Below are positions 1 to 64,000 of a stretch of DNA of 64,000 nucleotides, in pieces. Source of the DNA: Fimbriimonadales bacterium (GTDB taxonomy: Bacteria; Armatimonadota; Fimbriimonadia; Fimbriimonadales; ATM1). The DNA is taken from contig JBGTLG010000039.1 of NCBI GenBank assembly GCA_041744215.1, positions 1 through 64,000 on the forward strand, in the 5' to 3' direction. The notes beneath the pieces were generated by a model. That model was not told the origin of the DNA. It saw only the letters and a program-made list of their open reading frames with translations, and made no database searches. The position numbers were made by a program, and so were the translations under genes. Position 1 is the stretch's first letter; each line of letters opens with the position of its first letter.

Positions 1-265
1 GACCACCGCCGCCTCCGCCACCGCCGCCGCCTCGATCTTCTCGGGGCCGGGCTTCGTTGACGGTCAGGGTTCGGCCTTCGAACTCCTTACCGTTCTTATC
101 GGCGATCGCCGACTCAAGCTGATCGGCGTCCACATCGACGAACGCGAAACCGCGGCCCTCGATAATGCGGACATTAGTAGCTCCGTACGCGGAGAAGAAG
201 TCAGAGAGCGTTTGCTCCGTAGATGAGTAGGAGATGTTCCCTACATACAGTGTTTTGTTTGCCAT
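1..265 (-). CDS. RRM RNA-binding protein with Gly-rich tail (3' end outside window)
   Basis: Manual translation MANKTLYVGNISYSSTEQTLSDFF...GRGFAFVDV...EFEGRTLTVNEARPREDRGGGG has RNP2 (LYVGNI) and RNP1 (RGFAFV); SD AAGGAG upstream. Confidence 0.93.
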   Translation of the reverse strand, partial: MANKTLYVGNISYSSTEQTLSDFFSAYGATNVRIIEGRGFAFVDVDADQLESAIADKNGKEFEGRTLTVNEARPREDRGGGGGGGGGG

Positions 266-447
266 TTTTGGCTCCTTTTTGCGGGCTTCTGAGCCCGATG
301 AGTTTCGTACGCGCCTGTTGTCTTCTATCTCGATACAAAACTCGCCAAGGCGGTATGCAGGGAGAATTCGGTGCTCCAAGGCCGTAACGGAGGAATTGTA
401 CCCTTTCCACAGGCCTCCGGGAATCTGTCATAATTCAAGAAATCTCC

Positions 448-1368
448 TTGAAAAAGCTAGTTTTGTATCGCGACGAGCACGACGTCGATTTTGCCTTCGG
501 TTGGTTTGTTCTTTTCGTTTCAATCGCTTCGGCCGCCTGGCTGGCCGGGAACTACTTCCTCTGGAACTGGATTCGCCCTGATATCGCTGCCGCCCAACTA
601 TCCGCACCCTGGTGGTCCTATGCGCTTTGGTTCACGGGTTTCCACGCAGGGGCCGGGATGTTTGAGTTCTTTTTTCATCGGTACGTTCTTCACAGCGAGT
701 TTTGGCGACCTCTCGGCGCGATGAAGCGAAAGCACACCGAGCACCATTCCCTCACCCACGTGCGAGAGTTGGCTCATACCAAGGACGAGCACGGCAAGAC
801 TGAGGTTAGGAACAAGTATCCGATTCTGTCTCCGGAGCAGATTGAATCTTCCGCATTTCCTGCGTACTCGCTCGTCGGGTTCCTAACCGTGTTTAGCGTT
901 ATCCTCGTTCCGTTGCAGCTCTTACTTCCTACCCATCCAGTCCTGGTAGCTGGTTACTGCGCTTTCATCGCGTCGTTCTCACTTTACGAAATTAAGCACG
1001 CGATTGAGCACATGGATTACGAGAAGCATTGGAAGCGGTGGGTCGAGAAAAGCCGATTCGTGAGGAACTGGTATGGATTCCACCTGATGCATCACTCGCG
1101 CATTCGGGTTAACCAGGCCATTGGCGGCGTGTATGCGCTACCGCTTTGGGACTGGGTATTCGGAACCTATTACGTCCCCGATGAGCTACCGTTGGCCGGC
1201 GTGCGCATATCTCCCGAAAAGCTAAACGCTCCAAAGCCCAGAAAACTGATTGTATGGTTGGACGAAGTCGTCAATCGATGCGAGAAGCGGATCGTTGAGA
1301 AGCGCAAGGCCAGCGCGATCAGGAATCAGGCGCGCCAGCACGAGGATGCGACTGCCTCCCAAGGCTGA
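448..1368 (+). CDS. Fatty acid hydroxylase/sterol desaturase family membrane di-iron enzyme
   Basis: His boxes HRYVLH, HTEHH, KHAIEH, HLMHH; WDWVFGT motif; TM segments. Confidence 0.8.
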   Translation: MKKLVLYRDEHDVDFAFGWFVLFVSIASAAWLAGNYFLWNWIRPDIAAAQLSAPWWSYALWFTGFHAGAGMFEFFFHRYVLHSEFWRPLGAMKRKHTEHHSLTHVRELAHTKDEHGKTEVRNKYPILSPEQIESSAFPAYSLVGFLTVFSVILVPLQLLLPTHPVLVAGYCAFIASFSLYEIKHAIEHMDYEKHWKRWVEKSRFVRNWYGFHLMHHSRIRVNQAIGGVYALPLWDWVFGTYYVPDELPLAGVRISPEKLNAPKPRKLIVWLDEVVNRCEKRIVEKRKASAIRNQARQHEDATASQG

Positions 1369-1420
1369 TCGGCGTTGGCGTCGTTGAAACGGGAGACCGA
1401 TTTGGCCTGAACCTCGGTGG

Positions 1421-2239
1421 CTACGCTTCCCATCCCCAGATCTGGTCCCACGCTGTTATCCAATCCTTCGCCTTGCTGACGACTTTTAGCGGCTCTACAA
1501 CTTCTACTCCGTGTCGTCCTTGGAATTTTAGTGCAGACTCAATGACACCGAGTTCGACGGTTATCTCGCAAGGCTTGCCGGGATCGTAGGGCTTCGTTGC
1601 GGTGAGGTTTCTTAAGGCAGTTCGTGCGCCGTCTTCAATCATCTGCCTCGCGCGGGCGGGGGGAATCTGCCTCGCGGAAAACCTCGTCAATCCCTTCTTA
1701 ACAGCGACAGTAGTTAATCCTTCGCCAATCAACTCACGTGATTCACGGCAGGTCGCGTCGTCTCCCGTGACAAGAAGTATAGGCACTCCATAGTGTCCGC
1801 AAAGAGCGGCATTGATGCCGACTTCGCCAACGAGATCGTGGTTGAACCACAAGTTTCGCCACGTCGTCGTGCTTATCGTGTGACACATCACCCCATCGGG
1901 CGTTCCTGATCGCGCGTGCATTCCTACGAGCAGACATGCGTCGCAGCCAGTCTCGAACATCTCTGTGTACCTAGACCAGGCGTGATGGGCAACCCATTCG
2001 CAATCAGGATCGAGCAACTCGGGAACGAGAGAGTTGAAGGTGTTTGGCCCTCCCGCCCCATGGCAATCAACGACAACGATCTGCGTCGCGCCAGCCGCTT
2101 TTGCTCCTCGCACCGCCGCGTTAATCTCTTCGGTGTAGAGCCGTCTTCCCTCTTCATACATGGAGCCGCCGTAGCTTACTTGGTCCCAAACGACGATTCC
2201 GGAGACGCCTTCCATATCCGTCATGATCAACACGCGCAT
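1421..2239 (-). CDS. M55 family D-aminopeptidase (DppA-like)
   Basis: DMEGVSG, DCHG, GMHA, HT motifs; start placed at MRVLIM. Confidence 0.9.
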   Translation of the reverse strand: MRVLIMTDMEGVSGIVVWDQVSYGGSMYEEGRRLYTEEINAAVRGAKAAGATQIVVVDCHGAGGPNTFNSLVPELLDPDCEWVAHHAWSRYTEMFETGCDACLLVGMHARSGTPDGVMCHTISTTTWRNLWFNHDLVGEVGINAALCGHYGVPILLVTGDDATCRESRELIGEGLTTVAVKKGLTRFSARQIPPARARQMIEDGARTALRNLTATKPYDPGKPCEITVELGVIESALKFQGRHGVEVVEPLKVVSKAKDWITAWDQIWGWEA

Positions 2240-2296
2240 GAGCCGATTATGGCAACCTTGCACTGAAATAATGGAAACTCTCGGTATATTCGAGCG

Positions 2297-3214
2297 ATGA
2301 GAGGGAGCAGCGAAACATCGGGCTTCGACGGTGGGATCGGAGCGGCAAACTCGCTTGATTCATCGCAACGAGTAGGAGCCAACAAAAGAGTCCTGCGCAT
2401 TGCGCACCTTACTGACATTCATGTGCAGCCCGAAGCAGGAGCCGTGGAAGGTATGTCGAAGGCGCTTACCGCGGTGAACGATCTCGTGGACAAGCCGGAC
2501 CTGCTTTTGACCGGCGGGGATCAGATCATGGACGCGTTAGCGACCGATCGAAGTCGAGCTCAGGCGCAGTGGGAAGTGTTCTTGAAGACACTGCGGGATT
2601 GTAATGGGCTGCCCGTCGAACACTGTATCGGCAATCACGATGTATGCGGTTCGGAAATAGGGGTCGACGAGGTGAGTGGGAAGCGATTGGCGATGGATGT
2701 TCTCGGACTAAGCAGCCGATATCGCAGCTTTGATCGCGCTGGATGGCACTTTGTAGTTCTGGACAGCACCTATCCCATCGGAGGTAGTTACGTGGCGAAG
2801 CTCGACGAGGAACAATTCGAATGGTTGAGGGAGGATTTGGCAGGCACACCGCCAGATGTCCCCGTCCTAGTGCTATCACATATGCCGATTCTGGCGGCGT
2901 GCGCTTACTTTCACGGCAACAACGAGAGTTCAGGCAATTGGCACGTGCCCGGAGCGTGGGTGCACATCGACGCGCGGAGGATCAAGGACACGTTTCGAGA
3001 GTTTCCCAACGTGAGGGTTTGCTTGAGCGGACACATACACCTCGTGGATCGAGTCGAGTACCTCGGTGTTACGTATCTTTGCAACGGCGCAGTTTGCGGC
3101 AGCTGGTGGAACGGCTGCTTTCAGGAGTGCGCACCAGGGTATGCGATTGTCGACTTGTACGATGACGGTTCGTTTAACTGCGAATACAGAGAATGGGGTT
3201 GGCTCGCCGACTGA
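2297..3214 (+). CDS. Calcineurin-like metallophosphoesterase
   Basis: DIH, GGD, GNHD, SH, GHIH motifs. Confidence 0.9.
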   Translation: MRGSSETSGFDGGIGAANSLDSSQRVGANKRVLRIAHLTDIHVQPEAGAVEGMSKALTAVNDLVDKPDLLLTGGDQIMDALATDRSRAQAQWEVFLKTLRDCNGLPVEHCIGNHDVCGSEIGVDEVSGKRLAMDVLGLSSRYRSFDRAGWHFVVLDSTYPIGGSYVAKLDEEQFEWLREDLAGTPPDVPVLVLSHMPILAACAYFHGNNESSGNWHVPGAWVHIDARRIKDTFREFPNVRVCLSGHIHLVDRVEYLGVTYLCNGAVCGSWWNGCFQECAPGYAIVDLYDDGSFNCEYREWGWLAD

Positions 3215-3217
3215 AGC

Positions 3218-5119
3218 CTATGCCCCTGGGTACGGCAAATTCAAGGCAGCGAGAGCCAGTTTCAGCCACTCAATACGATTCGAGTCGCCTGCTGGGATCT
3301 GCAACGGACGTCCTCGCGTGTCTACGATGAGCCCGACCATTCCACCGCAGTACCGCTGCTGCCCTGGCGACTGTTTACCCATCGGGGAAAAGGGACGAGC
3401 GACTACCGACTTCCCTTTTCCTGCGCCAACGTCAAAACTCTTTGCTGGCTCAACGGTGATGTCAAAGTTTGCCTCCTCCGGCAACGCGAACACTCGCAGT
3501 TCACCAAACGGAATCGAGGCATTGATGTCGCCACCTCTAACGGTTACGCAAGGCTCGCCTGGTTTGCCCACTCCGACCGGCGCGATGACCGTGCCGACTT
3601 TGACGATGCAGTCCCGTTCGAAGACTTGGTAGGCAGCATCGGGATGATGCTCGGAAAGTACGCCGAGGTGGGGCATCATAAAGATGGAGTCGACGGTTAG
3701 AATCGTGACGCCCTCAGGTTGGTAGGCGTCGATCATGATGAGCGCAGATTGCGCGCGTTGCGGAGCATGAGAGAGGACTCCACCGGAGCCGATCACCATG
3801 TCGAGTTTAAGCATGTTGACCAACGTCGCACCTGTCGCAACCTGGGAGATCGCCTCGCCTATGGTGCGCTGGGTTTGAACGCCGACTAAACCTCTTGCGA
3901 GCGTCTTGTGGTGTTCGAGGGCGAGGCGCAGCGCCTCTCTTGCGACCCCTTGCTCGATGAGAAGATCTTCGAGCGTGTGCGGGATCGTTGTCGGACGGAT
4001 CATTTTATTGCGGAGCCGATTTCGCAACTCGAAGGAGTCGATTTCGAATGGCAGCCAGCGCTTGATGTTCTCGGTCCCCGCTTCCTTCAGTACATTACAG
4101 ATCGAGTAAGACATCCCAAGGTTTGCGGAGACTGTCCGGTTGTAAACGAGTTGCTCTTCGCCAAACTCATCCTTGGATGTGAAGACCGAGAATATATCTG
4201 TGGTCGCGCCACCGATATCAACTCCTAGGAGGTGAATCCCTCGGGCTTTTGCATAGTGTTCCATGAGCTTGCCAACGGCGTTTGGCGTCGCCATGATCTC
4301 CTCACTCGCCCACTCGAGCAGCTTGTTGTAGCCCGGCGCCTGCTGCATCACGTGCTCGAGAAACATTTCATGAATCTCTTCCCGCGCGGGTCCTAAGTTC
4401 TCTCTGTCGAGCGTGGGGCGCAGATTGTCCACATTCTTGACTTCGATTGTCTCGCCGATTGCGAGCTTAACTTTCTCGCGAGCGTCTTTGTTCCCAGCGA
4501 AGATAACGGGCAGTTTCATGTCGCCGAAGCGCGGTCTTGGGTCCGCGCGGCGGATCACTTCGCCCATGTCAACGAGGTGATCGACTGTTCCACCATCGAC
4601 TCCACCCGACATGAGGATGATGTCAGGCCTGAGTTGTCGCAGTCGTTCTACTCGCTGATACTCTTTGCGGCCATCGTCTACAGCGAGCGTGTCCATCAAG
4701 ATTGCTCCGGCGCCGAGGGCGGCCCGCTCCGCGGATTCTGCGCTCATCGCCTTGACGACGCCAGCGACCATCATCTGGAGCCCGCCACCTGCTGAGGACG
4801 TTGAGACATATAGGTCGGCAGCCTCATCTGGATCCGATCGGGCATCCGCCGTCTTACCGCTTTTTAGCAGCCGCCATACACGTTCGTCCTTGATCAACGA
4901 TCGCTTCGCACCGAACGCTTCTTCTGTAAGCTCTTCAACTTCTCTGACAGCGTTGACGACACCGACGGTAACGTCTTCGAACGGCTTTTCGACTGTCGTC
5001 GGGGCTTCGCCACGGGCAACCAGTCGGTACTCACCGTCAGCGTTCTGTTCTATCAGTATCGCCTTGGTAGTTGTAGATCCGCAGTCTGTAGCGAGGATGC
5101 GCTTGATATCGTCGGCCAT
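3218..5119 (-). CDS. Glutamate mutase L (GlmL/MutL) family actin-like ATPase
   Basis: DCGSTTTK, SSAGGGL, GGVDGG, VDIGGATTD, RTVSANLGM motifs. Confidence 0.85.
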   Translation of the reverse strand: MADDIKRILATDCGSTTTKAILIEQNADGEYRLVARGEAPTTVEKPFEDVTVGVVNAVREVEELTEEAFGAKRSLIKDERVWRLLKSGKTADARSDPDEAADLYVSTSSAGGGLQMMVAGVVKAMSAESAERAALGAGAILMDTLAVDDGRKEYQRVERLRQLRPDIILMSGGVDGGTVDHLVDMGEVIRRADPRPRFGDMKLPVIFAGNKDAREKVKLAIGETIEVKNVDNLRPTLDRENLGPAREEIHEMFLEHVMQQAPGYNKLLEWASEEIMATPNAVGKLMEHYAKARGIHLLGVDIGGATTDIFSVFTSKDEFGEEQLVYNRTVSANLGMSYSICNVLKEAGTENIKRWLPFEIDSFELRNRLRNKMIRPTTIPHTLEDLLIEQGVAREALRLALEHHKTLARGLVGVQTQRTIGEAISQVATGATLVNMLKLDMVIGSGGVLSHAPQRAQSALIMIDAYQPEGVTILTVDSIFMMPHLGVLSEHHPDAAYQVFERDCIVKVGTVIAPVGVGKPGEPCVTVRGGDINASIPFGELRVFALPEEANFDITVEPAKSFDVGAGKGKSVVARPFSPMGKQSPGQQRYCGGMVGLIVDTRGRPLQIPAGDSNRIEWLKLALAALNLPYPGA

Positions 5120-5177
5120 GACACTCCTTTGTATCGCGGGAATCGGGCGCAGCCCGAAAGTGAGGCGCTATTATGCC

Positions 5178-6041
5178 TCAAGGGGCGACGTAGGGCTTGA
5201 CCTCACCTCTCTCGATTTTGTCGAGCCAGTAGGTGATGCCGTGGCTCCCCTCTACCGCTTGGATACGCGGCAGCCTGTACGGATCGAGTTTTTCGGAGGT
5301 AGGTGAGGGGGCAGGATTTGCCCCGACGAGCATCGCAGCCCTCATGCGGTAAGTCTTCCCGTTGTACGCAAATTCTCTGACTAGATCACGATTCTTGGGA
5401 AAGATGCCCATCGGCAAGGCGATTGAGTTGACCGAGAATCCGTACTTCTGAGCGAAGTCGATTACCCCTGCAATCTCTTTCTTAGCGTCATCGTCACTCA
5501 TCCGAGAAAGGTCGGGGTGCGTGAGCGTATGGTTACCAATCTCGCAACCCCACTCCTTAAGAAGTTGTGCCTTGCGCTCTGCGAACTTTGGTTGACCAAA
5601 GAATGGGTTCGGCATAATGTAGAACGTTGCTATCAGCGGAAAGTCAGGATGATCTTTCGCGAAATCCAGCCAGATTCCAACTGCACAGAGCGGATCGATT
5701 GACCCATTCTCCAGCATTCGAAACTGTGAAATGCTGGAGTCATCGAATGTGACAACAACAGGAGAAGCACCTGGAGCGAGATCCATTTTGTTGTCGAGAT
5801 AGGACATCAGGGTCACAGGGCGAAATCCTAACTCGTAAACACGCTGCAGATCGTTCTTGAAATCTTCCGGGGTGCGGTCGTATCTCCCTGCGCTTGGAAC
5901 AACACGGTGATACTGAAGTATCGGCACGACGCCGTCAAGGTTTGCAGGCCTGTCGCTGACACGCTTGGGAGGAGGTTTCGGCTCGGGGGCGCGAGACGCT
6001 TCCGGACTCGTTGCACAACCAAAGGTGCAAAATAGCAGCAT
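5178..6041 (-). CDS. Polysaccharide deacetylase (CE4), probable lipoprotein
   Basis: ILQYH, TFDD, HTLTH motifs; FGC lipobox-like; start uncertain. Confidence 0.85.
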   Translation of the reverse strand: MLLFCTFGCATSPEASRAPEPKPPPKRVSDRPANLDGVVPILQYHRVVPSAGRYDRTPEDFKNDLQRVYELGFRPVTLMSYLDNKMDLAPGASPVVVTFDDSSISQFRMLENGSIDPLCAVGIWLDFAKDHPDFPLIATFYIMPNPFFGQPKFAERKAQLLKEWGCEIGNHTLTHPDLSRMSDDDAKKEIAGVIDFAQKYGFSVNSIALPMGIFPKNRDLVREFAYNGKTYRMRAAMLVGANPAPSPTSEKLDPYRLPRIQAVEGSHGITYWLDKIERGEVKPYVAP

Positions 6042-6059
6042 CCACAGGAGGTGACCTGC

Positions 6060-7226
6060 TTGAAAACGACTCTTACCATCTTGGCGCTCGCTGTTTTGAC
6101 CCTCCTTGGAGGGGCGGGCTGCTCGAAGCGAGAGACAGCGAAGGTCGCTCCTAAAGTCGAAGAACACAAGCCGAAGTATAACTTTCCTGAGCCTGAGCAT
6201 GTGCGCGGAATCTATCTTACCGCTTGGACCGCATCGTCTCCAAGGCGCCTCGAAGAGCTTCTGTCGCTTATTGATCGGACGGAGCTGAACGCGGTCGTCC
6301 TTGACATCCGTGATGCGGGCAAGGTGTTTTGGAAAACCGGCATCTCACTAGCGGACGAGTCGAAAGCGACTGAGGTCGCAATTCGCGATCCCGAAGCGTT
6401 GATGAAGATGTTCGAGGAACGCGGCGTGTATCCCATCGCGCGAATTGCTTGCTTTCGCGATAACTTTGTTCCCAAACTGAGACCTGAACTTGCGGTTCAG
6501 AATCCTAATGGTAAACCTTGGGCTGACTCTGGAAAGTACATGTGGCTCGATCCATACAACAAGAAGAACTGGGAGTATCTCGCCGAGATTGTGGACTATG
6601 CGCTCGAACTGGGATTCCCTGAGATTCAACTCGATTACGTAAGGTTCCCAAGCGAAGGCGTGAAGAAGGATACAGTTTTTCCCGCCAAGAAAGACTGGAC
6701 TGATGCTGAACTCACGCAAACAGAAGTAATCGCTCAGTTCGCCGAGTTCATTGGTGCGCGCGTCCGAAAGATGAAGGCAGTATTTAGTGCAGACGTTTTT
6801 GGAATCATTAGCCAATCCACTAAGGATCAAGGGATTGGACAGATGTTAGAGCGAATCGCCGAACCATTCGACCTGCTGTGCCCGATGGTGTACCCATCGC
6901 ATTATGCTCGCGGCGAATATGGAATAGCACATCCCAACGCATCCCCGTATGAAACTGTGAAGAAATCGATCGCTGACTTTATTCGACGCGTTCCGCAAAC
7001 TCGACTTCGACCATGGTTGCAAGATTTTTCGCTATATGGCGTCACATACGGCAAAGACCAGGTTCAGGGGCAGATAAAGGCGCTAAAGGAGTTAGGCGTG
7101 GAGGAATACCTGCTATGGAATCCACGCAATGTCTACACGGAAGCGGCGATCACAGACAACTCGGCCCTCGCAGTAAAGGATCCACCTAAACCGGAAACGG
7201 AGCCCGTTCCAGATGAAGCCGAGTGA
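6060..7226 (+). CDS. Putative glycoside hydrolase (DUF4015-like) lipoprotein
   Basis: RGIY, IARIACFRD, EIQLDYVRFP, PMVYPSHY, RPWLQDF; lipobox GAGC; SD AGGAGGT before TTG. Confidence 0.8.
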   Translation: MKTTLTILALAVLTLLGGAGCSKRETAKVAPKVEEHKPKYNFPEPEHVRGIYLTAWTASSPRRLEELLSLIDRTELNAVVLDIRDAGKVFWKTGISLADESKATEVAIRDPEALMKMFEERGVYPIARIACFRDNFVPKLRPELAVQNPNGKPWADSGKYMWLDPYNKKNWEYLAEIVDYALELGFPEIQLDYVRFPSEGVKKDTVFPAKKDWTDAELTQTEVIAQFAEFIGARVRKMKAVFSADVFGIISQSTKDQGIGQMLERIAEPFDLLCPMVYPSHYARGEYGIAHPNASPYETVKKSIADFIRRVPQTRLRPWLQDFSLYGVTYGKDQVQGQIKALKELGVEEYLLWNPRNVYTEAAITDNSALAVKDPPKPETEPVPDEAE

Positions 7227-7527
7227 CCATGCCCACGCTTGGGACAACTTTGGCGAATCGCGGTTCGAGACCGAGATTTTGGGCCACAGCGCGTATCTCA
7301 AGTATCACAAAGAGGACTCCATCATTTCATTGCTGCACACCGAGGTCCCGGAGGAACTTCGGGGCTACGGCCTCGCCAACTCGCTCAGCCGATTTGCGCT
7401 TGAGTACGCGAGAGCAGCCGGCTTGAAGGTGCGAATCATCTGCCCTGCCGTTGGGCGGTTTCTGCGGAAGCATCTCGAATACGCAGATTTGATTGAGCGT
7501 GCAACCAGCCTTGATGCCGTGGACTAG
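7213..7527 (+). CDS. Small GNAT family N-acetyltransferase (YjdJ-like)
   Basis: HTEVPEELRGYGLA and CP motifs. Confidence 0.85.
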   Translation: MKPSDHAHAWDNFGESRFETEILGHSAYLKYHKEDSIISLLHTEVPEELRGYGLANSLSRFALEYARAAGLKVRIICPAVGRFLRKHLEYADLIERATSLDAVD

Positions 7528-7541
7528 ATTTGCGTGGATCG

Positions 7542-7617
7542 TGGTGGGCCCGGCTGGATTCGAACCAGCGACCAAGCGGTTATGAGCCGCCTGCTCTAAC
7601 CACTGAGCTACGGGCCC
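7542..7617 (-). tRNA. tRNA-Ile2 (CAT anticodon, lysidine type; elongator Met not excluded)
   Basis: GGGCCCGTAGCTCAGTGGTTAGAGCAGGCGGCTCATAACCGCTTGGTCGCTGGTTCGAATCCAGCCGGGCCCACCA; cloverleaf, encoded CCA, resembles E. coli ileX. Confidence 0.92.
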
Positions 7618-7641
7618 TTGGGGAACGGGAGGATACCGGTC

Positions 7642-7869
7642 CTACGAATCGAATCGCGAGGAAGGGTCGTCGTCATCACTTATCGGGACGGGGTCATCAC
7701 CGGCCGCGATGAGGCGGATGACATCATCGTGCGCTATCTTTCGGCACTCTTCGATGAGCTGCGCTTCCGGCAGCAGCGACCCTTGCTCACGCGCTTGCTC
7801 AAAATGCGCCCATGCCCTTGCTTCGAGGTCCTCGTCTTCAAAAGGCTCCGTGTAAACGTAGGGGTTCAT
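7642..7869 (-). CDS. Small acidic hypothetical protein
   Basis: 75-aa ORF filling the intergenic gap; no motif recognised. Confidence 0.5.
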   Translation of the reverse strand: MNPYVYTEPFEDEDLEARAWAHFEQAREQGSLLPEAQLIEECRKIAHDDVIRLIAAGDDPVPISDDDDPSSRFDS

Positions 7870-7984
7870 TATTCCTATATGAGGTTACCTCCCCCGCGTT
7901 TTCTGATGATTTCTTCCCAAGCGGGAGTCTTTTACTCCTGTTTCGCGTTATACATCAGAGTCATCCGAATTCAGGAGGAAACTG

Positions 7985-8512
7985 ATGAAGATCCTAGCCG
8001 CCCTCGCCTTGGGCATTTACACAAGCTTTATGGCAACTCCCCAGGAGAACTTGCCAACGGCCGACCAGTATCAAACTGCATGGAATCACGCTCTCGTAAA
8101 CGCGAAAGACAAGCAGGAAGTGCGGATTGTTGACTTCAAAGGCAGATACAAAGCGATCGTCATTGACGCGTTCGCAAGTTGGTGCGGGCCATGCCAAGCC
8201 CTGATCCCCGAAGTTAACGCGATGCACGCACAGTATGGCAAGAAGGGTGTTCTGTTCATCGGATTGAATGTTCAAGACGAATGGGCTGCGATGCAAAAGA
8301 ACATCGATTCGAAGTCGATTCAGTACCTCGTACTGCACGATTCGACTGAGGGTTCTGTGATGATGCAAAACCTCAAGATCCCTGCTATTCCAATGGCAAT
8401 TGTGCTTGATGGCACGACGCTCAAGGAGAAGGGACGATTTTTGGGCAATCGACCGGCTCACAAAGAGGGCCAGCTGAAGCTGCTCGCCGAACTTGGGGTA
8501 GAAGTCGATTAA
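7985..8512 (+). CDS. TlpA-like thioredoxin-fold disulfide reductase, exported
   Basis: ASWCGPC, AIP cis-Pro, signal peptide, SD AGGAGG. Confidence 0.88.
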   Translation: MKILAALALGIYTSFMATPQENLPTADQYQTAWNHALVNAKDKQEVRIVDFKGRYKAIVIDAFASWCGPCQALIPEVNAMHAQYGKKGVLFIGLNVQDEWAAMQKNIDSKSIQYLVLHDSTEGSVMMQNLKIPAIPMAIVLDGTTLKEKGRFLGNRPAHKEGQLKLLAELGVEVD

Positions 8513-8527
8513 CTCATTCATAATATT

Positions 8528-8555
8528 GGAACCTGCGGGGCCTTCCCGCGCGTTT
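8528..8555 (+). promoter_or_regulatory. Candidate ECF-sigma promoter
   Basis: GGAACC-N17-CGTTT. Confidence 0.4.
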
Positions 8556-8614
8556 AGAGACAGTAGCAGAGGGGCATCGCCCCAACGTTTCACAAACCAG
8601 GAGGATTGACACTA

Positions 8615-9184
8615 ATGAAGAAGTTTGCATTACTAGGCGGCGCAGCCGCTGTGCTCACCGTGATCGCGATTGCCGGCAGCTCGGTTGAGTCTGGGCTCGC
8701 CGTTGGCGACACAGTCCCGGCGTTTCACCCTAAGCATGTCGCTGGGCCCCACAAAGGGACTGACGCTTGCCCACCCTGCACCTGGGGCGCGCGCCCTCAG
8801 GTCCAAGTCTGGGTTGGCTACGACAAGTCGGAAAACTCCACCAAGATCGCCAAGGCTTTGGAATCGGCGATGGTGAAGTACGAAGACAAGGAACTCAAGG
8901 CGTTCATGATCCACATGGGACGCTGCGAGGCTTGCACGACTGATATGCCGCCGAAACTCGAGGCGACTGCGAAGGAGTCTGGGTTAGAGAAGGTGGCAGT
9001 TGCCTTTCTTCCGAACGCCGAGGACCCTGCAGCAAAGAGCTATAAGATCAACGGCAGCACGGATGTCAAGAATACGGTTTTCGTCTACTCGAAGAAGCGA
9101 GTCGTCGCCAAATTCGTGAATCTGGTGGCCGATGAAGCGGGCCTCCAAGCACTCAACGAGGCGATCGCTAAGGTCGTCCAGTAG
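8615..9184 (+). CDS. Exported redoxin-like hypothetical protein with two CxxC motifs
   Basis: Signal peptide; GLAVGDTVPAF; CPPC and CEAC; SD GGAGG. Confidence 0.7.
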   Translation: MKKFALLGGAAAVLTVIAIAGSSVESGLAVGDTVPAFHPKHVAGPHKGTDACPPCTWGARPQVQVWVGYDKSENSTKIAKALESAMVKYEDKELKAFMIHMGRCEACTTDMPPKLEATAKESGLEKVAVAFLPNAEDPAAKSYKINGSTDVKNTVFVYSKKRVVAKFVNLVADEAGLQALNEAIAKVVQ

Positions 9185-9199
9185 GTCAGTAAGCTCGCG

Positions 9200-9233
9200 A
9201 AGGGTCGGCCTTTTAGGCCGACCCTTACATTTT
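9200..9233 (+). terminator. Intrinsic terminator
   Basis: AAGGGTCGGCC-TTTTA-GGCCGACCCTT followed by a T-rich tract. Confidence 0.65.
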
Positions 9234-9242
9234 CTCGACCAT

Positions 9243-9275
9243 ACTTCGATATTTCTCGAAATATCGTGGTATACT
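9243..9275 (+). promoter_or_regulatory. ArsR/SmtB-type operator adjoining a -10 box
   Basis: Perfect CGATATTTC-TC-GAAATATCG (11/13 matches when extended to 13-2-13), then TATACT 6 nt before GTG. Confidence 0.75.
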
Positions 9276-9281
9276 GAAAGT

Positions 9282-9647
9282 GTGAAACCGAACGAACGAG
9301 TTTTTCATGCGATGGGAGACGAGACTCGTCTCCGGATCCTGGCTTGCCTGGCAAAGACCGAGGAGTGCTGCCTTGACGTCTGCGCCTGTGAGTTGGTGGA
9401 CTCTCTGGAAGTCAAGCCCTCGACTCTCTCTTCGCACCTGAAGATTCTCCGCGCCGCTGGCCTCGTGCGAATGCGCAAGCAAGGCACTTGGATCTACTAC
9501 CGCCTTAGTGAGGACTTACCCGGGTACCTCGTTGAGGCGATCCGTGCAGCGGAGTTTCCTGAGAAAGACGCGACTCGGCTCGAAGAACGGTTTTCACTGC
9601 GCGTTGACGGTCGCTGCTGCGTATCCGCCGGTGCGCTCCAAAACTAA
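9282..9647 (+). CDS. ArsR/SmtB family metalloregulator
   Basis: FHAMGDETRLRIL, CCLDVCACEL, STLSSHLKILRAAGLV, GTWIYY, C-terminal GRCC. Confidence 0.92.
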   Translation: MKPNERVFHAMGDETRLRILACLAKTEECCLDVCACELVDSLEVKPSTLSSHLKILRAAGLVRMRKQGTWIYYRLSEDLPGYLVEAIRAAEFPEKDATRLEERFSLRVDGRCCVSAGALQN

Positions 9648-9665
9648 AAACAAGGAGGAAATCCG

Positions 9666-9731
9666 ATGAACGACGATAAGAAGGGTTGTTGCGGCTGCTG
9701 CGAAAACTGCGGCTGCTCTGGTTGCTGCTAA
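9666..9731 (+). CDS. 21-aa Cys-rich metallothionein-like peptide MNDDKKGCCGCCENCGCSGCC
   Basis: Strong SD AAGGAGG, 18 nt after the arsR stop, 8 Cys, followed by a hairpin; below ORF-track cutoff. Confidence 0.75.
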   Translation: MNDDKKGCCGCCENCGCSGCC

Positions 9732-9738
9732 GGAGAAA

Positions 9739-9806
9739 GGGCTCGCCAGTCGCGAAGTCGAGCCCCTTCTAAGGCCGGTTCCGCCCGCTCGCATGAGCGG
9801 GCGGAA
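9739..9806. terminator. Two hairpins between convergent genes
   Basis: GGGCTCG...CGAGCCC and TTCCGCCCGCTC-GCAT-GAGCGGGCGGAA. Confidence 0.6.
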
Positions 9807-9815
9807 TCTTGCGTC

Positions 9816-10091
9816 CTACGAATCTGTCTTTTTGGTGGACGATTTCTTGGCCGCCGTCTTCCTAGGCGCCGCGGGCTTCTTTACAGCTGCTGGCTTTTTG
9901 GACTCGGCAATGTTGGGTTTCGCTGGAGGAGCAGGTTGCTCAGCCTTCACGGGCTTCGGAGCCGCTTTCTTTGCCTTGGCCTCCGGCGGTGGACCGTCAG
10001 GAAGTATGAAGACGGTCTTCATGCGACCGCGCATTCGTTGCGCCGTTGTTCGTTGGCGCTTGGGTTTGCGTCCGCTTCGTTCAATTCCCAT
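9816..10091 (-). CDS. Small basic Lys/Ala/Pro-rich (histone H1-like tail) protein
   Basis: MGIERSGRKPKRQR...KKAAPKP...KKPAA repeats; SD GAGAGG. Confidence 0.7.
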   Translation of the reverse strand: MGIERSGRKPKRQRTTAQRMRGRMKTVFILPDGPPPEAKAKKAAPKPVKAEQPAPPAKPNIAESKKPAAVKKPAAPRKTAAKKSSTKKTDS

Positions 10092-10093
10092 TT

Positions 10094-10190
10094 CAGTTGA
10101 CCTCTCAAGAAACAGCGCGCCAGGCCTTCCAGGCGGGCGCGCGGAGCCGAGAGGATACCTCAACTGTCGGTCGACTGGCTTCTGCGAGGT
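10094..10190 (-). promoter_or_regulatory. Structured 5' leader sequestering the SD
   Basis: Nested complementarities CAGTTGA/TCAACTG, CCTCTC/GAGAGG and GCGCGCC/GGCGCGC. Confidence 0.5.
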
Positions 10191-10264
10191 AATCCACTAT
10201 AATGAGCCCGCGTGGAACGCAAACACCCATCCGTCCGTTCCTAAGTGTGAATTTGAGGTGAAAA

Positions 10265-11215
10265 GTGGGCCCAGCTGAGATTGCCAAACATGCGCAGGCT
10301 ATTTGCGATGAAGTCGAAACAGTCATCTTAGGGAAACGAGATACCGTCGAGAAGGCAGTCCTGACCTTACTTTGCAACGGTCACCTCCTATTGGAGGACG
10401 TGCCAGGGGTTGGGAAAACGATGCTTGCCAAGGTGCTTGCCCGTACGATCGGGGGCGAGTTCCGGCGTATCCAGTTCACACCCGATCTGTTGCCCGCAGA
10501 CATTACTGGGTCAAGCATATTCAACCAAATGGCGATGGAGTTTGAATTCAAGGCAGGTCCAATCTTTGGGAACATCGTCCTTGCCGACGAGATTAACCGC
10601 GCGACCCCCAAAACTCAGTCTGCCCTGCTCGAGGCGATGGAAGAAAGGCAGGTGACAACGGACGGCATCACGCGGATGCTGCCTTCACCGTTCTTTGTCA
10701 TCGCGACACAAAACAACGTTGAACTGGTCGGTACGTACCCTCTGCCCGAGGCGCAACTCGACCGATTCTTTGCCAAGTTGTCTCTTGGGTATCCGGACCG
10801 AGCGGTCGAGGCCGACATCCTGAGGGATCAGCAGAAGGTTCACCCAATCGAGAATGCCCGCCAGATCGTCTCGCCGGCAGATTTAATCGAGCTCCAGAAG
10901 GGAGTTCGCGATGTGTACGTGCACGCGAGTCTTCGGGATTACATCGTGGACATCGTCAACGCGACTCGTTTTTCCAATCAGATCATCCTCGGCGCAAGTC
11001 CACGCGGATCACTGCTTTTGATGCACGCGGCACAGGCACACGCCGCGATGGATGGCGTCGAGTTTGTCCGACCGGACGACGTCAAGGCAATGGCTCCATC
11101 GGTGCTATCCCATCGAATTGTCCCAAGAGCAGATCTTCGCTCCCGCGGCGTCAGCGTTGAAGAGCTGATCGAGTCAATCGTGGATTCGATTCGTGCGCCT
11201 GTACCCGTTGCATAA
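10265..11215 (+). CDS. MoxR family AAA+ ATPase
   Basis: EDVPGVGKT, RIQFTPDLLPADITG, DEINRATPKTQSALLEAM, LPEAQLDRF. Confidence 0.95.
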   Translation: MGPAEIAKHAQAICDEVETVILGKRDTVEKAVLTLLCNGHLLLEDVPGVGKTMLAKVLARTIGGEFRRIQFTPDLLPADITGSSIFNQMAMEFEFKAGPIFGNIVLADEINRATPKTQSALLEAMEERQVTTDGITRMLPSPFFVIATQNNVELVGTYPLPEAQLDRFFAKLSLGYPDRAVEADILRDQQKVHPIENARQIVSPADLIELQKGVRDVYVHASLRDYIVDIVNATRFSNQIILGASPRGSLLLMHAAQAHAAMDGVEFVRPDDVKAMAPSVLSHRIVPRADLRSRGVSVEELIESIVDSIRAPVPVA

Positions 11216-12433
11216 ATGCGTCGCTACACAGTCCTGACTATCTCGACCTCCGGCGTCTTTCTTATGATCGTCGGCGTGCTAACGAACACGCAGACATTGT
11301 TTTACATGAGCACCGTCATGATCCTGATGCTGATTGTGATGCGGCTACAGGCGGGGCTTGCAACCAGGGGCCTTCGATTCGAAAGAATTGCACCAACTAC
11401 GATTGTCGCTGGCGAACTTATCACGATGCGGATCAGGGTTTGGTCTTCGATCCGGCTACGAAGGCCGCTCCTCTTCATTATCGATGACCTGCCTCCTGGA
11501 CTATTACATCAGGCGGACATGCGGCCTTTGCCAGTCGCGCCAGATTTTGAACAGGCTGTTGAGACCCGCTACGAATTGCGCCCGCACAAACGAGGCATTT
11601 TTCGATGGTCTACCATTCGCGTATCTAGCACTGATTCATTAGGCATAATCAGAGTTGAGAAGTCGTATGAGACCGAGCCTATCGAGTTGGTAGTCTATCC
11701 GTCCCAGATTCCTTTTGGGCTCGATCTGGTAGCTCTAAGTGGATGGGGCGCGAACCAAGCCGATCAAGGTCGAAACCGAGGCCAGGGAATTGAACCGAGA
11801 GGAGTCCGCGAGTTTCGCTCTGGAGACTCTTTGCGATTCGTTCATTGGAGGACTACTGCGCGCACCGGTCAATTGCAGGTTAAGGAGTTTGAAACGGGTT
11901 TCAATACGAACGTGACGATTCTGATTCAACAAACAGCTGGAAGCGAAGCGGGGAAAGGCGCCTACACGACACTCGAAGCAATGTGTGGCCATGCAGCATA
12001 CTTAGCGGATGTTCTCTTGCAGCGGGGGAGCCCAGTGAAGTTGCCGAATCTCGAACCTGCCGGCGCCGAACCTGCGAATTCTGCAGGTATTCGGTACGAG
12101 CAGATAGCAGAGGCACTGGCGGCGGCAGCAGCAGACCGCTCGGAGCCATTTGCCTTCGAGGTCGACTCCCTTATTGAGACTCTGGGACCTTCGTCGACTG
12201 TGGTTCTCTTCATGGCGGCAGCGGAGCCGGGACTCGCAGAGTCTATTCGAAGGCTTGCTGGGGTGGCCTCGGTCGTCGCACTGGTATACAGCCCAGATCA
12301 CTTCGCCGGCGACAAGATTGATGTCCGGCTTAGGCCGTCGATTGACCCTGACTTTCTAGCGAAAATCGCCGCTCCAACCGTGGCGATAAGACTGATGCAA
12401 AACCCCTATGCAAGCGACACACAAGCGGCTTAG
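11216..12433 (+). CDS. DUF58 domain protein
   Basis: REFRSGDSLRFVHWRTTAR, VKEFE; follows moxR. Confidence 0.9.
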   Translation: MRRYTVLTISTSGVFLMIVGVLTNTQTLFYMSTVMILMLIVMRLQAGLATRGLRFERIAPTTIVAGELITMRIRVWSSIRLRRPLLFIIDDLPPGLLHQADMRPLPVAPDFEQAVETRYELRPHKRGIFRWSTIRVSSTDSLGIIRVEKSYETEPIELVVYPSQIPFGLDLVALSGWGANQADQGRNRGQGIEPRGVREFRSGDSLRFVHWRTTARTGQLQVKEFETGFNTNVTILIQQTAGSEAGKGAYTTLEAMCGHAAYLADVLLQRGSPVKLPNLEPAGAEPANSAGIRYEQIAEALAAAAADRSEPFAFEVDSLIETLGPSSTVVLFMAAAEPGLAESIRRLAGVASVVALVYSPDHFAGDKIDVRLRPSIDPDFLAKIAAPTVAIRLMQNPYASDTQAA

Positions 12434-14480
12434 TGCAGAGCAGCAACTAGTTCACTTGGAGGCGAGTGCGCTCGATTACATGGTTCTGGCTGCCGCCGGG
12501 ATTGTCCCGTTGTTTCTTGCTGGCACCGCAATTCAAAAGCCGAATATCGGGATTGCCTTTTCGATCTTGTATGCCCTCGGCCTGCTCACGTCATTCGTCA
12601 TTCGTCGAAGTTTCCCACCGAACAAGCTGTTTCACCATTGCGCGTGGCTACAGTTGATCGTAGCGTTGTTTATCTCATTCAACCTTGGCAATCTGAACGG
12701 CATGTTGCCAGACGGCGGATTTGACCCACGGCTTTTCGTTCCGGCATACCTCTGCTTCCTAATGTGTCTCGGAAGCTTTTTCTATTGGTCTGACTCTCCT
12801 ATGATGTTCATGACCGTGCCGGGCGTTGCTCTCTTTGGCATCCTCAGCTGGCTTGAAACGAGCGGGTTCTTTGAGGTGTCGCTCATTCTTTTTATGGCAA
12901 GTGTCGCCGTGCTCTTGACCCGGCTGCACCTTCGCTCGATGTATGCAAGCGCGAGAGCAGCGGGTGCAACCGACTTGCCTGAGTTGCACAGAGGACCTTG
13001 GCGAGCCGTTGCCGGCCCATTTCTTGCGATTCTCACAATTCTTGCAGTTGCGGGATTCTCTTGGTTTGTCGCGCCAATGCTCGGCTCTGCGGCAAGGGCA
13101 GCGGTCGGCAATCCGACGCTGAACTTCACGCCACCTACACCGCGAGCAACACAGGGTTCAGGAGTCGTCGCGCAACGCACTATAGGTAACGGTCCTTCGT
13201 CCAGTAGCAATCGAGAGATCGTCAAAGTCAAGGCTGACATCCTTCCACCGTACGTTCGCACCACAAGTTACGACAGCTACCGACGGACAGGGTGGAATGA
13301 AGCGCCGAGCGTTCGAGAGGTTGAGCCCTCTGCTAACCGGCCCGCCACGAATCTGCGCAATCCACGGGTGTATACGTTCGAGTTACCGCGTCAAATCGCA
13401 CGCGGCCGGATCGTCGACATGTTTGTGCGATCCGCTTCCGGCGGGCATACCTATGCTCCTGTTCCTGGCCCGGTCATCCAATTCGAGTATGAAGGCAACA
13501 TCTCTATCGACCGGCGGCAGTTCATTGTGCTTAGTGACGGCTTCCCCGTGGACAAACAGTTCTTTGTTCGCGCGCAGTGGCAGATGCCCACGGCGGAGAT
13601 GCTTCGCGCAGCGACGCCGGCAAGCGAGCGGTCGCCAACATTCTCCCCAGGCTTCGATGTTATCGATCCACGCGTGATTGCGCAAGCGCGAGAATTAGTC
13701 GTTGGGCGGCAAACTGATTACGACGTGATTCTCGCAATGATGGACTTCATTGCGGACCGTTGCAGATACAATCTAAATGCCGAGGCGATCACAGGAGACA
13801 AAGATCGGGTCGCCGAGTTCTTGTTCGAGACAAGGGAAGGCTACTGCGATCTGTTTGCGAGCTCGCTCGCGGTCATGCTGCGGTCCGTCGGAATCAATGC
13901 GCGTGTCGTCATTGGATTCCGCATCACAGACGCTCCTGACGCCGAAGGTTGGGTCACTATTCGCGACCGAAACGCCCATATGTGGACAGAGGTTTACTTT
14001 GAGGAGTACGGCTGGATCCCGTTTGATGTAACGGACATGGCTCAGGCCGTCCCCGGCGGCGAGTTGGGAACTTTGCTCGACGAGGAAGAAGGGCTGGCTG
14101 GAGTCTCGTGGGCGATGAAAGCGGCCGGCATAATCTTCGGATCTGCAGCGCTGATACTTATCATCGCTTTCGCAGTCGGGGCCTTACGAAGTCGCAACTC
14201 AATAACTGGAACGTACCGCAAGCTGCGCCCGAGCTATCTCGTTTTCTTACGGGTCATAGCAAAGCAACTGAAGAGACCGAAGATGCCCTCGGAAACGACG
14301 CGTCAGTTCGCGATTGCTTACCGCGACGCTGCTGGCAACGGCGAGATCGTTCTTGACATAGCCAATAAGTTTGAGTCTGCTTTCTACGCAGCGGATGAGC
14401 CGACACACGAACAAATCGAGACAATTCGAAGTAGCGTTGACAAGTTGGTCGCCGCAGTGAGGAACGGAAATGGCCGTTAG
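12408..14480 (+). CDS. Membrane transglutaminase-like protein (TgpA-like)
   Basis: Multiple TMs; GYCDLFASS, HMWTEVY, FDVT Cys-His-Asp triad. Confidence 0.9.
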   Translation: MQATHKRLSAEQQLVHLEASALDYMVLAAAGIVPLFLAGTAIQKPNIGIAFSILYALGLLTSFVIRRSFPPNKLFHHCAWLQLIVALFISFNLGNLNGMLPDGGFDPRLFVPAYLCFLMCLGSFFYWSDSPMMFMTVPGVALFGILSWLETSGFFEVSLILFMASVAVLLTRLHLRSMYASARAAGATDLPELHRGPWRAVAGPFLAILTILAVAGFSWFVAPMLGSAARAAVGNPTLNFTPPTPRATQGSGVVAQRTIGNGPSSSSNREIVKVKADILPPYVRTTSYDSYRRTGWNEAPSVREVEPSANRPATNLRNPRVYTFELPRQIARGRIVDMFVRSASGGHTYAPVPGPVIQFEYEGNISIDRRQFIVLSDGFPVDKQFFVRAQWQMPTAEMLRAATPASERSPTFSPGFDVIDPRVIAQARELVVGRQTDYDVILAMMDFIADRCRYNLNAEAITGDKDRVAEFLFETREGYCDLFASSLAVMLRSVGINARVVIGFRITDAPDAEGWVTIRDRNAHMWTEVYFEEYGWIPFDVTDMAQAVPGGELGTLLDEEEGLAGVSWAMKAAGIIFGSAALILIIAFAVGALRSRNSITGTYRKLRPSYLVFLRVIAKQLKRPKMPSETTRQFAIAYRDAAGNGEIVLDIANKFESAFYAADEPTHEQIETIRSSVDKLVAAVRNGNGR

Positions 14481-15510
14481 TGGCGTATCGCCATCTGTCG
14501 TCGCTATCTCAGGCTCCGACCCACTTCTTATAATCGAAGCTCTGCAGGCTTCGCTCGCCGAAGCAGGCATTGATCCTGTCGACTCATTCGATCATGTCGA
14601 TCTTGACGGTATCGAAACTTCGGCTGCAGAGATACTGCAATCGGCAACGACGATTCCCTTCTTGTCGCCACGACGATCCGTCGTTGTGCGGCGTGCGGAT
14701 CGCCTTGGGGAAGCGGATGTGGACGCCCTTTCCACAGCACTACCGACGATTCCCGCGAGCGGGTTGATTGTCTTTGTCTTTGAGCCGCTCGGAGATGCTG
14801 CGAAAGGTGCTGCACTAAAATCAGCTGCGAAGAAGGCGGGCCGACTTATCGAAGTCAAATCACCAGACCGCTCGGTGATCATTACGGAATTGAAGAAACG
14901 TGCAGGTGAGGCTGGCTTGTTGTTCGACAGAGACGCGGCCGAGAAGATGTGTGACCTTGTTGGATCGGATCTCTCAGAGGCTGTGTCTGAACTTGGCAAG
15001 ATAATCGCGGCATGTTCTTCCACAGGAAAGGTCACTGTTGACGACGTTAAGCAGATCGTCATTCCAAGCCAGGAATACCGTGTGTTTTTGTTGCTTGACG
15101 CCGTTTGCGAGGGCCAACTCGGCCCCGCGCTAACTCAATTGGGAAGGCTACTCAGCGCGATGCCTAAGGCCGAGGATGCTGCCATGCGAAACGTGCTTCC
15201 TCAGATGCATAAGCAACTCCTTAACATCTTTCAGGCGCGAGCGTTGCTGGACGAGCGCGTCAGTCTTGACTCGCCGGATGCCAAGCGGTACCTGTCCGAA
15301 GCCTATAGTCTGGCCAACGCAAACGACTTTCCGCGGAAGAAGGCCACGGCTTTCGCGAGAAGACTCAGTCTGGCTCAGGTCGCAGCCCTTTTGCGCCTTG
15401 TACTTGAGACCGACATGCGACTCAAGGGACAGTTGCCGCAAGCTACCGCCGAGGAGACGCTGGAGAGAATGCTTGCCGAAATGTGTCTCATAGTGCGGGA
15501 TCAAACGTGA
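14470..15510 (+). CDS. holA: DNA polymerase III delta subunit
   Basis: PFLSPRRSVVV, ELGKI, VFLLLDAV, ETDMRLKG pattern; 346 aa. Confidence 0.8.
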   Translation: MAVSGVSPSVVAISGSDPLLIIEALQASLAEAGIDPVDSFDHVDLDGIETSAAEILQSATTIPFLSPRRSVVVRRADRLGEADVDALSTALPTIPASGLIVFVFEPLGDAAKGAALKSAAKKAGRLIEVKSPDRSVIITELKKRAGEAGLLFDRDAAEKMCDLVGSDLSEAVSELGKIIAACSSTGKVTVDDVKQIVIPSQEYRVFLLLDAVCEGQLGPALTQLGRLLSAMPKAEDAAMRNVLPQMHKQLLNIFQARALLDERVSLDSPDAKRYLSEAYSLANANDFPRKKATAFARRLSLAQVAALLRLVLETDMRLKGQLPQATAEETLERMLAEMCLIVRDQT

Positions 15511-15569
15511 AGCTCTACGCCTGGTGGTAGACTGGAACCGCCAATCACCACTAAGTCCAAGGAGGGCCC

Positions 15570-16394
15570 ATGGCAACGACCGCTCCCAAGAGCGCGGAAT
15601 CTGTCCGAACATTGCGAACTGACGCCTGGTGGATTCAGCCTCTGTTGACCGCTTTGGTTTTGACCGGATTCATCGTCTACGCGACGTACAGAACGTTCGA
15701 AAACAACTTTTTTCTCGCCGAGTTGACTTGGGTCAACGGCGAATGGCAACAGAGCCAATTGTGGCTTGACGGCAAGGTCGGCCACCTGCTAAGTCCGTTC
15801 TATTCCCCGCTCTTTCTGATCGATTGGCGCGTTCTGGGCTACCACATTTCGCCAGCAATTCTTATTCTCCCGTTCCCTTTGAGTTTTCGACTGACTTGCT
15901 ATTACTATCGCAAGGCTTACTATCGATCATTCTTCGGGAGTCCACCCGCATGCGCGGTAAAGGGCACCACGAAGAAGGGCTATCGAGGCGAGCAGGTCTT
16001 TCCGTTCGTAATCCAGAACCTCCACCGGTACGCGTTTTATGCAGCCTTCATTTTTATCTTCATCTTGTCGTATGACGTTGTCCTCTCGATGAAGTACATC
16101 GACGGCTGGGGAGTGAGCCTGGGCACTCTGGTGCTTCTAATGAACGTCGTTCTCCTGGCGGGGTACACGTTCGGGTGTCACTCGTTCCGCCACTTGATCG
16201 GCGGCAAGGTGAACTGCTACAGCTGCTCACTTGCAAACAAGACGAAGCACGGCCTCTGGAAAAAGGCAACGTTCCTGAACGATCGCCATGCGCTATTCGC
16301 ATGGACGAGCCTGTTTGGCGTCGCGATCGCGGATGTGTATGTGCGTATGGTTTGCTCTGGTGTGTTTGCAGATCCTGTGTTTGTGAATTTCTGA
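15570..16394 (+). CDS. Succinate dehydrogenase membrane anchor, mycobacterial Sdh1-like
   Basis: SPFYSP, FRLTCYYYRKAYYRSF, QNLHRY, GCHSFRH; precedes sdhAB. Confidence 0.85.
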   Translation: MATTAPKSAESVRTLRTDAWWIQPLLTALVLTGFIVYATYRTFENNFFLAELTWVNGEWQQSQLWLDGKVGHLLSPFYSPLFLIDWRVLGYHISPAILILPFPLSFRLTCYYYRKAYYRSFFGSPPACAVKGTTKKGYRGEQVFPFVIQNLHRYAFYAAFIFIFILSYDVVLSMKYIDGWGVSLGTLVLLMNVVLLAGYTFGCHSFRHLIGGKVNCYSCSLANKTKHGLWKKATFLNDRHALFAWTSLFGVAIADVYVRMVCSGVFADPVFVNF

Positions 16395-16395
16395 A

Positions 16396-18180
16396 ATGTC
16401 GAACTACGAAACGTTTGAATATGATGTCTTGGTCATCGGCGCAGGTGGCGCCGGGCTTCGCGCCGTTATCGGCGCAGTCGAGAAGGGGTGCAAGGTCGGG
16501 GTGGTGACCAAGTCACTGCTAGGCAAAGCGCATACGGTTATGGCTGAGGGCGGCGCGGCCGCAGCCCTAGCGAACTACGACACTGAAGATGGTTGGAAGG
16601 TTCACTTCCGGGACACGATGCGTGGCGGAAAATTCCTCAACAATTGGCGCACTGTCGAGATTTTCGCGAAGGAGGCGCCAGAGCGCATCCTGGAACTCGA
16701 GAGGTACGGCGCCGTCTTTGACAGAACACCCGAGGGGTTGATCAGTCAGCGAGCGTTTGGCGGTCACAAGTACCGAAGGCTCGCGCATGTAGGCGACCGG
16801 ACGGGCCTGGAGCTGATCCGGACCCTCCAAGACAAAGCTGTCAGCCTTGGATTTGATTGCCACATGGAAACCACCCTAACTCGGCTGCTGACCGACGATG
16901 GTCGAGTTGTTGGAGCGTTTGGGTATCGACGCGTCGATGGACAGTACGTAGTTTTTCGAGCGAAGGCGATCGTTTTGGCGACCGGGGGATTCGGTCGGAT
17001 GTACAAGTTCACGTCGAACAGTTGGGAATCCACGGGCGACGGCGTCGGGATGGCCTTTGATGCTGGCGCGGAGCTCCAGGATATGGAGATGGTTCAGTTC
17101 CACCCAACCGGTATGATCTGGCCACCGGGGATGCGAGGGATTCTCGTCACTGAAGGGGTGCGGGGGGACGGTGGTGTGCTAAAGAACGGCAAAGGTGATC
17201 GGTTCATGTTTGATCACGTGCCGGACTTCTTCCGCGATGAGACAGCCGACACACCCGAAGAGGCTGCGCGATGGGTCGATGATAAGCGAAACAATCGGAG
17301 GCCGCCAGAACTTCTTCCGCGGGATGTCGTTGCAAGGGCGATCTTCAAGGAGGTCGGCGCGAATCGCGGAAGCGAACACGGAGGCGCATACCTTGACATA
17401 TCGCACAAGGGTGCAGACTACATCAAGAAGAAACTGCCAAGTATGTATGACCAGTTTCTTCACCTCGGTGATGTAGACATTACCAAGCAACCAATGGAGG
17501 TTTATCCGACGATCCACTACGCAATGGGCGGGATCGCGGCAGACCCTGATACTTGCGCGACATCTTTGCCCGGACTGTACGCCGCTGGCGAGGTTGCCGC
17601 GGGCTTACACGGCGCGAATCGATTGGGCGGGAATTCGCTTACTGACATCTTGGTGTTCGGGCGCAGGGCAGGAGAAGCCGCAGGAGAATTCGCGAGCGGT
17701 AACGCACACGGTACGGTGCCTGCTGAGCAGATCGAGCAGGAAACGGACATTCTTATGCGTCCGTTGTCGGGAGGAGATGGCGTCAGTCCGTACGAGATCC
17801 AAACCGAATTGCAGGAAGCGATGCAGAAGGGCGCGATGATTGCACGCACGGAAGAGAGCCTGAATGAGGCGTTAGCGAAGGTGATCGAGTTACAGGGCAA
17901 ACTGAATGATATCCGCGTTCCTGGGGACACACGCTTCAATCCTGGCTGGAACGCCGCACGTGACGCCCGATTCATGCTGACGAGCAGTGAGGTGTTGATC
18001 CGCTCTGCCTTGGAAAGGAAGGAGAGCCGTGGGGGTCACTGGCGGCTGGATTTCCCGGAAGAGGATGCTTTTTGGTCAAAGCACAACATCATCGCTAAGC
18101 TGGAGGGCGATCTACTGAAGCTGGAACCGCGGCCGGTTCCTCAAATCCCGTCTGAGCTTGAGGAGATTTTGAAGGACTGA
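16396..18180 (+). CDS. sdhA: Succinate dehydrogenase/fumarate reductase flavoprotein
   Basis: GAGGAG, HTVMAEGG, QFHPTG, HYAMGG, HGANRLGGNSL, ESRGGH. Confidence 0.95.
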   Translation: MSNYETFEYDVLVIGAGGAGLRAVIGAVEKGCKVGVVTKSLLGKAHTVMAEGGAAAALANYDTEDGWKVHFRDTMRGGKFLNNWRTVEIFAKEAPERILELERYGAVFDRTPEGLISQRAFGGHKYRRLAHVGDRTGLELIRTLQDKAVSLGFDCHMETTLTRLLTDDGRVVGAFGYRRVDGQYVVFRAKAIVLATGGFGRMYKFTSNSWESTGDGVGMAFDAGAELQDMEMVQFHPTGMIWPPGMRGILVTEGVRGDGGVLKNGKGDRFMFDHVPDFFRDETADTPEEAARWVDDKRNNRRPPELLPRDVVARAIFKEVGANRGSEHGGAYLDISHKGADYIKKKLPSMYDQFLHLGDVDITKQPMEVYPTIHYAMGGIAADPDTCATSLPGLYAAGEVAAGLHGANRLGGNSLTDILVFGRRAGEAAGEFASGNAHGTVPAEQIEQETDILMRPLSGGDGVSPYEIQTELQEAMQKGAMIARTEESLNEALAKVIELQGKLNDIRVPGDTRFNPGWNAARDARFMLTSSEVLIRSALERKESRGGHWRLDFPEEDAFWSKHNIIAKLEGDLLKLEPRPVPQIPSELEEILKD

Positions 18181-18184
18181 CAAC

Positions 18185-18916
18185 ATGAGCACAATCACAC
18201 TCAGGGTTTTTCGTGGCGATCATACTGGCGGCGAGTTTCGCGACTATGAGGTAGAGACTGCTCCTGGAATGGTCGTTTTGGATGCAATTCATGCCATTCA
18301 GAAGGAACAAGACCCGTCACTGGCTTGCCGATGGAACTGTAAGGCTGCAAAGTGTGGATCTTGTAGCGGAGAGGTTAACGGCAAGCCAAAGCTTCTTTGC
18401 AAGGCACGAATCGACGAGTTGCCTAACGACCAGCCAATCGTTGTCACTCCAATCAAAACATTCCCCGTCATCAGAGACTTGGTGTCGGATGTGAGCTGGA
18501 ACTATGATGTTGCGAAGCAGATTGAGCCACTTAAACTGGCAGACGAGGGCAGCACAGAACCGCTTCGAATGCAGCAGATTGATATAGATCGGATCCAAGA
18601 ATTCCGGAAGTGCATTGAGTGCTTTTTGTGCCAAGACGTATGCCACGTATTGAGAGATGGTGACCGACAAGACCTGTTCTTCGGCCCAAGGCATATGGTG
18701 CGATTCGCAGCTCTCGAGATGCACCCGCTTGACACGGCAGATAGACGGCCCCTCTTAAAGGAAACGGCGGGAATTGGAACGTGCAACATCACGAAATGCT
18801 GTACCGAAGTATGTCCGGAGCACATTCACATCACAGACAATGCGATCATCCCACTTAAAGAGCGCGTTGCAGACCTCTACTTTGACCCGATTCAGAGGCT
18901 CTTCAGGCGACGCTAA
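18185..18916 (+). CDS. sdhB: Succinate dehydrogenase/fumarate reductase Fe-S subunit
   Basis: CKAAKCGSC, CIECFLCQDVC, CNITKCCTEVCP. Confidence 0.95.
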   Translation: MSTITLRVFRGDHTGGEFRDYEVETAPGMVVLDAIHAIQKEQDPSLACRWNCKAAKCGSCSGEVNGKPKLLCKARIDELPNDQPIVVTPIKTFPVIRDLVSDVSWNYDVAKQIEPLKLADEGSTEPLRMQQIDIDRIQEFRKCIECFLCQDVCHVLRDGDRQDLFFGPRHMVRFAALEMHPLDTADRRPLLKETAGIGTCNITKCCTEVCPEHIHITDNAIIPLKERVADLYFDPIQRLFRRR

Positions 18917-20814
18917 TGGACATGAGTCCCTTCTGGCGCTGCTTTGTCAGGCATCAATAGGATCGCGCCGCCGTCTTCGGCATCCGCTGCGAGGATCATC
19001 CCCTGACTTTCATAGCCGCGAAGTTTTCTGGGAGCAAGGTTGGTGACCACCACGACTTGCCTGCCAATGATGTCCTCGGGCGTGTACTGCTGCGCGATGC
19101 CGGCAAGTACTTGCCGTCGCTCGTCACCGATGATCAGTTCCAATCGCAAAAGCTTGTCGGCACCATCGATTCTGTGCGCGTCAAGCACACGTCCGACTTT
19201 GAGTTTGACTTTCAGAAAGTCTTCAATAGTTATCAGGTTTTCGCTAGTCTGCGTCTGTTCGTCCATTTTCTGTTCCTGTTTCTTCTGCTTTTCAAGCCTG
19301 AGGAGGAGAGGCGTAGGCTTGTGGACCGCGTGATTCGCAGGAATGCAATCGTCGGCCCCGATCTGCTGCCAACTCTCTGTAGGCGAAAGATTCAACAGTC
19401 CACTCACTCGGTCTGATAGCATGGGCGTGATTGGCCTAAGGACGCCTTCGATTGCACGCAGCACGTAAGCGAGCGTCACCATGACGTCGGCCAGCCTTGG
19501 ATCGCTGTTCTTCTTTAGATCCCACGGCTTCTCCGTGTCGATCAAATGATTGAGAACGCTCGCTAACTCAGGGATCTTTGCACTTGCTTCATCGACACGA
19601 TATCGATTCATTGCGTTAGCGAACTCGGAGACGATCTCGCGGACGCGAGTGACTATCGCCTGATCTATCCGTCCGCTCGGGATCACCCCATCACAAAAAC
19701 TGTGGGTCATCGAAATGACTCGGTGAACTCCGTTCGAAATGTCATTGACTAGCTCCGCATTGAACTTCAGGTCAAAATCATCGAACGTGAACGTCGAATC
19801 AGACTCATAAGGCGCAATGCGCATCATGTAGTAACGGACACAGTCAACCGCGAGATCAATGTCGCAGGCGTTTCGATCAACTAAGGTTTGAGCGAGATCA
19901 AGCGGCGCAACTACATTTCCGGTCGACTTACTGATCTTCTCTTGACCCATCAGCGTCCAGCCGTGACCAACGAGTGTTTTAGGCAGCGGCAACTCGAGTC
20001 CCATCAACATCGCCGGCCATAACGTCGCGTGGAATCGCACAAGAATATCTTTGCCGACTAACTGCATGTCGGCTGGCCAATACTCTTCCCAATCACCGTC
20101 CGGCCAACCGATCGCAGAAATGTAGTTAACCAAGGCATCGAACCATACGTAGATCACTTGTGATTCATCGCCCGGCACTGGGATTCCCCAGCCCGTCGTC
20201 GCGCGCGTAATGCACGCGTCTCTTAGCCCCTGACCGATAAACGAAACCACTTCGTTTCGGCGGACATCTGGGAGAATAAAGTCCGGGTGGTTCTCGATGT
20301 GCGAAAGAATTCGGTCCTGGAAGGCAGAGAGCCTAAAGAAGTAGTTCTCCTCTTTGACCCATCTAACATCATTGCCATCCGGACTCTTTCCCTCGACTAG
20401 TTCCGACTCCTTGAAAAATGTCTCAGTGCGTACGTCGTACCATCCCTCGTATTCGCCTTTGTAGATGTGTCCCGCTTGTTGGAGTCGACGAAACACCTCC
20501 TGAACGACCGACACGTGTCGTGGCTCAGTCGTGCGTATGAAATCGTTGTAGCTGAGGTGCATACCATCGAAAACGCGTTTAAACTCGGCTGCAACTTCGT
20601 CAACAAATGCCTTTGGATCTTTTCCCGCGGCTTGGGCTGTCTCAAGAACCTTGGTCGCGTTCTCGTCGGTCCCAGTTAGGAAGTACGCGTCGCCGCGGGA
20701 CATGCGTTGAAACCGGGCGACGACATCGGCGAGCACCGCTTCTTGGGCAGATCCGATGTGCGGCGCGCTGTTAACATAATAGATTGCAGTCGTGATATAG
20801 AAGCGCTTCGACAT
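18913..20814 (-). CDS. metG: Methionine--tRNA ligase with C-terminal tRNA-binding domain
   Basis: YITTAIYYVNSAPHIG, YVWFDAL, GKDI, KISKS, SQGMILAA. Confidence 0.95.
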   Translation of the reverse strand: MSKRFYITTAIYYVNSAPHIGSAQEAVLADVVARFQRMSRGDAYFLTGTDENATKVLETAQAAGKDPKAFVDEVAAEFKRVFDGMHLSYNDFIRTTEPRHVSVVQEVFRRLQQAGHIYKGEYEGWYDVRTETFFKESELVEGKSPDGNDVRWVKEENYFFRLSAFQDRILSHIENHPDFILPDVRRNEVVSFIGQGLRDACITRATTGWGIPVPGDESQVIYVWFDALVNYISAIGWPDGDWEEYWPADMQLVGKDILVRFHATLWPAMLMGLELPLPKTLVGHGWTLMGQEKISKSTGNVVAPLDLAQTLVDRNACDIDLAVDCVRYYMMRIAPYESDSTFTFDDFDLKFNAELVNDISNGVHRVISMTHSFCDGVIPSGRIDQAIVTRVREIVSEFANAMNRYRVDEASAKIPELASVLNHLIDTEKPWDLKKNSDPRLADVMVTLAYVLRAIEGVLRPITPMLSDRVSGLLNLSPTESWQQIGADDCIPANHAVHKPTPLLLRLEKQKKQEQKMDEQTQTSENLITIEDFLKVKLKVGRVLDAHRIDGADKLLRLELIIGDERRQVLAGIAQQYTPEDIIGRQVVVVTNLAPRKLRGYESQGMILAADAEDGGAILLMPDKAAPEGTHVH

Positions 20815-20855
20815 GGGGCGGCGAATGGTACCCGGTGCCTGTATAATCATCTGCG

Positions 20856-21455
20856 ATGGAGCCGTTTCGCACTCACCGGGGGAAGATTGCCATTCTCAAT
20901 GAAGATGACGTTGATACCGACCGAATCATCCCAGCTCGATTCCTGAGCATGGTCACGCGATCCGGCTATGGCAATCTCTTGTTTCACGACGTCCGGCAGG
21001 ATGGCTTTCCGTTAGATGCCCCAGAAGCGCAAGGCGCGACAGTTCTGATAGTTGGAACGAATTTTGGTTGCGGCAGTAGTCGTGAGCATGCCGTCTGGGC
21101 GATTCAACAGTCTGGCTTCAGGGCCGTTGTAGCGCGAAAAACAGAGGAATCCGAGGGGTTCAGCGACATTTTCAGACAGAACAGCGCGAACAATGGGCTC
21201 CTTCTTGTCGAAGTGGGCACTGAGGCGCATCAGGCGATTGTCGGGCTTGGAACGGGGGCTACGATAGAAATCGACTTGCCGACCCAGCGCATCCAGTTCG
21301 GGGGCCGCGCGGCGGAGTTTGAGATCCACCCTGCGACAAAGCACGCGCTCACCGAGGGACTTGATCTGATTGGGACAACCCTCGTCCACGAAGACGCCAT
21401 AACTGAGTACGAGCGGACTCATGGAACTTCGGCCCCACCCAGCACGCAACGCTGA
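20856..21455 (+). CDS. leuD: 3-isopropylmalate dehydratase small subunit
   Basis: DTDRIIPARFL, NFGCGSSREHA, FSDIFRQNSANNGLL. Confidence 0.9.
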   Translation: MEPFRTHRGKIAILNEDDVDTDRIIPARFLSMVTRSGYGNLLFHDVRQDGFPLDAPEAQGATVLIVGTNFGCGSSREHAVWAIQQSGFRAVVARKTEESEGFSDIFRQNSANNGLLLVEVGTEAHQAIVGLGTGATIEIDLPTQRIQFGGRAAEFEIHPATKHALTEGLDLIGTTLVHEDAITEYERTHGTSAPPSTQR

Positions 21456-21558
21456 TCACCAATCCTAGTAAAATTACCGGTTCTCGATATTACTGCAGCA
21501 TCTGACAGGAAGCGGCTCAGGTATCGCTCGCGGTCTACCGAAACTCCCTATTGGGAAC

Positions 21559-22347
21559 ATGCCGCGACCAAAACATACACCTGCAGTCAAGTTTGCGTTA
21601 TCAGCCGTCCTCGGGATGACCTTCCCGATGGCGACCTTTGGAACCTCGGTCGGCGTCTACACCCGCGGGAACCCGGCACCTGAGTTCGTCCCATTAGTGA
21701 TGCCCGAACTACAAGCTCAGTTGAGTATCGCGATCGTGGAAATGGCCTTTGGCGACATCAGCCGAACTGCGCCCAGGGCAGCGGCGGCAGGGTTGCCCTC
21801 ACGGATCAGCGTTTACATCGATACAGGAACTCTTCCCCCGAGCAGAGCGTCGCAGCTTCGCTCGTGGGCTGAGGAGGGGGTCCGCGAATGGGATCGCGCG
21901 CAGATTAGTGTGCCGATCGACTTCATTGACTCGCCGACGCGCGCCACAACTGTCATTCGCTTTGTAGATCGGCTCGTAGTCGATGGACGCAGGATGGCCG
22001 GTTTCATCGAGTGGACCCGAAGGGTGATTCGAAACGGAGGCGGCTCGAACCTGGAGGTGCGATCCCTAATCAGAGTCTCGAATCGATTCTCAAACGGAAG
22101 CCTGATGTCGGAAGGACAAATCAAGAAGGTCGTCGCTCATGAGTTTGGACACCTGCTGGGCCTAGCGGATGACGATTGCTCGAAGTCGCTTATGGGGCCG
22201 GTTGGCCCTCACGCGGACGGCATCGTGCCGGACTCTGCTGTTCAAGCTGTGGCTGAGTTGCGCGGGCGAAGTCAGGAGGTCGTTGCGGCTGCGCAACAGG
22301 TTCGTCCTGAGTCCAAGCAGCCACGCATTTTCGTCTTTGCCAAGTAA
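21559..22347 (+). CDS. Secreted matrixin-like zinc metalloprotease
   Basis: HEFGHLLGLAD plus Met-turn SLMGP. Confidence 0.75.
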   Translation: MPRPKHTPAVKFALSAVLGMTFPMATFGTSVGVYTRGNPAPEFVPLVMPELQAQLSIAIVEMAFGDISRTAPRAAAAGLPSRISVYIDTGTLPPSRASQLRSWAEEGVREWDRAQISVPIDFIDSPTRATTVIRFVDRLVVDGRRMAGFIEWTRRVIRNGGGSNLEVRSLIRVSNRFSNGSLMSEGQIKKVVAHEFGHLLGLADDDCSKSLMGPVGPHADGIVPDSAVQAVAELRGRSQEVVAAAQQVRPESKQPRIFVFAK

Positions 22348-22353
22348 CAGGCT

Positions 22354-22842
22354 CTAGGCCGGAAACTCTGGGTGTGAGCGGATCATCCAGATCTGTCCCG
22401 TGTGGTAGCCCGCATGCTGCGCTAGACGAGCCAGACCTTCACGACCTGAAACGTCGTCACCCACTGGGCTCACCAGTCGCATCTCAAGCTGGTCGATCGT
22501 TGGGCTAGACAACACCGGCTCGATCTCGACTTCCGTGAACTCCAGCGCAGCAAGGCAGCCAGCAACCGTCATCTCTGCATCGTCGAAAGGAGAGTGACCA
22601 TCGCGCAAGAATCCGTCCTTCACTGCTAAGTCCAGTTTTCCTTCGTAATCCGTTCTTGCCGGATTTTGGCCGTGAAGCCGGGCTGCCCAATAGTGCTCTG
22701 CGCCCGCAATGTGATAGAGAATCTCAGCGATAGTATGTGAGCGCTCGTGCTGCCGCCAGGTTACTTGGTTGTCGGACAGTCCGTCGATCGCCTGCGAAAG
22801 CCTCTGCCTCGTGAATCTCCAAACGTCATAAAGATCGCTCAT
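22354..22842 (-). CDS. DinB family protein
   Basis: HIAGAEHYW and HAGYHTGQI His triad. Confidence 0.85.
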   Translation of the reverse strand: MSDLYDVWRFTRQRLSQAIDGLSDNQVTWRQHERSHTIAEILYHIAGAEHYWAARLHGQNPARTDYEGKLDLAVKDGFLRDGHSPFDDAEMTVAGCLAALEFTEVEIEPVLSSPTIDQLEMRLVSPVGDDVSGREGLARLAQHAGYHTGQIWMIRSHPEFPA

Positions 22843-22961
22843 GAATCAAACTTACCTTGACCAACAACCCGTCCAAACGATAGGCAAATTGCGATAGAAT
22901 TGGTGTAGATCGTAAGCTCGCATTGTTTGCCTGGTAATTCTGCCAGGCCATTGGAGGAAAG

Positions 22962-24689
22962 TTGATGATACGCAAAATGAAAGTATTAGTTGGAGTTGCT
23001 CTAGGGGCAACGATGGTGGTGTCCGCGGTCGCGCAGACAATCACGCTTCCGGATTACTTCGTTGAGACAATCGTAGCGGGAGGGACCGGGCTTTCGCAAC
23101 CCACAACAATGGCCTTCATCGGGTCGAACGACTTCTTGATACTTGAGAAAGCGACCGGTAACGTGAAGCGCTATACGAACGGTGCGTTCCAAGGTGTTGT
23201 GCTTAATGTGCCGGTAAACTCATCCAGCGAACGTGGACTACTGGGCATCTGCTTGCATCCTGATTTTCCAGTTGTCCCTCAGGTTTATCTCTACTATTCG
23301 CGTGCGGCGACCGCAGGAGGAACGTGGTTGGACAACCGCGTCGATCGATTCAATTGGAATGGCACCAATCTGACGTTCGACATGAACATCATTTCGTATC
23401 CTTCCTCTGCATCGCAAGCTAATGGCGCGAATCACGACGGCGGAATCATCATGATTGGTCCCGACCGAAAGCTCTACGTCGTCACCGGAGATCTAAACCG
23501 TGGTCGATTTGCGAATCCTCGTATCGAGCAGAACACCAGCACTACTGCGGTTGCAGACGTTGGCGGGATTGACCGGCTTGAGCTTGACGGTGGCACACCT
23601 GTAGATAACCCTTTCATTGGTCATGCGGATCCACGCATTCGAAAGTACTTCGCCTACGGGGTACGGAACTCGTACGGCATGTGCTATGACCCAGTCACAA
23701 ACAAGGTTTGGATCACCGACAACGGGCCCAACGTTTATGACGAGATCAACTACGTTGAAGCCGGATTCAATGGCGGTTGGCTAAAAATCATGGGTCCCGA
23801 TTCGCGCAATGCGACGTACACCGAAAACGGCTTCACTTCGTTCAACGCCGGCGACCTCACAGTACTCCCAGGCTCGCACTACCGAGATCCGGAATTCAGT
23901 TGGTTGGCGCCAATCGGGGTCACATCGATTCGCTTTCTGAGCAGCGAAAAGTTCTATCCAAGTGAGCGTAATGGGATGCTCGTCGGCGATAACAACACTG
24001 GCCAACTCTACTTTTACGAGATGACTCCTGCGCGCGACGCGCTCGTCCTGTTTGGAGGAACTCTTGACAAAGTTGCTGACTCAACCGCGGAGAGGAACCA
24101 GCACAGAGTTGGAACTGGCTGGGGCGTGACCACCGACATAGTGATTGGCCCTGATGGCTATGCGTACCTCGTAAGCCTGTCGGCAGGCGCAGTTCGCCGG
24201 ATACGACCCTCGATCGAGACAGTCTATGCCAACAGCTACACGCTTAACACAGGTGTAGAGGTAGGTGGAAATCTTCAGTCGTTGCGCGAGAGCGACAACG
24301 ACCGACTATCGATTCGCGAGGTGCCACCAGTGGCGCTGGGCGGGCCGTCGGTTGTTGTGACGGTGTTTGGCCTTTCGCCGGTCCTTGCGCCCACAGAACT
24401 TCGGTTGATCGTCGAGCACTCGACTACCGGCGTTCCTGCAAGCGCGGTGACTATTCGAACGATGATGTTCAACTTCCAAACTAACTCCTACGACATCGTG
24501 GATCAACGAGCAGGAACCGCTGCCGACACTGTCGTGGAGGTAGTCATCGGAAGCAACACTTCGCGATACATTAACCAGGCCACAAATGAAGTGAGGACGA
24601 GGATCCAATACTTCGATCCTGGAACATTGTTCTCATTCGGCTGGGTGGGAAGGATAGACCAAGTCAATTGGAGAGTTCGTGTACAGTAG
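22962..24689 (+). CDS. Secreted PQQ-dependent sugar dehydrogenase (GSDH) with C-terminal beta domain, copy 1
   Basis: ERGLLG, NHDGG, GVRNSYG, DEIN; signal peptide. Confidence 0.88.
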   Translation: MMIRKMKVLVGVALGATMVVSAVAQTITLPDYFVETIVAGGTGLSQPTTMAFIGSNDFLILEKATGNVKRYTNGAFQGVVLNVPVNSSSERGLLGICLHPDFPVVPQVYLYYSRAATAGGTWLDNRVDRFNWNGTNLTFDMNIISYPSSASQANGANHDGGIIMIGPDRKLYVVTGDLNRGRFANPRIEQNTSTTAVADVGGIDRLELDGGTPVDNPFIGHADPRIRKYFAYGVRNSYGMCYDPVTNKVWITDNGPNVYDEINYVEAGFNGGWLKIMGPDSRNATYTENGFTSFNAGDLTVLPGSHYRDPEFSWLAPIGVTSIRFLSSEKFYPSERNGMLVGDNNTGQLYFYEMTPARDALVLFGGTLDKVADSTAERNQHRVGTGWGVTTDIVIGPDGYAYLVSLSAGAVRRIRPSIETVYANSYTLNTGVEVGGNLQSLRESDNDRLSIREVPPVALGGPSVVVTVFGLSPVLAPTELRLIVEHSTTGVPASAVTIRTMMFNFQTNSYDIVDQRAGTAADTVVEVVIGSNTSRYINQATNEVRTRIQYFDPGTLFSFGWVGRIDQVNWRVRVQ

Positions 24690-26436
24690 GTCACACTCAA
24701 ACAAAGTAAATCGAAGGAGCGTGAGACGATACTGCGTGTCGATCTTGCTCGCGTCAGGTGCCCTTGCAAACGCTAGCCCAGCAGCAGGGCAAACGCTAAA
24801 TCTGCAAGGGTACTTCTACGAAACAGTTGCCACGGGGTTGTCATTTCCCACTATGATGGCCTTCGTGGACCACAATGACTTCCTCGTTCTCGAAAAGAAT
24901 ACGGGAAAAGTGAAGCGATATGTGAATGGGGTGTTCGTGGGCGAAGTACTCGACTTAGCGGTGTCGAACCAAAGCGAGCGCGGACTGCTCGGTATCGTAA
25001 GTCATCCCGACTTTCCTCAAGTGCCAAAATTCTACGTATACTATTCACGAGCAACAGTTGACGGAGGAACATGGCTCGATAACAGGGTCGAGACGTTTAC
25101 ATGGAATGGCACGACGCTCGTTGTCGATCAACTGATCGCGGATTGGCCACCTGACCCCACGCAAAACAACGGGCCAAATCATGATGGCGGATACATGGTC
25201 ATCGGCCCAGATCGAAAGCTATACATCCAAACGGGAGACCTTAACCGTGGTCGATTCAACAATCCAAGAATCGAGCAAAACACAAGCTCAACTGCAGTGG
25301 CTGGCGTTGGCGCGATCGAAAGGAGAGAACTTGATGGCTCGGCTCCCCCAGACAATCCGTTCTTCTCACATTCGGATCCACGAGTTCGAAACTACTACTG
25401 CTACGGCTTTCGAAACGGTTATGGAATGGCATTTGATCCCGTCACAGACATACTTTGGATGACAGAAAACGGATCAGGCAGCTACGATGAAATCAACTAC
25501 TGTCTTCCTGGACTCAACTCCGGGTGGGTGAAAATCATGGGGCCAGACAAGCGTGACGCCTCATATGCAGAAAATGGGTTCCAGGTTTTTGATGCAGAAG
25601 ACTTGTTTTACTTGCCAGGCTCGCACTATCGCGACCCGGAGTTTAGTTGGCTGGCGCCTGTAGGAGTTACCGCACTCGAGTTCTTGCGAAGCCGAAAGTT
25701 TTACCCATCCGAGAGAAACGCAATGTTCGTCGGCGACATCAATGGCGGGCGGCTCTTTTATTTTCAACTAACGCCCTCTCGTGACGAACTCGAACTCTTT
25801 GGCGGGACTTTGGATAAGGTTGCAGACACGCTGGAAGAGCGCAATCAGCACGTCGTTGGCACTGGATTTGCAGGAATAACCGATATAAAAATTGGTCCAG
25901 ATGGTTATGCGTACATCGTCAGCTACTTCAACGGTGCTGTTTACCGCATTCGACCAATTGTTGAGACAGTCTATGCAACTTCATTGCAGATGTTGACAGG
26001 CGTCATTCAATCTGGCGGACTCGCAGAGCTCGAGGAGAGCGATGATTTGAAGTTCATCGTTCGCGAAGCCCCACCAATTGCGCTCGGCGGACCTTCTGTC
26101 GCGTTCTTTATCGAAGGCACCTCGCCGGAGGCTTCTCCAGTCGAAGTTTCCTTCGTTGCCGAATTTTCGACCAGCGCTGCGCCTGCACCCGCGACTACCT
26201 TCCGTACTAGTTTGTTCAACTTCCAAACAAACTCATACGAGATTATCGATTCCCGTGCCGGAACAGCTACGGACGTTTCTTTTGAGGTCAGCATCACGAA
26301 GAATCCTTCGCGCTTTGTCGACCCGACTTCGCGGACTATCAGAGCAAGGTTTCAAGTGCTGGATCCCGGCACCTTGTTCACGTTTGGTTGGGCTGCCCGC
26401 TTTGATACAGCCGTTTGGAAAGTAACCGTCCGTTAG
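24679..26436 (+). CDS. Secreted PQQ-dependent sugar dehydrogenase (GSDH), copy 2
   Basis: Same motifs, collinear with copy 1; start uncertain. Confidence 0.88.
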   Translation: MYSRSHSNKVNRRSVRRYCVSILLASGALANASPAAGQTLNLQGYFYETVATGLSFPTMMAFVDHNDFLVLEKNTGKVKRYVNGVFVGEVLDLAVSNQSERGLLGIVSHPDFPQVPKFYVYYSRATVDGGTWLDNRVETFTWNGTTLVVDQLIADWPPDPTQNNGPNHDGGYMVIGPDRKLYIQTGDLNRGRFNNPRIEQNTSSTAVAGVGAIERRELDGSAPPDNPFFSHSDPRVRNYYCYGFRNGYGMAFDPVTDILWMTENGSGSYDEINYCLPGLNSGWVKIMGPDKRDASYAENGFQVFDAEDLFYLPGSHYRDPEFSWLAPVGVTALEFLRSRKFYPSERNAMFVGDINGGRLFYFQLTPSRDELELFGGTLDKVADTLEERNQHVVGTGFAGITDIKIGPDGYAYIVSYFNGAVYRIRPIVETVYATSLQMLTGVIQSGGLAELEESDDLKFIVREAPPIALGGPSVAFFIEGTSPEASPVEVSFVAEFSTSAAPAPATTFRTSLFNFQTNSYEIIDSRAGTATDVSFEVSITKNPSRFVDPTSRTIRARFQVLDPGTLFTFGWAARFDTAVWKVTVR

Positions 26437-27368
26437 CGCGAAAAAAAGCTTCTGATAAAGAAGAAAAGGTTAGCGGGTCGCTCCGCAAGCCTGCGCGTGA
26501 AGTACGGATACCAACTGCTGCCGTAGGGGACATACACGCGGACAATGTTTCCACGCTTTTTGAGCTGCTGTTGAAGATTCCTCCGTATTCCGTACAGGAA
26601 TTGGTACTCGAAGCGACCGTGAGAGATGTCGCTTCGATCCGCAAACTCATTAATCTGATCAATGATTGCAGAGTCATGGGTGGCGATGCCCGGATGCACC
26701 GCATCGCGTATGAGTTTGCAGGCTGCCATCACGAACGCTTCGTTGACTGCCTTCTTTTTTGTGAGCGCAACAGCTGCTGATTCCAAGTAAGCGCCCTTGA
26801 CTAACCGTATTCGGACTCCCGCCGCCACGAGTCGCTCAATATCCGTCGGTGTCCGGTGGAGCATTGCCTGCAAAACTGTTCCAACATTTCGATGCCGCTG
26901 CGCGGCATTGAGTACCAACCGGATGGTCACGTCTGTCAGCGCACTCTCCTCCATGTCGATGCGGACGAAGATCGGAGGATCGCTGGCTGCTGCCAAAAGA
27001 CTCTCAAGCCGACCCGCGCACCTGGCCTCATCGATGTGCGCACCAAGTTGTGATAGCTTTATCGAGATGTTGATTCTCTCAGGGATCCACCCCCCGAAGT
27101 GCGGCGATTCCGAAATGGCCTGAACTAAGCTAAGGTACTCCTGGAGAGCGGCGTCAGCTTCTTCATCCGTTGCGACATTCTCGCCCAGCAGATCAAGGGA
27201 AACCTTGTAGCCCTCGGAAGCGAGGCTCTCTGCGACAGCCATCGCCTCTTCCAGGGTGTCGCCCGCGACGAAGCGCCGAACAACGCCCCTGAACACCCGG
27301 CTTCTTCGAACGAACCGCTCAATGGCCTGGTTGCGGGCGAGAGAGAGTATGAGACTGCGCAAGATCAT
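26433..27368 (-). CDS. Monofunctional proline dehydrogenase
   Basis: RFVAG, DLLGE, RIDME, RLVKGAY, ATHD, YFTRRLAERPAN. Confidence 0.92.
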   Translation of the reverse strand: MILRSLILSLARNQAIERFVRRSRVFRGVVRRFVAGDTLEEAMAVAESLASEGYKVSLDLLGENVATDEEADAALQEYLSLVQAISESPHFGGWIPERINISIKLSQLGAHIDEARCAGRLESLLAAASDPPIFVRIDMEESALTDVTIRLVLNAAQRHRNVGTVLQAMLHRTPTDIERLVAAGVRIRLVKGAYLESAAVALTKKKAVNEAFVMAACKLIRDAVHPGIATHDSAIIDQINEFADRSDISHGRFEYQFLYGIRRNLQQQLKKRGNIVRVYVPYGSSWYPYFTRRLAERPANLFFFIRSFFSR

Positions 27369-27638
27369 GCGGCGTCGGCGATACTACCGAATCCTTCCTG
27401 ATGGTATAATCCGCCCGTGCTCAAAATCGCCCCGCCTAACTCCAGGGCGATCGCGGTTGCCCAGCGCACGTGGGGATGAACGAGATCATTTGCATGCAGG
27501 CCCGCCTAACACGCCAGTTTCAATTGCCCACCAGTATGGCCAGGATGGCCCCCGACCAACATTTTTGCCTCAAATCTTGAATCCACTAGCTGCCAGAAGG
27601 TACGCTTATGGTTTGTCGCTCACCTGCCGGAGGGTTGA

Positions 27639-30600
27639 ATGAAAGAGATCAAGCACGCCTCGAGTCCGCTAAGCCAGGTTCTCGAGGTCCCGAACCTCAT
27701 AGAGGTTCAATTGAACTCATACAAGCAGTTTCTTGAACAAGGACTTCCCGAACTTCTAAAAAGCTTCTCCCCGATCAAAGATTTCACCGGGTCGAACTAC
27801 ATAGAGTTTCTCGATTTCTCGCTCGGAGAGCCTAAGTACGACATCGACGACTGTCGCGACCGCGACGTTACGTTTGAGGCGCCCATCAAGGTGCGGGTCC
27901 GACTAGGCGGCCGAGACCGGGAGGTCATCGAGTCGGAGGTCTACCTCGGAGACTTGCCCCTGATGACGAACCAAGGGACGTTCATCATCAATGGACGTGA
28001 AAGAGTCATCGTCTCCCAACTAAGCCGTAGCCCCGGCGTTTACTTCTTTGACGAGCCCCAGCAGGCGACAAAGTGGGAACTCCGCCACGTCCTCATGCAT
28101 CGGCTTCCCCTCCGTGCGGAGGTGCTCCCAAACCAAGGCAAGTGGCTTGAGGTCAGCGAAGCCGAACCGAATTTCGTCCTGTTCGCACCGCTGAATCAGA
28201 GCAAAAAGATCCCCGTAACCCAGTTGCTCAAGGTTTTGTCCGCGTTCGAGACGGCGCGCGTCCCGACGCGATTGCTGGTTGAGAACGCAGTGAACAAGCG
28301 GCTAGCTGAGCCTCTTGCCGACCCGGAGACCGGCGAGGTCCTCGGCGACGCCGAAACTCTGCTTACGCAAGAATTCATTGACAGCCTTCCAAAGAGCGTC
28401 CGGGGCACCAAGGCGGTGGTTCACACCCCCGTCGGATCGAACGAGGAGCTCGTTACCTCTTTCGGTGTCAAACACGTGCTGAAGTCCCCGAAAGAAGGCG
28501 ACCTGATCGGAAAGCGCGCGACAGGGGACATCAAGGATGGAGACGAGGTCGTAATCGCGAAATCTGGCCGGATTGATCGAGACGTGGCAAAGAAGATCGC
28601 TGCGATGGGCCTGAAGCGACTTGAGGTCATTGAGGTCAACCCATTTATTGACGCGACTCTCGAACACGACACTACGGATTCGACCAAAACCGCCCTCAAA
28701 GACCTGCATAGAAAGTTGCGTCCAGGAGAGTCACCTGACGAGGAGAACGCTAAGTCACAGTTCTATTCCCTGTTCCTGGACCCTAGAAACTATGATTTAG
28801 GCCGAGTCGGGCGACACCAGATGAATCGCCGCCTCGGGATCGAACTCCCGGACACGGCGCGCAACATAACCATCGAAGATGTGGTTGCGATGATCAATCG
28901 ACTCGGGCTACTGCTCGAAGGCGAGATCGGCGGCGACAACATCGACCACCTTCAAAACAAGCGCATCAAATCGATCGGCGAATTGCTTCTCAATCAGATG
29001 CGTGTCGGCCTCAGCCGGATGGAGAAGGTAGCTCGAGAGAGAATGACAAGCGCCGAGCCAGAGAACTTGCTGCCCGGGATCATTCTGAGCGTGAAGCCAG
29101 TTACGGCAAGCATCCGCAGCTTCTTCAGCAGTAGTCACCTGAGCACGTTCATGGATCAGACCAACCCGCTAAGCGAACTGTCAAACAAGCGGAGACTCTC
29201 GACTCTGCCGGATCGCAGACCGTCCGCGTCTGGGCGCGCGGGAGTTGTCGACGCGCAACGTGAAGTTCAGCCAAGCGAATATGGCCGAATCTGCCCCATC
29301 GAGACGCCGGAAGGGCCCAACGTAGGACTTATGAAACAGCTCAGCGTATACGCAAAGATCGATGAAGACGGTTTCTTGCACGCGCCTTTCCGAACCGTCA
29401 AGAACGGCAAGGTTACTGACGAACTCAGCTATCGCGTATCAGGAGACGAGGACGACAAAAAAGTAGCCCCGCCGGATACACCTCTTGGCCCCAACGGCGA
29501 AATCTTGGACGATCCTGTTATGGTTCGTTTCCGAGGCGAATTCCCCGAAGTTCCTCGCAACGACGTTGAGCTTATGGACGCTTCGCCGCTCATCTTTTCT
29601 GTCGCAGCTTCCTGTGTTCCATTCCTGAATCACGACGACGGGGCACGGGCCCTGATGGGCGCGAATATGCAGCGCCAGGCAGTGCCCTTGCTCCGTTCAG
29701 AGGGGGCCTTCGTTAGCACCGGTTATGAAGAGAGAATCGCCCGCGATACAGGGACGACCATCCTCGCGCACCGGTCGGGCATTGTGAGAAACGTCACGGC
29801 GTTGTCGATCCAGATTGAAGCCGACGACGACGGCACTCTCGATGTGTACCCTCTGGAGCACCTGCGCCAGTCGAACAAGTCTACGTGCTTCACGCACAGA
29901 CCGCAAGTGTTTCCGGACGAGCGGGTCACAAAGGGTCAGCCAATCGCCGATGGCCCATCCTGTCACGACGGAAAACTTGCCCTTGGCAAGAACCTCGTTG
30001 TCGCGTTCATGCCGTGGCGTGGCTACAACTTCGAAGACGCGATTTTGGTGAGCGAGCGACTGGTCAAGGAAGACACGTTTACGTCCATCCATATCGAACG
30101 ATACGACACCGAAGCGGTCGACACAAAGCTTGGGCCGGAAGAAATCACCCGAGATATTCCGAACGTCGGTGAAGAGGCTTTAAAGGATCTTGACGAAAGT
30201 GGCATCGTCCGGATCGGAGCCGACGTGCGTCCTCTCGACATCCTCGTAGGAAAGGTCGCTCCGAAGGGTCAGGTTGAACTAACGGCCGAAGAGCGACTCA
30301 TCATCGCGATCTTCGGGAAGAAAGCGGAAGAAACTCGCGACGTATCGTTGCGAGTCCCACACGGCGAGCAAGGCACAGTCATCGACGTGAAGGTATTCAG
30401 CCGCTACAAGTACCGCGACAAGGCGACCGGCAAGATTTTCCACGAGTCGAAGAAGCGCGAGCACATGGTGAGTGAGATAACAGGCGGCGATCTGGAGCAG
30501 ATTCCAGGTGATGAGCTACCTGCCGGAACGAACATGACTGTCCAGGTGCATGTCGCGCAAAAGCGCAAGATTACGGTCGGAGACAAGATGGCGGGGCGGC

Positions 30601-31655
30601 ACGGAAACAAGGGTGTCATTTCGCGGATCGTCGCTGAGGAAGATATGCCTTTCCTCGCCGATGGACGCCCGGTGGACATCGTGCTGAACCCACTCGGCGT
30701 ACCGAGCCGATTGAATGACGGTCAGATGCTTGAGTCGCTGCTCGGATTGGCGGGAGCGAAGCTTGGCATTCGCTTCATCTGCCCTGCGTTCGAGGGCTCA
30801 AGGCCTGAGCAGGTGATGGCGGAGATGCGGCGCATCGCCGAACAAACTCGCCGAGACGTTTTGCAGGCATACGTAAACTCGGAACTGGGCCTCAATCTCA
30901 GTTTCAAGCGAGGTGTGGCTGTACAAGAGATGCTGAATGAGATCGAGGACGCGCTTCGCAAGCTTGGGAAGACCCGGCTCGAGGCGGTATCGAGGCTCGT
31001 AGCCGCCGAACCTGCGATAAGCGTCGCAGACATGGATCCTGAAGCCGAGTTCGTTGTTGAAGACAATGAACCCGCGCATAAGGCTCCTGATCCAGTGTAC
31101 ATATCGATCCTCGATGCGATCCGACAACGTGTTTGGGTTCGCGCCGGAATTGATGAGACAACCGGAAAGAGTCTGTTACGCGATGGTTGGTCTGGCGACT
31201 TCTTGGAGTTCCCCGTCTCTGTTGGCGTGATGTATATGTTCAAGCTTGAGCACCTCGCCGAAGAGAAGATTCACGCTCGGAGCATTGGCCCATATTCTCT
31301 GGTAACTCAGCAGCCGCTTGGCGGAAAAGCCCAGTTCGGCGGCCAGCGCTTCGGAGAAATGGAAGTCTGGGCGCTCGAAGCGTATGGCGCGGCGAATACA
31401 TTGCAGGAGATCATCACGATCAAGTCTGACGATGTGATGGGCAGAGTCAAAACGTACGAGAGCATCGTGCGTGGAGAAACAATGCTCGAGCCAGGGATAC
31501 CAGAATCGTTCAAGATCCTCGTCAACGAGCTAAGGAGCCTCGGCTTGCGCGTCACAGTTGAGGACGCAAACAACCGGGAAATCAGCCTCCGAGACCTAGA
31601 CGAGCATTCGCAGGGCGACGACATGAAGCTCGCGAGATCAGTCGGCTTCTTTTGA
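27639..31655 (+). CDS. rpoB: RNA polymerase beta subunit (divergent)
   Basis: CPIETPEG, RALMGANMQRQ, GDKMAGRHGNKG, GGQRFGEMEVWALEAYG. Confidence 0.98.
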   Translation: MKEIKHASSPLSQVLEVPNLIEVQLNSYKQFLEQGLPELLKSFSPIKDFTGSNYIEFLDFSLGEPKYDIDDCRDRDVTFEAPIKVRVRLGGRDREVIESEVYLGDLPLMTNQGTFIINGRERVIVSQLSRSPGVYFFDEPQQATKWELRHVLMHRLPLRAEVLPNQGKWLEVSEAEPNFVLFAPLNQSKKIPVTQLLKVLSAFETARVPTRLLVENAVNKRLAEPLADPETGEVLGDAETLLTQEFIDSLPKSVRGTKAVVHTPVGSNEELVTSFGVKHVLKSPKEGDLIGKRATGDIKDGDEVVIAKSGRIDRDVAKKIAAMGLKRLEVIEVNPFIDATLEHDTTDSTKTALKDLHRKLRPGESPDEENAKSQFYSLFLDPRNYDLGRVGRHQMNRRLGIELPDTARNITIEDVVAMINRLGLLLEGEIGGDNIDHLQNKRIKSIGELLLNQMRVGLSRMEKVARERMTSAEPENLLPGIILSVKPVTASIRSFFSSSHLSTFMDQTNPLSELSNKRRLSTLPDRRPSASGRAGVVDAQREVQPSEYGRICPIETPEGPNVGLMKQLSVYAKIDEDGFLHAPFRTVKNGKVTDELSYRVSGDEDDKKVAPPDTPLGPNGEILDDPVMVRFRGEFPEVPRNDVELMDASPLIFSVAASCVPFLNHDDGARALMGANMQRQAVPLLRSEGAFVSTGYEERIARDTGTTILAHRSGIVRNVTALSIQIEADDDGTLDVYPLEHLRQSNKSTCFTHRPQVFPDERVTKGQPIADGPSCHDGKLALGKNLVVAFMPWRGYNFEDAILVSERLVKEDTFTSIHIERYDTEAVDTKLGPEEITRDIPNVGEEALKDLDESGIVRIGADVRPLDILVGKVAPKGQVELTAEERLIIAIFGKKAEETRDVSLRVPHGEQGTVIDVKVFSRYKYRDKATGKIFHESKKREHMVSEITGGDLEQIPGDELPAGTNMTVQVHVAQKRKITVGDKMAGRHGNKGVISRIVAEEDMPFLADGRPVDIVLNPLGVPSRLNDGQMLESLLGLAGAKLGIRFICPAFEGSRPEQVMAEMRRIAEQTRRDVLQAYVNSELGLNLSFKRGVAVQEMLNEIEDALRKLGKTRLEAVSRLVAAEPAISVADMDPEAEFVVEDNEPAHKAPDPVYISILDAIRQRVWVRAGIDETTGKSLLRDGWSGDFLEFPVSVGVMYMFKLEHLAEEKIHARSIGPYSLVTQQPLGGKAQFGGQRFGEMEVWALEAYGAANTLQEIITIKSDDVMGRVKTYESIVRGETMLEPGIPESFKILVNELRSLGLRVTVEDANNREISLRDLDEHSQGDDMKLARSVGFF

Positions 31656-31704
31656 TCAAAACAGGGCATAGCCCACAAAACAACTCAGGAGACTCAAAAC
31701 AACA

Positions 31705-32001
31705 ATGGCAAGTGTAAGATTCGTATTCGACAGCGGCGACGTAATCATCCCCGCAGAGACAGACCGCAGCGCAAAGCTGATCATGTCAGGCTTCCGGCGA
31801 AAGATGGAGGCCGGCGATGAGATGATCGATGTCAAAGGAAAGGACGGCGTTCGGCTAGTTAATGCGGGCAAAGTGAACTACATCGAAATCGTCGGCGGCT
31901 CAGCCCGCAGCAGCAAGCCCGCGGCACGCGGAGGCGCAACGGCGAAGAAGACAGTTCGTAAGGCGAAGACCACTCCCGCGCGCGGTCGTAAGCGACGATA
32001 A
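31705..32001 (+). CDS. Small hypothetical protein with basic tail between rpoB and rpoC
   Basis: 98-aa ORF with AGGAG upstream; ~63-aa globular part plus K/R/A-rich tail. Confidence 0.8.
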   Translation: MASVRFVFDSGDVIIPAETDRSAKLIMSGFRRKMEAGDEMIDVKGKDGVRLVNAGKVNYIEIVGGSARSSKPAARGGATAKKTVRKAKTTPARGRKRR

Positions 32002-32046
32002 CAGCCACCGCCGTATTGGCAACCAAACTGGAGTTGAAATCACAGC

Positions 32047-35000
32047 ATGCCCGACGTAACTCTTTTTGAAAAAATCCGTGTGGGAATTGCGAGCCCGGAA
32101 GACGTTCTCGCATGGTCTCATGGCGAAGTAAAGAAGCCCGAGACCATCAACTATAGAACGTTCAAGCCGGAGCGTGATGGACTTTTCTGCGAGCGGATTT
32201 TTGGACCGGTCAAAGACTGGGAGTGCCACTGCGGTCGATACAAGAAGGTCAAGTACAAGGGCATCGTGTGTGAGAGGTGTGGCGTCGAAGTCACCCGGTC
32301 GCGCGTGCGCCGCGAGAGGATGGGTCACATCGAACTCGCGGCGCCCGTGTGTCACATTTGGTTTTTGAAGGGCGTCCCTTCGCCGGTTGCGCTTCTCCTA
32401 AACATCGGACCACGCGATCTTGAAAAGGTCGTCTACTTTGGGTCGTTCATCGTCATCGACCTTGACAAAGTGGGCCTCGACGAGGGCCGGTCACAGATTG
32501 AAGAACTAGTCGAGCTCGAAAAGTCCGCGCTCGAGCAAAGCATGGCTGAGCTTGAGGAAGAGATTCGCGACGCATTCGCCAGCGAGTTGGAGGAGAACAA
32601 GGACGAGTATGACGAGTCAATCATCAAGGATCGCACGAAAGCGGTCAATGATCGGATAAAGGCCGAGCAGCGAGACTCCCAAGATCGCGTCAAAGAGATG
32701 GATGTCGCGCTGGAAGTACTGTATAAGCTTGAGCAGAATCAACTGATCGAGGAAGACAAGTTCCGAGCTGTCGATCGGATGTTGAATGCTGTGTCCCGTC
32801 GAAGCGGCAAGCAGTACAACCAGATGCTTAAAGCTGGCATCGGTGCGGCTGCGATCAAGGAGCTTCTGCTCCGGGTCAACCTCGACTCGACTTCCAAGGA
32901 GCTTCGCGCAGGCATCATGCGGAGCCAAGGACCAAAGCGCGCGCGCATGATTAAGCGCCTCGAAATTGTCGAAGCGTTTATCAACTCGAAGACTAAGCCC
33001 GAGTGGATGGTCCTAGAGGTAATGCCCGTGATCTCGCCTGAGCTACGGCCCATGGTTCAGCTTGATGGCGGCCGGTTCGCGACATCCGATCTCAACGATC
33101 TCTACCGACGCATCATCAATCGGAACAATCGTCTGCGCAAGATTATAGAAATCCGGGCTCCTGAATCAATCATCAATCATGAGAAGCGTTTGCTGCAAGA
33201 AGCGGTAGACGCACTTGTCGATAATGGCCGTCGGTCCCGACCGGTGGTCGGCAGCAACAATCGTGCTTTGAAGTCCTTGAGCGACATGCTTAAAGGCAAA
33301 GAGGGACGGTTCCGAAAGAACTTGCTTGGAAAGCGTGTGGACTATTCTGGAAGAGCTGTCATTGTGGTGGGTCCTCACCTCAAGCTCCATCAATGCGGTT
33401 TGCCGAAAGAAATGGCGCTTGAGCTGTTCAAACCCTACGTGATGAAGGCGCTCGTGGACCAAAAGCTCACGCAGAACATCAAGACTGCGAAGCGCATGAT
33501 CGACCGAATGCACCCGGCAGTGTGGGATGCTCTTGAGGAAGTCATCAAAGATCACCCGGTGCTGCTTAACCGCGCTCCAACGCTCCACCGATTCGGCATT
33601 CAAGCCTTCGAACCGATCCTCGTCGACGGCAAGGCGATCCAGGTGCATCCACTCGTGTGTCCGCCCTTCAATGCGGATTTTGACGGTGACCAGATGGCCG
33701 TGCACGTTCCTCTCAGCGCTGCCGCACAGGCCGAAGCACGCATCCTAATGCTGTCGAGCAATAACCTGTTCTCGCCAGCGGATGGACAGCCGACGATGGC
33801 ACCGGTACAGGACATCATTCTTGGATCGTACGCACTAACTGCTCTCAACCGTAAAGCGCTTACGCGCTTCGAAGCGGAGACAGCTGCGCATCGGAAGGAT
33901 CCCGAAAAAGTGCGCGCACCGATGACGTTCTCGTCCCCTGACGAGGCAATCCTCCTTGCAACGCACCCAGATGCCGCGGTTCGGATTCCACTGAACGACC
34001 CCGTTTTCGTCCGTGTCCGACGTCCATCCGGATTAGCAAATGAAGCGGGCGAGTTCGAAGAGTGGGAGACTGTCGTGCGACAAATGACGCCCGGTCAGTT
34101 GATCTTCCACGAAGTGCTCCCGTACCCAGTAAAGCACCACGATGATTGGATTGGAGTCGAGTTCACAAAACGAAACCTGACTCGGCTCATCACTCACGTA
34201 CGCAACGCAACTTCAACGCAAAAGACTGTCGAGATGTTGGATCAAATCAAGGAGCTCGGATTCGAGTGGGCGACACGATACGGATTGACAATCGCGCTTT
34301 CGGACGTAGACCCGCGCTCCGCTCCAACTTCCGACCTATCGCTTGTCAATGAAATGGCACGGCGCGAAATCGCAGGTCAGGCCATCAGCCATGATATCGA
34401 GAAAGATTTTGAAACTGCAGGACGATTGAAGGGCCTGATTGAGGCTAAGATCGGCGAAGCTAAAAAGGCGACCACCGAAGTTCGAAAGCACTATCAGCTT
34501 GGCACGATGGCGACGAACGAGCGAGACCGAAAGCTACAAACGATTTGGCAGGGCGCGTTCGGAGCGCTGTCCGACACTATTGTTACGGAGATGGGGCAAT
34601 TCAACCCGCTTCGAATGATGGTCGACTCAGGCGCAAGGGGATCGCGTGAGCAGTTGGTTCAGCTGATGGCAACGCGCGGAATGTTCCGTAACAACTTCAA
34701 TCAGCCGATCACGGACATTGTAGGTGGCAACGGGTTGTTCGATGGCTCACGTGTGTTCGAGTACTTCGTGTCGATGTTCGGTGCCCGAAAGGGTGTCACG
34801 GATACCGCGCTCTTGATGGGTTACTCCGGATTCATCGCCCGCCGTCTCGTTGATGTGTCACACGACATCGTGATCAAAGCTGAGGACTGTGGCACCACCC
34901 AGGCCATCTACGTCGCGAAGATTATCAAAGAAGGGGACGTCGTTGAGCAACTCAGCATTCGATGCAAGGGTCGAACGTCGATTGAACGAGTTACATTGCC

Positions 35001-36762
35001 TGGCAGCAAGGAAGAAGTCGTGCTCTGCGAAGCTGGTGACGCCTTTGGCGACAAGGGTGCGGCGCTCTTAGACGAAGCCGACGCTCTCTATTACAAGCTT
35101 CGAAGCGATGCTCAAGAGGCGAAAGACGTCGATAAGGCGACCGAGAAAGTCGAGGCCGACTTCCGCAAACACGGCTTCCGCATTGGTGAGCACGGCGAGT
35201 TGCAGGTATCAATCAGGAGTCCGCTTACGTGCGATCTCGACAGCGGCATCTGTTCCAAGTGCTATGGCTGGGACCTCTCGACCAAGAAGTTCGCCGAGGT
35301 TGGCCTTGCAGTTGGCGTCATCGCAGGTGAAACGATGTCTGAACCTCTGTCTCAGTTGACGATGAGAACATTCCACCACGGCGGCGTTGCGACGGGCACG
35401 GTCCTTACTGGATACAACCAAGCTGGGCGAATGTACGGCACACTACACCAAGAGCTCAAGGTTGACCTCAAGACTGATGAGCTTGACGTGCATGAGATGC
35501 CGGACTTTATTGGTGAGCAGCGCGGCTTGCTCGATGAACTCACGGGGAAGGCCGAGCGGCTCAAGGCCGAAGCAGAGAAGCCGACAAAGAAGACTAAAAA
35601 GTCCTTGACGCCTCCTCCGCGAACCACAGCGAACCGTCAACTCGCTCGGGAGTTGGTGGAGCACTCGTTCTATCACTACGTAGGCATACCCTTCGTAGAG
35701 AGGCTTCTTGAAGCTCGTCGCGCGCCCAAGGGTGAGGCAGTCGTGTCTCGCTACGATGGTGTGGTCGACACAATCAAGGTCGGTCAGCTTGGTCGATGGA
35801 TTGTGATCCGGGCTATCGTCACCCCTGGGGAGCACGACATCGCTGGTAAGACGATCGCTGAGCGGGTCCTCCATCCAGAAACGAAAGAGACACTTATCGA
35901 AGCTGGCACAGAGATCAACAAGGCAGCTACCGACAAGCTTGCGAAGCACGGCGTGGAGAAGCTCACGATTTTCGAAGTGATCCTTCTTCCGAAGCGTCGA
36001 ATCCTTCTGGTTGAGACAGGCGACAAAGTCAAAGCGGGCGATCCTCTCACCCAGGGTCCGCTCGATCTTGGCAGCCTCCTCGAGTTCCGAGGAGTTCGCG
36101 CGGTGCAAGAATATCTGGTAAGTGAACTTCAGTCGATTTACAAGTCGAATGGCGTTAGCATCAACGACCGTCACTTGGAGGTCATCTGTCGCCAGATGCT
36201 GCGAAAGGTTCGCATAAAGGAAGGCGGTGACTCAAAGTTCTTGCCCGGCCAAATCATAGATCGATTCGCTTTCCGAAGAGAGAACGAACGTCTTCAGCAG
36301 ATGATTGCAGCGAAAGAAGAAGTCGAGTATGAGGACATTGAAACCAGCGACATGAAGAAACGGCTTCCGATTCCTGCCACGGCTGATGCAGTCATTCAGG
36401 GCATCACCGAAGCCGCCCTAACGACTGAGTCATTCCTATCGGCGGCCTCCGCGCAGAAGACTGTTCGTGTGCTTACAGACGCGGCCGTCAAGGGGCGCAC
36501 AGACGATCTAGTGGGCCTAAAGGAAAACGTGATCATTGGGCGGCTGATCCCCGCCGGATCAGGATTCCCGGCATACCGAAACATCGCCGTCAAGACGACG
36601 CGAGAGCCGGTGTGGGCAAAGGCTCCTATCACGGCACTCGCGAGTATGCAAGACCGCGAGGATGTGGAGGAGATCGAAGAATTCGACGAGAGCGATATCG
36701 GAGATATCCGATCGCTCGCTGAGAGCCTCGGCGCAGAACGCGTCGACGAAGCAGACGTTTAG
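32047..36762 (+). CDS. rpoC: RNA polymerase beta' subunit (divergent)
   Basis: N-terminal Zn ribbon, [30 protein letters not shown]. Confidence 0.98.
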
Positions 36763-36768
36763 AGAACA

Positions 36769-36817
36769 GAAGTAGATCCGGCAACGGGCTGGTAGTAAGC
36801 CCTGCCGGATCTACTTC
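36769..36817. terminator. Long hairpin between convergent genes, probable bidirectional terminator
   Basis: GAAGTAGATCCGGCA...TGCCGGATCTACTTC 15-bp inverted repeat. Confidence 0.6.
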
Positions 36818-37676
36818 CGTTCTGGAATCAACGTCCAGTTCACCTGGCACGGCGAGCCCTCGCTCGTCGTGATCACGCGGCGGAAATCAAAGTCAAAGCA
36901 GATTGCCTCGCTCTGGCCCTCGAATGGAACTGGTATTGCCGCAGGTCGCTTTGTGAACCAATCGTCCGGTGATCCTTCATAGAGTAAGGCTGCCAGATAA
37001 GTTCGAATCACGACTCGCGTGCCGTTGGCGTTCATATCCCCAGCAGTTGCCATTCGCATCAGAGGAGTTGAGCCATCAAGACGTAAAGTCCCCAACCTCC
37101 GCAGTGTTGACTCACCGTGCTTGAGATCAGAAAAGTAGACACCGCTCTCACCATCTCGTGACTTTGTGACAAGCTGAACGTTGCCTTCGGGAGTGACGAG
37201 CAGAGCTTCACAATCATGCTCGCCGTCAGGGTATCTAAGAACAAACTTCTCGAACTCTGTCACTTGGATGCTGCCCGCAGCTGTCGATGGCTCAGGGATT
37301 CGGTAGACGATGACCGACTGGCGGATGCGATTGTTGTCACCAATGTCTCCCACGAAAAGATAAGGCTTGCCATTGATCGTAGCGCTTGCAATGTCTTCCC
37401 AATCTACCGCCTCGACACCCTTCAACGTGTAAGTCCCCAAGTCCTTTCCGCTCGCATCGAACGCATAGAGGTTTGCGCCGTCTCCGCTGTCGTTGTGTGT
37501 CCAGTAAACGCCCCTTGTGAGCCGAGAAAGGGCTATTCCACTACTTTCGACAACCTCAGCGCTTTCAAGAGTACACAGCCTGCCAAAGACCTGCTGTTCG
37601 ATAACGGGTAGTCTGGCCTCAACATTTGCGGAAGCACAGCCTGCAACAAAAGCCATAACGCAAATGAGTGTGCGCA

Positions 37677-37677
<1 letters not shown>
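36811..37677 (-). CDS. Putative lipoprotein, conserved beta-propeller-like family
   Basis: Lipobox VAGC; ESSG, HNDSGD, DWEDIA, GDIGDN, DCEAL motifs. Confidence 0.7.
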
Positions 37678-41384
<3,707 letters not shown>

Positions 41385-41391
41385 CTTCGCC

Positions 41392-42291
41392 TTAGTTCTT
41401 TACGCGGGTCATCTTTATGGTGGTTGTTCCGTTGATGTCCGCTTGGAACATGCCTCCATCAATCTTTTGCTTTGACTTCTGAAGCGTCTCGTGCTTCACG
41501 ATTCGCCCAGTGCCTTGCTCAACCCACACTGTCGCACTAGTTTCCATCGCGCCGGTGATCTTCATGTCCGCCATCATGCCGGCCATGTCGTTCCCGCCGC
41601 CCCCTTGGGCTTCCATCATGCGAGCCATGTCGATGTTCATGGGTGTACTAGCCTTGATCGCGACGACATAGATCAAGACCCCGTCGACATCACGCTGGCT
41701 AACGAGTTGAGCGTTCATCTTCTGATCTGGAGTGCCCGTCATAGCGTTGGCAGGAACGGGGATGTCCCAAGAGTCACCAATGTTTAGGGGTGCCTCGGGG
41801 AATCTGAGGCTTGGAAACATGGTCCCCGCACCGCTCGCGCCGCCGCCGAGCATCATCATCATGCCGCCCATCATCCCGCCGCGGCCGCCGGTCGCTGGCG
41901 CCGCCATCGCGCCGGTAATCTCGCCAAACTTGTTCATCTTGCCCTTGAAAGAGAACTCTTTCGGCATCTGGCTGTCCACGTCCCCCATCATTCCGCCGAT
42001 TGAGCCGAAGTCGTACTTGAGGTCGGTACCGGTGATGTCGACATCAGCTTCCTGCTTCTCTTCGTCCACCTTGCCGACCTTCATGGCGACTTTTGCTGTA
42101 GTAATGACGTCAATTGGAAACTCTTGCCCCATCATGTCCGAGTACATGATCTGACTAGACTTGATTTCGACCAGATAGGTGTCCAGATCCCCTTCTACCA
42201 GTTGGCGACGCAATGTGATGCCGCCCTGCGTGAAACTCGTCGCGGCGAACATGGCTGCTCCCGCGATTACTGCGATTTTGTAGATCTTCAT
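41392..42291 (-). CDS. Exported Met/Gly-rich hypothetical protein
   Basis: Signal MKIYKIAVIAGAAMF; ATGA overlap with upstream stop; GGMMGGMMMMLGG; PLNIGDSW. Confidence 0.8.
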   Translation of the reverse strand: MKIYKIAVIAGAAMFAATSFTQGGITLRRQLVEGDLDTYLVEIKSSQIMYSDMMGQEFPIDVITTAKVAMKVGKVDEEKQEADVDITGTDLKYDFGSIGGMMGDVDSQMPKEFSFKGKMNKFGEITGAMAAPATGGRGGMMGGMMMMLGGGASGAGTMFPSLRFPEAPLNIGDSWDIPVPANAMTGTPDQKMNAQLVSQRDVDGVLIYVVAIKASTPMNIDMARMMEAQGGGGNDMAGMMADMKITGAMETSATVWVEQGTGRIVKHETLQKSKQKIDGGMFQADINGTTTIKMTRVKN

Positions 42292-43082
42292 AGACTTTTC
42301 GACCCCTTGTGTTCGATTTTGAATAGCGTCCGCAGGCGACGTTGCCCTACCGGATCGCCAGGCTTTACATTGTAGACGCTCGAGACGGCCTCCGCGTTTA
42401 CCTCGGCGCGCACAATCCAACCTTTGGGACCTTTGAACCAGACAGTCCCATCCCCGGTAACCTTGGTCCTGACGATCTGGGCCACATCCTTAGCCTCGAG
42501 CGTCGGGTTATTGTTCTCATCTTCTTTGGTCTCATAGTCCTGCCTGAGCGTGAGCCTGAACCGGTGGCCGGTCTCATCCTCGCCGTCATACTTAGCATCG
42601 TAAAACACTGTCGAGTCGCCAAATCGACGAGAGTATGACCACGTGTCTCCGACCTCTACCGGTTCGGCGGGCAACTCAAGCAACATGAATGTTATGTCAG
42701 GGATATGCTGTAGGTCCAAGCCAGGCAAGCGTACGGGCAACTCCGTTTTCGGCATGCTGGTCGCAGAGATCCTCCCGCTGGGATCAAACTTGATCGTCGA
42801 GGTTGGGAACAGGTCCTTTGCGCTTTGCTCGTTGAAGGGCAGAGCCACCCACTCGCCAGTCTCAAGGTTGCTCAAGTACGCCGATAGAGTGCGCAGGCTC
42901 GTGGTGGCTTCCCCTGCCCCCTTCGGCTCGACCGAGAGGCTGATGTCCACCTTCGCCTTTTGCTCAAACCCTCCAAGGAAGGGCAGGTATCCGTCGTAGA
43001 GAAGGGTCAGGTCATATTGCGAGGCCCCATTCGGCAAGCCATAGGTGAAAACCGTCAGGCACAGAACGTTGAGAATCATCAT
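42288..43082 (-). CDS. Exported hypothetical protein
   Basis: Coupled to both neighbours; LPAEPVEVGDTW. Confidence 0.75.
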   Translation of the reverse strand: MMILNVLCLTVFTYGLPNGASQYDLTLLYDGYLPFLGGFEQKAKVDISLSVEPKGAGEATTSLRTLSAYLSNLETGEWVALPFNEQSAKDLFPTSTIKFDPSGRISATSMPKTELPVRLPGLDLQHIPDITFMLLELPAEPVEVGDTWSYSRRFGDSTVFYDAKYDGEDETGHRFRLTLRQDYETKEDENNNPTLEAKDVAQIVRTKVTGDGTVWFKGPKGWIVRAEVNAEAVSSVYNVKPGDPVGQRRLRTLFKIEHKGSKSL

Positions 43083-44185
43083 CCTGCTTGTTTGACGCTT
43101 TGAGGAGCAGGGGTGGTCTGCGAAACTGCCGGCCTGCCCGCGGCCGCGCGGACTCGCGCAATTGCATCGTCTGTCAATGCTCTCTCGAAGCTGCGGAATC
43201 CGGCGAGGCGAAATCCATGCTCGGCCGCAAGGGCGCGCATGGTCTCAACCTGGTCGACCGAGACGTCCTTCCCTACTGTAAAGGGCTCGGCTCGGTTTTC
43301 AAGTGCCAAAATCATCGTCTCGCTCATGCAGGCGTACGCGGTACGTGCAGGGAACCCGAAGCTGAAACCGAAGTCCGGGTCTCCCGGGACCTCCACAACC
43401 CCTCCCTCAAGCACCAGCACGTCCGGGCGTTCTTCGGAAACTCTGACGCTCACATCCCTGGGGCGCGCGACATCACAGACCACCGCACCGGACTTCAAAT
43501 GTTCTGGCTGAATCACGGCGGATTCGCTACTCGTTACCGTCACGATTACGTCTGCATCTCGGATCGATTCTACATCGGTCGTCCCGACGCAGCCGCGACC
43601 GATCGAAGCAGCAATCTCCTGGGTTCGGGCGAGGTCTCTTCCAATCAGCAAGGTTTTACGGAAACTCGGTGCCATCACGACGGCGCAGGTGCGGCCGATC
43701 GAGCCCGTCGCGCCAACCACAGCAAGAGTCGAGTCGGCTGGCACGATGTCCATGAGTCGCGCTCCCTCCATCGCTCCCTCAATCGCGGAGGCAACCGTAT
43801 AGCTGTTCCCTGTCGTCACCGGGATTGGGCTGCGTTTCGCTATTGTGACGCCGCCATCACCCACTACTGCCGTAAAAGCACCGAGGCCTATGAGTTTCGC
43901 TCCTCTTGAAGCAGCTAACTCGCAACATTCCAGAATCTTGCTGTAGACCTCCTCTAACGGAAGCTCCAGCATCATGGTCGGAGTGAGCGGGCAGCCGATA
44001 AACCAGCCCTCCGTCCTCGCTCCGGTCGCAGACACGATCCCCGTGGCGTGCCCGAGCATCATCGGCTTCTTTCGCTTGAGGAACCACTCAATCATCGACA
44101 GCGGCAGATACCGCGCAATCGGGTACTTCCGGGCCACATCGCGGCGAGCGTCAATGGGATGAACGATGAAAGCAAAAGGCGTCAT
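43079..44185 (-). CDS. Acyl-ACP reductase-like NAD(P)-binding oxidoreductase
   Basis: FAFIVHP, GLGAFT, TTGNSYT, VVGATGSIG, DVARPRD, ACMSETMILALE. Confidence 0.75.
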   Translation of the reverse strand: MTPFAFIVHPIDARRDVARKYPIARYLPLSMIEWFLKRKKPMMLGHATGIVSATGARTEGWFIGCPLTPTMMLELPLEEVYSKILECCELAASRGAKLIGLGAFTAVVGDGGVTIAKRSPIPVTTGNSYTVASAIEGAMEGARLMDIVPADSTLAVVGATGSIGRTCAVVMAPSFRKTLLIGRDLARTQEIAASIGRGCVGTTDVESIRDADVIVTVTSSESAVIQPEHLKSGAVVCDVARPRDVSVRVSEERPDVLVLEGGVVEVPGDPDFGFSFGFPARTAYACMSETMILALENRAEPFTVGKDVSVDQVETMRALAAEHGFRLAGFRSFERALTDDAIARVRAAAGRPAVSQTTPAPQSVKQAG

Positions 44186-44296
44186 AGTAGGCTTGCGAGA
44201 GCCGGATTATGGCCCATGCCTGGCCCTAGTCACCGGCAGAGCATTTAGGGGTACAAACTGGTTCCTCACACGTCTAATAGGTTGGATCGACACGAA

Positions 44297-44824
44297 ATGA
44301 CCACACTTCTCGCTACCCTCATCCTCTCGACCGGATTTGCGCCGGCCCAGGATCCAAACCCGCAGGTTTCCTTGACAATTCAGTCACGGGGAGAGATGGT
44401 CATTGAGCTTTTTCCGCAAGACGCGCCGAAAACTGTGGCCCAGTTTCTCAAACTGGTCAACAGTGGCTTCTACAACGGTGTTCTGTTTCACAGGGTTGAG
44501 AACTACCCCCGCCCGTTTATCGTGGTGACTGGTGATCCGTTGACCAAAACCCTTCCGCTGACCGACCCGCGAATTGGGACCGGGGGGAGCGGCAACACGC
44601 TTCTCTTCGAAAGCAACAAGCGCTCCTTTGCCAATGGAACCGTCGGGCTTGCTCGCGACCAGAAGGATAAGAACAGCGGAGACAGCCAGTTCTTCATCTG
44701 CAACGGCCCGCAGAAGTTTCTTGACGGCTCATACGTCGCGTTCGGGCAAGTCGTAAAGGGCATTGAGATTATCCCCAACATTGCGTTGGGTGATAAGGTT
44801 ACGTCGGTACGCCAAACTCGCTGA
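44297..44824 (+). CDS. Exported cyclophilin-type peptidylprolyl isomerase
   Basis: APKTV, FYNGVLFHRV, SQFFI, LDGSYVAFGQV. Confidence 0.92.
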   Translation: MTTLLATLILSTGFAPAQDPNPQVSLTIQSRGEMVIELFPQDAPKTVAQFLKLVNSGFYNGVLFHRVENYPRPFIVVTGDPLTKTLPLTDPRIGTGGSGNTLLFESNKRSFANGTVGLARDQKDKNSGDSQFFICNGPQKFLDGSYVAFGQVVKGIEIIPNIALGDKVTSVRQTR

Positions 44825-44879
44825 TCAAGGCACTGCCCGATGGGATGCGGCCCCGGCACCCAGGTACCCTTCGGATCAG

Positions 44880-46049
44880 ATGCACTACATTGACCCATTC
44901 GGAAAGGACGACCTTGTCACGCTTCGAGCCATCCGTGAAGATCATTGTGTCTCGCTCTACCTGCCAACCCACCGGAAAGGGTCAGAGGTTGCTCAAGATC
45001 CCATTCGGCTTAAGAACCTGATTGCGCGAGCTGAGGAAGTCCTCAAGACCAGGGGAGCACGCTGGGACGTCATCGAATCCATCCTAGGCGAAGCGAAACA
45101 GCTTCTCGACAAGGAGTTTTTTTGGCAGCACCAGGCAGACGGTCTAGCGATATTCGCAAAACCAGGCGAAACACGAGCGTTTCGAACCGGAGTCGGCTTT
45201 GGCGAGGCGGTGACAGTGAGCGGTCGCTTTGACTTAGCGCAGATGGTTCGACTTCTCGCTTCCGATGGCCGATTCTACGTGCTCGCCCTGGGGGAGCAAA
45301 TGGTCAAGCTGCTGGAGGGTACGCGATTCAGCGTCTCCGAGATAGCGTTGGACAATCTGCCCCAATCCATTGACGACGCCCTCAAACTGGATGATCCTCA
45401 AAAGCAACTGCAGTACCATACGGGCGCAGGCGCCAGCTCCGGCGGCGGTAGAGCGGCAATCTTTCACGGACACCGATTCGATGGATCCGAAAACAAAGAG
45501 AACCTGAAGAGATTCTTCAACATCGTCGACCGCGGGCTGGAGCCCCTGTTTAAGCATTACCCTGCGCCGGTCGTCTTGGCTGCGGTGGAGTACTACTTCC
45601 CACTTTACTTGGAGGTCGCGAACATTCCGGGACTCGTCGAGGGCGGTATCAAAGGCAACCCCGACGTCATGCGAGACGAAGAGCTGCACAAGGCGGCTTG
45701 GAGCATCGTGTACCCAGCGTTCAAGAAGTCGCAGGAGGATGCACTGGAGCGTTACGCTCAAGTTATCGGTACCGGCCAAACTACACAGGGCGTGGAGGGC
45801 ACCGCGATAGCGGCATATCAAGGAAGGGTGGACACACTGTTCGTCGACACTGAGCCAGACGTTTGGGGCGAAATCGACGAAACAACCCAATCGGTCAGCA
45901 TCCACGAGGTTGAAAACGCAGGCGATCTCGAACTCGTCAATGAGACGACTCTTGCTGTTCTGACAAGCGGTGGAAGGGTGTTTACGATGCCAAGCGCAGA
46001 GGTTCCAGGCAGTGGCCCGATGGCCGCGATCCTTCGCTACGCTGGCTGA
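44880..46049 (+). CDS. baeRF family (aeRF1/Pelota-like) protein
   Basis: CVSLYLPTH, DPIRLKNL, GLAIFA, FYVLAL, AAYQGRVDTL, AAILRY. Confidence 0.8.
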   Translation: MHYIDPFGKDDLVTLRAIREDHCVSLYLPTHRKGSEVAQDPIRLKNLIARAEEVLKTRGARWDVIESILGEAKQLLDKEFFWQHQADGLAIFAKPGETRAFRTGVGFGEAVTVSGRFDLAQMVRLLASDGRFYVLALGEQMVKLLEGTRFSVSEIALDNLPQSIDDALKLDDPQKQLQYHTGAGASSGGGRAAIFHGHRFDGSENKENLKRFFNIVDRGLEPLFKHYPAPVVLAAVEYYFPLYLEVANIPGLVEGGIKGNPDVMRDEELHKAAWSIVYPAFKKSQEDALERYAQVIGTGQTTQGVEGTAIAAYQGRVDTLFVDTEPDVWGEIDETTQSVSIHEVENAGDLELVNETTLAVLTSGGRVFTMPSAEVPGSGPMAAILRYAG

Positions 46050-46056
46050 GAGAGGG

Positions 46057-46131
46057 TGGAGCCTTCGACGGGAATTGAACCCGTGACCTCCTCTTTACCA
46101 AAGAGGTGCTCTACCCCTGAGCTACGAAGGC
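46057..46131 (-). tRNA. tRNA-Thr(GGT)
   Basis: GCCTTCGTAGCTCAGGGGTAGAGCACCTCTTTGGTAAAGAGGAGGTCACGGGTTCAATTCCCGTCGAAGGCTCCA. Confidence 0.95.
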
Positions 46132-46137
46132 GAGACT

Positions 46138-46223
46138 TGGTGGGGAGTGTAGGATTCGAACCTACGTAGGCATTCGCCGGCAGATTTACAGTCTGCTCCC
46201 ATTGGCCACTCGGGCAACTCCCC
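46138..46223 (-). tRNA. tRNA-Tyr(GTA)
   Basis: GGGGAGTTGCCCGAGTGGCC...GCAGACTGTAAATCTGC, long variable arm, GGTTCGAATCC, CCA end. Confidence 0.95.
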
Positions 46224-46281
46224 AAGCGGCGGTCAATGTACCCGAAATCGTCAGTATGAGGCCAAAAACTGCTGAGAGGAC

Positions 46282-46911
46282 ATGGCAACAACGGCGTCGA
46301 AACAATCGCATATGCTTTACACCACAGACGGGAGAACAAAGGTGGGACTCGTCGCATTGTCGTCTGCAGCGGTGGTGGTCGCAGGCTGGGTGGGGTACAG
46401 CCAGCTTACGCAAACCAACTCGGGTAGCGCGCGTCCGATGGAGTTTCAGGTGCATGTCGCTGGCGAGGTGCGGAGCCCTCAGGTTGTTTGGGTGAACTCC
46501 GAATCACTTGTCGTTGAGGCGGCCCAAAAGGCCGGAGGCGAGACTCGAAACGCCGACCTTGACCAATTGAACCTTGCAGCGAAGTTGATTCCAAACACGC
46601 AACTCTACGTACCTGCGATGGGAGAAGAAGCGGGGGACCTTTTGGGGCCCTACGGCGCGGGATTTGCGGCATCAAGGAACGCTCCAGTGTCTGCTTTCGG
46701 TTCACCGTCTGCCGGTGGACTAATCAACGTAAACACCGCCGACATCGCAACTCTGGATCAATTGCCCGGCGTCGGACCCGTGACCGCGCAGAGCATTATC
46801 GATTATCGCAATGTGAATGGACCCTTTAGGTCCGTCGAAGACCTGATAAACGTGAAGGGAATCGGCCCAAAGAAGATGGAGCAGCTACGGACTCGCGTGA
46901 CGGTGAACTGA
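46282..46911 (+). CDS. comEA: ComEA family DNA-binding protein (SLBB plus HhH)
   Basis: VHVAGEV, LNLAAKL, INVNTA, LPGVGP, VKGIG. Confidence 0.88.
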   Translation: MATTASKQSHMLYTTDGRTKVGLVALSSAAVVVAGWVGYSQLTQTNSGSARPMEFQVHVAGEVRSPQVVWVNSESLVVEAAQKAGGETRNADLDQLNLAAKLIPNTQLYVPAMGEEAGDLLGPYGAGFAASRNAPVSAFGSPSAGGLINVNTADIATLDQLPGVGPVTAQSIIDYRNVNGPFRSVEDLINVKGIGPKKMEQLRTRVTVN

Positions 46912-46918
46912 CGCGGCT

Positions 46919-47473
46919 CTAACCCGGCTTGAACTTAAGCAACTCGGCGGTCAGCGTTCCTCCGGGCATATCGTGCTCAATCCGTACCCACCCGACCCCT
47001 CTCGACAGCCAGTAACGGGAAGTCGTTACGATGTTGCCGATTTGAAGGCCGATTTCGGACACGATTGCATCGTAACGCCCAACAGGCAAGGTGAGACGCG
47101 CATCGCTCAGGCGGCGAACTTCCGCCCGCGCCGCGGAGGCCTCGCCAACGGATCCGTCCCAAGACCAGCTTCGAGTGCCTGACGACGAGAAGACGCATAG
47201 CGACGGCATGTAGGCGCCCATCGGCCCCGTTATCTTATGGATCGTAGTGTCCGAAACCAGGATCCTCTCCTCTCCGTAGACGACTTGCCCGCCGAGAGTT
47301 GCCTTAGATGAGATCCGAAGTTCGTGCCCGATGCCGGAAGGAGCCGACTGCTCGATCCTTTGCACAAGGGTGCCCTTGAAGGAGAGGGACTGGAGGTCGT
47401 ACGTCCACTCGACCCCGACAGTGACCGGGAACAGCGGTGCGAGTGATGCGGCGACCAGCTGAAGGACGTTCAC
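46919..47473 (-). CDS. Exported hypothetical protein
   Basis: FPVTVGVEWTY, LPVGRY, WLSRGVGWVR pattern. Confidence 0.65.
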   Translation of the reverse strand: MNVLQLVAASLAPLFPVTVGVEWTYDLQSLSFKGTLVQRIEQSAPSGIGHELRISSKATLGGQVVYGEERILVSDTTIHKITGPMGAYMPSLCVFSSSGTRSWSWDGSVGEASAARAEVRRLSDARLTLPVGRYDAIVSEIGLQIGNIVTTSRYWLSRGVGWVRIEHDMPGGTLTAELLKFKPG

Positions 47474-47568
47474 GAGTTAGATTATCGGTCTCAAATCCAC
47501 CGAACTGGCGAGAGCGGCCCGCAAGGGTCTGAGGAGCCCCTCTAACCGGCAACAGTGCTGGAAACGTT

Positions 47569-48723
47569 CTATTCCACGAGCGTCAGAGCCGTAAGCGTCC
47601 GCGTTGGCTCAAGTTCGTCTATCTCTCGCGCAATCTGGTTGTAGTGTGAATCGCGTTCAATCGGTTCGCGACCGGCCTCGAGAATCATCGCAATCATGTT
47701 TGACGGGGTCAAAGATTGAGACTTCTGGCCGAACTCACCCTCTTTGTATGTGATCTCATACTCAAGCACGGTTCCGTCTGCGTCGTCGGCGCCGTACCAC
47801 AGCGCCGCTTGCGTAACCGGAATCGTGTTCATGATCCAGAACGACTTGATGTGCTCAAAGTTGTCCAGCATCAGTCGCGAAACTGCGATGTTTCTGAGAT
47901 CGTCGTGCGCCGTGGGTGGCTGAATGTGCTCAAGCTCGGTTTTCTCAGGATGGAACGAAAGCGGAGTCATACACAAAAAGTGGCCGGTTTCGTCCTGAAG
48001 CTCGCGCAACTGGATTAAGTGATCGACCCGCTCTTCGTCGGTTTCGATGTGGCCGTAAAGCATGGTGGCGTACTGTCGCAGCCCAAGCTTGGCCGCAATG
48101 CGCGCGACTTCGAGCCACTCTTCGCCACGGAGCTTTCTTCCAAACAACTCTTCGTGCACCCGATCCGACAGAATCTCGATACCACCGCCAGGCAAACTAT
48201 CGAGACCCGCAGCCATCAATTCTCGCAACGCGCCTTCTATCGTGGTTTTGCCAACGCGTGCGATTTCGACGATCTCGACGGCGGTAAACGCTTTGACATG
48301 AATTCCCGGCCGCTCTTCTTTGATCGCTTTAATGAAGTCAATGTAGTAAGAGTAAGGCAGGCGCGGATTTATACCTCCCACGCTGTGGACTTCTGTGATT
48401 GGTACATGCTTGTATCGTCGGAGCGCGTGTCGCACTTCTTCAAGACTCATTTCATAAGGTGCCGGCCCACCCTTTTTGGCGTAGAAGGAGCAAAACTTGC
48501 AAAACTTGTTGCAGATGTTGGTGTAGTTGATATGCTGATTGCGAACGTAATAGGTTCGATCGCCGTGCTTGCGTTCCCGAACAATGTTGGCGAGTGCGCC
48601 AACTGCAGTCAGGTCAGGATGACGGTACAGGACGATGCCGTCTTCCCTGCTCAGCCGTCGGCCAGCTTGTACCTTCTCATGGATCGGAAGTAGTTCAATC
48701 GGCAGAGTGGCTTCAAGTTTCAT
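47569..48723 (-). CDS. mqnE: Aminofutalosine synthase (radical SAM, futalosine menaquinone pathway)
   Basis: CNKFCKFC, HVKAFTAVEI, ATMLYGHIE, LRELQDETG, HIKSFWIM. Confidence 0.85.
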   Translation of the reverse strand: MKLEATLPIELLPIHEKVQAGRRLSREDGIVLYRHPDLTAVGALANIVRERKHGDRTYYVRNQHINYTNICNKFCKFCSFYAKKGGPAPYEMSLEEVRHALRRYKHVPITEVHSVGGINPRLPYSYYIDFIKAIKEERPGIHVKAFTAVEIVEIARVGKTTIEGALRELMAAGLDSLPGGGIEILSDRVHEELFGRKLRGEEWLEVARIAAKLGLRQYATMLYGHIETDEERVDHLIQLRELQDETGHFLCMTPLSFHPEKTELEHIQPPTAHDDLRNIAVSRLMLDNFEHIKSFWIMNTIPVTQAALWYGADDADGTVLEYEITYKEGEFGQKSQSLTPSNMIAMILEAGREPIERDSHYNQIAREIDELEPTRTLTALTLVE

Positions 48724-48770
48724 TGAGAGTTCATGGCCATTATACGCCGCCCCAGCAGCCGGCAGGGATA

Positions 48771-49130
48771 CTACTTAGCAAACTCAACAATTCCGATAGG
48801 GTTACCGTCGGGATCAGCAAGAACGGCAGACCAGCCTACCGTCGGCACCTCGGCCTTTTGCTTCAAGATCGTGCCCCCGAGGGACTGAGCCTTCGCGAGG
48901 AGAGCGTCAACAGATTCGACGTCAAACCAGATGGATGGCGACGAGCCCGGCGATACCGTTTCCACCTGTTGCAATCCTCCGATATGCTTGTCACCGGTGC
49001 CGAAGACTACCATCGTGTCCATGAACTCCTTAAACTGCCATCCAAAGAGCCCTTCAAAAAACGATCGGGACCGGGCGATGTCCGTGACGTCAAATTCGAT
49101 GTGACAGATTTCGTGCATTGATCTTCTCAT
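48771..49130 (-). CDS. VOC/glyoxalase family protein
   Basis: HIEF, FFEGLFGW, DPDGNPIGI. Confidence 0.9.
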   Translation of the reverse strand: MRRSMHEICHIEFDVTDIARSRSFFEGLFGWQFKEFMDTMVVFGTGDKHIGGLQQVETVSPGSSPSIWFDVESVDALLAKAQSLGGTILKQKAEVPTVGWSAVLADPDGNPIGIVEFAK

Positions 49131-49221
49131 TGATTATGTTACGCGAGAGCTGATACCAACAATTTTGCCGATGTTGCAAAATTGAAGAGTGATGAGGAGG
49201 CACCTCGAGTTAGTCGATGCG

Positions 49222-50460
49222 CTACTTCCGAATGGGCGGAGGAGGAGGCGATTCCAACGCTAGTGCCGACTCGGACGGCTTCAGTGCGGTCGTCGGTTGC
49301 CAAAGCACAACTCGATGACCCTGCACTTCGGCCTTTTCCCCACCCAACATCGCTGGGCCCCCGGGCAAGTAGTACGCCGCCGCTTCAGTAACTGCGACGC
49401 CACCAATCGGCGAAACCCTCTGCACGTGTGCGCACAGGTCAATCACATGACTGTAGCTCACGTTTGCCGCATCGCCCTTTGCGGCCATGACCGTTCCTGC
49501 GTGGATTCCACAACGCAACAGGAAGTTTCCTCCGATTCGATTGCGAAACGCATTGAACTCGAGCATGCCGGCCTGCATTTTTCGCGCCGCGAGGAATGCC
49601 TGGTGAGGCTGATTGAAGGTGATAAGTATCCCGTCTCCTGCCGTACTGTGAATGGAGCCATCAAATTCAGAGGCAACAGAACGCACGAAGTTTGTGTACT
49701 CGGTGAACGTGTACTCGACAGCGAGCGGATCCGCGCCGTGCTTCATCGAAGTGCTGCCAACAACGTCAACGGAAAGAAACGTTACCGTTCTTTCCCCTTT
49801 CTTCAATTCTTCCTGAAGCTCGACAAGTTGCTTCAGTAGATATTCTCGCCGTTTCTGAGGGTCTGCCTGAAATCGGATCATTGTTATGCGGTCGCCAAAA
49901 CGACCTACTAGGAATCCGACGAGCGCACAACCAAGCGTCAACGGAATGAGCATCGTTCCATTGGCGGATCCAGGGGATCGAAACAGCCAGGAGAAAAACG
50001 CAAACCCCACTGATGCCGCAAGTCCGAATGCACCACCGGTGAGCGAACCCAAGTTGCTGTTCCGAGTGAGTGCCACGTTATAAACTGCGAGCGCAGCTAG
50101 AATCGTCATCGCGCTCACGCCCAGACCATATTGATCTCCATACACTCGTGCCAGCACGTTCACGAGCTGCATTTGAAGCCCGAGGAAGGCGCTTACGACG
50201 ATGCGCCGGGTGGCAAAGTCCATTTGTCGGAACTGTTGGACAAACCGACCCCACCGGGTTCTCCTTTTGGACTGCTCTAAATGGAGTTCTTCAAGCACAT
50301 GCTCAATTGCCTCGGGGGGAGCGAGCGTCTCCTCAGCAATCTCTCGGAGGGACTCCTGCAACTGCCGACTGACGGTGGCCTTGGCCTGGGTGACTGAGTC
50401 ATCCAGTCCCGAGTGAAGCTGCTCATCGCGCTCCAAGCCAGGCTCTTCGTGCTGTTCCAT
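49222..50460 (-). CDS. Membrane-anchored class III nucleotidyl cyclase-like protein
   Basis: About 4 TMs; FLSVDVVGST, TAGDG, RCGIHAG. Confidence 0.82.
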   Translation of the reverse strand: MEQHEEPGLERDEQLHSGLDDSVTQAKATVSRQLQESLREIAEETLAPPEAIEHVLEELHLEQSKRRTRWGRFVQQFRQMDFATRRIVVSAFLGLQMQLVNVLARVYGDQYGLGVSAMTILAALAVYNVALTRNSNLGSLTGGAFGLAASVGFAFFSWLFRSPGSANGTMLIPLTLGCALVGFLVGRFGDRITMIRFQADPQKRREYLLKQLVELQEELKKGERTVTFLSVDVVGSTSMKHGADPLAVEYTFTEYTNFVRSVASEFDGSIHSTAGDGILITFNQPHQAFLAARKMQAGMLEFNAFRNRIGGNFLLRCGIHAGTVMAAKGDAANVSYSHVIDLCAHVQRVSPIGGVAVTEAAAYYLPGGPAMLGGEKAEVQGHRVVLWQPTTALKPSESALALESPPPPPIRK

Positions 50461-50499
50461 CAGTAGACCTCATTCTACAGGAAGCGGTAGAATCCGCCT

Positions 50500-50730
50500 G
50501 TGGAGTTGACCGTGCGATTGTTCGCCGGGCTGAAGTCCCAGCACGGCACCTGCATCCTCCTAGAAGTTCCCGATCCTGTCTGTGTCGAAGGAGTGCGTTC
50601 TGCCCTCAAGGCGCGAGGGGTCTGGACGTCCGGCGCGAGGATTGCGCTCAACCACTCATTCTCCAACCTAGACGATACGGTCAATCCTGGTGATGAAGTT
50701 GCAGTGATTCCTCCGGTGAGCGGTGGATGA
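50500..50730 (+). CDS. moaD: Molybdopterin synthase sulfur carrier
   Basis: VRLFA...GDEVAVIPPVSGG. Confidence 0.93.
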   Translation: MELTVRLFAGLKSQHGTCILLEVPDPVCVEGVRSALKARGVWTSGARIALNHSFSNLDDTVNPGDEVAVIPPVSGG

Positions 50731-51140
50731 TCGGCCTTACCAAGGACCCGATCGACCCGGAGACGATTCGGAGGGCTGTGGAATCTGACGAGTTGGGCGG
50801 ACTGTGCATCTTCGTCGGGGAAGTTCGGTCTCTTACGTCGGGGCGCGAAACATCTCACCTCTTCTACGAAGCTTACGAGCCCATGGCCACAGGGAAAATG
50901 AGGGAGATCGCGGCTGAGGCTTCCGTGAAATGGTCTGGAAAGTTCGCGCTGGTGCACCGTGTAGGAGAGCTCAAGCCTGGAGATATCGCCGTCGTGACTG
51001 CCGCAGCCTGCCCGCACCGAAACGAGTCCTTTGAGGCGTGCAGGTTTCTCATTGAGCGGGTGAAGGCCGACGTGCCAATTTGGAAAAAGGAGTTTGGGCC
51101 GGACGGAGAGTCTTGGGTCGAAGGTGAAACAGCGAGTTGA
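50727..51140 (+). CDS. moaE: Molybdopterin synthase catalytic subunit
   Basis: YEAYEPMA, HRVGEL, PHR, VPIWKKE. Confidence 0.95.
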   Translation: MIGLTKDPIDPETIRRAVESDELGGLCIFVGEVRSLTSGRETSHLFYEAYEPMATGKMREIAAEASVKWSGKFALVHRVGELKPGDIAVVTAAACPHRNESFEACRFLIERVKADVPIWKKEFGPDGESWVEGETAS

Positions 51141-52132
51141 GCGAAGTCAAGGACGTCACGATAATAGGCGCAGGCCCCGTGGGCCTCTTCGGCGCATTCT
51201 ATGCTGGCATCAGGGGATTGTCCGTTCGGATCATTGACTCCTTACCGATTCCTGGCGGACAACTCACCGCGCTGTACCCTGAAAAGTATGTCTATGATAT
51301 GCCGGGCTTCCCTCAAGTTCTCGCCAAAGATCTTGCTCGTGAAATGATCGAACAGGCTTCCAGGTTTTCGCCGGAGTATGTGCTCGCGGCGCAAGCCGAA
51401 ACGCTAGAAAGAGTAAATGATGATTGGATCGTAGGCACCTGCAGTGGCGAGTTCCCGACGAAGACACTCATTATCTGTGCAGGGGTTGGCGCGTTCAACC
51501 CTACAAAGATTGGTGTCGACCGGGAGCAGGAGTTCGAAGGCAAGGGTCTCGCGTACGGGGTTAAGAGCAAGGAGGATCTGAGAGGAAAGCGCGTGGCGAT
51601 TATAGGAGGTGGGGACAGCGCACTCGACTGGGCTCTCGGTCTCGAAGGAATCGCATCAGAAGTTGTGCTCATTCATCGACGCGACGGATTTCGCGCCCAT
51701 GAAGAGAGCATTGAACATCTCCAAAGGAGTTCGGTAAAAACCCGAGTATGGGAGGTGGTGTGCGAAATTGTTGGGGGCGAGCGCGTGGAGGCGATTGTTA
51801 CAGAAAACAAGAAATCCGGAGAGAGGACTCGAATTGACTGCGACTTCGTAAGTGTGAACATTGGCTTCAAGAGCAACCTCGGCCCGCTGCTCACATGGGG
51901 CCTTGACCTAGAGAAGACAAAAATCAAGGTCAATGCACATATGGAAACTAACCTCCCCGGGGTTTACGCTGCGGGCGATGTGTGCAGCCACGAAGCAAAA
52001 CTCGAGTTGATTGCGACAGGTGTTGGTGAAGTCTGCACGGCAGTGAACTTTGCGAAGACGTTTCTCGATCCCAGTGCGAAGGCGTTCCCGGGCCACAGCA
52101 GCGACATGGACATACCATCCATACAAAAATGA
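51137..52132 (+). CDS. Ferredoxin--NADP+ reductase (TrxR-type, YumC-like)
   Basis: GGQLTALYPEKYVYD, GGGDSALDWA, C-terminal PGHSS; no CxxC. Confidence 0.9.
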   Translation: MSEVKDVTIIGAGPVGLFGAFYAGIRGLSVRIIDSLPIPGGQLTALYPEKYVYDMPGFPQVLAKDLAREMIEQASRFSPEYVLAAQAETLERVNDDWIVGTCSGEFPTKTLIICAGVGAFNPTKIGVDREQEFEGKGLAYGVKSKEDLRGKRVAIIGGGDSALDWALGLEGIASEVVLIHRRDGFRAHEESIEHLQRSSVKTRVWEVVCEIVGGERVEAIVTENKKSGERTRIDCDFVSVNIGFKSNLGPLLTWGLDLEKTKIKVNAHMETNLPGVYAAGDVCSHEAKLELIATGVGEVCTAVNFAKTFLDPSAKAFPGHSSDMDIPSIQK

Positions 52133-53181
52133 GAGTCGCGATTATTGGCGCTGGCGCGACAGGATGTGCAGCGGCACGGTTTCTCGCTAAATCCGGTAAT
52201 GACGTGGACATTTATGAACAGTTCTCACTTGGACACGAACACGGGAGTTCACATGGAACGTCTCGAATCGCAAGAAAGACATATCCCGATCCACTCTACG
52301 TTCGATTGATGACTGAAGCATTTCCGCTATGGTTTGAGTTGCAGGAGGAGGCCAGAGAGGAGTTGTACCGAGAGACGGGCTTCCTCATCTTCGGACTCCC
52401 GAATCACCCGTGGATGCGGGAAGCGAGGAAGAGCTTGCTTGAGAACCACGTCGCGTTTTGGGAGATGGGGTCAATCGATGCGGCAAGAAAGTTCGGGGGG
52501 ATACACCTCGAGCCTGATGAGGTTGCGATGTTTCAACCGGAAGCAGGCATTCTGCTAGCGGAACGAATCTTGGCCGCGCAACTCGACATCGCCAGAGAGC
52601 ACGGTGCGCGAGTGCTCGAGCGGACCCACGCGAGCATTGACAGCGAGGGACTCATTAACCAAGAAAGGTATGACGCAATCGCGATCTGTTCTGGCGCTTG
52701 GATCAATCAGTTTCTCCCGCTAGGGCTCAAGTCCCACCTTCAGACGTTTGCCTACTTTAGCGCTCCGATCGGAGAAGCCCCGGCCTGGGTAGAGGCGTCA
52801 GACGATTTGTTCTATGGATTTCCAAACTATGGGCGCGGATTCAAAATTGGCCGGCACCGGTACGGCCCGGAAATCGACCCGGACGGCCCGCGCCCAATTG
52901 ATGATCAGGCGGCTTTCGATATCTCCGAGTGCGCCCGGATGCGCCTCGGAGCCCGGACGCCTGCAAGCGAGATTTTTTCCTGTATCTATACTGTCGAACC
53001 CAATGAGGATTTTAGGATTGGGAGGCTCAACTCGCCAACACCGACATACTTCGTTAGCGCTTGTTCGGGCCACGGATTCAAATTCACAATTTGGTTTGGG
53101 AAGCTCATTTGTGACATGATTGAAGGGCGCAAACAACCAGAGGAGTACCCAAGATTCAATGTTGACCTACCACAACTTTAG
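52129..53181 (+). CDS. Monomeric sarcosine oxidase/N-methyltryptophan oxidase family
   Basis: GSSHGTSRI, CIYT, CSGHGFKF. Confidence 0.88.
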   Translation: MRVAIIGAGATGCAAARFLAKSGNDVDIYEQFSLGHEHGSSHGTSRIARKTYPDPLYVRLMTEAFPLWFELQEEAREELYRETGFLIFGLPNHPWMREARKSLLENHVAFWEMGSIDAARKFGGIHLEPDEVAMFQPEAGILLAERILAAQLDIAREHGARVLERTHASIDSEGLINQERYDAIAICSGAWINQFLPLGLKSHLQTFAYFSAPIGEAPAWVEASDDLFYGFPNYGRGFKIGRHRYGPEIDPDGPRPIDDQAAFDISECARMRLGARTPASEIFSCIYTVEPNEDFRIGRLNSPTPTYFVSACSGHGFKFTIWFGKLICDMIEGRKQPEEYPRFNVDLPQL

Positions 53182-54697
53182 CCGTTCTCTCGCTACATTA
53201 GCACTAGCGGCACTCGCCCCGCTTGCGCTAGCAGACGATCTCACGAACCTGCTCCAGCGGGCACGTTCAGCCGCAGGCACAGAGGCATTTGAGAAACTCG
53301 CACTCATGGTCGAAGCAAAAGGTAAAGCTAAAGCGCTCGGCGTTGATGGTGACTACACGCTTCTATTCACGAACAAAGGCGAGTTCCTTGAAACGTTCGT
53401 CAGTCCGCTCAGCAACTCTTCTGGATACGACGGCAAGACTGGGTGGTCGACGGATTGGAGCGGCGCCACGCGGGTACTCGAACTTGAAGATCTTGAAGTT
53501 CAACGAACAATCATTGCTCTCGTTACCGGGCAATGGCTAACCGAACGCTCTCCACTCTCACTTTCGCTCGCAGAACCCACGGGAGATGCATTTCGACTGA
53601 CTGCCAAGTATCTTGGTGGCGAGTTGGTCGCTACAATCACAATTGATAAGCAGACCTATCTGATCACCGAGTTCTCACGCAAGTCGTCTGCGGGCGATGA
53701 TGTTTGGAAGTTTTCCGACCACTCAGTTGACTTCGGATTGTCGATCCCCCGTAAGATTAGCAACACAAACGGCGGCCAAACCAACACGTTTACACTGCTC
53801 GAAGTTGGCCGCGCTCCGACATTCGTTCGAAACCCCTTCGAGATGGTCGCCGGACCGGTGCCGAATACAACTTTTCGATCCGAGGTTGATGGGAAAGTTG
53901 AATCTCGCCGAGCAGTTTCGGGCCATGTGCTCATCAAGCCGACGATCAATGGCAAAGACATCGGATGGTTCATTCTGGACTCAGGCGCAGGCGCCCTTTG
54001 CATCGATTCGAAAGTGGCAGATCGCGAAGGATTTGGCAAGGTTGGTGAGATTCCGGCCGTGGGCATCGGCGGCGTCGTCTTGTCGCCTATGCGAATGGCG
54101 GAGTCTATAACAGTTGGCCAGGTGACGTGGACAAAGCCGGTGTTTGTACAGTTAGACTTGGAACAAATCGGACGAATGTTTGGCATCGAGTTGGCTGGAA
54201 TCGTCGGCTACGATCTTATGGCCCGAGCAATCGTTGAGATGGATACGCAGCAAAATCATGTTGCGGTTTTTGATCCCAAGTCGTACACTTTATCGGGCGC
54301 CGCATGGTCTACGCTGCACCTCGATGGCAAGCACCCAGTGGTCGAAGCTCGGTTCGAGGGCAACCGCAAAGGACTGTTTCGCCTAGATACTGGCGCGAAC
54401 AACACTTTGACGTTTCATACCGTTTGGGTCGAACGATATGACTTGCTCAAAGATCGACAAACGATGAACACTGCATTGGGCGGCGTCGGCGGGATGATGC
54501 CTGCTAAGCAGGGTCGTATCGAATGGTTCGAACTCGCAGGCGAGCGATTTGAGAACCCTTCGGTGACCTTTTCTCAGGCAGAGAGTGGTCCGCTTGCAGA
54601 GGGTTACACGATCGGCAACATCGGCCAAGGCTTCTTGCGCCCGTTTAAGTTGGTGTTCGATTATCAGAGCCGGCGTATGGCATTCGTGAAACGATAA
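53159..54697 (+). CDS. Secreted two-domain retropepsin-like aspartyl protease
   Basis: LDSGA...GIVG and LDTGA...GNIG; signal peptide. Confidence 0.85.
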   Translation: MLTYHNFSRSLATLALAALAPLALADDLTNLLQRARSAAGTEAFEKLALMVEAKGKAKALGVDGDYTLLFTNKGEFLETFVSPLSNSSGYDGKTGWSTDWSGATRVLELEDLEVQRTIIALVTGQWLTERSPLSLSLAEPTGDAFRLTAKYLGGELVATITIDKQTYLITEFSRKSSAGDDVWKFSDHSVDFGLSIPRKISNTNGGQTNTFTLLEVGRAPTFVRNPFEMVAGPVPNTTFRSEVDGKVESRRAVSGHVLIKPTINGKDIGWFILDSGAGALCIDSKVADREGFGKVGEIPAVGIGGVVLSPMRMAESITVGQVTWTKPVFVQLDLEQIGRMFGIELAGIVGYDLMARAIVEMDTQQNHVAVFDPKSYTLSGAAWSTLHLDGKHPVVEARFEGNRKGLFRLDTGANNTLTFHTVWVERYDLLKDRQTMNTALGGVGGMMPAKQGRIEWFELAGERFENPSVTFSQAESGPLAEGYTIGNIGQGFLRPFKLVFDYQSRRMAFVKR

Positions 54698-54718
54698 TCA
54701 GCGAGCATTGGCGGTGCG

Positions 54719-55198
54719 TTAGACTTCGAACCAAGGTCCGAGTTGCATATCCTCCTCGCAAATCTTCCTTTCCGCTTCGTCTTCGATCTTTTTGATCGCT
54801 TCGAGCGCGAGCGACTTATGCTTCCTCGCCTCAACTTCGTTGCCGATAGCGCCGAAGGCGCGTGCTATGGCAGCCTCCGCAAAGGCTGTGTCCCAACCTT
54901 CGGCTTCCGCTTCGCCGCAGAGGTCCCGATACTTCTTTGCATAGTGAAGGGCAAGCATCGGCTCGTTGTCTGCTTTCGTGAGCGCTCGCGAGATCGTCCC
55001 GTAGGCCCGACCGCGATTGATTGGCTTGCCGATCGCACTCCAGTGAAACAGCGACGCGAACGCCGCGGAAATCATTTCTTCCTCTTTGTCGATACTCAGC
55101 TTTTCCGGTTTGGAGATGAAGTCCCAGGCGAGGTTGTTGGTCTCGACCGCGAAGTAACGGTGGTTCACTAGCAGCAGGGCATCTGTGTTCAGGGGCAC
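54719..55198 (-). CDS. Helical conserved hypothetical protein
   Basis: HRYFAVETNNLAW, ASLFHW, AIARA; start uncertain (55198 or 55168). Confidence 0.7.
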   Translation of the reverse strand: MPLNTDALLLVNHRYFAVETNNLAWDFISKPEKLSIDKEEEMISAAFASLFHWSAIGKPINRGRAYGTISRALTKADNEPMLALHYAKKYRDLCGEAEAEGWDTAFAEAAIARAFGAIGNEVEARKHKSLALEAIKKIEDEAERKICEEDMQLGPWFEV

Positions 55199-55256
55199 AG
55201 GGCAGTTTGGCCGATTGGGTACGAAACTGGCAAGCCGGGCGTCATAATGATCCTGT

Positions 55257-57086
55257 ATGTGTGGCATCGCCGGATACATCGGCCCGAGGGAGGCCGTAAC
55301 AATAGTCTTTGATCAGATCACCCGACTGGAGTACCGTGGATACGACAGCGCTGGCGTTGCCTACGGCACCGAGACCGGCATCGGCGTTCTGAAAAAGGCA
55401 GGGAAGCTGAACAATCTTGGTCAATTGATCGAAAACGAAAGGCCGGTTGCTCACATTGCAATGGCGCACAGCCGCTGGGCAACCCATGGCGGGCCAACAG
55501 ATGAAAACGCCCACCCTCACTATGACCAGTCCGGCAAGATAGCGGTGATTCACAACGGAATCATTGAGAACTACTACGAGCTTGGTGAGGCACTCAAGCT
55601 GAAGGGTCATCGATTTGAGAGCCAAACGGATACTGAAGTCGCCGCGCATGTCATCGGCGAAGAGTACGCAGTAACGGGACTGTTCGTAGAAGCCGTGAGG
55701 CGCGCAGTTCGCCGATTGCGCGGCGCGTTTGCGATGGTAGTCATGTGCATTGACGAACCGGATAAAATCGTCACCGTCCGAAACGCAAGCCCGCTTGTCT
55801 TAGGAGTTGGACAGGGGGAAAACTTTCTCGCAAGCGACATACCGGCCCTGCTTCCGTACACGCGAGACGTAATCGTGATGGACGAAGGCGACCTCGCAGT
55901 GCTAACCCGTGAGGAAATCTACCTCGAAGATGCTGAAGGTAAACCGAAACTCCCAAAGCGGGTTCACATTGACTGGAACATCGAAGCTGCAGAGAAAGGT
56001 GGTTATGAGCACTTCATGATCAAGGAGATCATGGAGCAGCCTCATTCGATCCGCCAGTGCCTAGCGGGTCGGCTGCTAAAAGACGAGACAGTTGCCCTCC
56101 CCGACACGTTCTCCACAGATGAATGGAGGCGATTCGAGCGGGTGATTGTGCTGGCCTGTGGAACTGCGTACCACGCGGGACTTCTAGGTAAGCAAGTTTT
56201 TGAAAGCCTCCTCAGAATGCCTGTGGAGGTTAATTTTGCGAGCGAGTTTAGATACAACAATCCAATTCTTCGGCCAAGTGATTTGGTCATCGTAATCAGC
56301 CAGAGCGGTGAGACTGCGGACACCCTGGCCGCACTAAGGGTTGCGAAAGAGGGCGGAGCAAAGTCGCTTGGGGTAGTGAACGTCGTCGGCAGCAACATTG
56401 CCCGAGAATGCGACGCGGTGCTTTACACTCAGGCTGGGCCAGAAATCTCCGTGGCGAGCACCAAGGCATACACGGCCCAGGCAGCGCTCCTGACGCTGAT
56501 CGCGCTCCATATGGCGCAGCACAGAGCGCCGGACAAAGAGAAGTACCAGCGACTAATCACAGAGCTTGAGCGGCTTCCTGAACACATTGAGGTCTGCCTT
56601 CGAGCAGACGAAGAGGTGATCAGGGTTGCCGAAAGCATTCGCAATACACCTCTCATCTTTTTCCTTGGCCGAGGTGCAGACGCGGCAGTTGCGATGGAGG
56701 GTGCGCTCAAGATGAAGGAGATCGCGTACATACCCACGCAAGAATCACCAGCGGGAGAGATGAAACACGGACCGCTGGCACTAGTTACCGAAGGAGTCGT
56801 CGCAGTCTTCGGGGTAACAAACCCGCCAACGCGAGAGAAAGTGATTAGCAACATTAAGGAAGTGAAGGCGCGCAGTGGGACCGTGGTCGCGGTCGTAATG
56901 GAAAGTGACACAGTTACGCCAGCGGAGTCCGACTTCCTGCTACGCATTCCTCACATTGACTCTAACGTGATCGCAGCCATCACTTCCGTGGTCCCCCTAC
57001 AGTTGCTCGCTTATCATGTGGCCAGGCTCCGAGGATGCGATATTGACCAGCCTCGAAACCTGGCGAAGTCAGTTACAGTCGAATAG
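55257..57086 (+). CDS. glmS: Glutamine--fructose-6-phosphate transaminase
   Basis: MCGI, HSRWATHG, SQSGETADT, PRNLAKSVTVE. Confidence 0.98.
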   Translation: MCGIAGYIGPREAVTIVFDQITRLEYRGYDSAGVAYGTETGIGVLKKAGKLNNLGQLIENERPVAHIAMAHSRWATHGGPTDENAHPHYDQSGKIAVIHNGIIENYYELGEALKLKGHRFESQTDTEVAAHVIGEEYAVTGLFVEAVRRAVRRLRGAFAMVVMCIDEPDKIVTVRNASPLVLGVGQGENFLASDIPALLPYTRDVIVMDEGDLAVLTREEIYLEDAEGKPKLPKRVHIDWNIEAAEKGGYEHFMIKEIMEQPHSIRQCLAGRLLKDETVALPDTFSTDEWRRFERVIVLACGTAYHAGLLGKQVFESLLRMPVEVNFASEFRYNNPILRPSDLVIVISQSGETADTLAALRVAKEGGAKSLGVVNVVGSNIARECDAVLYTQAGPEISVASTKAYTAQAALLTLIALHMAQHRAPDKEKYQRLITELERLPEHIEVCLRADEEVIRVAESIRNTPLIFFLGRGADAAVAMEGALKMKEIAYIPTQESPAGEMKHGPLALVTEGVVAVFGVTNPPTREKVISNIKEVKARSGTVVAVVMESDTVTPAESDFLLRIPHIDSNVIAAITSVVPLQLLAYHVARLRGCDIDQPRNLAKSVTVE

Positions 57087-57089
57087 CCA

Positions 57090-57839
57090 TCAGTCGAACT
57101 TCTCAAGTTTTGGCTCCCGTAGCTTTACAGGGGCGCTTGCCTTCTTCTTAAGCCGAAGATTGAGCATCTCTACGACGATCGCGAACGCCATTGCAAAGTA
57201 AGTGTATCCCTTTGGGACGTGTACGCCAGTGCCTTCAGCGACAAGGTTCGCCCCAATGAGAACGAGAAATGAAAGAGCTAGCATCTTGACCGTAGGATGA
57301 GACTCGACAAAGTCGGCGACTGGCCGCGCATAGATCATCATTAGTGCGATGGAAATCACTACCGCTGCGATCATCACCCCAAGCATGTTTGACATTCCGA
57401 TCGCGGTCAGCACCGAGTCGAGCGAGAACACGAGATCGAGAAGCGCGATTTGAACTATTACTGAAGTGAACGTCACTTTCTTTGGTGCTTCGCCGTGCAC
57501 TTCGACTCCTTCGAGCTTGTCGTGGATCTCTCGAACGCTCTTCCAAATAAGGAACAAGCCTCCAAGCACAAGAATGACGTCGCGACCCGTAACAGGCTCG
57601 TTGAAAATCACAAACAGCGTCGAAGTCAATCCAAGTATCCAAGTTATCGATAAGAGCAACAGCACGCGCATCACCAAAGCCGTTGTAAGGCCGATACGAA
57701 ACGCAAGCCCCCGCTGCTGCTTCGGCAGCTTGCCGGCAAGAATCGAGATGAAAACAATGTTATCGATTCCTAATACGATCTCAATGAGCGTCAAAGATAA
57801 GAGGCCGATCCAAACTTCCGGATTTGAAACCCAGTCCAT
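57090..57839 (-). CDS. TerC family membrane protein
   Basis: EIVLGIDNIVFI, DLVFSLDSV, PKGYTYFAM. Confidence 0.93.
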   Translation of the reverse strand: MDWVSNPEVWIGLLSLTLIEIVLGIDNIVFISILAGKLPKQQRGLAFRIGLTTALVMRVLLLLSITWILGLTSTLFVIFNEPVTGRDVILVLGGLFLIWKSVREIHDKLEGVEVHGEAPKKVTFTSVIVQIALLDLVFSLDSVLTAIGMSNMLGVMIAAVVISIALMMIYARPVADFVESHPTVKMLALSFLVLIGANLVAEGTGVHVPKGYTYFAMAFAIVVEMLNLRLKKKASAPVKLREPKLEKFD

Positions 57840-57926
57840 TGCCGGATTGTACCGTTCGCTTTGCGGGGTCGAAAGTCCTGATCCTCGCCGCTGATCCGAC
57901 TTTTCGACGCCGTTTGGCGGATAACG

Positions 57927-58493
57927 TTGATGGCACCTCTAACTGAAGAGCGGCCGCAAACAGGAGGCTTATCAATGTTGATCATCGGAGACGTCTTGGC
58001 TTTTCTTGCAGGAATCACTCTGCTTGCCGCTTCTTCTTGGGCGCTCACTATGTGCACTTCGCTCATGTTTCCTGGCCGAACAGAGAGAGCCCGCGATCTT
58101 CTGTTCGCTAAGCCATGGCAAACACTTCTGGTTGGAATCCTACTGCTGGCGCTGCCAGGGACGGTTTCAGTTTCCCTCCTAGCGCAGCCTTTGCCTGGAT
58201 TGAAGCTGCTTGGTTGGATTGGGCTGATGTTACTCCTTGCGATGGCTGCCGTTGGCTCAGGGGGCTTGGCCACGCTCGTCTCCGCTCGTATCCGAGCGCT
58301 GGCACCCGAGCTGACGCTATTGGCTGCAACGGGCCGCGCTTCCGCAATCATCGTGACAGCGGCGCTCTTCCCAGTCCTGGGCTGGTTCGTTTTTACTCCC
58401 CTCACGCTGTTGTTTTCACTAGGGGCAGGTTTTCGTGCGATCGTTGAGCGCGATCGTATACGGGCAAGCCTAGCTGGCACACTGGAAAAGTGA
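57927..58493 (+). CDS. Hypothetical membrane protein
   Basis: Several TMs; overlaps the DUF1800 start. Confidence 0.7.
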   Translation: MMAPLTEERPQTGGLSMLIIGDVLAFLAGITLLAASSWALTMCTSLMFPGRTERARDLLFAKPWQTLLVGILLLALPGTVSVSLLAQPLPGLKLLGWIGLMLLLAMAAVGSGGLATLVSARIRALAPELTLLAATGRASAIIVTAALFPVLGWFVFTPLTLLFSLGAGFRAIVERDRIRASLAGTLEK

Positions 58494-59890
58494 GCGATAC
58501 AAGCAGCCGACGCGAGTTTCTGTCAATCATGGCGGGCTCTGCCGGCATGCTGGCTGGCTGCCGCCTTTTGCAGTTTCAAGAGGGCGAGTCGCTGCCTGAG
58601 TCGGTTTCGCTGCCGACTCAACGCGTCGAAGCCCACGTCCGCCTTCTGAATCGAGCCACTTTCGGCCCGAGACCAGGAGACATCGGGCGGGTGGATGCAC
58701 TCGGGAGAAAGGACTACGTCGACGCGCTACTAAGAGCAGACGGAAGTGAGTCTCTTGGCCTGATCTCCCGATTACATCGTATCGATGTCTTGCGGATGGA
58801 CGGATCGGAACTCATGGACCTGCCAAGGGAGGAGATCATACGGCAGTTGCAGCAAGCCGCACTTCTTCGCGCAACTTTTGGCAGAAATCAACTTCTCGAG
58901 CGACTGGTGGAATTCTGGTCAAATCACTTCAACATCTACGCTCGTAAGAGCGAAGGAATGTATCTGTTGCCTGCAGACACTGAGCGAGTCATACGGTCTA
59001 ATGCGCTGGGCAGGTTTGGTGATCTGCTTGCTGCGTCAGCAAAGAGCCCGGCTATGCTCTTGTACCTCGACAACCAAGTGAATCGAAAGGGCGTACCGAA
59101 CGAGAACTATGCACGAGAACTGTTGGAACTGCACACGATGGGTGTTGACGGCGGATATTCGCAGACTGACGTACAGGAAGTCGCGCGGTGCCTGACCGGA
59201 TGGACGATCGAATCTCGGTTCTTGAGACCCCGAGGCAAGTTCCGCTTCGACAGCTCAATGCACGACGAGGGCGAAAAACTTGTGCTTGGCACTCGGATTC
59301 CTCCCGGCGGTGGGATTTCCGATGGGGAGCGTGTGCTTCGAATACTGGCCAGCCATCCATCGACGGCTAGTTTCATTTCTCGGAAGTTGTGCCGTTACTT
59401 TCTCGGACACGAACCACCGGAGTGGGTCGAACAGACCAAGGCAACTTATCTAAGAACGAACGGAGACCTTCGAGCTATGTTGCGACCGATTCTCCTCGCG
59501 GACGCGCTCACCGAGGCGCCTGCGATTGTCAAGAGACCTTTCGACTTCGTTGTTTCATCGCTGCGCGCTTTAGACGCGGTGACGGATGCGAGCCTGCCTC
59601 TCCAAAGTTACCTGACGTCAATGGGGCAACCGTTGTATCAGTGGCCAATGCCTGATGGATATCCTGATGCAACAGCGTCGTGGACTGGCTCGCTGCTTTC
59701 GAGATGGAAGTTTGCGACGGATTTGGTGGGAGATCGCATCAGCGGCACTACTGTGTCCCTGAAGCGACTCAAGGAGCGAGGTGCCGACTGGTCCGAACTG
59801 ATTGCCAAGCCAAACAGTCCTTTGAAGTTGGGTGTTGATGATGAAAGGGTCGCCCTGCTCCTTTGTTCTCCTGAGTTTCAATGGCGGTGA
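58490..59890 (+). CDS. DUF1800 family protein (Tat signal)
   Basis: SRREFL, FWSNHF, PAMLLYLD, NENYARELLELHTMG. Confidence 0.9.
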   Translation: MSDTSSRREFLSIMAGSAGMLAGCRLLQFQEGESLPESVSLPTQRVEAHVRLLNRATFGPRPGDIGRVDALGRKDYVDALLRADGSESLGLISRLHRIDVLRMDGSELMDLPREEIIRQLQQAALLRATFGRNQLLERLVEFWSNHFNIYARKSEGMYLLPADTERVIRSNALGRFGDLLAASAKSPAMLLYLDNQVNRKGVPNENYARELLELHTMGVDGGYSQTDVQEVARCLTGWTIESRFLRPRGKFRFDSSMHDEGEKLVLGTRIPPGGGISDGERVLRILASHPSTASFISRKLCRYFLGHEPPEWVEQTKATYLRTNGDLRAMLRPILLADALTEAPAIVKRPFDFVVSSLRALDAVTDASLPLQSYLTSMGQPLYQWPMPDGYPDATASWTGSLLSRWKFATDLVGDRISGTTVSLKRLKERGADWSELIAKPNSPLKLGVDDERVALLLCSPEFQWR

Positions 59891-61182
59891 CGAAAATGAT
59901 AAACCACTGGATGACTTGTGACGGGGACTCACGTGAGTACGCGCTTCGATCGCCGGAAACCTCACCCCTCTCGCGGCGAAATCTGCTGACTGCCGCGCTT
60001 TTGTCCAGTGTGTGGTGGACAAAACGACCTGCGACAGGGATTACTGAGTTAGCAGTATCGTCAAACGGACGACACGACAACGTGTTAGTCGTGGTCTTCT
60101 TGCGCGGCGGTGCCGACGGGCTGAATGTCGTAGTCCCGTATCTCGAAGATTCGTACCATCGCGAACGTCCGACACTTCGAATCAGAAACCCCCTCGATCT
60201 TGACGGGTTCTTTGGATTTCATCCCGCGATGGCTGCATTGCTGCCTCACTATCGCGACGGTGAACTGGCGGTCCTCCACGCAGTGGGGTCGGGAGACACG
60301 ACGCGATCCCACTTTGAAGCTATGTCAGCTATGGAACGCGGCCTAAAGGCTGAGGGCCCGGGCGATACGAGCGGCTGGATTGCCAGGCACCTCAATGCAA
60401 CTCGACCACCCGCAGCGTCTCCGCTGCGAGCAGTTTCGATCAGCTCAATAGTGCCCGACAGTCTTCGTGGAGCAACATCAGCCGTCGCCATGACATCTAT
60501 CGCCGAGTATCGACTCGAACCTCCGTTCGATAAGAGCCTCGTCCTACGTGGCCTCGAGCGCCTTTATGAACATGGTCGTGATGAGATCTCGCAAGCTGGC
60601 CGCGAATCGCTCACAGTCTTGAAAGAGATTGAGCAACTAGATCCTGCAAAGTATTCTCCCGATTCAAAGCATCCGTATCCCCAAAGCGAACTCGGGGAAT
60701 CACTCAAGCAAATCGCTATGCTGATAAAAGCGGATGTCGGCTTAGAAGTCGCTTGTGTAGACCGCGGAGGATGGGACACCCACGTCGCGCAAGGGGCTGA
60801 GTCTGGGTGGTTGGCGGGAAACCTCGCTGATGTATCTGCTGCACTAAGTACGTTCGCAGGTGATCTCAACAAGGAAATGGAGCGCGTCACCGTTGTGGTT
60901 ATGACAGAGTTCGGGCGCCGTGTCTATGAAAACACAGGTCTAGGTACCGATCACGGACGTGCAAGCTTTATGTTGCTCATGGGCGGCGGTGTACGCGGCG
61001 GGCGCGTGTACGCCGATTGGCCAGGCATTGATCGCGACAACCTCGAAGGCCCCGGCGACCTCCGAGTCACGACCGACTACCGTAGCGTTCTTTCGGAGGT
61101 GCTTGAGAGGCGCCTGATGAACACGGCAACTACCGAAGTTTTCAAGGGGCTAAGCAGACCCAGAATTGGCGTTTTTGCTTAG
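59881..61182 (+). CDS. DUF1501 family protein
   Basis: SRRNLL, LRGGADGL, RSHF, GGWDTH, EFGR, GTDHG. Confidence 0.9.
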   Translation: MAVTKMINHWMTCDGDSREYALRSPETSPLSRRNLLTAALLSSVWWTKRPATGITELAVSSNGRHDNVLVVVFLRGGADGLNVVVPYLEDSYHRERPTLRIRNPLDLDGFFGFHPAMAALLPHYRDGELAVLHAVGSGDTTRSHFEAMSAMERGLKAEGPGDTSGWIARHLNATRPPAASPLRAVSISSIVPDSLRGATSAVAMTSIAEYRLEPPFDKSLVLRGLERLYEHGRDEISQAGRESLTVLKEIEQLDPAKYSPDSKHPYPQSELGESLKQIAMLIKADVGLEVACVDRGGWDTHVAQGAESGWLAGNLADVSAALSTFAGDLNKEMERVTVVVMTEFGRRVYENTGLGTDHGRASFMLLMGGGVRGGRVYADWPGIDRDNLEGPGDLRVTTDYRSVLSEVLERRLMNTATTEVFKGLSRPRIGVFA

Positions 61183-61508
61183 GTTCGCCTTTTCGTCCTT
61201 GCTACCGCTAGAGCTTTCTTGATCCAGCCTTCCAGCTCAGGCGGGCTATTCAGTACGCTGTCCGGTACCTCCCAATAGTGCATGGGTGTTGAAGAGTCAT
61301 AAGGGTGGAACGGACTCATCCCGTAATCTTCGAAGTCTGGTCGGTTGGAGTCGTCGACCTTAAAGTACAATTTATCCTCCGCTATGAGTGCGAAGAACAA
61401 GTCGCTTGAGTAGATCCCAACTCCTCCAAACATTGCTTTCGTCCGAATCGGCACTATCTCCGATAACTTCTCTTCTATCAATTCCCGGTACTCAGCTGTA
61501 AAACCCAT
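61179..61508 (-). CDS. TfoX/Sxy N-terminal domain protein
   Basis: KAMFGGVGIY, LYFKVD, YWEVP. Confidence 0.88.
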   Translation of the reverse strand: MGFTAEYRELIEEKLSEIVPIRTKAMFGGVGIYSSDLFFALIAEDKLYFKVDDSNRPDFEDYGMSPFHPYDSSTPMHYWEVPDSVLNSPPELEGWIKKALAVARTKRRT

Positions 61509-61515
61509 AGCGATG

Positions 61516-62559
61516 TCACGATTCTGACAGACGTGAAAGCCTCTGAGTGCACAGGTTGGGATCATGTCGGACGCTCAGCGATTCAACCACTGCCATTTGC
61601 TTATGTTCTGTTGAACCCGGGTTAGGAGCCGGCAATGGCCGAAGTTGCAGTATCACTGCCATGTACGATACATACAGTGCGATAAGGAGCACACTGCGTG
61701 ATCTCGGGATGCTTCCGGACCTTCGTGGGTAGGCGCACAACAGGACCACGATACCAAAGATGATGCCGATGCTCAGTTCTCTGAGCTCTATGCTGATTGG
61801 ATGAATCGACCCAGCAATCGGAACCACAAAGAGGACGTTGAAGATATTGCTCCCTATCACCGTGCCCAATCCAACTTCATCATGACCCTTTAGCCTGGAA
61901 ATCATTACTGTCGCCAACTCTGGGATCGTAGTTCCTATGGCGACAAGCGTCGCGCCAACGACGAACGTATCCAGCCCAAACAACTCACCGACGCCTGCCG
62001 CCCCAATCACGATTGTGTGCCCCGCGACTCCAAGAAGTGCAAGGCCGACGACACACCAAACAATTATCAAGGAGTGGTTGACTTCGCCTAGAGTTTCGAC
62101 TACGCTGCTCCTCTGTCTCCGCGCCTCGATTATCACCGCTGTGAGCCAACCGAAGAAAAGCAGAATCATGATCGCAGAGTCCAACCGTGAGAGCTGACCA
62201 TCGACTGCGAACAGAATCAGGACGACTGGAGCAAGCACCGCGACAGGAAACTCGCGCTTCAAAGTGCCGCGGGTGGCAGTGATGGAGGACATGAAGAGCG
62301 CAATCGCTAGGATGAGCGCGACGTTCGAGACGTTGCTCCCGATCGCGTTGCCAAGCGATATCTGGGGCTCCTTCGCAAGGCCGGAGGAGACGGCTACGGC
62401 GACCTCAGCGCTCGACGTAGCGAACGCCGCAACGGTTGCGCCGATGATTCCGGGCGATACCCGGGCCCAATGGGCGAGGCCGACTGCCCCACGGACAAAC
62501 AACTCACCCCCAAGGCCCGCACAGACGAAGCCGATCGCGAGCGCAAGCCAAGGGTTCAT
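61516..62559 (-). CDS. Calcium/sodium antiporter (YrbG-like)
   Basis: ATSSAE...GSNVSN and GTTIPE...GSNIFN alpha repeats. Confidence 0.9.
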   Translation of the reverse strand: MNPWLALAIGFVCAGLGGELFVRGAVGLAHWARVSPGIIGATVAAFATSSAEVAVAVSSGLAKEPQISLGNAIGSNVSNVALILAIALFMSSITATRGTLKREFPVAVLAPVVLILFAVDGQLSRLDSAIMILLFFGWLTAVIIEARRQRSSVVETLGEVNHSLIIVWCVVGLALLGVAGHTIVIGAAGVGELFGLDTFVVGATLVAIGTTIPELATVMISRLKGHDEVGLGTVIGSNIFNVLFVVPIAGSIHPISIELRELSIGIIFGIVVLLCAYPRRSGSIPRSRSVLLIALYVSYMAVILQLRPLPAPNPGSTEHKQMAVVESLSVRHDPNLCTQRLSRLSES

Positions 62560-62660
62560 CGACGCGCATTTTAGCGTCCGGCGCGTGATAAGTTTCGGAT
62601 GATAGACTCCAGCCCCAACCAGGCGGTATAATTGCGGCTCATTCATCCGAGGTCGATCCC

Positions 62661-62795
62661 ATGAAGCGAACCTACCAACCCAACAATCGGCACAAGCACA
62701 AGACCCACGGATTCCGGACTCGCATGAAGACCCGGAACGGTCAAAACGTGCTTAAGCGGCGGCGGCAGAAAGGTCGCCACAAGCTTGCTGCCTAA
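62661..62795 (+). CDS. rpmH: 50S ribosomal protein L34
   Basis: [44 protein letters not shown]. Confidence 0.97.
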
Positions 62796-63108
62796 GAGCC
62801 GCCGCTTGCGAGCGAAGGCTGACTTCGAACGAGTTTTCAGGGCCGGGCAGGTCGTAGACCGCCCAGAACTGCGTATAATCTGGTGCCGAGGCGACGGTAA
62901 AGCCGCCGTTGTCGCGGCTAAGGCGATAGGAAGCCTAGCTCACCGCAACCGGGTGCGGAGACGCTGGCGGGAAGCACTCAGGCTGATGGTCGATCGCCTC
63001 CCCGGAGACGTTGACATGGTAGTTCTTGTGAAGCCACGGGGCCTGGCTATCCAAGGGCAGCGGGCTGTTGAACTCCTGGGCGACGCGCTCGGACTGCTAC
63101 CGAATTGA
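62785..63108 (+). CDS. rnpA: Ribonuclease P protein
   Basis: RL...DFERVF, RNRVRR motif; follows rpmH. Confidence 0.9.
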
Positions 63109-63323
63109 GACAGTTGGGAACAAAGATGGGTGTTGGCCTCATCAGGCTCTACCAGCGGGGCACACGCTGGAAGCCGGCTGTGTGCCGATTCACGCCCACC
63201 TGCTCACAATACACTTTGGAGGCGATACAGAAGTACGGATTGATGAAAGGAAGTTGGATGGGTGTTCGACGCATCGCGCGTTGTCATCCATGGCATCCTG
63301 GCGGATTCGATCCGGTACCCTGA
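63105..63323 (+). CDS. yidD: Membrane protein insertion efficiency factor
   Basis: [24 protein letters not shown]. Confidence 0.95.
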
Positions 63324-63337
63324 GGCTCGGCTAACTT

Positions 63338-64000
63338 ATGGCGCAACCTTCTCCTAGAAGCAACTTCATCACCATGCTTATGGTGATGGCCGTGGTTTTC
63401 CTCGGCTACAACCTTTTTTGCGGACAACGAGGAACTCCAGCACCGACTGAACAGCTGCGAGACAACTACATCAAGGCCGTTGAGGCGAACTCTCCGCAGC
63501 AGATCATTGAGAATGGTGTGGCTTATGGGCAGCGGCTGCGAACTGAAGCAGACGCGTTCGAGGGGGACCGAAAGCAGAGAGCGATCTCGGAGGCGCGACA
63601 GATTGAACTAGCGGTTGCCGATGCGCAGTTTAAAGACGCCGAGGCGCGTCAGGATTTCAACGTTGCAATCATGGCCTATCAGGCATTCGATCGCCTTGCG
63701 CTCGACGCGGAAGGCACTGAGGTTGGCGCGAAAGCGGCTGAGCGGAAACTCGCTAGTCGGGACTTAGCGACTAAGCTGCCAAAGAGCCCGATCATCCAAG
63801 TTGGATACGATTTCATCAACTGGCTAGTCAGCGCGACTGGAAGGGTCCCAGCGTTCAGCTTCTGGTTCGCCGCGCTAATCTTGGCCCTTATCGTTCGCGC
63901 ACTCGTTTGGCCCCTGGCGACCAAACAAATCATGGGCTTCAAGCGCATGGGACTTCTCCAGCCGATGATTAAAGAGCTTCAAGAGAAGTACCAGGGCGCA
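63338..64000 (+). CDS. yidC: YidC/Oxa1 insertase (3' end outside window)
   Basis: Manual translation ending ...LIVRALVWPLATKQ...LQPMIKELQEKY; operon position. Confidence 0.88.
   Translation, partial: MAQPSPRSNFITMLMVMAVVFLGYNLFCGQRGTPAPTEQLRDNYIKAVEANSPQQIIENGVAYGQRLRTEADAFEGDRKQRAISEARQIELAVADAQFKDAEARQDFNVAIMAYQAFDRLALDAEGTEVGAKAAERKLASRDLATKLPKSPIIQVGYDFINWLVSATGRVPAFSFWFAALILALIVRALVWPLATKQIMGFKRMGLLQPMIKELQEKYQGA

Follow-up and report, generated by a model that had tools for sequence, protein, structure and literature searches.

The window, the 64,000-nt stretch of DNA analysed here (Fimbriimonadales bacterium, GCA_041744215.1, contig JBGTLG010000039.1, positions 1-64,000, forward strand), contains between 9241 and 9808 a dyad overlying an extended -10 promoter, followed in order by an ArsR/SmtB gene, the motif AAGGAGG, a 21-codon ORF and two strong hairpins (Table 1). 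An initial annotation had listed an operator, a -10 box, arsR, a strong Shine-Dalgarno (SD) sequence, the ORF and a hairpin, and all of these were recovered in place. The evidence supports a compact bicistronic operon of arsR and the peptide ORF, with terminators on both sides and other effectors absent nearby. On its left, the terminator hairpin of the upstream gene folds at -23.5 kcal/mol (z = -4.61). In Pfam scans of the larger ORFs (50 + 8 ORFs), efflux pumps, arsenate reductases and P-type ATPases were absent from the whole 64 kb. The peptide is the only local candidate effector. Just upstream of the unit, in the window as in the related locus L001, lie genes for a TlpA/ResA-like thioredoxin and a CPPC/CEAC protein.

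Table 1. Features of the arsR-peptide unit; positions are those of the window or, where named, of loci L001 and L002
Feature	Positions	Strand	Details
Terminator hairpin of upstream 192-aa gene, left boundary of unit	9200-9226	+	12-bp perfect stem, then T-rich tail
Candidate ArsR operator, dyad overlapping -35 and -10 regions	9241-9272		core TTCGATATTTCTCGAA at 9245-9260
Extended -10 promoter element TGGTATACT	9267-9275	+	-35-like TCGATA at 9246-9251
arsR, ArsR/SmtB-family repressor	9282-9647	+	121 aa from GTG (predicted +1, leaderless) or 111 aa from ATG at 9312
Shine-Dalgarno sequence AAGGAGG	9652-9658	+	7 nt before peptide ATG at 9666
Small ORF, candidate metallothionein-like peptide MNDDKKGCCGCCENCGCSGCC	9666-9731	+	21 aa, 8 Cys
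Hairpin directly 3' of peptide stop, probable bicistron terminator	9734-9770	+	fold; same position in L001 and L002
Second hairpin, between unit and convergent ORF	9777-9808		fold; perfect 14-bp stem
Peptide ORF of L001	5387-5452		21 aa, 8 Cys
Peptide ORF of L002	5367-5444		25 aa, 10 Cys

The dyad has two arms of 15 nt (9241-9255 and 9258-9272) that are 87% complementary. By sequence it is what an ArsR/SmtB operator should be, an imperfect inverted repeat over the regulator's own promoter, and it is kept in three loci. That promoter, TCGATA-18-TATACT (9246-9275) with a TG preceding the -10, is the sole sigma-70-like match between 8500 and 10400, where shuffled sequences gave a mean of 0.5. No second copy of the operator core occurs within the 64-kb window. 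The exact core is not rare alone (at least one match at up to three mismatches in 49 of 100 shuffles), nor is AAGGAGG enriched alone (7 matches against 8.05 expected). Both draw their significance from position and conservation.

The two hairpins that follow the ORF together fold at -45.8 kcal/mol (z = -4.41), and none of 200 shuffles folds as well. The second is probably the terminator of the convergent minus-strand gene, or bidirectional. The next ORF in the window is convergent (9816-10163, minus strand), and substitution phases favour its minus frame. An Rfam search over 9100-9900 returned four matches, all far below gathering scores.

Conservation in other Fimbriimonadales

A genome scan with the clade-specific patterns CCLDVCAC and K[DQ]GTW[VI]YY, which covers arsR loci with such motifs, yielded 57 loci. 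Filtering these for small Cys-rich ORFs (10-80 aa, at least 5 Cys and at least 20% Cys) left 10 ORFs in nine loci, and an ORF with at least 8 Cys directly follows the arsR match only in L001 and L002, both from Fimbriimonadales. Their ArsR proteins are 83% (L001) and 53% (L002) identical to that of the window. Across the 121 codons of arsR, the window and L001 differ synonymously at 49 and non-synonymously at 20. The module shared by these three loci, the sample from which its conservation is judged, comprises the operator, a GTG at the predicted +1, arsR, AAGGAGG, a Cys/Gly-rich ORF and a terminator. Thus the proposed search for small ORFs downstream of arsR homologues turned up two further genomes in which the SD sequence, start, stop and Cys richness are kept, one of them in a different context. 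L001 is syntenic with the window. By contrast, arsR is all that L002 shares with the window's first 22 kb, and its neighbours include one gene of the Pup-ligase family and one for a PMT-family glycosyltransferase. Since arsR and the peptide ORF are kept together in this unrelated neighbourhood, the pair travels as a unit.

The operator core is identical in the window, L001 and L002, and the operator and promoter block around it is almost invariant although the ArsR proteins of the loci can be as little as 53% identical; within it, GTGGTATA(C/A)T is kept in 3/3 loci. An in-frame GTG lies 6 nt past the -10 with the same spacing in all three loci, which places it at the predicted +1. Where the window has its internal ATG, L002 lacks a start codon. 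Both observations back the reading of arsR as leaderless, as the initial annotation had it, with a transcription start that is predicted from the promoter.

The regulator and its relatives beside copZ-copA

The window ArsR belongs to the ArsR/SmtB family, matching PF01022 (HTH_5) at E=1.5e-12 with 47.6 bits (cutoff 22) and NCBIfam NF033788 with 86.9 bits (cutoff 55); the ArsRs of L001 and L002 also pass (HTH_5 / NF033788). It carries a Cys-based sensor motif of the CxC type that is conserved among its relatives: C34, C36 and C112 are invariant in 21/21 aligned subfamily members, and C29, C30 and C113 are extra Cys residues of the window clade. From known structures, we take the CxC (C34/C36) to lie in helix alpha-3. 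Some relatives have a Cys-rich tail fused to the regulator. The clade is very rare, comprising about six protein clusters, and the close relatives P0003 and P0004, as well as P0121, occur solely in protein sets from metagenomes.

The nearest other Armatimonadota ArsRs, those of loci L003 and L004, are 42-43% identical to the window ArsR and are encoded in arsR-copZ-copA operons. They belong to the same subfamily, with the invariant C34, C36 and C112 and an LR(V/I)DGRC tail, but lack the extra C29, C30 and C113. There too, a metal-handling effector fills the position downstream of the regulator, but it is an HMA chaperone with a P1B-type Cu ATPase in the place of the peptide. The ATPase scores 591 bits with the copper-type model TIGR01511 (cutoff 397) and 404 bits with the Cd-type model. 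A gene for a YHS-domain protein is divergent in this context. The emphasis on arsenic in the initial annotation, which spoke of metal(loid) sequestration, gains no specific support, whereas the nearest related regulators control copper export. Cu(I), with a cross-response to Ag(I) or Cd(II), would therefore be the most likely metal, and As(III) the main alternative; vicinal Cys pairs typify As(III) sensors and ArsD as well. However, the operator of L003 and L004 (ATATCC..GGATAT) is unlike that of the window, so that these relatives are a weak guide to the metal.

The ArsR family also holds sensors of persulfides or redox state rather than metals. It is possible that the window ArsR senses thiol-reactive stress (oxidants, electrophiles, persulfides or reactive sulfur species), as BigR and SqrR-type regulators do, and that the peptide is a sacrificial thiol or a buffer of sulfane sulfur or redox state. 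An all-Cys sensor with vicinal pairs would suit such a role, as would the thioredoxin and CPPC/CEAC neighbours in the window and L001, and the ArsR has a weak, sub-threshold match to BigR. However, that match (40.9 bits) is far under the cutoff of 155, the thioredoxin neighbours are missing from the context of L002, and copZ-copA is under the control of the closest other Armatimonadota ArsRs (L003 and L004), which share the Cys triad. Moreover, a 21-aa peptide would presumably be a costly buffer compared with low-molecular-weight thiols. We thus consider a thiol-stress role unlikely and favour a metal sensor.

The small reading frame and its product

The peptide MNDDKKGCCGCCENCGCSGCC is 38% Cys, with CC and CxC as its only motifs, and neither it nor its counterparts in L001 and L002 contain aromatic residues or His. 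This agrees with the general description of metallothioneins as small proteins with about 30% Cys in CC, CxC or CxxC motifs and no aromatics. The peptide does not fall into the metallothionein families that are defined by sequence, including BmtA/SmtA, which are recognised by profile and have a core of Cys and His of about 50-56 aa. None of the three peptides matches a Pfam family at E up to 10, and searches with the peptide of NCBIfam (E up to 1) and of PDB sequences (E up to 10) likewise found nothing. Nor did tblastn match the peptide to any of 72,556 plasmids (E up to 10), which is weak evidence since the low-complexity filter was on. As homology to metallothionein families or structures is not detectable, the peptide can be placed among metallothioneins by composition only. 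The full-text literature covered (main text, mostly from outside subscription journals) yielded no description of so small a metallothionein-like peptide in bacteria, or of a small, Cys-rich ORF that follows arsR.

The ORF exceeds what chance would produce: it is the only one with at least 6 Cys among 791 window ORFs of 12-40 aa, and none of 100 first-order Markov shuffles of the window contains an ORF with at least 8 Cys (maximum 7). A chance origin is thus very unlikely. It could be argued that the ORF is an untranslated TGC/GGC-rich tract of low complexity, acting as RNA or DNA in the 3' UTR of arsR, whose open frame is incidental. Its composition is indeed of this kind, and the tract could be evolving by slippage. 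The peptides of the window and L001 are identical at 12/21 positions in an ungapped comparison, and outside Cys and Gly the peptides are poorly alignable across loci. Over its initial 18 nt, the ORF does not differ between the window and L001, even synonymously, which is compatible also with a constraint at the RNA level. No Rfam family reached threshold, a result that still leaves room for a role as RNA. Against this, all three loci retain a consensus SD sequence at optimal spacing, an ATG and a stop codon in frame with it, even though regulator identity falls to 53% and the ORF changes in length from 66 to 78 nt, a difference of 12 nt and hence a multiple of three. Only the Cys frame retains start and stop in 3/3 loci, the other frames being broken by stops in L002, and the Cys codons switch between TGT and TGC from locus to locus. 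An ORF of such Cys content is, moreover, absent from all 100 shuffled windows. L001 and L002 both keep AAGGAGG, ATG, a CC-stop ending and the terminator hairpin, which in L002 has a canonical U-tract (z = -7.75). An untranslated tract therefore appears improbable, about to the same degree as a thiol-stress role, and translation of the Cys frame the better reading. A fusion of the peptide to ArsR by stop-codon read-through is not a conserved feature, since the two share a frame in the window and L002 but differ in frame in L001.

Less probable still is that the ORF is a regulatory element for sensing cysteine, in which scarce Cys-tRNA would stall ribosomes and thereby control a downstream gene or the fate of the mRNA. 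Consecutive Cys codons in CC pairs, 8 to 10 Cys in all, and a stable hairpin directly after the ORF would be in keeping with such a device. A precedent exists in the tiny, unannotated polycysteine short ORFs of mycobacteria, likewise with consecutive Cys codons, which an excerpted account (bioRxiv 10.1101/834739) describes as leaderless, first in their operon and upstream of co-directional cysteine-metabolism genes. The window ORF differs on each count, being SD-led, second and last in its operon, and followed by terminators. Nor is there anything downstream to attenuate, since the next gene is convergent in the window and in L002 (Pup-ligase family).

That the peptide is secreted or a RiPP precursor (of thioamide, thioether or chalkophore type) is less credible still: a short Cys-rich product of a small gene is all that speaks for it, whereas the 21 residues have no leader/core organisation, the regulator is of the metal-sensor type, radical-SAM, cyclodehydratase, lanthionine synthetase, protease and exporter genes are absent beside the unit in both contexts (no RiPP maturase, protease or exporter gene within about 5 kb in the window or L002), and the only radical-SAM gene of the window, 38 kb off, is CofH/MqnC-like.

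Proposed working and comparison with known systems

With moderate confidence, we propose that the locus encodes a self-contained, autoregulated module of a repressor and a metallothionein-like peptide in Fimbriimonadales (Armatimonadota). ArsR, as a Cys-based sensor-repressor of the ArsR/SmtB type, would bind the dyad over its own extended -10 promoter. A thiophilic metal entering its Cys site (C34 and C36 in helix alpha-3, C112 in the C-terminal tail, and additionally C29, C30 and C113) would release it from the DNA and thereby induce the operon. Since the transcript is predicted to begin at the arsR GTG, the repressor would be made from a leaderless message, and the 21-codon ORF on the same transcript, behind its consensus SD, may be translated more efficiently than the repressor. 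The peptide, with its 8 Cys in CC and CxC motifs and its acidic/basic N-terminus, could then buffer the metal as a cytoplasmic thiolate cluster in the manner of a minimal metallothionein. Once free metal drops, ArsR would again repress the operon.

Similar logic is found in SmtB-SmtA of Synechococcus and BxmR-BmtA of Oscillatoria, where an ArsR/SmtB repressor is paired with a small Cys-rich cytosolic product and the operator lies over the promoter. However, smtB and smtA are divergently transcribed, whereas in the window both genes run in the same direction, as a bicistron that opens with the leaderless repressor gene. The window ArsR also lacks His/Asp ligands of the alpha-5 type and has the alpha-3 CxC and a C-terminal Cys site. 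MymT of Mycobacterium tuberculosis, a Cu(I)-binding, copper-induced peptide of about 53 aa that was overlooked in early annotation, is likewise bacterial and Cys-rich, but it has a regulator of the CsoR type rather than an ArsR, and no similarity to it was detected. As excerpted from PMC12193353, SmtB represses smtA; SmtA has 56 aa and uses Cys plus His, PmtA has 70 aa, and MymT is named as a bacterial metallothionein. The same excerpts report BxmR, an ArsR-family member, as a copper sensor that controls both metallothionein synthesis and a Cu ATPase (PMC12193353). Set against SmtA, the window-type peptides are shorter (21-25 aa), contain no His and have no Pfam or NCBIfam match.

In size, the peptide is closer to the Cu-metallothioneins of Neurospora crassa and Agaricus bisporus (fungal family 8), Cys-, Gly- and Ser-rich proteins with thiolates as their sole Cu ligands; at 26 aa with 7 Cys, they were formerly deemed the shortest, according to excerpts of PMC4755600. 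The initial comparison of sizes, with bacterial metallothioneins on one side and that of Neurospora on the other, was thus a fair one. The window peptide is shorter (21 aa) and has more Cys (8). The fungal proteins are eukaryotic and differently regulated, and their likeness to the window peptide lies in being very short, a sequence relationship not having been demonstrated. Going by its predicted product, the window ORF probably encodes the smallest gene-encoded candidate metal-binding peptide seen in bacteria. More tentatively, and with slightly more doubt than belief, we suggest that the 21-25-aa peptides form a family of their own among gene-encoded bacterial metallothioneins, new and unrelated in sequence to the others, below the 26-aa fungal Cu-thioneins in size and tied to their own leaderless ArsR as a portable two-gene cassette for metal buffering.

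Should the peptide bind metal, it would push the lower size limit of ribosomally made metallothioneins further down, and the scarcely studied Armatimonadota would become the third phylum in which bacterial metallothioneins have originated. It would also mean that resistance effectors can sit below the length limits of gene callers, and that 'orphan' arsR genes are perhaps not orphan. With sensor, operator and chelator in about 570 bp in total, the cassette would be a compact part, supplied by nature, from which to design biosensors or bioremediation systems. The module further offers a clean system in which to study how few Cys residues are enough to keep a metal-thiolate cluster stable in vivo, and how leaderless versus SD-led translation sets the amount of repressor relative to effector. 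As a bolder extension, it is appealing to imagine that metal is exchanged directly between the peptide and the Cys-rich site or tail of ArsR, tuning the switch. In this connection, Cys-rich tails are fused to some of the regulators, and two of the three loci have the peptide ORF in the same frame as the arsR stop codon.

Architecture of the unit and the start of arsR

A compact plus-strand unit spans window positions 9190-9810, and every element that the initial annotation had described, as an ArsR/SmtB operon with an eight-Cys mini-metallothionein, is found there (see the table). The dyad (9241-9272) overlaps the promoter; shuffles of 8500-10400 gave a mean of 0.5 sigma-70-like promoter matches, against one in the real sequence. 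The arsR product is an ArsR/SmtB regulator (Pfam HTH_5, E=1.5e-12; NCBIfam NF033788, 86.9 bits at a cutoff of 55). The two downstream hairpins jointly reach -45.8 kcal/mol (z = -4.41), and 0/200 shuffles fold as well.

Elements of the arsR-small ORF unit in window coordinates
Element	Position	Strand	Remarks
Terminator hairpin of upstream 192-aa gene	9200-9226	+	perfect 12-bp stem
Dyad, candidate operator	9241-9255 / 9258-9272	.	15-nt arms, 87% complementary
Promoter TCGATA-18 nt-TATACT, TG extension	ends 9275	+	sole sigma-70-like match in 8500-10400
arsR, 121 codons from putative GTG start	9282-9647	+	GTG 6 bases past -10 hexamer, at expected +1 position
Shine-Dalgarno AAGGAGG	9652-9658	+	7-nt spacing to ATG 9666
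Small ORF, 21 codons, MNDDKKGCCGCCENCGCSGCC	9666-9731	+	ATG 18 bases past arsR stop
Two stable hairpins	9734-9770; 9777-9808		downstream of small ORF

The existing gene call for the window's ArsR (P0001) has 111 aa and starts at ATG 9312. In L002, one of two other Fimbriimonadales loci with the module, a Leu codon occupies the equivalent position and no start is present, and each of the three loci has the GTG at +1 with unchanged spacing. A leaderless GTG, in line with the leaderless arsR proposed earlier, thus appears to be the best-supported start of arsR.

The six frames of the window contain 791 ORFs of 12-40 aa, and no other than the small ORF has six or more Cys; 100 first-order Markov re-samplings yielded no ORF of this size with eight Cys or more (maximum 7). 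AAGGAGG is not over-represented in the window (7 matches, 8.05 expected), and the dyad core at up to three mismatches is not rare in shuffles. Since neither is enriched alone, both count solely through their position and conservation.

Conservation of the module

A genome scan with a four-sequence alignment of the ArsR clade, retaining loci that carry two scan motifs, returned 57 loci. A script then searched all of them for short ORFs rich in Cys (10-80 aa, with five or more Cys that make up at least 20%) and found 10 in 9 loci. Only two lie directly behind the arsR match with at least eight Cys, in L001 and L002; the other eight have unrelated sequences and lie at other places in the loci. 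In L001 (a Fimbriimonadales MAG, ArsR 83% identical) the peptide is MNDDKKCDCGCGCRGCGCGCC, with 21 aa and 8 Cys, and in L002 (another Fimbriimonadales MAG, ArsR 53%) it is MDTKPCCENGSCGCGCCGCGKCNCC, with 25 aa and 10 Cys when read from the Shine-Dalgarno-proximal ATG. Both loci keep the operator/promoter block TTCGATATTTCTCGAA..GTGGTATA(C/A)T, the GTG exactly 6 nt past the -10 element followed by arsR, AAGGAGG followed by ATG, the terminal CC-stop and a terminator hairpin. The L002 hairpin carries a canonical U-tract (z = -7.75). L001 is syntenic with the window (thioredoxin-like gene, 192-aa gene, moxR, DUF58 gene and transglutaminase gene). L002 has other neighbours (a convergent Pup-ligase family gene, a PMT-family glycosyltransferase, a histidine phosphatase and an Lnt-like gene) and arsR is all that it has in common with the window's first 22 kb, so that the arsR-peptide pair behaves as a portable two-gene unit.

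A comparison of the window with L001 shows purifying selection on arsR, with 49 synonymous versus 20 non-synonymous codon differences over 121 codons. In six-frame translations of the three downstream regions, start and stop are preserved only in the Cys frame, and the other frames carry stops in L002; the small-ORF lengths are 12 nt apart among the loci, and TGT and TGC interchange at the Cys codons. The case for coding is weakened by the number of loci in which the module was examined (three), the low complexity of the TGC/GGC-rich tract, the poor alignment of the peptides outside Cys and Gly, and the identity of the first 18 nt of the small ORF between the window and L001.

The peptide ORF is in frame with arsR, with one stop codon between them, in the window (9645-9731) and in L002 (5349-5444), and out of the arsR frame in L001 (5364-5452). 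Several ArsR relatives of 38-44% identity (P0005-P0007, P0011, P0060) carry extra Cys in their C-terminal tails. This shared frame and these tails hint that fused and split forms of a regulator with a Cys-rich tail may exist.

The regulator, its metal and known metallothioneins

Among about 5.8 billion clustered proteins, the window's ArsR matches its own record and three relatives (83, 80 and 78% identical); after these, identity drops to 45%. Clustered at 90% identity, the clade forms about six groups (the window's own record, P0002, P0003, P0004, the L002 protein and P0121). Given so few clusters, the module is rare, and to date it is known from Fimbriimonadales alone. For P0121, a cluster whose identity to the ArsR of L002 is 91%, the predicted protein extends 15 residues beyond the L002 stop position.

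C34 and C36 (the CxC of a CVCELVD-type motif) and C112 (in a C-terminal LRVDGxC) are invariant in an alignment of 21 subfamily members, and the Fimbriimonadales clade has C29, C30 and C113 in addition. The window's ArsR presumably lacks His/Asp ligands of the alpha-5 type. The nearest solved structures, CadC-like Lmo1102 and SmtB, are distant (E 1e-9 to 1e-7). Most is learned from the relatives in two other Armatimonadota loci (L003, L004). Their ArsR has 42-43% identity and the same Cys triad, and the genes behind it in the operon encode an HMA chaperone of 70 aa and a P1B ATPase. Copper models give this ATPase its highest scores (CopA PRK10671, 670 bits; TIGR01511, 591 bits at a cutoff of 397), against 404 bits on the Cd-type TIGR01512. 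This arrangement points to Cu(I) as the probable ancestral effector of the ArsR branch and to the peptide as the likely occupant of its effector slot. Since the operator of these loci is a distinct ATATCC..GGATAT dyad, unlike that of the module, and As(III) sites too typically have vicinal cysteines, Cu(I) is no more than the likeliest metal, with As(III) as an alternative. A YHS-domain lipoprotein-like gene is divergent from the arsR-copZ-copA operon (L003 628-4440; L004 4280-6300), whose ATPase has an N-terminal cupredoxin-like domain.

The sequence shows which parts the module has, how they are ordered and conserved, and to which family the regulator belongs; we infer every biochemical step of the following scheme. 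Apo-ArsR would bind the dyad and block the extended -10 promoter, and a thiophilic ion at the Cys site would release it. The bicistronic leaderless transcript would then yield little repressor and much peptide, because a leaderless GTG would serve the former and a consensus Shine-Dalgarno the latter. The eight thiolates of the peptide would sequester the ion, and the drop in free metal would restore repression.

In function the module would resemble SmtB-SmtA and BxmR-BmtA, which PMC12193353 describes as ArsR-family repressors controlling metallothioneins, with BxmR also controlling a Cu ATPase. The peptide lacks His and is less than half as long as SmtA (56 aa) or PmtA (70 aa; same source). 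In size and chemistry it is closer to the fungal Cu-thioneins (26 aa, 7 Cys), once called the shortest metallothioneins according to PMC4755600; the likeness suggested in the initial annotation thus holds for size (21 aa, 8 Cys). Membership in a sequence-defined metallothionein family is ruled out by the absence of Pfam, NCBIfam and PDB matches even at permissive thresholds. A full-text literature search of partial coverage found no published description of such a peptide. Pairs of repressor and metallothionein being already known, we rate as new the apparent minimal peptide family and the operon layout.

The ORF does not match polycysteine attenuators of the mycobacterial type. According to bioRxiv 10.1101/834739, such attenuators are leaderless and first in the operon, upstream of the regulated genes, whereas the small ORF comes second, after arsR, is led by a Shine-Dalgarno sequence and is followed by hairpins and a convergent gene. 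A RiPP precursor is rejected by context, as no maturase genes lie nearby.

Genomic setting

With rpoB, rpoC, metG, ligA, sdhA/B and others, the window belongs to the core chromosome, and the genome scan assigns it to Fimbriimonadales (Armatimonadota). Nowhere in the 64 kb did Pfam scans of the larger ORFs (50 + 8) detect a P-type ATPase, an RND or CDF pump, ArsB/Acr3 or an arsenate reductase, which bears out the earlier statement that the unit contains no pump or reductase; the distance from the unit to a TerC-family gene is 47 kb.

The next ORF, 9816-10163, is convergent (minus strand). Substitutions between the window and L001 across it number 65/140, 30/139 and 43/138 by phase. They are scarcest at position two of the minus-frame codons, a pattern that speaks for the minus-strand reading. 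The 115-aa product of this ORF is Lys/Ala/Pro-rich, 55% identical over 97 aa in L001 and matches no family; an antisense 161-aa ORF (9793-10278) overlaps it. The gene for the 192-aa protein (8606-9184, plus strand) has a TlpA/ResA-like thioredoxin gene (7985-8512) on one side and arsR on the other. The protein has a hydrophobic N-terminus, CPPC and CEAC motifs and 86% identity in L001; it matches no Pfam or NCBIfam family and is missing from the L002 context. A trio of MoxR AAA+ ATPase, DUF58 and transglutaminase-like genes (10265-14480, plus strand) is 70-89% identical in L001. At 44763-46046 (plus strand) lies a gene for a protein of the bacterial archaeo-eukaryotic release-factor-like (baeRF) families (E=1.7e-42).

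What the first reader, a model, noticed from the sequence alone, without database searches (positions are those of the whole stretch)
27639..36762. Candidate atypical RNA polymerase system: stand-alone rpoB-ORF-rpoC with a rewired active-centre surround
Seen: chemistry residues are intact (beta' [20 protein letters not shown]; beta FEDA, GDKMAGRHGNK, PSR, KLEH), yet nearly every mobile element contacting them is altered (separate findings below). The unit lies between a proline dehydrogenase and a lipoprotein gene, not between rplKAJL and rpsLG, and carries an extra gene. Known: these elements are strongly conserved and control nucleotide addition, pausing, fidelity and antibiotic binding. Inference: either the lineage's sole RNAP has co-evolved an unusual core, or this is a specialised second RNAP. 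Full-length frames and clustering of changes in mutually contacting elements argue against decay.
Basis: partly seen in the sequence, partly recalled or inferred. Interest (0 to 1): 0.88.

Follow-up and report, generated by a model that had tools for sequence, protein, structure and literature searches.

The report
Rewired RNA polymerase in Fimbriimonadales clade
This is most likely the ordinary, only RNA polymerase of an uncultured group of Armatimonadota bacteria, but the normally invariant moving parts around its active site were replaced as a set, which should change pausing and antibiotic binding.

Summary
rpoB (27639-31655), a 98-aa ORF (31705-32001) and rpoC (32047-36762) are intact, and the catalytic motifs are present. 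[quoted passage not shown]

It is not a one-off. 13 beta and 11 beta' database clusters (66-100% identical to the window) share the same new motifs and form one clade ("D") inside Fimbriimonadales.

- D differs at 19 of 367 (beta) and 30 of 366 (beta') columns that are at least 93% conserved in all other sampled bacteria. Control clades differ at 1-7.
- The changes cluster: 11 of 19 lie in E. coli beta 507-572, and 21 of 30 in the F-loop, bridge helix or trigger loop.
- Within D these regions are 89-95% identical, so the new state is under purifying selection.
- With these regions removed, the D stem branch is ordinary.

Canonical relatives also lack rplKAJL/rpsLG flanks, so the "stand-alone" context is not informative.

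Best reading: this is the lineage's housekeeping RNAP with a co-evolved active-centre control module. I predict altered CRE recognition and pausing, and loss of the streptolydigin and salinamide determinants.

A second RNAP is unlikely, but I could not exclude it because no whole genome was searchable. The small ORF is a real but tiny family of unknown role.

The parts
27639..31655 (+). rpoB, RNAP beta subunit, 1338 aa (P0001), clade-D type
   Evidence: ORF; six Rpb2 Pfam domains; TIGR02013 1385.5 bits against a cut-off of 801; best PDB matches are bacterial beta chains.
28044..28145 (+). beta lobe segment (about residues 136-169, aligned to E. coli ~150-185), rewritten and longer in clade D
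   Evidence: Alignments. About 10 extra residues relative to the other sequences. R151 and W183 equivalents are kept. Coordinates worked out by arithmetic from the residue numbers.
29127..29333 (+). beta residues 497-565 = E. coli 507-572: Rif clusters, fork loop 2 / CRE pocket wall / streptolydigin site STL1. Fork loop 2 proper is residues 524-547 (29208-29279)
   Evidence: 11 of the 19 clade-D-specific changes at conserved beta columns lie here. GPGG is lost and there is a +3 insertion. 12 of 15 STL1 positions are changed, and E546 is Ala in 13 of 13.
29628..29645 (+). beta residues 664-669 = E. coli 672-677 (E672N, A676G, N677A)
   Evidence: N677 is a salinamide high-level resistance and contact site (PMC4029172).
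30711..30740 (+). beta residues 1025-1034 = E. coli 1107-1116 (M1107L; H1116 variable in D)
31705..32001 (+). 98-aa ORF (P0002): a ~65-residue beta-beta-alpha-beta-beta-beta domain followed by a Gly/Lys/Arg-rich tail; AGGAG lies 13 nt upstream of the ATG
   Evidence: Five homologues in all with 19 invariant columns. AF2 block-mean pLDDT 87-90 for residues 1-60 and below 50 for 68-90. Best fold match is Rv3208A. No Pfam or NCBIfam family.
32047..36762 (+). rpoC, RNAP beta' subunit, 1571 aa (P0003), clade-D type
   Evidence: ORF; five Rpb1 Pfam domains; TIGR02386 1375.2 bits against a cut-off of 963.5; PDB matches.
33670..33690 (+). NADFDGD catalytic loop (residues 542-548 = E. coli 458-464), intact; the preceding CPPF replaces C(A/H)AY
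   Evidence: Coordinates by arithmetic from that ungapped block.
34330..34443 (+). clade-D-specific insertion of about 35-38 residues (762-799) after E. coli beta' ~651
   Evidence: present in at least 90% of D, at most 10% of S+F, and 0% of the outgroups.
34657..34863 (+). beta' F-loop and bridge helix (residues 871-939 = E. coli 738-805)
   Evidence: 12 clade-D-specific changes at conserved columns. Bridge helix 769-795 differs at 12 of 27 positions, including 792 D/N->Y. Printed.
35305..35394 (+). trigger loop, N-terminal arm (residues 1087-1116 = E. coli 913-942)
   Evidence: Q921E, S922T, I923M, G924S, G927L and T928S; the Q-L-T-M-R-T-F-H stretch is kept.
35674..35727 (+). trigger loop, C-terminal arm (about residues 1210-1227 = E. 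coli ~1134-1150)
   Evidence: R1140F, E1143R and F1145L.
36451..36465 (+). beta' residues 1469-1473 = E. coli 1325-1329 (F1325A, T1329V)

Best explanation
The window carries the housekeeping, and most likely only, multisubunit RNA polymerase of an uncultured family-level lineage of Fimbriimonadales (Armatimonadota), which I call clade D.

On the stem of that lineage the two large subunits changed together in one structural neighbourhood. That neighbourhood comprises beta fork loop 2 (a wall of the CRE pocket), the beta' F-loop, the bridge helix, both arms of the trigger loop, and a few adjoining positions. The catalytic residues were kept. The new state then froze under purifying selection.

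Shown here: the changes exist, they are clade-wide, they hit otherwise near-invariant positions, they cluster, and they are conserved within the clade.

Inferred consequences:
1. The enzyme works by the normal two-metal, trigger-loop-assisted mechanism.
2. The coupling between bridge helix, F-loop and beta is retuned, so translocation, pausing and reading of the non-template +1/+2 guanine differ from E. coli. The Glu546 equivalent is Ala, and L538 and V547 are replaced.
3. The determinants for streptolydigin are largely gone, and 9 of 14 salinamide resistance sites are altered. Part of the CBR pocket is changed too.
4. Rifamycin-pocket changes (Q513T, H526N) are already shared by the whole order.

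My estimate of the driver: selection by an inhibitor that binds this pocket, followed by compensatory changes, about 0.4. Direct adaptation of elongation kinetics, about 0.35. Compensated drift takes the rest.

The 98-aa ORF is co-oriented and probably co-transcribed. I treat it as a lineage-restricted small basic protein, possibly nucleic-acid- or RNAP-associated. It is not shown to be part of the enzyme.
For: Clade and motifs:
- Homology searches give a graded series of relatives. I fetched 31 of the 120 listed beta hits and 19 of the 120 listed beta' hits.
- The altered motifs are in exactly the 12 closest beta hits (69-90% identity) and the 10 closest beta' hits (66-88%). They are absent from all 19 and 9 more distant ones fetched.

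Trees:
- D is monophyletic (SH-aLRT 100) in both subunits and nested within Fimbriimonadales, next to canonical sister sequences.
- This also holds after removing the altered regions. The D stem is then 0.14 (beta) and 0.24 (beta'), against 0.36 for the beta' stem of Fimbriimonadaceae.

Near-invariant positions:
- Columns at least 93% conserved in all non-D rows and changed in at least 90% of D: 19 of 367 (beta) and 30 of 366 (beta').
- The same test on control clades gives 1 of 330 and 2 of 325 (beta), and 1 of 372 and 7 of 378 (beta').

Clustering:
- 11 of 19 fall in E. coli beta 507-572 (hypergeometric P = 1.7e-6).
- 21 of 30 fall in the beta' F-loop, bridge-helix and trigger-loop ranges (P = 1.7e-11).

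Constraint retained:
- Within D the hot regions are 89% (beta) and 95% (beta') identical, against 75% and 70% elsewhere.
- D versus sister in the hot regions is 64% and 50%. Sister versus Fimbriimonadaceae is 95% and 77%.

Context:
- Chromosomal housekeeping neighbours (metG, ligA, glmS, holA-like, sdhAB), and G+C like the surroundings.
- Both proteins pass the NCBIfam equivalog cut-offs.

Functional mapping:
- STL1 differs at 12 of 15 positions, and beta'792 is Tyr in 11 of 11.
- Salinamide resistance sites differ at 7 of 11 (beta') and 2 of 3 (beta).
- beta E546 is Ala in 13 of 13.

Published effects:
- beta'D792G gives strong streptolydigin resistance (PMC3957892, passages).
- Weakening bridge-helix-beta contacts gives faster catalysis, slower translocation and pause insensitivity (PMC3959191, passages).
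- E546A suppresses most pauses. An E. coli RNAP with residues 533-546 deleted supports growth, and its cells grew at elevated Rif (50 ug/ml) (PMC4499132, passages).
Against: - No whole genome of a clade-D organism could be searched, so "only RNAP" rests on phylogeny, context and priors.
- No biochemical datum exists for this enzyme. All functional consequences are extrapolated from single substitutions in E. coli, Thermus and Bacillus enzymes, and a coordinated replacement may restore wild-type behaviour.
- The comparison set is small and was picked by hand: 16 of the 80 loci plus E. coli as outgroups for beta, 15 plus E. coli for beta'. The beta' Fimbriimonadaceae control has only 4 rows.
- The CBR-pocket beta residues (550, 560, 563, 637) and beta'F773 are unchanged, and STL2 differs at only 3 of 20 positions. 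Not every inhibitor pocket is remodelled.
- No biosynthetic cluster or other sign of an inhibitor was seen in the window.
- The boundaries I used for the F-loop, bridge helix, trigger loop and Rif clusters in the clustering test are recalled, not taken from a call.
Confidence: 0.72

Rival explanations
1. This is a specialised second RNAP. Clade-D beta and beta' (perhaps with the 98-aa protein) would be a paralogous pair that coexists in each genome with a canonical rpoB/rpoC and transcribes a subset of genes or works under special conditions.
For: - The pair is not next to ribosomal protein genes and carries an extra ORF.
- The canonical sister sequences S (P0016-P0023; P0135-P0143) are only 63-68% (beta) and 56-61% (beta') identical to the window. 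In principle they could be co-resident copies.
- No whole genome was searchable, so this is not excluded.
Against: - Canonical relatives have the same kind of "stand-alone" context.
- D is more diverse (13 beta clusters) than either canonical sister group (6 and 2), and the trees show no mirrored topology.
- Outside the hot regions the D stem is of ordinary length.
- By matching contig lengths, S-type beta and beta' pairs sit on their own contigs (193781, 195919, 118197, 198946) and the D-type pair P0004/P0125 on another (818458).
- The window is core chromosome.
- From recall: known extra rpoB copies in actinomycetes are single beta genes without a partner rpoC, and I know of no bacterium with two complete chromosomal rpoBC sets.
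Confidence: 0.06
2. This is compensated drift without adaptive meaning. One or a few slightly deleterious substitutions in the bridge-helix/fork-loop network were fixed in a small population. They were followed by a cascade of compensatory changes, ending in an enzyme with near-normal properties.
For: - The changes are in mutually contacting elements of both subunits and were fixed on one branch.
- E. coli tolerates even deletion of residues 533-546 (PMC4499132), so the region can accept change.
- No inhibitor source is evident in the window.
Against: - 49 changes at positions at least 93% conserved across the sampled phyla, against 1-7 in control clades, is a large excess for drift alone.
- The new state has since been held at 89-95% identity.
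- The positions hit include several known resistance sites.
Confidence: 0.2
3. Decay or artefact: a degenerating gene pair or a mis-assembled or chimeric sequence.
For: None beyond the unusual motifs themselves.
Against: - Full-length frames and intact catalytic motifs.
- The same motifs occur in 12 other beta and 10 other beta' clusters from independent sources.
- The altered regions are the most conserved parts within the clade.
Confidence: 0.01

Closest known systems
Canonical bacterial RNAP beta/beta' (solved examples: 6wvj and 8i23 chains C/D; E. coli K-12 rpoB/rpoC fetched as L081)
   Same: Same domain order. E-value 0 to all bacterial beta and beta' chains in the PDB. Catalytic loop, MGANMQRQ, GDKMAGRHGNKG and the Q-L-T-M-R-T-F-H part of the trigger loop are kept. 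NCBIfam equivalog scores are above cut-off.
   Different: 49 clade-specific replacements at near-invariant columns, concentrated in fork loop 2, F-loop, bridge helix and trigger loop. A +3 insertion in fork loop 2 and a ~35-residue insertion after E. coli beta' ~651. NCBIfam scores are 131 and 169 bits lower than for the canonical sister proteins P0016 and P0135.
RNAP of Fimbriimonas ginsengisoli and other Fimbriimonadaceae (P0079; P0147, P0155, P0162; loci L002, L003)
   Same: Nearest named relatives (59% beta, 51-53% beta'). They share order-wide traits: Q513T and H526N in the Rif pocket, a long non-E. coli insertion in the trigger loop, and rpoB/rpoC away from ribosomal protein operons.
   Different: They keep GPGG, RDVH, the canonical bridge helix and the canonical trigger loop. 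There is no ORF between rpoB and rpoC in L003.
Laboratory RNAP mutants resistant to streptolydigin, salinamide A or CBR703, and the E. coli fork-loop-2 deletion (residues 533-546) and E546A mutants
   Same: The same positions are hit: beta 538-552, beta'792, beta' 758, 763, 779 and 783, beta 569 and 677, beta' 750 and 777, and beta 546 (with PMC3957892, PMC4029172, PMC3959191 and PMC4499132; passages).
   Different: Those are single substitutions or one deletion selected in the laboratory. Here dozens of changes in both subunits are fixed naturally across a clade, and their joint effect is unknown.
Extra rpoB paralogues of actinomycetes (Nocardia rpoB2, Nonomuraea rpoB(R)); recalled, not checked in any call
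   Same: A naturally divergent beta with altered inhibitor-pocket residues.
   Different: Those are additional beta genes beside a canonical one, without a matching beta'. Here beta and beta' are co-altered and adjacent, and behave phylogenetically like the organismal copy.
Rv3208A of Mycobacterium tuberculosis (PDB 7rus/7rur), for the 98-aa ORF only
   Same: Best Foldseek match to the AF2 model of P0002: E = 1.6e-3, TM 0.68 normalised to the target, rmsd 2.4 A over 69 columns.
   Different: 10-15% sequence identity. No Pfam, NCBIfam or PDB sequence match. P0002 adds a basic disordered tail. The Foldseek description gives no function for the entry.

Membership tests
Bacterial RNAP beta subunit (TIGR02013 rpoB equivalog) | Whole-protein score above the curated cut-off | tested here: met
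   1385.5 bits against a cut-off of 801.15. All six Rpb2 Pfam domains are found.
Bacterial RNAP beta subunit | Active-centre motifs of beta: NFEDA, GDKMAGRHGNKG, MGANMQRQ and the KLEH/HARS region | tested here: met
   Present in the translation and aligned with the other rows.
Bacterial RNAP beta subunit | Canonical fork loop 2 (GPGGL ... RDVH ... HYGR). This is typical of the family rather than formally defining | tested here: not met
   Absent in the window and in all 12 other clade-D beta proteins. Present in 76 of 76 rpoB ORFs from the GTDB loci and in the 19 other fetched hits.
Bacterial RNAP beta' subunit (TIGR02386 rpoC equivalog) | Whole-protein score above the curated cut-off | tested here: met
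   1375.2 bits against a cut-off of 963.5. Five Rpb1 Pfam domains are found.
Bacterial RNAP beta' subunit | NADFDGD Mg-binding loop, and the trigger-loop residues equivalent to E. coli M932, R933 and H936 | tested here: met
   (blocks E. coli 425-470 and 912-945).
Bacterial RNAP beta' subunit | Canonical bridge helix centre (TA[DN]SGYLTRRL) and trigger-loop base ([IV]GEP[GA]TQ). These are typical, not formally defining | tested here: not met
   Replaced in 11 of 11 clade-D beta' proteins. The canonical bridge helix centre is present in all 61 beta' ORFs of the GTDB loci, and the canonical trigger-loop base in 57 of 57.
Second (paralogous) RNAP or rpoB copy | A canonical rpoB/rpoC coexists in the same genome | not testable with these tools
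Second (paralogous) RNAP or rpoB copy | Phylogeny of a paralogue: a long stem, or a topology mirrored by a canonical clade from the same organisms | tested here: not met
   The D stem is 0.14 (beta) and 0.24 (beta') with the hot regions removed, not longer than neighbouring stems. The sister groups have 6 and 2 rows against 13 in D.
Rv3208A-like small proteins (for the 98-aa ORF) | Sequence-profile membership | tested here: not met
   No Pfam hit better than E = 0.11 (Dodecin, 1 of 6 members). No NCBIfam hit. The PDB profile search finds nothing relevant.
Rv3208A-like small proteins (for the 98-aa ORF) | Shared fold | tested here: inconclusive
   Foldseek E = 1.6e-3, TM 0.49 (query) and 0.68 (target), from an AF2 model built on only 6 sequences.

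The most novel reading that the evidence does not exclude
Clade-D bacteria run their whole transcription on a cellular RNAP that uses an alternative, co-evolved solution for the bridge-helix / F-loop / trigger-loop / fork-loop-2 control module. That enzyme would have different rules for translocation, pausing and CRE reading. It would be naturally insensitive to several active-centre inhibitors. The 98-aa basic protein encoded between rpoB and rpoC would be a lineage-specific accessory subunit.
Probability: 0.15. Interest if true: 0.85.

Novelty: new variant of a known kind. Interest (0 to 1): 0.62.

Why it matters
The bridge helix, trigger loop, F-loop and fork loop 2 are among the most conserved protein segments in bacteria. 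They are the basis of current models of the nucleotide-addition cycle and pausing, and several antibiotics target them.

A natural clade in which these elements were replaced together while the catalytic residues stayed gives a ready-made covariation experiment. It shows which contacts must change together, and it offers an enzyme in which to test whether pausing and CRE reading are separable from catalysis.

It also shows that drug-binding pockets assumed to be universally conserved are not. That matters for predicting intrinsic resistance in environmental bacteria.

Practically, rpoB and rpoC are phylogenetic marker genes. A focal burst like this one can distort branch lengths for such lineages.

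Tried and rejected
- **Genome scan.** As a result I could not test synteny of the small ORF in close relatives or look for a second rpoB/rpoC.
- **Cluster look-up.** Proteins therefore could not be tied to genomes or neighbouring accessions. Co-location was inferred only from equal "longest contig" lengths.
- **Promoter and terminator scan, 27200-37000.** Counts were no higher than in shuffles (4 against 3.8; 9 against 9.9). No terminator-like site on the + strand lies between rpoB, the ORF and rpoC. This is weak evidence of co-transcription only.
- **Rfam on 26000-38000.** No match at E <= 0.1.
- **Protein atlas for P0002.** Best score 0.77, to an unnamed viral cluster. That is below the level of a usable lead, so I dropped it.
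- **Sequence families for P0002.** Pfam, NCBIfam and PDB sequence searches found nothing.
- **CRE pocket.** I asked whether the pocket is wholly lost. It is not: the R151, W183, I445, D446 and K451 equivalents are kept. Only the fork-loop wall (L538, E546, V547) is changed.
- **Overall rate acceleration.** I considered it as an explanation and rejected it, because stems are ordinary once the hot columns are removed.
- **Complex prediction.** None was sent. I do not claim that P0002 binds RNAP, and no domain could be nominated within the size limit.
- **Literature.** Searches for a prior description found none: Fimbriimonadales + RNA polymerase, Armatimonadetes + rifampicin, fork loop 2 + natural variation or intrinsic resistance. 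This covers only the open-access library held.
- **Motif-locating script.** I took coordinates of sub-features by arithmetic from earlier outputs instead.

Full report
**What is there**

The finding's interval holds three same-strand ORFs without internal stops: 27639-31655 (1338 aa, P0001), 31705-32001 (98 aa, P0002) and 32047-36762 (1571 aa, P0003).
- Pfam finds the six Rpb2 domains in the first and the five Rpb1 domains in the third, and nothing in the small one.
- NCBIfam places both large proteins above the equivalog cut-offs. rpoB TIGR02013 scores 1385.5 against 801, and rpoC TIGR02386 scores 1375.2 against 963.5.
- Every top PDB match is a bacterial beta or beta' chain.
A proline dehydrogenase lies at 26433-27368 on the minus strand. 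A 288-aa ORF at 36811-37677 on the minus strand has an N-terminus that looks like a lipoprotein signal.
- The rest of the window is ordinary chromosome with housekeeping genes (metG, ligA, glmS, a holA-like gene, sdhAB, yidC). Its G+C content is the same as that of rpoBC.

The catalytic motifs are intact. Around them:
- Beta fork loop 2 has lost GPGG, gained three residues, and reads REVQ..EYG where others have RDVH..HYG.
- The beta' F-loop is rewritten.
- The bridge helix centre and the base of the trigger loop are replaced.
- The C-terminal trigger-helix arm is changed as well.

I scanned all 80 diverse genome loci fetched.
- 76 of 76 rpoB ORFs covering the fork loop keep GPGGL and R[DE][IV]H.
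- All 61 beta' ORFs covering the bridge helix keep TA[DN]SGYLTRRL.
- 57 of 57 keep the canonical trigger-loop base.

**It is a clade, not a singleton**

The beta search listed 120 of 7,970 hits. Identity falls in steps: 90, 88, 81, 77-73 and 70-69%, then 68-63%, then a plateau near 60%. That plateau includes Fimbriimonas ginsengisoli (P0079).

I fetched 31 of these hits. The altered fork loop is in exactly the 12 closest (P0004-P0015) and in none of the other 19.

The beta' search gives the same picture. Of 19 fetched, the 10 closest (P0125-P0134, 66-88%) have the altered bridge helix and the other 9 do not.

Source names call several members "Fimbriimonadales bacterium". The sequences come from ncbi, jgi, ena and lgn records, which rules out a local assembly artefact. 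I call the group clade D, its canonical nearest relatives S, and Fimbriimonadaceae F.

**Phylogeny**

Maximum-likelihood trees used the quick search with LG+G4. Outgroups were hand-picked from the 80 loci (16 for beta, 15 for beta') plus E. coli K-12 (L081).
- D is monophyletic with SH-aLRT 100 in both subunits.
- D is nested in Fimbriimonadales beside canonical sequences. The topologies of the two subunits are congruent.
- After removing every altered region from the alignments, D is still monophyletic (100). Its stem is then 0.14 (beta) and 0.24 (beta'). That is no longer than neighbouring stems, such as 0.36 for F in beta'.

So there is no general acceleration. The burst is focal.

**How unusual, and where**

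I counted columns that are at least 93% conserved in all non-D rows (36 rows for beta, 26 for beta') and changed in at least 90% of D.
- D: 19 of 367 (beta) and 30 of 366 (beta').
- S as the focal group: 1 of 330 and 1 of 372.
- F as the focal group: 2 of 325 and 7 of 378. The F group has only 4 beta' rows, which inflates its count.

The changes cluster.
- 11 of the 19 lie in E. coli beta 507-572, which holds 47 of the 367 conserved columns (P = 1.7e-6).
- 21 of the 30 lie in beta' 738-805, 913-942 or 1131-1150, which hold 63 of the 366 (P = 1.7e-11).
- These element boundaries are recalled from memory.

D-specific indels are the +3 in fork loop 2, a one-residue deletion at E. coli beta 659, and a ~35-residue insertion after E. 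coli beta' ~651. A longer, rewritten lobe segment lies near E. coli beta 150-185.

**The new state is constrained**

Mean pairwise identity:

| Comparison | beta, altered regions | beta, elsewhere | beta', altered regions | beta', elsewhere |
|---|---|---|---|---|
| Within D | 89% | 75% | 95% | 70% |
| D vs S | 64% | 65% | 50% | 61% |
| S vs F | 95% | 66% | 77% | 58% |

This is the signature of one episode of coordinated replacement followed by purifying selection. It is not the signature of decay.

**Sole or second polymerase**

The context argument fails.
- In canonical relatives, rpoB/rpoC are likewise not flanked by rplKAJL or rpsLG.
- L004 has a racemase-like gene upstream. L003 has a symporter downstream. 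L002 has hisB upstream and no rpoC downstream at all.

Several points favour the organismal, single copy:
- congruent nesting of both subunits
- ordinary stems outside the hot regions
- greater diversity of D than of its sister groups
- the core-chromosome setting

Equal "longest contig" values suggest that D-type beta and beta' P0004/P0125 share an 818,458-bp contig. They also suggest that S-type pairs share their own contigs. This is an inference from lengths only.

I could not search any whole clade-D genome. I put the second-RNAP reading at about 0.06.

**What the changes should do (inference)**

*CRE pocket.*
- PMC4499132 (passages) describes it as formed by beta ~440-455 and 535-555 (fork loop 2).
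- In that paper D446 and E546 appear to read the +2 guanine, and E546A suppresses most pauses.
- An E. coli enzyme with residues 533-546 deleted supports growth, and its cells grew at elevated Rif (50 ug/ml).
- In D, E546 is Ala in 13 of 13 and L538 and V547 are replaced. The R151, W183, I445, D446 and K451 equivalents are kept (this residue list is partly recalled).

*Bridge-helix coupling.*
- PMC3959191 (passages) shows that weakening bridge-helix-beta contacts speeds catalysis, slows translocation and blunts pausing.
- D changes beta' 750, 770, 774 and 777. It keeps F773 and beta 550, 560, 563 and 637.

*Streptolydigin.*
- PMC3957892 (passages) defines the site as beta 538-552, beta 557-576 and beta' 769-795.
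- Residue 792 (Asp or Asn) is important, and D792G gives strong resistance.
- D differs at 12 of 15, 3 of 20 and 12 of 27 positions of these three segments, and has Tyr at 792 in 11 of 11.

*Salinamide.*
- PMC4029172 (passages) lists resistance sites.
- D differs at 7 of 11 in beta' and 2 of 3 in beta. The window itself keeps Ala at beta'779, where 10 of 11 D rows have Thr.

*Rifamycin pocket.*
- Q513T and H526N are shared by all Fimbriimonadales sampled.
- D adds Q510H, T525S, A532T and I572M.
- The site list, and the link of these positions to rifampicin resistance, are recalled.

I therefore expect a normally catalysing enzyme with retuned translocation, pausing and CRE reading, and with several inhibitor pockets lost. 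Whether an inhibitor drove this (my estimate 0.4), or kinetic adaptation (0.35), or compensated drift, cannot be told from sequence.

**The small ORF**

P0002 has an AGGAG 13 nt upstream of its ATG.
- Relatives are few. There are 2 clusters in the 5.8-billion-protein set and 3 representatives in the 1.84-billion set.
- The six sequences are 38-73% identical to P0002, with 19 invariant columns. It is a real gene of a very small family.
This suggests the same position there.
- The two canonical loci with adjacent rpoB-rpoC have no ORF in the 80-150 nt gap.
- AlphaFold2 on the 6-sequence alignment gives a confident beta-beta-alpha-beta-beta-beta domain and a disordered basic tail. Block-mean pLDDT is 87-90 for residues 1-60 and below 50 for residues 68-90.
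- The best PDB fold match is Rv3208A of M. tuberculosis (E = 1.6e-3, TM 0.68 on the target). Hfq/Sm-like folds follow far behind.
- No sequence family matches, and the atlas search gave no usable lead.

Its role is open. I do not claim that it binds RNAP.

**Novelty and verdict**

Three literature searches found no description of such an RNAP, within the open-access library only.

The system is a bacterial RNAP by every membership test. It fails the "typical motif" tests for fork loop 2, the bridge helix centre and the trigger-loop base. I class it as a new variant of a known kind.

It is a surprising natural covariation experiment in the most conserved part of the enzyme. It is worth biochemical and structural follow-up, but it is probably not a new kind of transcription system. 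Interest 0.62.

Noticed in passing
beta residues ~503 and ~516 of P0001 (window ~29145-29190), and all Fimbriimonadales rows: The whole order, not just clade D, has Thr (or Ser) at E. coli beta 513 and Asn at 526. From recall, both are classic rifampicin-resistance positions. This suggests order-wide low rifamycin sensitivity.
   Followed up: partly
L002 6943-10959 and downstream: In this canonical Fimbriimonadaceae-type MAG contig, rpoB (1338 aa) is followed by minus-strand metabolic genes and no rpoC within 10 kb. rpoB-rpoC linkage is therefore not fixed in this group.
   Followed up: partly
window ~35404-35660 (beta' residues ~1120-1205): The trigger loop carries an insertion of about 85-90 residues, rich in charged residues and much shorter than E. 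coli SI3. An insertion at this place is present in S and F sequences too, so it is an order-level trait.
   Followed up: no
window 34330-34443: A clade-D-specific insertion of ~35 residues in beta' after E. coli ~651. From recall, that is near the secondary-channel rim helices, where Gre-type factors dock.
   Followed up: partly
window 44763-46049 (+): A 428-aa protein matching bacterial archaeo-eukaryotic release-factor-like families (baeRF family 3, E = 1.7e-42; family 7, E = 5.2e-39).
   Followed up: no
window 10265-14480 (+): A MoxR-type AAA ATPase, a DUF58 protein and a transglutaminase-like protein in a row, followed by a holA-like gene.
   Followed up: no
window 22962-26436 (+): Two tandem paralogous glucose/sorbosone-dehydrogenase-like genes (575 and 585 aa) just upstream of the proline dehydrogenase.
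   Followed up: no
window 27256-27642 (+): A 128-aa GTG ORF ends inside the rpoB start codon region. It has no Pfam or NCBIfam match. It is probably not a gene. The 270-nt stretch upstream of rpoB is the likely promoter/leader, and it has no Rfam match.
   Followed up: partly

Follow-up and report, generated by a model that had tools for sequence, protein, structure and literature searches.

A small conserved gene between rpoB and rpoC of Fimbriimonadales encodes a candidate nucleic-acid-binding protein

Small, lineage-restricted proteins of bacterial RNA polymerase (RNAP) include omega, delta and epsilon of Firmicutes and RbpA of Actinobacteria, none of which, to our knowledge, is encoded between rpoB and rpoC. 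In almost all bacteria, as far as we know, the two genes directly follow each other or have even been fused, and our literature search, with most subscription journals outside its coverage, found no paper on a conserved gene between them. A small folded domain and a flexible tail are combined in CarD of Myxococcus xanthus, which consists, according to PMC4374960, of a structured domain that binds the RNAP beta subunit and an unfolded tail of AT-hooks with the core RGRP; among the references of that paper is also work that deals with HMGA-like and H1-like domains as equivalents. Another small protein, Rv3208A (TB9.4) of Mycobacterium tuberculosis, is described in PMC5108770 as a DUF3107 (PF11305) protein and is reported there to be needed for growth of that species. 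A preprint proposes that DUF3107 is a permuted Hfq, a circular rearrangement in which the helix is preceded by two strands (10.1101/026195). No functional data on DUF3107 orthologues (Rv3208A/TB9.4, SCO5169, ML0814) were found in the literature.

Here we describe a gene, called X below, that separates rpoB from rpoC in the window, the whole stretch of 64,000 nucleotides of Fimbriimonadales DNA that was analysed. The features of the locus are as follows.

27369..27638, + strand: leader/promoter region, 270 nt, with the divergently oriented proline dehydrogenase gene on one side and rpoB on the other
27639..31655, + strand: rpoB, beta subunit, 1338 aa (TIGR02013, 1385.5 bits against a cut-off of 801)
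31656..31704, + strand: rpoB-X spacer, 49 nt, with the Shine-Dalgarno sequence AGGAG at 31687-31691, 13 nt from the start codon (ATG) of X
31705..32001, + strand: X, ATG start, TAA stop, 98 aa
31705..31893, + strand: core of X, residues 1-63, predicted beta-beta-alpha-beta-beta-beta fold (AlphaFold2, alignment A4, Foldseek)
31894..32001, + strand: tail of X, residues 64-98 and stop, a Gly-rich linker and a predicted disordered basic tail ending in RGRKRR
32002..32046, + strand: X-rpoC spacer, 45 nt, with GGAG at 32030-32033, 13 nt before the ATG of rpoC
32047..36762, + strand: rpoC, beta' subunit, 1571 aa (TIGR02386, 1375.2 bits against a cut-off of 963.5)

The 98-aa open reading frame, its place on the + strand 49 nt 3' of rpoB and 45 nt 5' of rpoC, and the protein sequence quoted for it in a preliminary description of this DNA were all confirmed. 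The absence of an obvious terminator, also claimed there, was borne out by a consensus scan, which located no terminator-like site on the + strand from 31600 to 32100 or on that strand between the three genes. A genome scan with one N-terminal peptide pattern, M[AP][SQ]V[RK]FVF[DQ], whose scope excludes relatives starting with MAK, MAN or MAT, returned five stretches, of which two were confirmed as further X loci.

L001, Fimbriimonadales MAG, JAHCHL010000011.1: rpoB 5926..9948, X 10001..10285, rpoC 10331..15046
L002, uncultured Fimbriimonadales, CAZSPF010000003.1: rpoB 5927..8347 and 8470..9915, X 10001..10300, rpoC 10329..15053

The order rpoB, X, rpoC on one strand was thus found in all three loci with readable context (the window, L001 and L002), which span G+C contents of 0.425 to 0.553 and beta' identities down to 70%. 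Identity between the window and L001 was 90.2% for rpoB, 88.2% for rpoC, 74.5% for X and 71.7% for proline dehydrogenase; between the window and L002 it was 69.9% for rpoC and 42.1% for X (core 49.2%), rpoB being broken in L002. The divergence of X thus outpaces that of beta and beta' and is similar to that of proline dehydrogenase. The rpoB of L002 is split into open reading frames at 5927-8347 and 8470-9915, with a run of N at 9853-9862, which has the look of an error of assembly or masking and not of a biological feature.

By open reading frame coordinates, the spacers in the three loci measure 28-52 nt, each with a GGAG/GGAA motif, and the arrangement reads as a three-gene transcription unit whose members are probably co-transcribed. 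Genes on the opposite strand bound the unit on both sides in the window, L001 and L002. The upstream boundary is proline dehydrogenase in the window and in L001, whereas in L002 a SpoIID-domain gene comes first and proline dehydrogenase after it; the downstream boundary is an uncharacterised gene together with an OGG-type glycosylase gene. The rplKAJL genes, the usual upstream neighbours of rpoB, are absent from that position in the window (26433-27638); the upstream arrangement is the same in L001 and nearly so in L002. The rpoB start codon is preceded at 5 nt by GGAGG, and a consensus scan of the + strand of the leader (27369..27638) reported no sigma-70-like site.

The rpoB-X spacer contains a small GC hairpin at approximately 31664-31674, and a motif of the X-rpoC spacer, TGGAGTTGAA..ACAGCATG, is also present in L001. 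A possible stem would pair the last rpoB codons (31648-31655) with positions 31685-31692 in the Shine-Dalgarno region of X, the partners being UCUUUUGA / UCUUCU at the end of rpoB and UCAGGAGA / AGGAGA at the Shine-Dalgarno sequence; its counterpart in L001 would join approximately 9941-9946 with 9981-9986. Such a stem would couple translation of X to rpoB termination; against shuffled sequences it scored z 0.04 in the window, no better than the shuffles, and z -1.94 in L001, and its sequence was not retained in L002.

Several other genes of the window were recognised along the way. Two paralogous genes for glucose/sorbosone dehydrogenase (GSDH), encoding 575 and 585 aa, stand in tandem directly upstream of the proline dehydrogenase gene (22962-26436, + strand). 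A MoxR-type AAA ATPase, a DUF58 protein and a transglutaminase-like protein are encoded in a row at 10265-14480 (+ strand), which we take to be a common three-gene module. The gene at 44763-46049 (+ strand) encodes a 428-aa protein with matches to families of bacterial archaeo-eukaryotic release factors (baeRF family 3, E 1.7e-42) and is adjoined by two tRNA genes at 46060-46223 (- strand). The protein encoded at the edge of the window (2-379, - strand) carries an RNA recognition motif of the eukaryotic type (RRM_1, E 6.3e-13).

The length of X is by itself not significant. When the 391-nt interval from rpoB to rpoC was shuffled, 457 of 2000 shuffles stayed open for at least 98 codons, as would be expected if X were a chance open reading frame in an unusually long spacer, and 72 open reading frames of at least 50 aa occur in a 12-kb region. 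Comparison of the window with L001 spoke against chance: dN/dS was 0.127 at a dS of 1.23 (42.0 synonymous and 30.0 non-synonymous differences), the core giving 0.113 and the tail 0.157 when taken separately, and the 63 core codons differed 11, 5 and 32 times at codon positions 1, 2 and 3. Frame 1 was stop-free in both genomes with 45 of 62 residues identical; frames 2 and 3, with 29/62 and 28/62, contained stops in both. Furthermore, the 17 homologous clusters described below share the start MA.V(R/K)F, and the core is confidently modelled by AlphaFold2. X is therefore a genuine gene because it is conserved (dN/dS 0.13, third-position bias) and not because of the length of its frame, with purifying selection on both core and tail, and the conservation data have in practice already refuted the chance reading, to which we attach next to no credence.

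The G+C content of X (0.58) fits that of its neighbours (approximately 0.55), and tblastn found no relative of X in phage and plasmid collections; X is therefore not a mobile insert. Two further candidates were rejected. X and rpoC share a reading frame, but read-through from one into the other would meet, besides the TAA, a TGA of that frame in the 45-nt spacer. X as a split-off piece of beta or beta' was discarded because each subunit can be aligned over its whole length with solved polymerases.

The protein divides into a folded core and a flexible basic tail. Two AlphaFold2 runs, based on 6 and 22 aligned sequences, gave the same result, with pLDDT of approximately 88-90 for residues 1-60 and below 50 from about residue 68. 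In the prediction, two strands (residues 3-8 and 12-16) come first; a helix (20-36) and three more strands (40-44, 49-53, 57-63) follow. The preliminary description of a core of about 63 residues as beta-helix-beta-beta-like was thus approximately right, the predicted order being beta-beta-alpha-beta-beta-beta. In the 22 sequences of alignment A4, M1, V4, F6, F8, D20, R21, A23, L25, R31, V43, G48 and N53 of the core are invariant, as is K86 of the tail. Cores of the family are near neutral (pI 5.1-9.4).

The tail of X in the window carries 13 Lys and Arg and no Asp or Glu in 35 residues (approximately 40% Lys/Arg). Across the 22 sequences, tails of 24-98 aa follow a Gly-rich linker, contain 9-31 Lys and Arg and 0-2 Asp and Glu, and have a basic cluster (for example RKRR, KRRR or KKRK) at their end, differing among relatives in length and in the type of repeat. 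One relative (P0014) has a 61-aa tail of AKKAAPKK-type repeats, which we take to be histone-H1-like, and another (P0023) has a 98-aa tail with three RRGRP and two RGRK motifs; X of the window has one RGRK and no RGRP. The Pfam AT_hook model (PF02178) matched one of the 22 members, at an E of only 3.3. In composition the tail resembles a non-specific nucleic-acid binder, and X would probably bind nucleic acid through it.

Foldseek searches of the PDB with both AlphaFold2 models identified Rv3208A/DUF3107 as the best solved look-alike of the core. The five best matches were all Rv3208A chains, from an octamer (7RUS) and a hexadecamer (7RUR), with E 1.9e-3 to 2.6e-2, probability 1.00, target-normalised TM 0.57-0.70 and rmsd 2.4-3.0 A over 63-69 columns at 10-15% identity. 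Hfq/Sm chains ranked next, with E 0.3-1.3 and target TM 0.41-0.51. In the ESM Atlas, the whole protein matched one viral cluster at 0.77, which was uninformative, and the core matched small hypothetical proteins of Actinomycetota and Dormiibacterota at 0.81-0.83, with UPF0367 at rank 14 and a DUF3107 cluster at rank 21 (0.81), all of which serve as leads only. The BFVD search returned many uncharacterised phage proteins of 60-70 aa (E 2e-3 to 8e-2) with no transferable function.

A word-indexed search with the single sequence gave three proteins at E ≤ 0.01, the query included, among 15 candidates, and an exhaustive HMMER search of 1.84 billion representatives gave three at E ≤ 0.001. A profile of six sequences recovered 17 clusters among 4396 candidates (5.8 billion proteins), the weakest at E 2.9e-21, and the family is sharply bounded because nothing lies between that value and E 10. 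Cluster members all have 87-125 aa, cluster look-ups adding one member of 162 aa. Wherever a member is named, the name is 'hypothetical protein' and the source is a MAG of Fimbriimonadales or of Armatimonadota/Armatimonadetes, Fimbriimonadales being an order within Armatimonadota. Precomputed Pfam domains were absent from all members, and scans of X against Pfam, NCBIfam and PHROGs assigned no family, the only match being a sub-threshold one to Dodecin (PF07311; 13.2 bits against a cut-off of 22.5) that covers residues 58-86, mostly disordered tail, and is seen in one of 22 members. Fused or longer forms were absent among 8000 candidates (weak evidence), and PDB sequence searches, with the single sequence and with the six-sequence profile, yielded only low-complexity matches to ribosomal P2 and a BMC-H fusion.

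The polymerase encoded on either side of X had been regarded in the preliminary description as divergent, and this did not hold. Both subunits score far above their equivalog cut-offs and can be aligned along their full length with bacterial polymerases of solved structure, the best of these matching throughout the conserved core; beta contains the Pfam Rpb2 domains 1, 2, 3, 45, 6 and 7, and beta' contains Rpb1 domains 1-5 and the NADFDGD motif. As judged from sequence, the polymerase is canonical and differs only by insertions of the usual lineage-specific kind. Rpb1 domain 5 of beta' occupies residues 903-1396 (494 residues) for 254 profile positions, an insertion of approximately 240 aa. 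Residues 1-754 of beta' match about 736 residues of beta' chains of approximately 1316 aa (e.g., 5uh5_D), and most of the excess length is therefore in the C-terminal half.

Our tentatively favoured reading, with a probability of roughly 0.4, is that X is a Fimbriimonadales-restricted, nucleic-acid-binding accessory factor acting at the interface of polymerase and nucleic acid, presumably in contact with RNAP. X, beta and beta' would be produced from one mRNA, and X would be made in step with both. The core, of the DUF3107/Rv3208A type, would engage in protein contacts, either by docking on the polymerase or by self-assembly, and the tail, rich in Lys, Arg, Ala and Gly and of the H1/AT-hook type, would bind DNA or nascent RNA without sequence specificity, a design that may be likened to that of Myxococcus CarD, with its RNAP-binding domain and HMGA/H1-like tail. 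The direct basis for this reading is the reality of the gene, its conservation, its operon position, its fold class and the composition of its tail, and its genomic context is that of three family members. The earlier proposal of a co-expressed accessory subunit, assembly factor or nucleic-acid-binding partner of a divergent RNAP is partly supported, by a real and conserved gene, the order rpoB-X-rpoC in three of three loci and a tail of the nucleic-acid-binder type, and loses the divergence of the enzyme. Because omega is reported in Fimbriimonas ginsengisoli together with alpha, beta and beta' (PMC4072686), X would not be a simple replacement of omega.

Some evidence counts against the favoured reading. 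X had no match to known RNAP subunit or factor families (omega, delta, epsilon and others) in Pfam or NCBIfam, none to chains of solved RNAP complexes in the PDB sequence searches, and no solved chain of a small RNAP subunit or factor was among the best 50 Foldseek matches. Rv3208A/DUF3107 has no known link to transcription, and its octamer and hexadecamer crystals would be as compatible with an oligomeric binder that is free as with an X bound to the polymerase. X also diverges faster than beta and beta' (74.5% vs 88-90%; 42% vs 70%). Finally, in the gene table of F. ginsengisoli, which is the type species of its class, rpoB has the tag OP10G_3470 and rpoC the tag OP10G_3475, with four locus tags between them, including the COG5285 dioxygenase-type gene OP10G_3472 (PMC4072686, gene table). 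In that species, genes without an evident link to transcription thus seem, from the table, to lie between rpoB and rpoC; the junction therefore appears to tolerate unrelated genes, and location there is alone no proof of a polymerase function.

The accessory-factor reading has as its main rival a nucleoid-associated protein or RNA chaperone that is oligomeric and free, linked to the polymerase through its synthesis only. Such a protein would form a ring or cage, DUF3107-like or of a permuted Sm-like kind, from which basic tails radiate, and would coat or bridge DNA or RNA while not attached to RNAP. This rival would account for the best structural match of both models being Rv3208A in octameric and hexadecameric form (E 2e-3 to 3e-2), for Hfq/Sm chains coming next (E 0.3-1.3), for the H1-like and AT-hook-like tails, which are typical of chromatin-type binders, and for the divergence of X at the rate of an ordinary housekeeping enzyme rather than of RNAP, and it agrees with the argument of the preprint that DUF3107 is a permuted Hfq (10.1101/026195). 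However, none of the 22 members matched the DUF3107 or Hfq Pfam models at E ≤ 10, and a free oligomer leaves unexplained why X was retained exactly between rpoB and rpoC in three diverged genomes; we consider it possible but somewhat unlikely. X could also be a passenger with a function outside transcription, for example a ribosome- or stress-related one, that came to lie in a permissive intergenic site and stays only since its removal would be costly. The F. ginsengisoli table, with its four tags and one COG5285-type gene, the narrowness of the family (17 clusters), and the want of any family or functional annotation (all named members being 'hypothetical protein') would be consistent with this, although synteny maintained across 70% beta' identity and a 13-point G+C difference, purifying selection on core and tail, and a nucleic-acid-binding-type tail that suits the neighbourhood make it fairly improbable.

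The chance open reading frame and an assembly chaperone are, like the passenger gene, minor rivals. A chaperone of the beta-beta' interface would hold the C-terminus of beta or the N-terminus of beta' until the two join, as might be guessed from the position of X between genes whose products must pair, a matter of gene order only; a strongly basic, disordered tail would be unexpected in such a factor, and omega, the usual assembly aid, is reported in F. ginsengisoli (PMC4072686), which renders this reading highly improbable. A bolder form of the favoured reading would make X a stoichiometric RNAP subunit, its core docking at the beta/beta' junction and its tail gripping DNA or nascent RNA, and would by extension regard DUF3107-like proteins of Actinomycetota and related Terrabacteria, including Rv3208A, as transcription-associated nucleic-acid binders; we regard this as improbable.

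If X binds the polymerase, it would be a new lineage-specific subunit from the barely studied phylum Armatimonadota and would offer a first functional clue to the DUF3107-type fold. If it is a free chromatin-like or RNA-chaperone protein, it would represent a new bacterial family with H1/AT-hook-type tails whose dosage is tied to RNAP. Fimbriimonas ginsengisoli is a cultured relative, and the question could thus be addressed at the bench.

Among the described systems, DUF3107 is the nearest in predicted fold. The core of X and Rv3208A, which at approximately 65-75 aa is similar in size, share two strands, a helix and then further strands, as the preprint describes that fold (10.1101/026195). 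PF11305 matched none of the 22 X-family members at E ≤ 10 (none of six in an earlier run), and the X-family profile did not retrieve Rv3208A from the PDB sequences. Because the fold resembles Rv3208A and a link at the sequence level is undetectable, we file X under a predicted 'DUF3107-like fold' and do not place it in DUF3107, which is described as an actinobacterial signature protein, whereas named members of the X family come from Fimbriimonadales/Armatimonadota. Hfq/Sm proteins and X are both small beta-rich domains able to carry flexible tails, but the Hfq/Sm fold has an N-terminal helix followed by five bent strands and X is predicted to have two strands before the helix; Hfq/LSM Pfam models matched none of the 22 members at E ≤ 10.

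CarD is closest in overall design, with a small folded protein-binding domain followed by an unfolded basic tail (PMC4374960), and its RGRP AT-hooks compare with the three RRGRP motifs of P0023 and the AKKAAPKK repeats of P0014. The folds differ, with CarD_CdnL_TRCF matching none of the 22 members at E ≤ 10; X is without an acidic segment, and in the window it has RGRK rather than RGRP. Binding to RNAP is demonstrated for CarD and putative for X. X also resembles omega, delta, epsilon and RbpA, which act with the polymerase, in being a small protein restricted to a single lineage.

Follow-up and report, generated by a model that had tools for sequence, protein, structure and literature searches.

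No moving parts of cellular RNA polymerases are more conserved than the bridge helix, the trigger loop and fork loop 2, whose roles in translocation and pausing have been argued mostly from single-site mutants, which are often sick. An rpoC gene of a Fimbriimonadales bacterium, lying in a window of 64 kb (the whole stretch of DNA that we analysed), encodes a bridge helix that differs from the canonical one at many positions, and it raises the question of how far the change extends, how old it is and what kind of polymerase carries it.

The rpoBC locus and its bridge helix

The rpoC product scored 1375.2 bits on the TIGR02386 equivalog (cutoff 963.5) and contained all five Rpb1 domains in order (PF04997, PF00623, PF04983, PF05000 and PF04998), and the rpoB product scored 1385.5 bits on TIGR02013 (cutoff 801.15). 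Their context in the window was that of an ordinary chromosome, and no biosynthetic or resistance cluster was found near rpoBC within the 64 kb. Positions 34756-34866, translated on the forward strand, encode the bridge helix; read on the reverse strand, this stretch was interrupted by a stop. A blastn search with the region found no match in E. coli genomes. E. coli K-12 rpoC (L080), placed in a 102-sequence MAFFT alignment, served as the numbering reference.

Table 1. Polymerase genes of the window and the segments discussed in the text
Feature	Position	Strand	Basis
rpoB (beta), 1338 aa, intact, directly upstream of rpoC	27639..31655	+	TIGR02013
beta fork loop 2, residues 519-552, rewritten, 4-residue insertion	29193..29294	+	alignment
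beta D-loop segment with I569V and I572M	29295..29342	+	alignment
beta link region with E672N, A676G, N677A	29616..29654	+	alignment
beta 1107 loop with M1107L (others 100/100 M) and I1109D	30693..30728	+	alignment
rpoC (RNA polymerase beta'), 1571 aa, ORF intact	32047..36762	+	ORF and translation, TIGR02386, Pfam
beta' catalytic loop, NADFDGD kept, both flanking residues altered (A456P fixed)	33658..33693	+	alignment
beta' F-loop, residues 869-902 (about E. coli 736-768), nearly all replaced	34651..34752	+	alignment
beta' bridge helix, residues 903-939 (about E. coli 769-805)	34753..34863	+	translation, alignment
trigger-loop N-terminal base helix and catalytic segment, residues 1089-1114 (about E. 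coli 915-940)	35311..35388	+	alignment
trigger-loop insertion, about 90 aa, charged	35389..35661	+	alignment
trigger-loop C-terminal helix, residues 1206-1227 (about E. coli 1130-1150)	35662..35727	+	alignment
beta' region H segment with F1325A and T1329V	36439..36474	+	alignment

A sequence-only reading of this locus had listed eight bridge-helix substitutions (T776M, H777F, K789L, T790M, A791G, N792Y, Y795F and T797A), all of which were correct against E. coli K-12, and to these we added I774V, L783V, A784T and L796I. Among the related sequences that share the variant, hereafter the clade, L783V, T790M, A791G, L796I and T797A were fixed at conserved columns, Y795F was present in 12 of 14 sequences and A779T in 13 of 14 (the window keeps A), and T776M, H777F/Y, K789L and N792Y were changed as well. 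The GxRKG, DTAL and RRLVD motifs of the helix were unchanged and F773 was kept.

The same reading had called the eight positions near-invariant, and a census of 290 non-variant beta' sequences, which gave 82 distinct bridge-helix strings and consists of the best hits to this query rather than an unbiased sample, divided them in two. T790, Y795 and T797 were each found in all 82 strings, position 789 was K or R in all 82, and position 791 was A in 78 and S in 4, so that the description held for these five; positions 776 (T/S/A/C), 777 (H/R/N/Y) and 792 (D/N/E/K) vary naturally, and there it failed. In place of the canonical consensus (K/R789-T790-A/S791, Y795 and T797) the clade carries L-M-G, F (13 of 15 in the string comparison) and A (15/15).

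The contacts that had been proposed for these residues agree with published descriptions: T790 stacks, together with M932 of the trigger loop, on the i+1 base pair (PMC13538358), and the backbone of A791 lies beside the template base (PMC13538358; PMC3077646), while the streptolydigin and CBR sites include the bridge helix according to a published table (PMC5101437) and mutant work (PMC3959191). Residues 773-780 of the helix are described as facing fork loop 2 and residues 785-790 as facing the trigger loop; K789 touches L930, K789A grows more poorly and T790A shows less pyrophosphorolysis (PMC3077646). N792A, S793A and Y795A were reported as silent in E. coli (PMC3077646), and the archaeal bridge helix tolerated radical changes in vitro just N-terminal of its C-terminal hinge (PMC2988716); given these precedents, part of the bridge-helix change could be functionally mild.

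Extent of the change in beta' and beta

The change is real in the bridge helix, where it had first been located, but this location proved too narrow, as a whole mobile module spanning beta' and beta is altered. Its strongest hot spot against the sister sequences was the F-loop (16 of 25 columns), with G742A, M743T, L746M, M747F, E756T, P758V and N762G fixed at conserved columns and P750 replaced by N in 14/14 clade sequences. In the trigger loop, the N-terminal base helix carried fixed Q921E, S922T, I923M, G924S, G927L and T928S, and the C-terminal helix D1133Y, L1138I, R1140F, E1143R and F1145L (14/14), with the catalytic Q929-H936 segment between them (QLTMRTFH, including M932, R933 and H936) unchanged in all 14. 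The trigger-loop insertion is of a kind also found in other Armatimonadota and is not specific to the variant. In region H, F1325 was present in 85/85 other sequences, and all 14 clade sequences have A at this position.

In beta, fork loop 2 lacked the canonical GPGGL ... VRDVH ... SHYGR motif found in all 101 other beta sequences; L538R, V550A, H551Q and H554E were fixed in 13/13 clade sequences, and L538, H551 and H554 were each present in 101/101 of the others. The D-loop residue I572 (101/101 in the others) was M in 11 of 13, and the beta metal and NTP motifs were unaltered. Many of the changes across the module turn a polar residue into a hydrophobic or aromatic one. A compensated frameshift was considered as the origin of the new F-loop and fork loop 2 and was rejected, the alternative frames yielding no canonical peptide (local scores 9-18 against 43-65). 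An AF2 model of a 413-aa beta' fragment, built on a 32-row alignment, had a mean pLDDT of 64.6, with values below 50 at the F-loop and bridge helix (fragment residues 10-90) and the trigger loop (243-275) and of 50-74 at the predicted helices of the insertion, and is uninformative on helix continuity.

Altogether, the clade has fixed a new residue at 38 of 414 conserved beta' columns, 25 of them among the 72 columns of the bridge helix, F-loop and trigger loop (35%) and 13 among the 342 elsewhere (3.8%); in beta, 15 of 438 conserved columns had changed, clustering in fork loop 2, the D-loop, the link region and the 1107 loop. At least nine separate segments across the two genes are altered. 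When 62 clades were scored on the same tree as a control, unrelated clades had 0-1 module changes each, and the runner-up among them, a Bacteroidota-like clade, had 21 fixed changes of which 1 lay in the module, compared with 38 and 25 here. The substitution pattern exceeds chance.

Distribution and age of the variant

The carriers form one monophyletic sub-clade of Fimbriimonadales (Armatimonadota), represented by 13 distinct sequences from uncultured soil and water bacteria, all metagenome-assembled. The variant was present in 11 of 120 beta' proteins (the window and 10 others) and, of the 71 GTDB species loci covering the region, in 3; every remaining sequence was canonical. Nor is it widespread: among 1.84 billion representatives clustered at 50% identity it occupied a single cluster, judged on the best 150 of 2631 hits, and these same hits included no donor-like sequence and no convergent carrier. 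One high-scoring candidate carrier, P0243, was rejected, its score being due solely to a duplicated canonical fragment. Among the top-ranked literature matches we found nothing that links either Armatimonadetes or fimbriimonads to features of the RNAP bridge helix, rpoB or rpoC, and no prior description of this rewritten active-centre module.

The beta' and beta trees agreed in making the clade monophyletic with the same sisters (beta support 1.0) and in giving it a long stem (0.355 in beta', 0.186 in beta), and its nearest relatives, L003 (65% identical overall), L004 (62%) and L006 (58%), were all canonical. Module identity was 0.95 within the clade (0.76 for the rest of the protein) and 0.49 against the sisters (rest 0.62); between the sisters and other phyla it was 0.74 (rest 0.49). 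A module that is 95% identical within the clade and 49% identical to its sisters points to a single old burst of change, with purifying selection from then on, and since full-length identity inside the clade falls as low as 0.63, the new state has been held for long.

Explanations and comparison with known systems

We give a probability of roughly 60% to the reading that this is an ordinary housekeeping RNAP, the only one in its cell, whose mobile module for nucleotide addition was remade in a single ancient episode and has since been held in place by purifying selection; that it is the sole polymerase is taken from the lack of a canonical second copy among the loci listed from three incomplete assemblies. 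Such an enzyme has kept the residues of its chemistry (NADFDGD, M932/R933/H936 of the trigger loop, the bridge-helix motifs and the beta metal and NTP motifs), and what changed would be the packing between its moving parts. The N-terminus of the bridge helix (T776M, H777F) would pack on the new fork loop 2 and its centre (K789L, T790M, A791G, N792Y) on the trigger helices and the i+1 base pair, and the F-loop and link region, both reported to touch the folded trigger loop (PMC5101437), would pack on that loop. The enzyme would be active, its balance between the closed, catalytic and the open, translocating state probably re-tuned towards other translocation rates and another response to pauses.

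Streptolydigin, salinamide and CBR-type inhibitors would also find many of the side chains that they use in E. coli RNAP missing. In E. coli, beta V550A and beta' P750L were reported to slow forward translocation and to confer CBR703 resistance and pause insensitivity (PMC3959191). By analogy with such mutants, altered translocation or pausing and a loss of streptolydigin, salinamide and CBR-type determinants are plausible in the clade. The inhibitor insensitivity that the sequence-only reading had proposed is plausible on the same ground, but some salinamide-resistant alleles are reported to be hypersusceptible to streptolydigin and CBR703 (PMC4029172), and most clade substitutions differ from the residues of laboratory resistance alleles, so insensitivity cannot be read from sequence.

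A stronger form of this reading, which we hold only tentatively, sees a differently wired engine for nucleotide addition, insensitive to pauses, resistant to several inhibitor classes and embodying an alternative solution to the translocation ratchet. It would rest on a hydrophobic bundle of bridge helix and trigger helices, with K789L against L930, coupled to the new fork loop 2, and on a clamp of Met790 and Met932 on the i+1 base pair with room made by Gly791; a natural inhibitor of the bridge-helix cap may have been the driver. More boldly still, the altered i+1 template pocket may be tuned to a chemically modified genome.

The changes could also have arisen by neutral compensatory drift, in which a destabilising change was fixed by chance and set off a cascade of compensation, leaving an enzyme that behaves like other bacterial RNAPs. 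That they are restricted to elements which published structural work places in mutual contact (PMC3077646, PMC5101437) is what compensation predicts; the archaeal C-terminal hinge is reported to tolerate radical mutagenesis (PMC2988716), and the window holds neither a gene nor a cluster linked to rpoBC that would suggest a selective agent. However, the ratio of module to rest divergence on the stem is about three times the usual, residues that never vary in the other sequences were replaced (T790, T797, G924, G927, R1140 and beta L538, H551 and H554), and single changes at this interface in E. coli, V550A included, have clear kinetic phenotypes (PMC3959191), and we regard drift as a somewhat doubtful account.

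We think it unlikely, too, that the rewrite is the footprint of an arms race, in which a natural inhibitor, small molecule or protein, acting at the bridge-helix cap or the trigger-loop pocket left the clade with an intrinsically resistant RNAP. The altered elements do coincide with the targets given in a published table (PMC5101437) for streptolydigin (bridge helix, trigger loop and fork loop 2), salinamide (bridge-helix hinge, F-loop and link) and CBR compounds (fork-loop region, F-loop and bridge-helix hinge), and beta V550A and beta' P750N are fixed. Of the 14 salinamide-resistance sites given in PMC4029172, 9 moreover distinguish the clade from its sisters (beta' 690, 738, 748, 758, 763, 779 and 783, and beta 569 and 677), as do the salinamide contact residues 746 and 747. 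However, sites 697, 775, 780, 782 and beta 675 are unchanged, among them the high-level sites G782 and beta D675, no producer cluster or resistance context lies near rpoBC in the window, and since a single substitution suffices for resistance in the laboratory (PMC4029172), about 50 fixed changes go far beyond what resistance needs.

A specialised second polymerase, working beside a canonical enzyme encoded elsewhere in the genome as plant Pol IV/V do beside Pol II, is very improbable, even though divergent active-centre motifs are typical of such paralogues (Pol IV/V carry a bridge-helix proline; PMC2988716) and the genomes are incomplete MAGs: the clade is an orthologous branch in both subunit trees and has the same sisters, which come from other genomes, in each, the rpoB-rpoC operon shares its small intergenic gene with the canonical relatives, no second rpoBC locus from the three variant-bearing, incomplete GTDB assemblies was found among the 79 loci listed, and the module is better conserved than the rest of the protein. 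That the variant is an artefact, whether a pseudogene, the result of misassembly or a frameshift error, or a segment taken from a foreign donor, has a negligible chance: the same states recur in 13 distinct sequences from several sources, the ORFs are intact, the changes are spread over nine or more separate segments in the two genes, and no donor-like sequence occurs in the best 150 of 2631 hits (1.84 billion representatives).

Taken as an ancient rewrite of a housekeeping enzyme, the clade offers a viable natural polymerase in which about 50 such positions changed together, with close canonical sisters for comparison. It thus supplies a covariation map of which residues need joint change, a natural test of the hinge and ratchet models of polymerase stepping along DNA, and a view of how far the streptolydigin, salinamide and CBR-type binding pockets can drift in nature.

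Compared with the canonical E. coli K-12 module, the clade has the same genes, domain order, operon, catalytic loop, trigger-loop segment 929-936 and bridge-helix framework and differs in having 38 of 414 beta' and 15 of 438 beta otherwise conserved positions replaced. It also resembles the E. coli laboratory alleles described by Malinen et al. 2014 (PMC3959191), as beta V550A is identical (13/13), P750 is replaced and the same interface between bridge helix and beta is involved; unlike the laboratory changes (V550A, P750L, F773V), those of the clade are of natural and ancient origin and come with dozens of partner changes; in the clade, moreover, F773 is kept and H777 is F or Y, not A. F773V and P750L were reported as inviable in E. 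coli without CBR (PMC3959191), whereas in the clade the altered state is the wild type. The likeness to the salinamide-resistant E. coli mutants of Degen et al. 2014 (PMC4029172) lies in the nine shared sites, a comparison of sites and not of allele identities. Deinococcus RNAP provides a precedent for natural trigger-loop variation that changes RNAP properties, though there the trigger loop alone varies, at few residues, with no coordinated bridge-helix or fork-loop change as far as the published account of this variation goes (PMC4756841).

A parallel in kind is the RNAP of Nanoarchaeum equitans and other DPANN archaea (Nottebaum and Weinzierl 2021, PMC8204694), which is described as carrying radical, lineage-wide substitutions clustered in the bridge helix, trigger loop, fork loop 3 and metal-B site, in different subunits, and as being active in vitro. 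That enzyme is archaeal, belongs to a symbiont with a reduced genome and has a helix-breaking proline and metal-B changes (PMC8204694), whereas the clade is bacterial, with an ordinary genome context, no helix proline and intact metal-binding motifs. The two are alike, by analogy and not by homology, in having clustered radical substitutions fixed across a lineage in several elements of the active centre.

Gene identity and the bridge-helix substitutions

By every test applied, the ORF that contains the bridge-helix stretch is rpoC: it scores 1375.2 bits against TIGR02386 (cutoff 963.5) and holds all of Pfam Rpb1 domains 1-5. The strand opposite the stretch contains a stop. The gene upstream scores 1385.5 bits against TIGR02013 (cutoff 801.15). 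Residues are numbered after E. coli K-12 rpoB/rpoC, with 102 beta' sequences aligned.

Coordinates of the features discussed
Feature	Sequence	Position	Strand	Description
rpoB (beta)	window	27639..31655	+	1338 aa, directly upstream of rpoC
rpoC (beta')	window	32047..36762	+	intact ORF, 1571 aa
Bridge-helix stretch	window	34756-34866	+	37-residue translation, inside rpoC ORF
Beta residue 516	window	29184-29186	+	Asn
Trigger-loop insertion	window	35389-35661	+	~90 aa, charged-residue-rich, between the two trigger-loop helices
Region upstream of rpoBC	window	22962-27368		usual rplKAJL genes missing
Spacer ORF	window	31705-32001	+	98 aa, occupies rpoB-rpoC spacer
baeRF-domain gene	window	44763-46049	+	428 aa, bacterial archaeo-eukaryotic release-factor-like domain
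tRNA-Thr and tRNA-Tyr genes	window	46057-46223		adjoin baeRF-domain gene
rpoB of L002	L002	1599-5600		split into two ORFs
Stretch of L006	L006	about 8497-8740		H777Y alone
rpoC of L046	L046	about 8366-8600		breaks within bridge helix

The eight substitutions named in the sequence-only reading (T776M, H777F, K789L, T790M, A791G, N792Y, Y795F and T797A) all proved correct against the E. coli K-12 alignment, and the helix additionally differs by I774V, L783V, A784T and L796I, which that reading had not listed. Its description of the eight positions as near-invariant stood for five of them (789, 790, 791, 795 and 797) and failed for 776, 777 and 792, as judged from residue counts over the 82 distinct bridge-helix strings found in 290 non-variant beta' sequences, a sample of best matches to the window query rather than an unbiased census. 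Thr790, Tyr795 and Thr797 occur in 82/82 strings, as does Lys or Arg at 789, and position 791 is Ala in 78 and Ser in 4, whereas the other three positions vary.

Distribution and rate pattern of the variant

Searched by word index with beta' residues 820-1000, a set of 5.8 billion protein clusters gave 120 listed matches; the variant was present in the window protein and 10 others (P0004-P0013) and absent from the other 109. These ten are 70-89% identical to the window protein in the searched region, with the next best match at only 43%, and the carriers' sources are named 'Fimbriimonadales bacterium' or 'Armatimonadetes bacterium'. With each GTDB species represented by a single genome, scanning yielded at least 79 loci. 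Of the 71 listed that cover the bridge helix, the variant occurs in three (L001, L002 and L005); the other 68, among them the closest relatives listed (L003 and L004, both titled Fimbriimonadales, and L006, at 65%, 62% and 58% overall identity), are canonical. Since P0011 has the same sequence as L001, and L002 and P0013 share 95% identity, the distinct carriers number 13 full or partial beta' sequences, plus the fragment P0242. We also ran HMMER without an index on 1.84 billion 50%-identity representatives, with an 86-aa F-loop and bridge-helix query; of the 2631 matches (E <= 0.001), the best 150 contained the variant solely in P0013 and P0242. Given so few carriers in all three scans, the variant is not widespread but rare and phylogenetically narrow, as set against backgrounds biased towards relatives and best matches; all clade sequences are metagenome-derived.

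We scored a beta' change as fixed where a column at least 90% conserved in 88 other beta' sequences held another residue in at least 80% of the 14 clade rows. Such changes occupy 38 of 414 conserved columns, in the F-loop (G742A, M743T, L746M, M747F, E756T, P758V, N762G), bridge helix (A779T, L783V, T790M, A791G, Y795F, L796I, T797A), trigger-loop N-terminal base (Q921E, S922T, I923M, G924S, G927L, T928S), trigger-loop C-terminal helix (D1133Y, L1138I, R1140F, E1143R, F1145L), region H (F1325A, T1329V) and 11 scattered positions; L003, L004 and L006, the sisters, are canonical at almost every one of the 38. The active-centre module (E. coli 736-805, 915-940 and 1130-1150; 72 conserved columns) takes 25 of the 38, or 35% of its columns, and 13 of 342 columns changed outside it (3.8%). 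Applied to every beta'-tree clade of 3-30 members (62 in all), the identical count gave 21 changes in the runner-up among unrelated clades, a Bacteroidota-like one, with a single change in the module; all other unrelated clades had 0-1 module changes.

Pairwise identity within the clade is 0.95 in the module and 0.76 in the rest of the protein, compared with 0.49 and 0.62 between clade and sisters, and 0.74 and 0.49 between sisters and other phyla. The normally slowest-evolving part of the enzyme was the fastest on one branch and has been the slowest again since. Full-length identity within the clade falls to 0.63, and the rewriting event is therefore old. Isolated partial steps occur in two canonical relatives. 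P0246 has an F-loop segment partly like the variant's, with canonical bridge helix and trigger loop; this and the H777Y of L006 could be remnants of a labile pre-burst state. A fragment structure model gave pLDDT below 50 across the module. The trigger-loop insertion is predicted to be helical (pLDDT just 50-74) and had no SI3-type match by Pfam; insertions at this site also occur in other Armatimonadota in the alignment.

Replacements in beta affect 15 of its 438 conserved columns (L538R, V550A, H551Q, H554E, I569V, I572M, E672N, A676G, M1107L, I1109D and five others); fork loop 2 has been recast and gains four inserted residues, and the link motif and 1107 loop are altered. Fimbriimonas ginsengisoli, the sole cultured relative encountered (beta = P0198), has a canonical fork loop. 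The clade enzyme is a genuine bacterial RpoB/RpoC whose bridge helix and fork loop 2 depart from the canonical consensus. Beta residue 516, which we take to be the rifamycin-pocket histidine (E. coli H526), is Asn throughout the Fimbriimonadales-like group (variant 13/13, canonical 10/10), with Thr at the Q513 position; by its sequence, the order may have naturally reduced rifamycin sensitivity. The L046 and L002 breaks are likely MAG assembly errors or frameshifts.

Predicted repacking of the active centre

The NADFDGD catalytic loop, trigger-loop Q929 to H936 (14/14 clade sequences), F773, bridge-helix residues G778, R780, K781, G782, D785, T786, A787, R798 and R799, and the beta motifs around the active site are all kept, which points to an enzyme that is most likely catalytically competent. 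In Jovanovic 2011 (PMC3077646), bridge-helix residues 773-780 face fork loop 2 and 785-790 the trigger helices, K789 touches L930, K789A impairs growth and T790A lowers pyrophosphorolysis; other papers have T790 and M932 stacking on the i+1 base pair (PMC13538358) and the F-loop and beta link contacting the folded trigger loop (PMC5101437). The partner elements in these contacts are all altered in the clade, beside the kept Q929-H936. With every partner changed, and many of the changes (T776M, H777F, K789L, T790M, N792Y, D1133Y, R1140F, G927L) exchanging polar for hydrophobic or aromatic residues, we read the pattern as a probable co-evolved repacking that would involve both the three-helix bundle and its cap. 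Both proposed hinges are affected: the N-terminal one is E. coli H777, equivalent to M. jannaschii M808 (PMC3077646; PMC2988716), and the C-terminal one would lie near E. coli 791-794, going by the offset of 31 in PMC3077646.

Malinen 2014 (PMC3959191) reports that weakened bridge helix-beta contacts in E. coli bring faster catalysis, slower forward translocation, blunted regulatory pausing and CBR703 resistance. The clade natively carries beta V550A, one of these alleles (13/13), and at P750, the site of another, it has Asn (14/14); clade and sisters have different residues at 9 of the 14 salinamide-resistance sites of Degen 2014 (PMC4029172). By analogy, altered kinetics and lost inhibitor determinants may reasonably be inferred from these likenesses. 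Against this, the literature describes an archaeal helix that tolerates radical changes in vitro near the C-terminal hinge (PMC2988716), N792A, S793A and Y795A as silent in E. coli (PMC3077646), and salinamide resistance that may come with hypersusceptibility to streptolydigin and CBR703 (PMC4029172). The clade also retains G782 and beta D675, sites of high-level salinamide resistance. Neutral compensation among the substitutions is possible.

Orthology, setting and precedents

The clade is monophyletic in the beta' tree, with a long stem (0.355), and nested among canonical Fimbriimonadales-like sequences; 12 partner beta subunits (P0123-P0134) turned up in a protein search and, together with the window beta, form a 13-member clade (support 1.0, stem 0.186) with the same sisters. 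A specialised paralogue polymerase is unlikely, because the two trees agree and indicate orthology, clade and relatives share their operon architecture, and the three variant-bearing assemblies, all incomplete, gave no second locus among the at least 79 GTDB loci. An artefact was rejected by the recurrence of the variant across 13 distinct sequences, a frameshift origin by a frame check of the variant DNA, and a foreign donor by finding none among the best 150 of 2631 HMMER matches.

The co-evolved repacking would belong to a housekeeping polymerase. Its genes have ordinary housekeeping neighbours (methionyl-tRNA synthetase, succinate dehydrogenase, NAD-dependent ligase, GlmS, RNase P protein), and a biosynthetic cluster was not found within the window. 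Upstream of rpoBC lie a tandem pair of glucose/sorbosone dehydrogenase paralogues and, in divergent orientation, a proline dehydrogenase. The spacer ORF occupies the same place, by tblastn, in L002 (variant) and in L003 and L004. In the AF2 model, residues 1-63 form a small beta-alpha-beta domain (pLDDT about 87), followed by a disordered basic tail; Rv3208A is the closest fold match in the PDB (E 2.2e-3, TMt 0.69), and Pfam DUF3107 matches weakly (1/6 members). Its product may be an order-specific RNAP-associated protein. L018 and L067, titled Janthinobacterium lividum MAG and Chitinophagales, have rpoC genes grouping with Capsulimonadaceae (Armatimonadota) and Syntrophomonadaceae, and are probably mis-binned contigs.

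Our literature search found nothing linking Fimbriimonadales or Armatimonadota with such active-centre features. The bacterial precedents found are limited to single-position oddities, such as proline at the H777 position in a few species (PMC2988716), and to variation confined to the trigger loop in Deinococcus (PMC4756841). The nearest natural precedent found is archaeal: the Nanoarchaeum equitans/DPANN RNAP carries radical clustered substitutions in the bridge helix, trigger loop, fork loop 3 and metal-B site, and is active in vitro despite them (PMC8204694).
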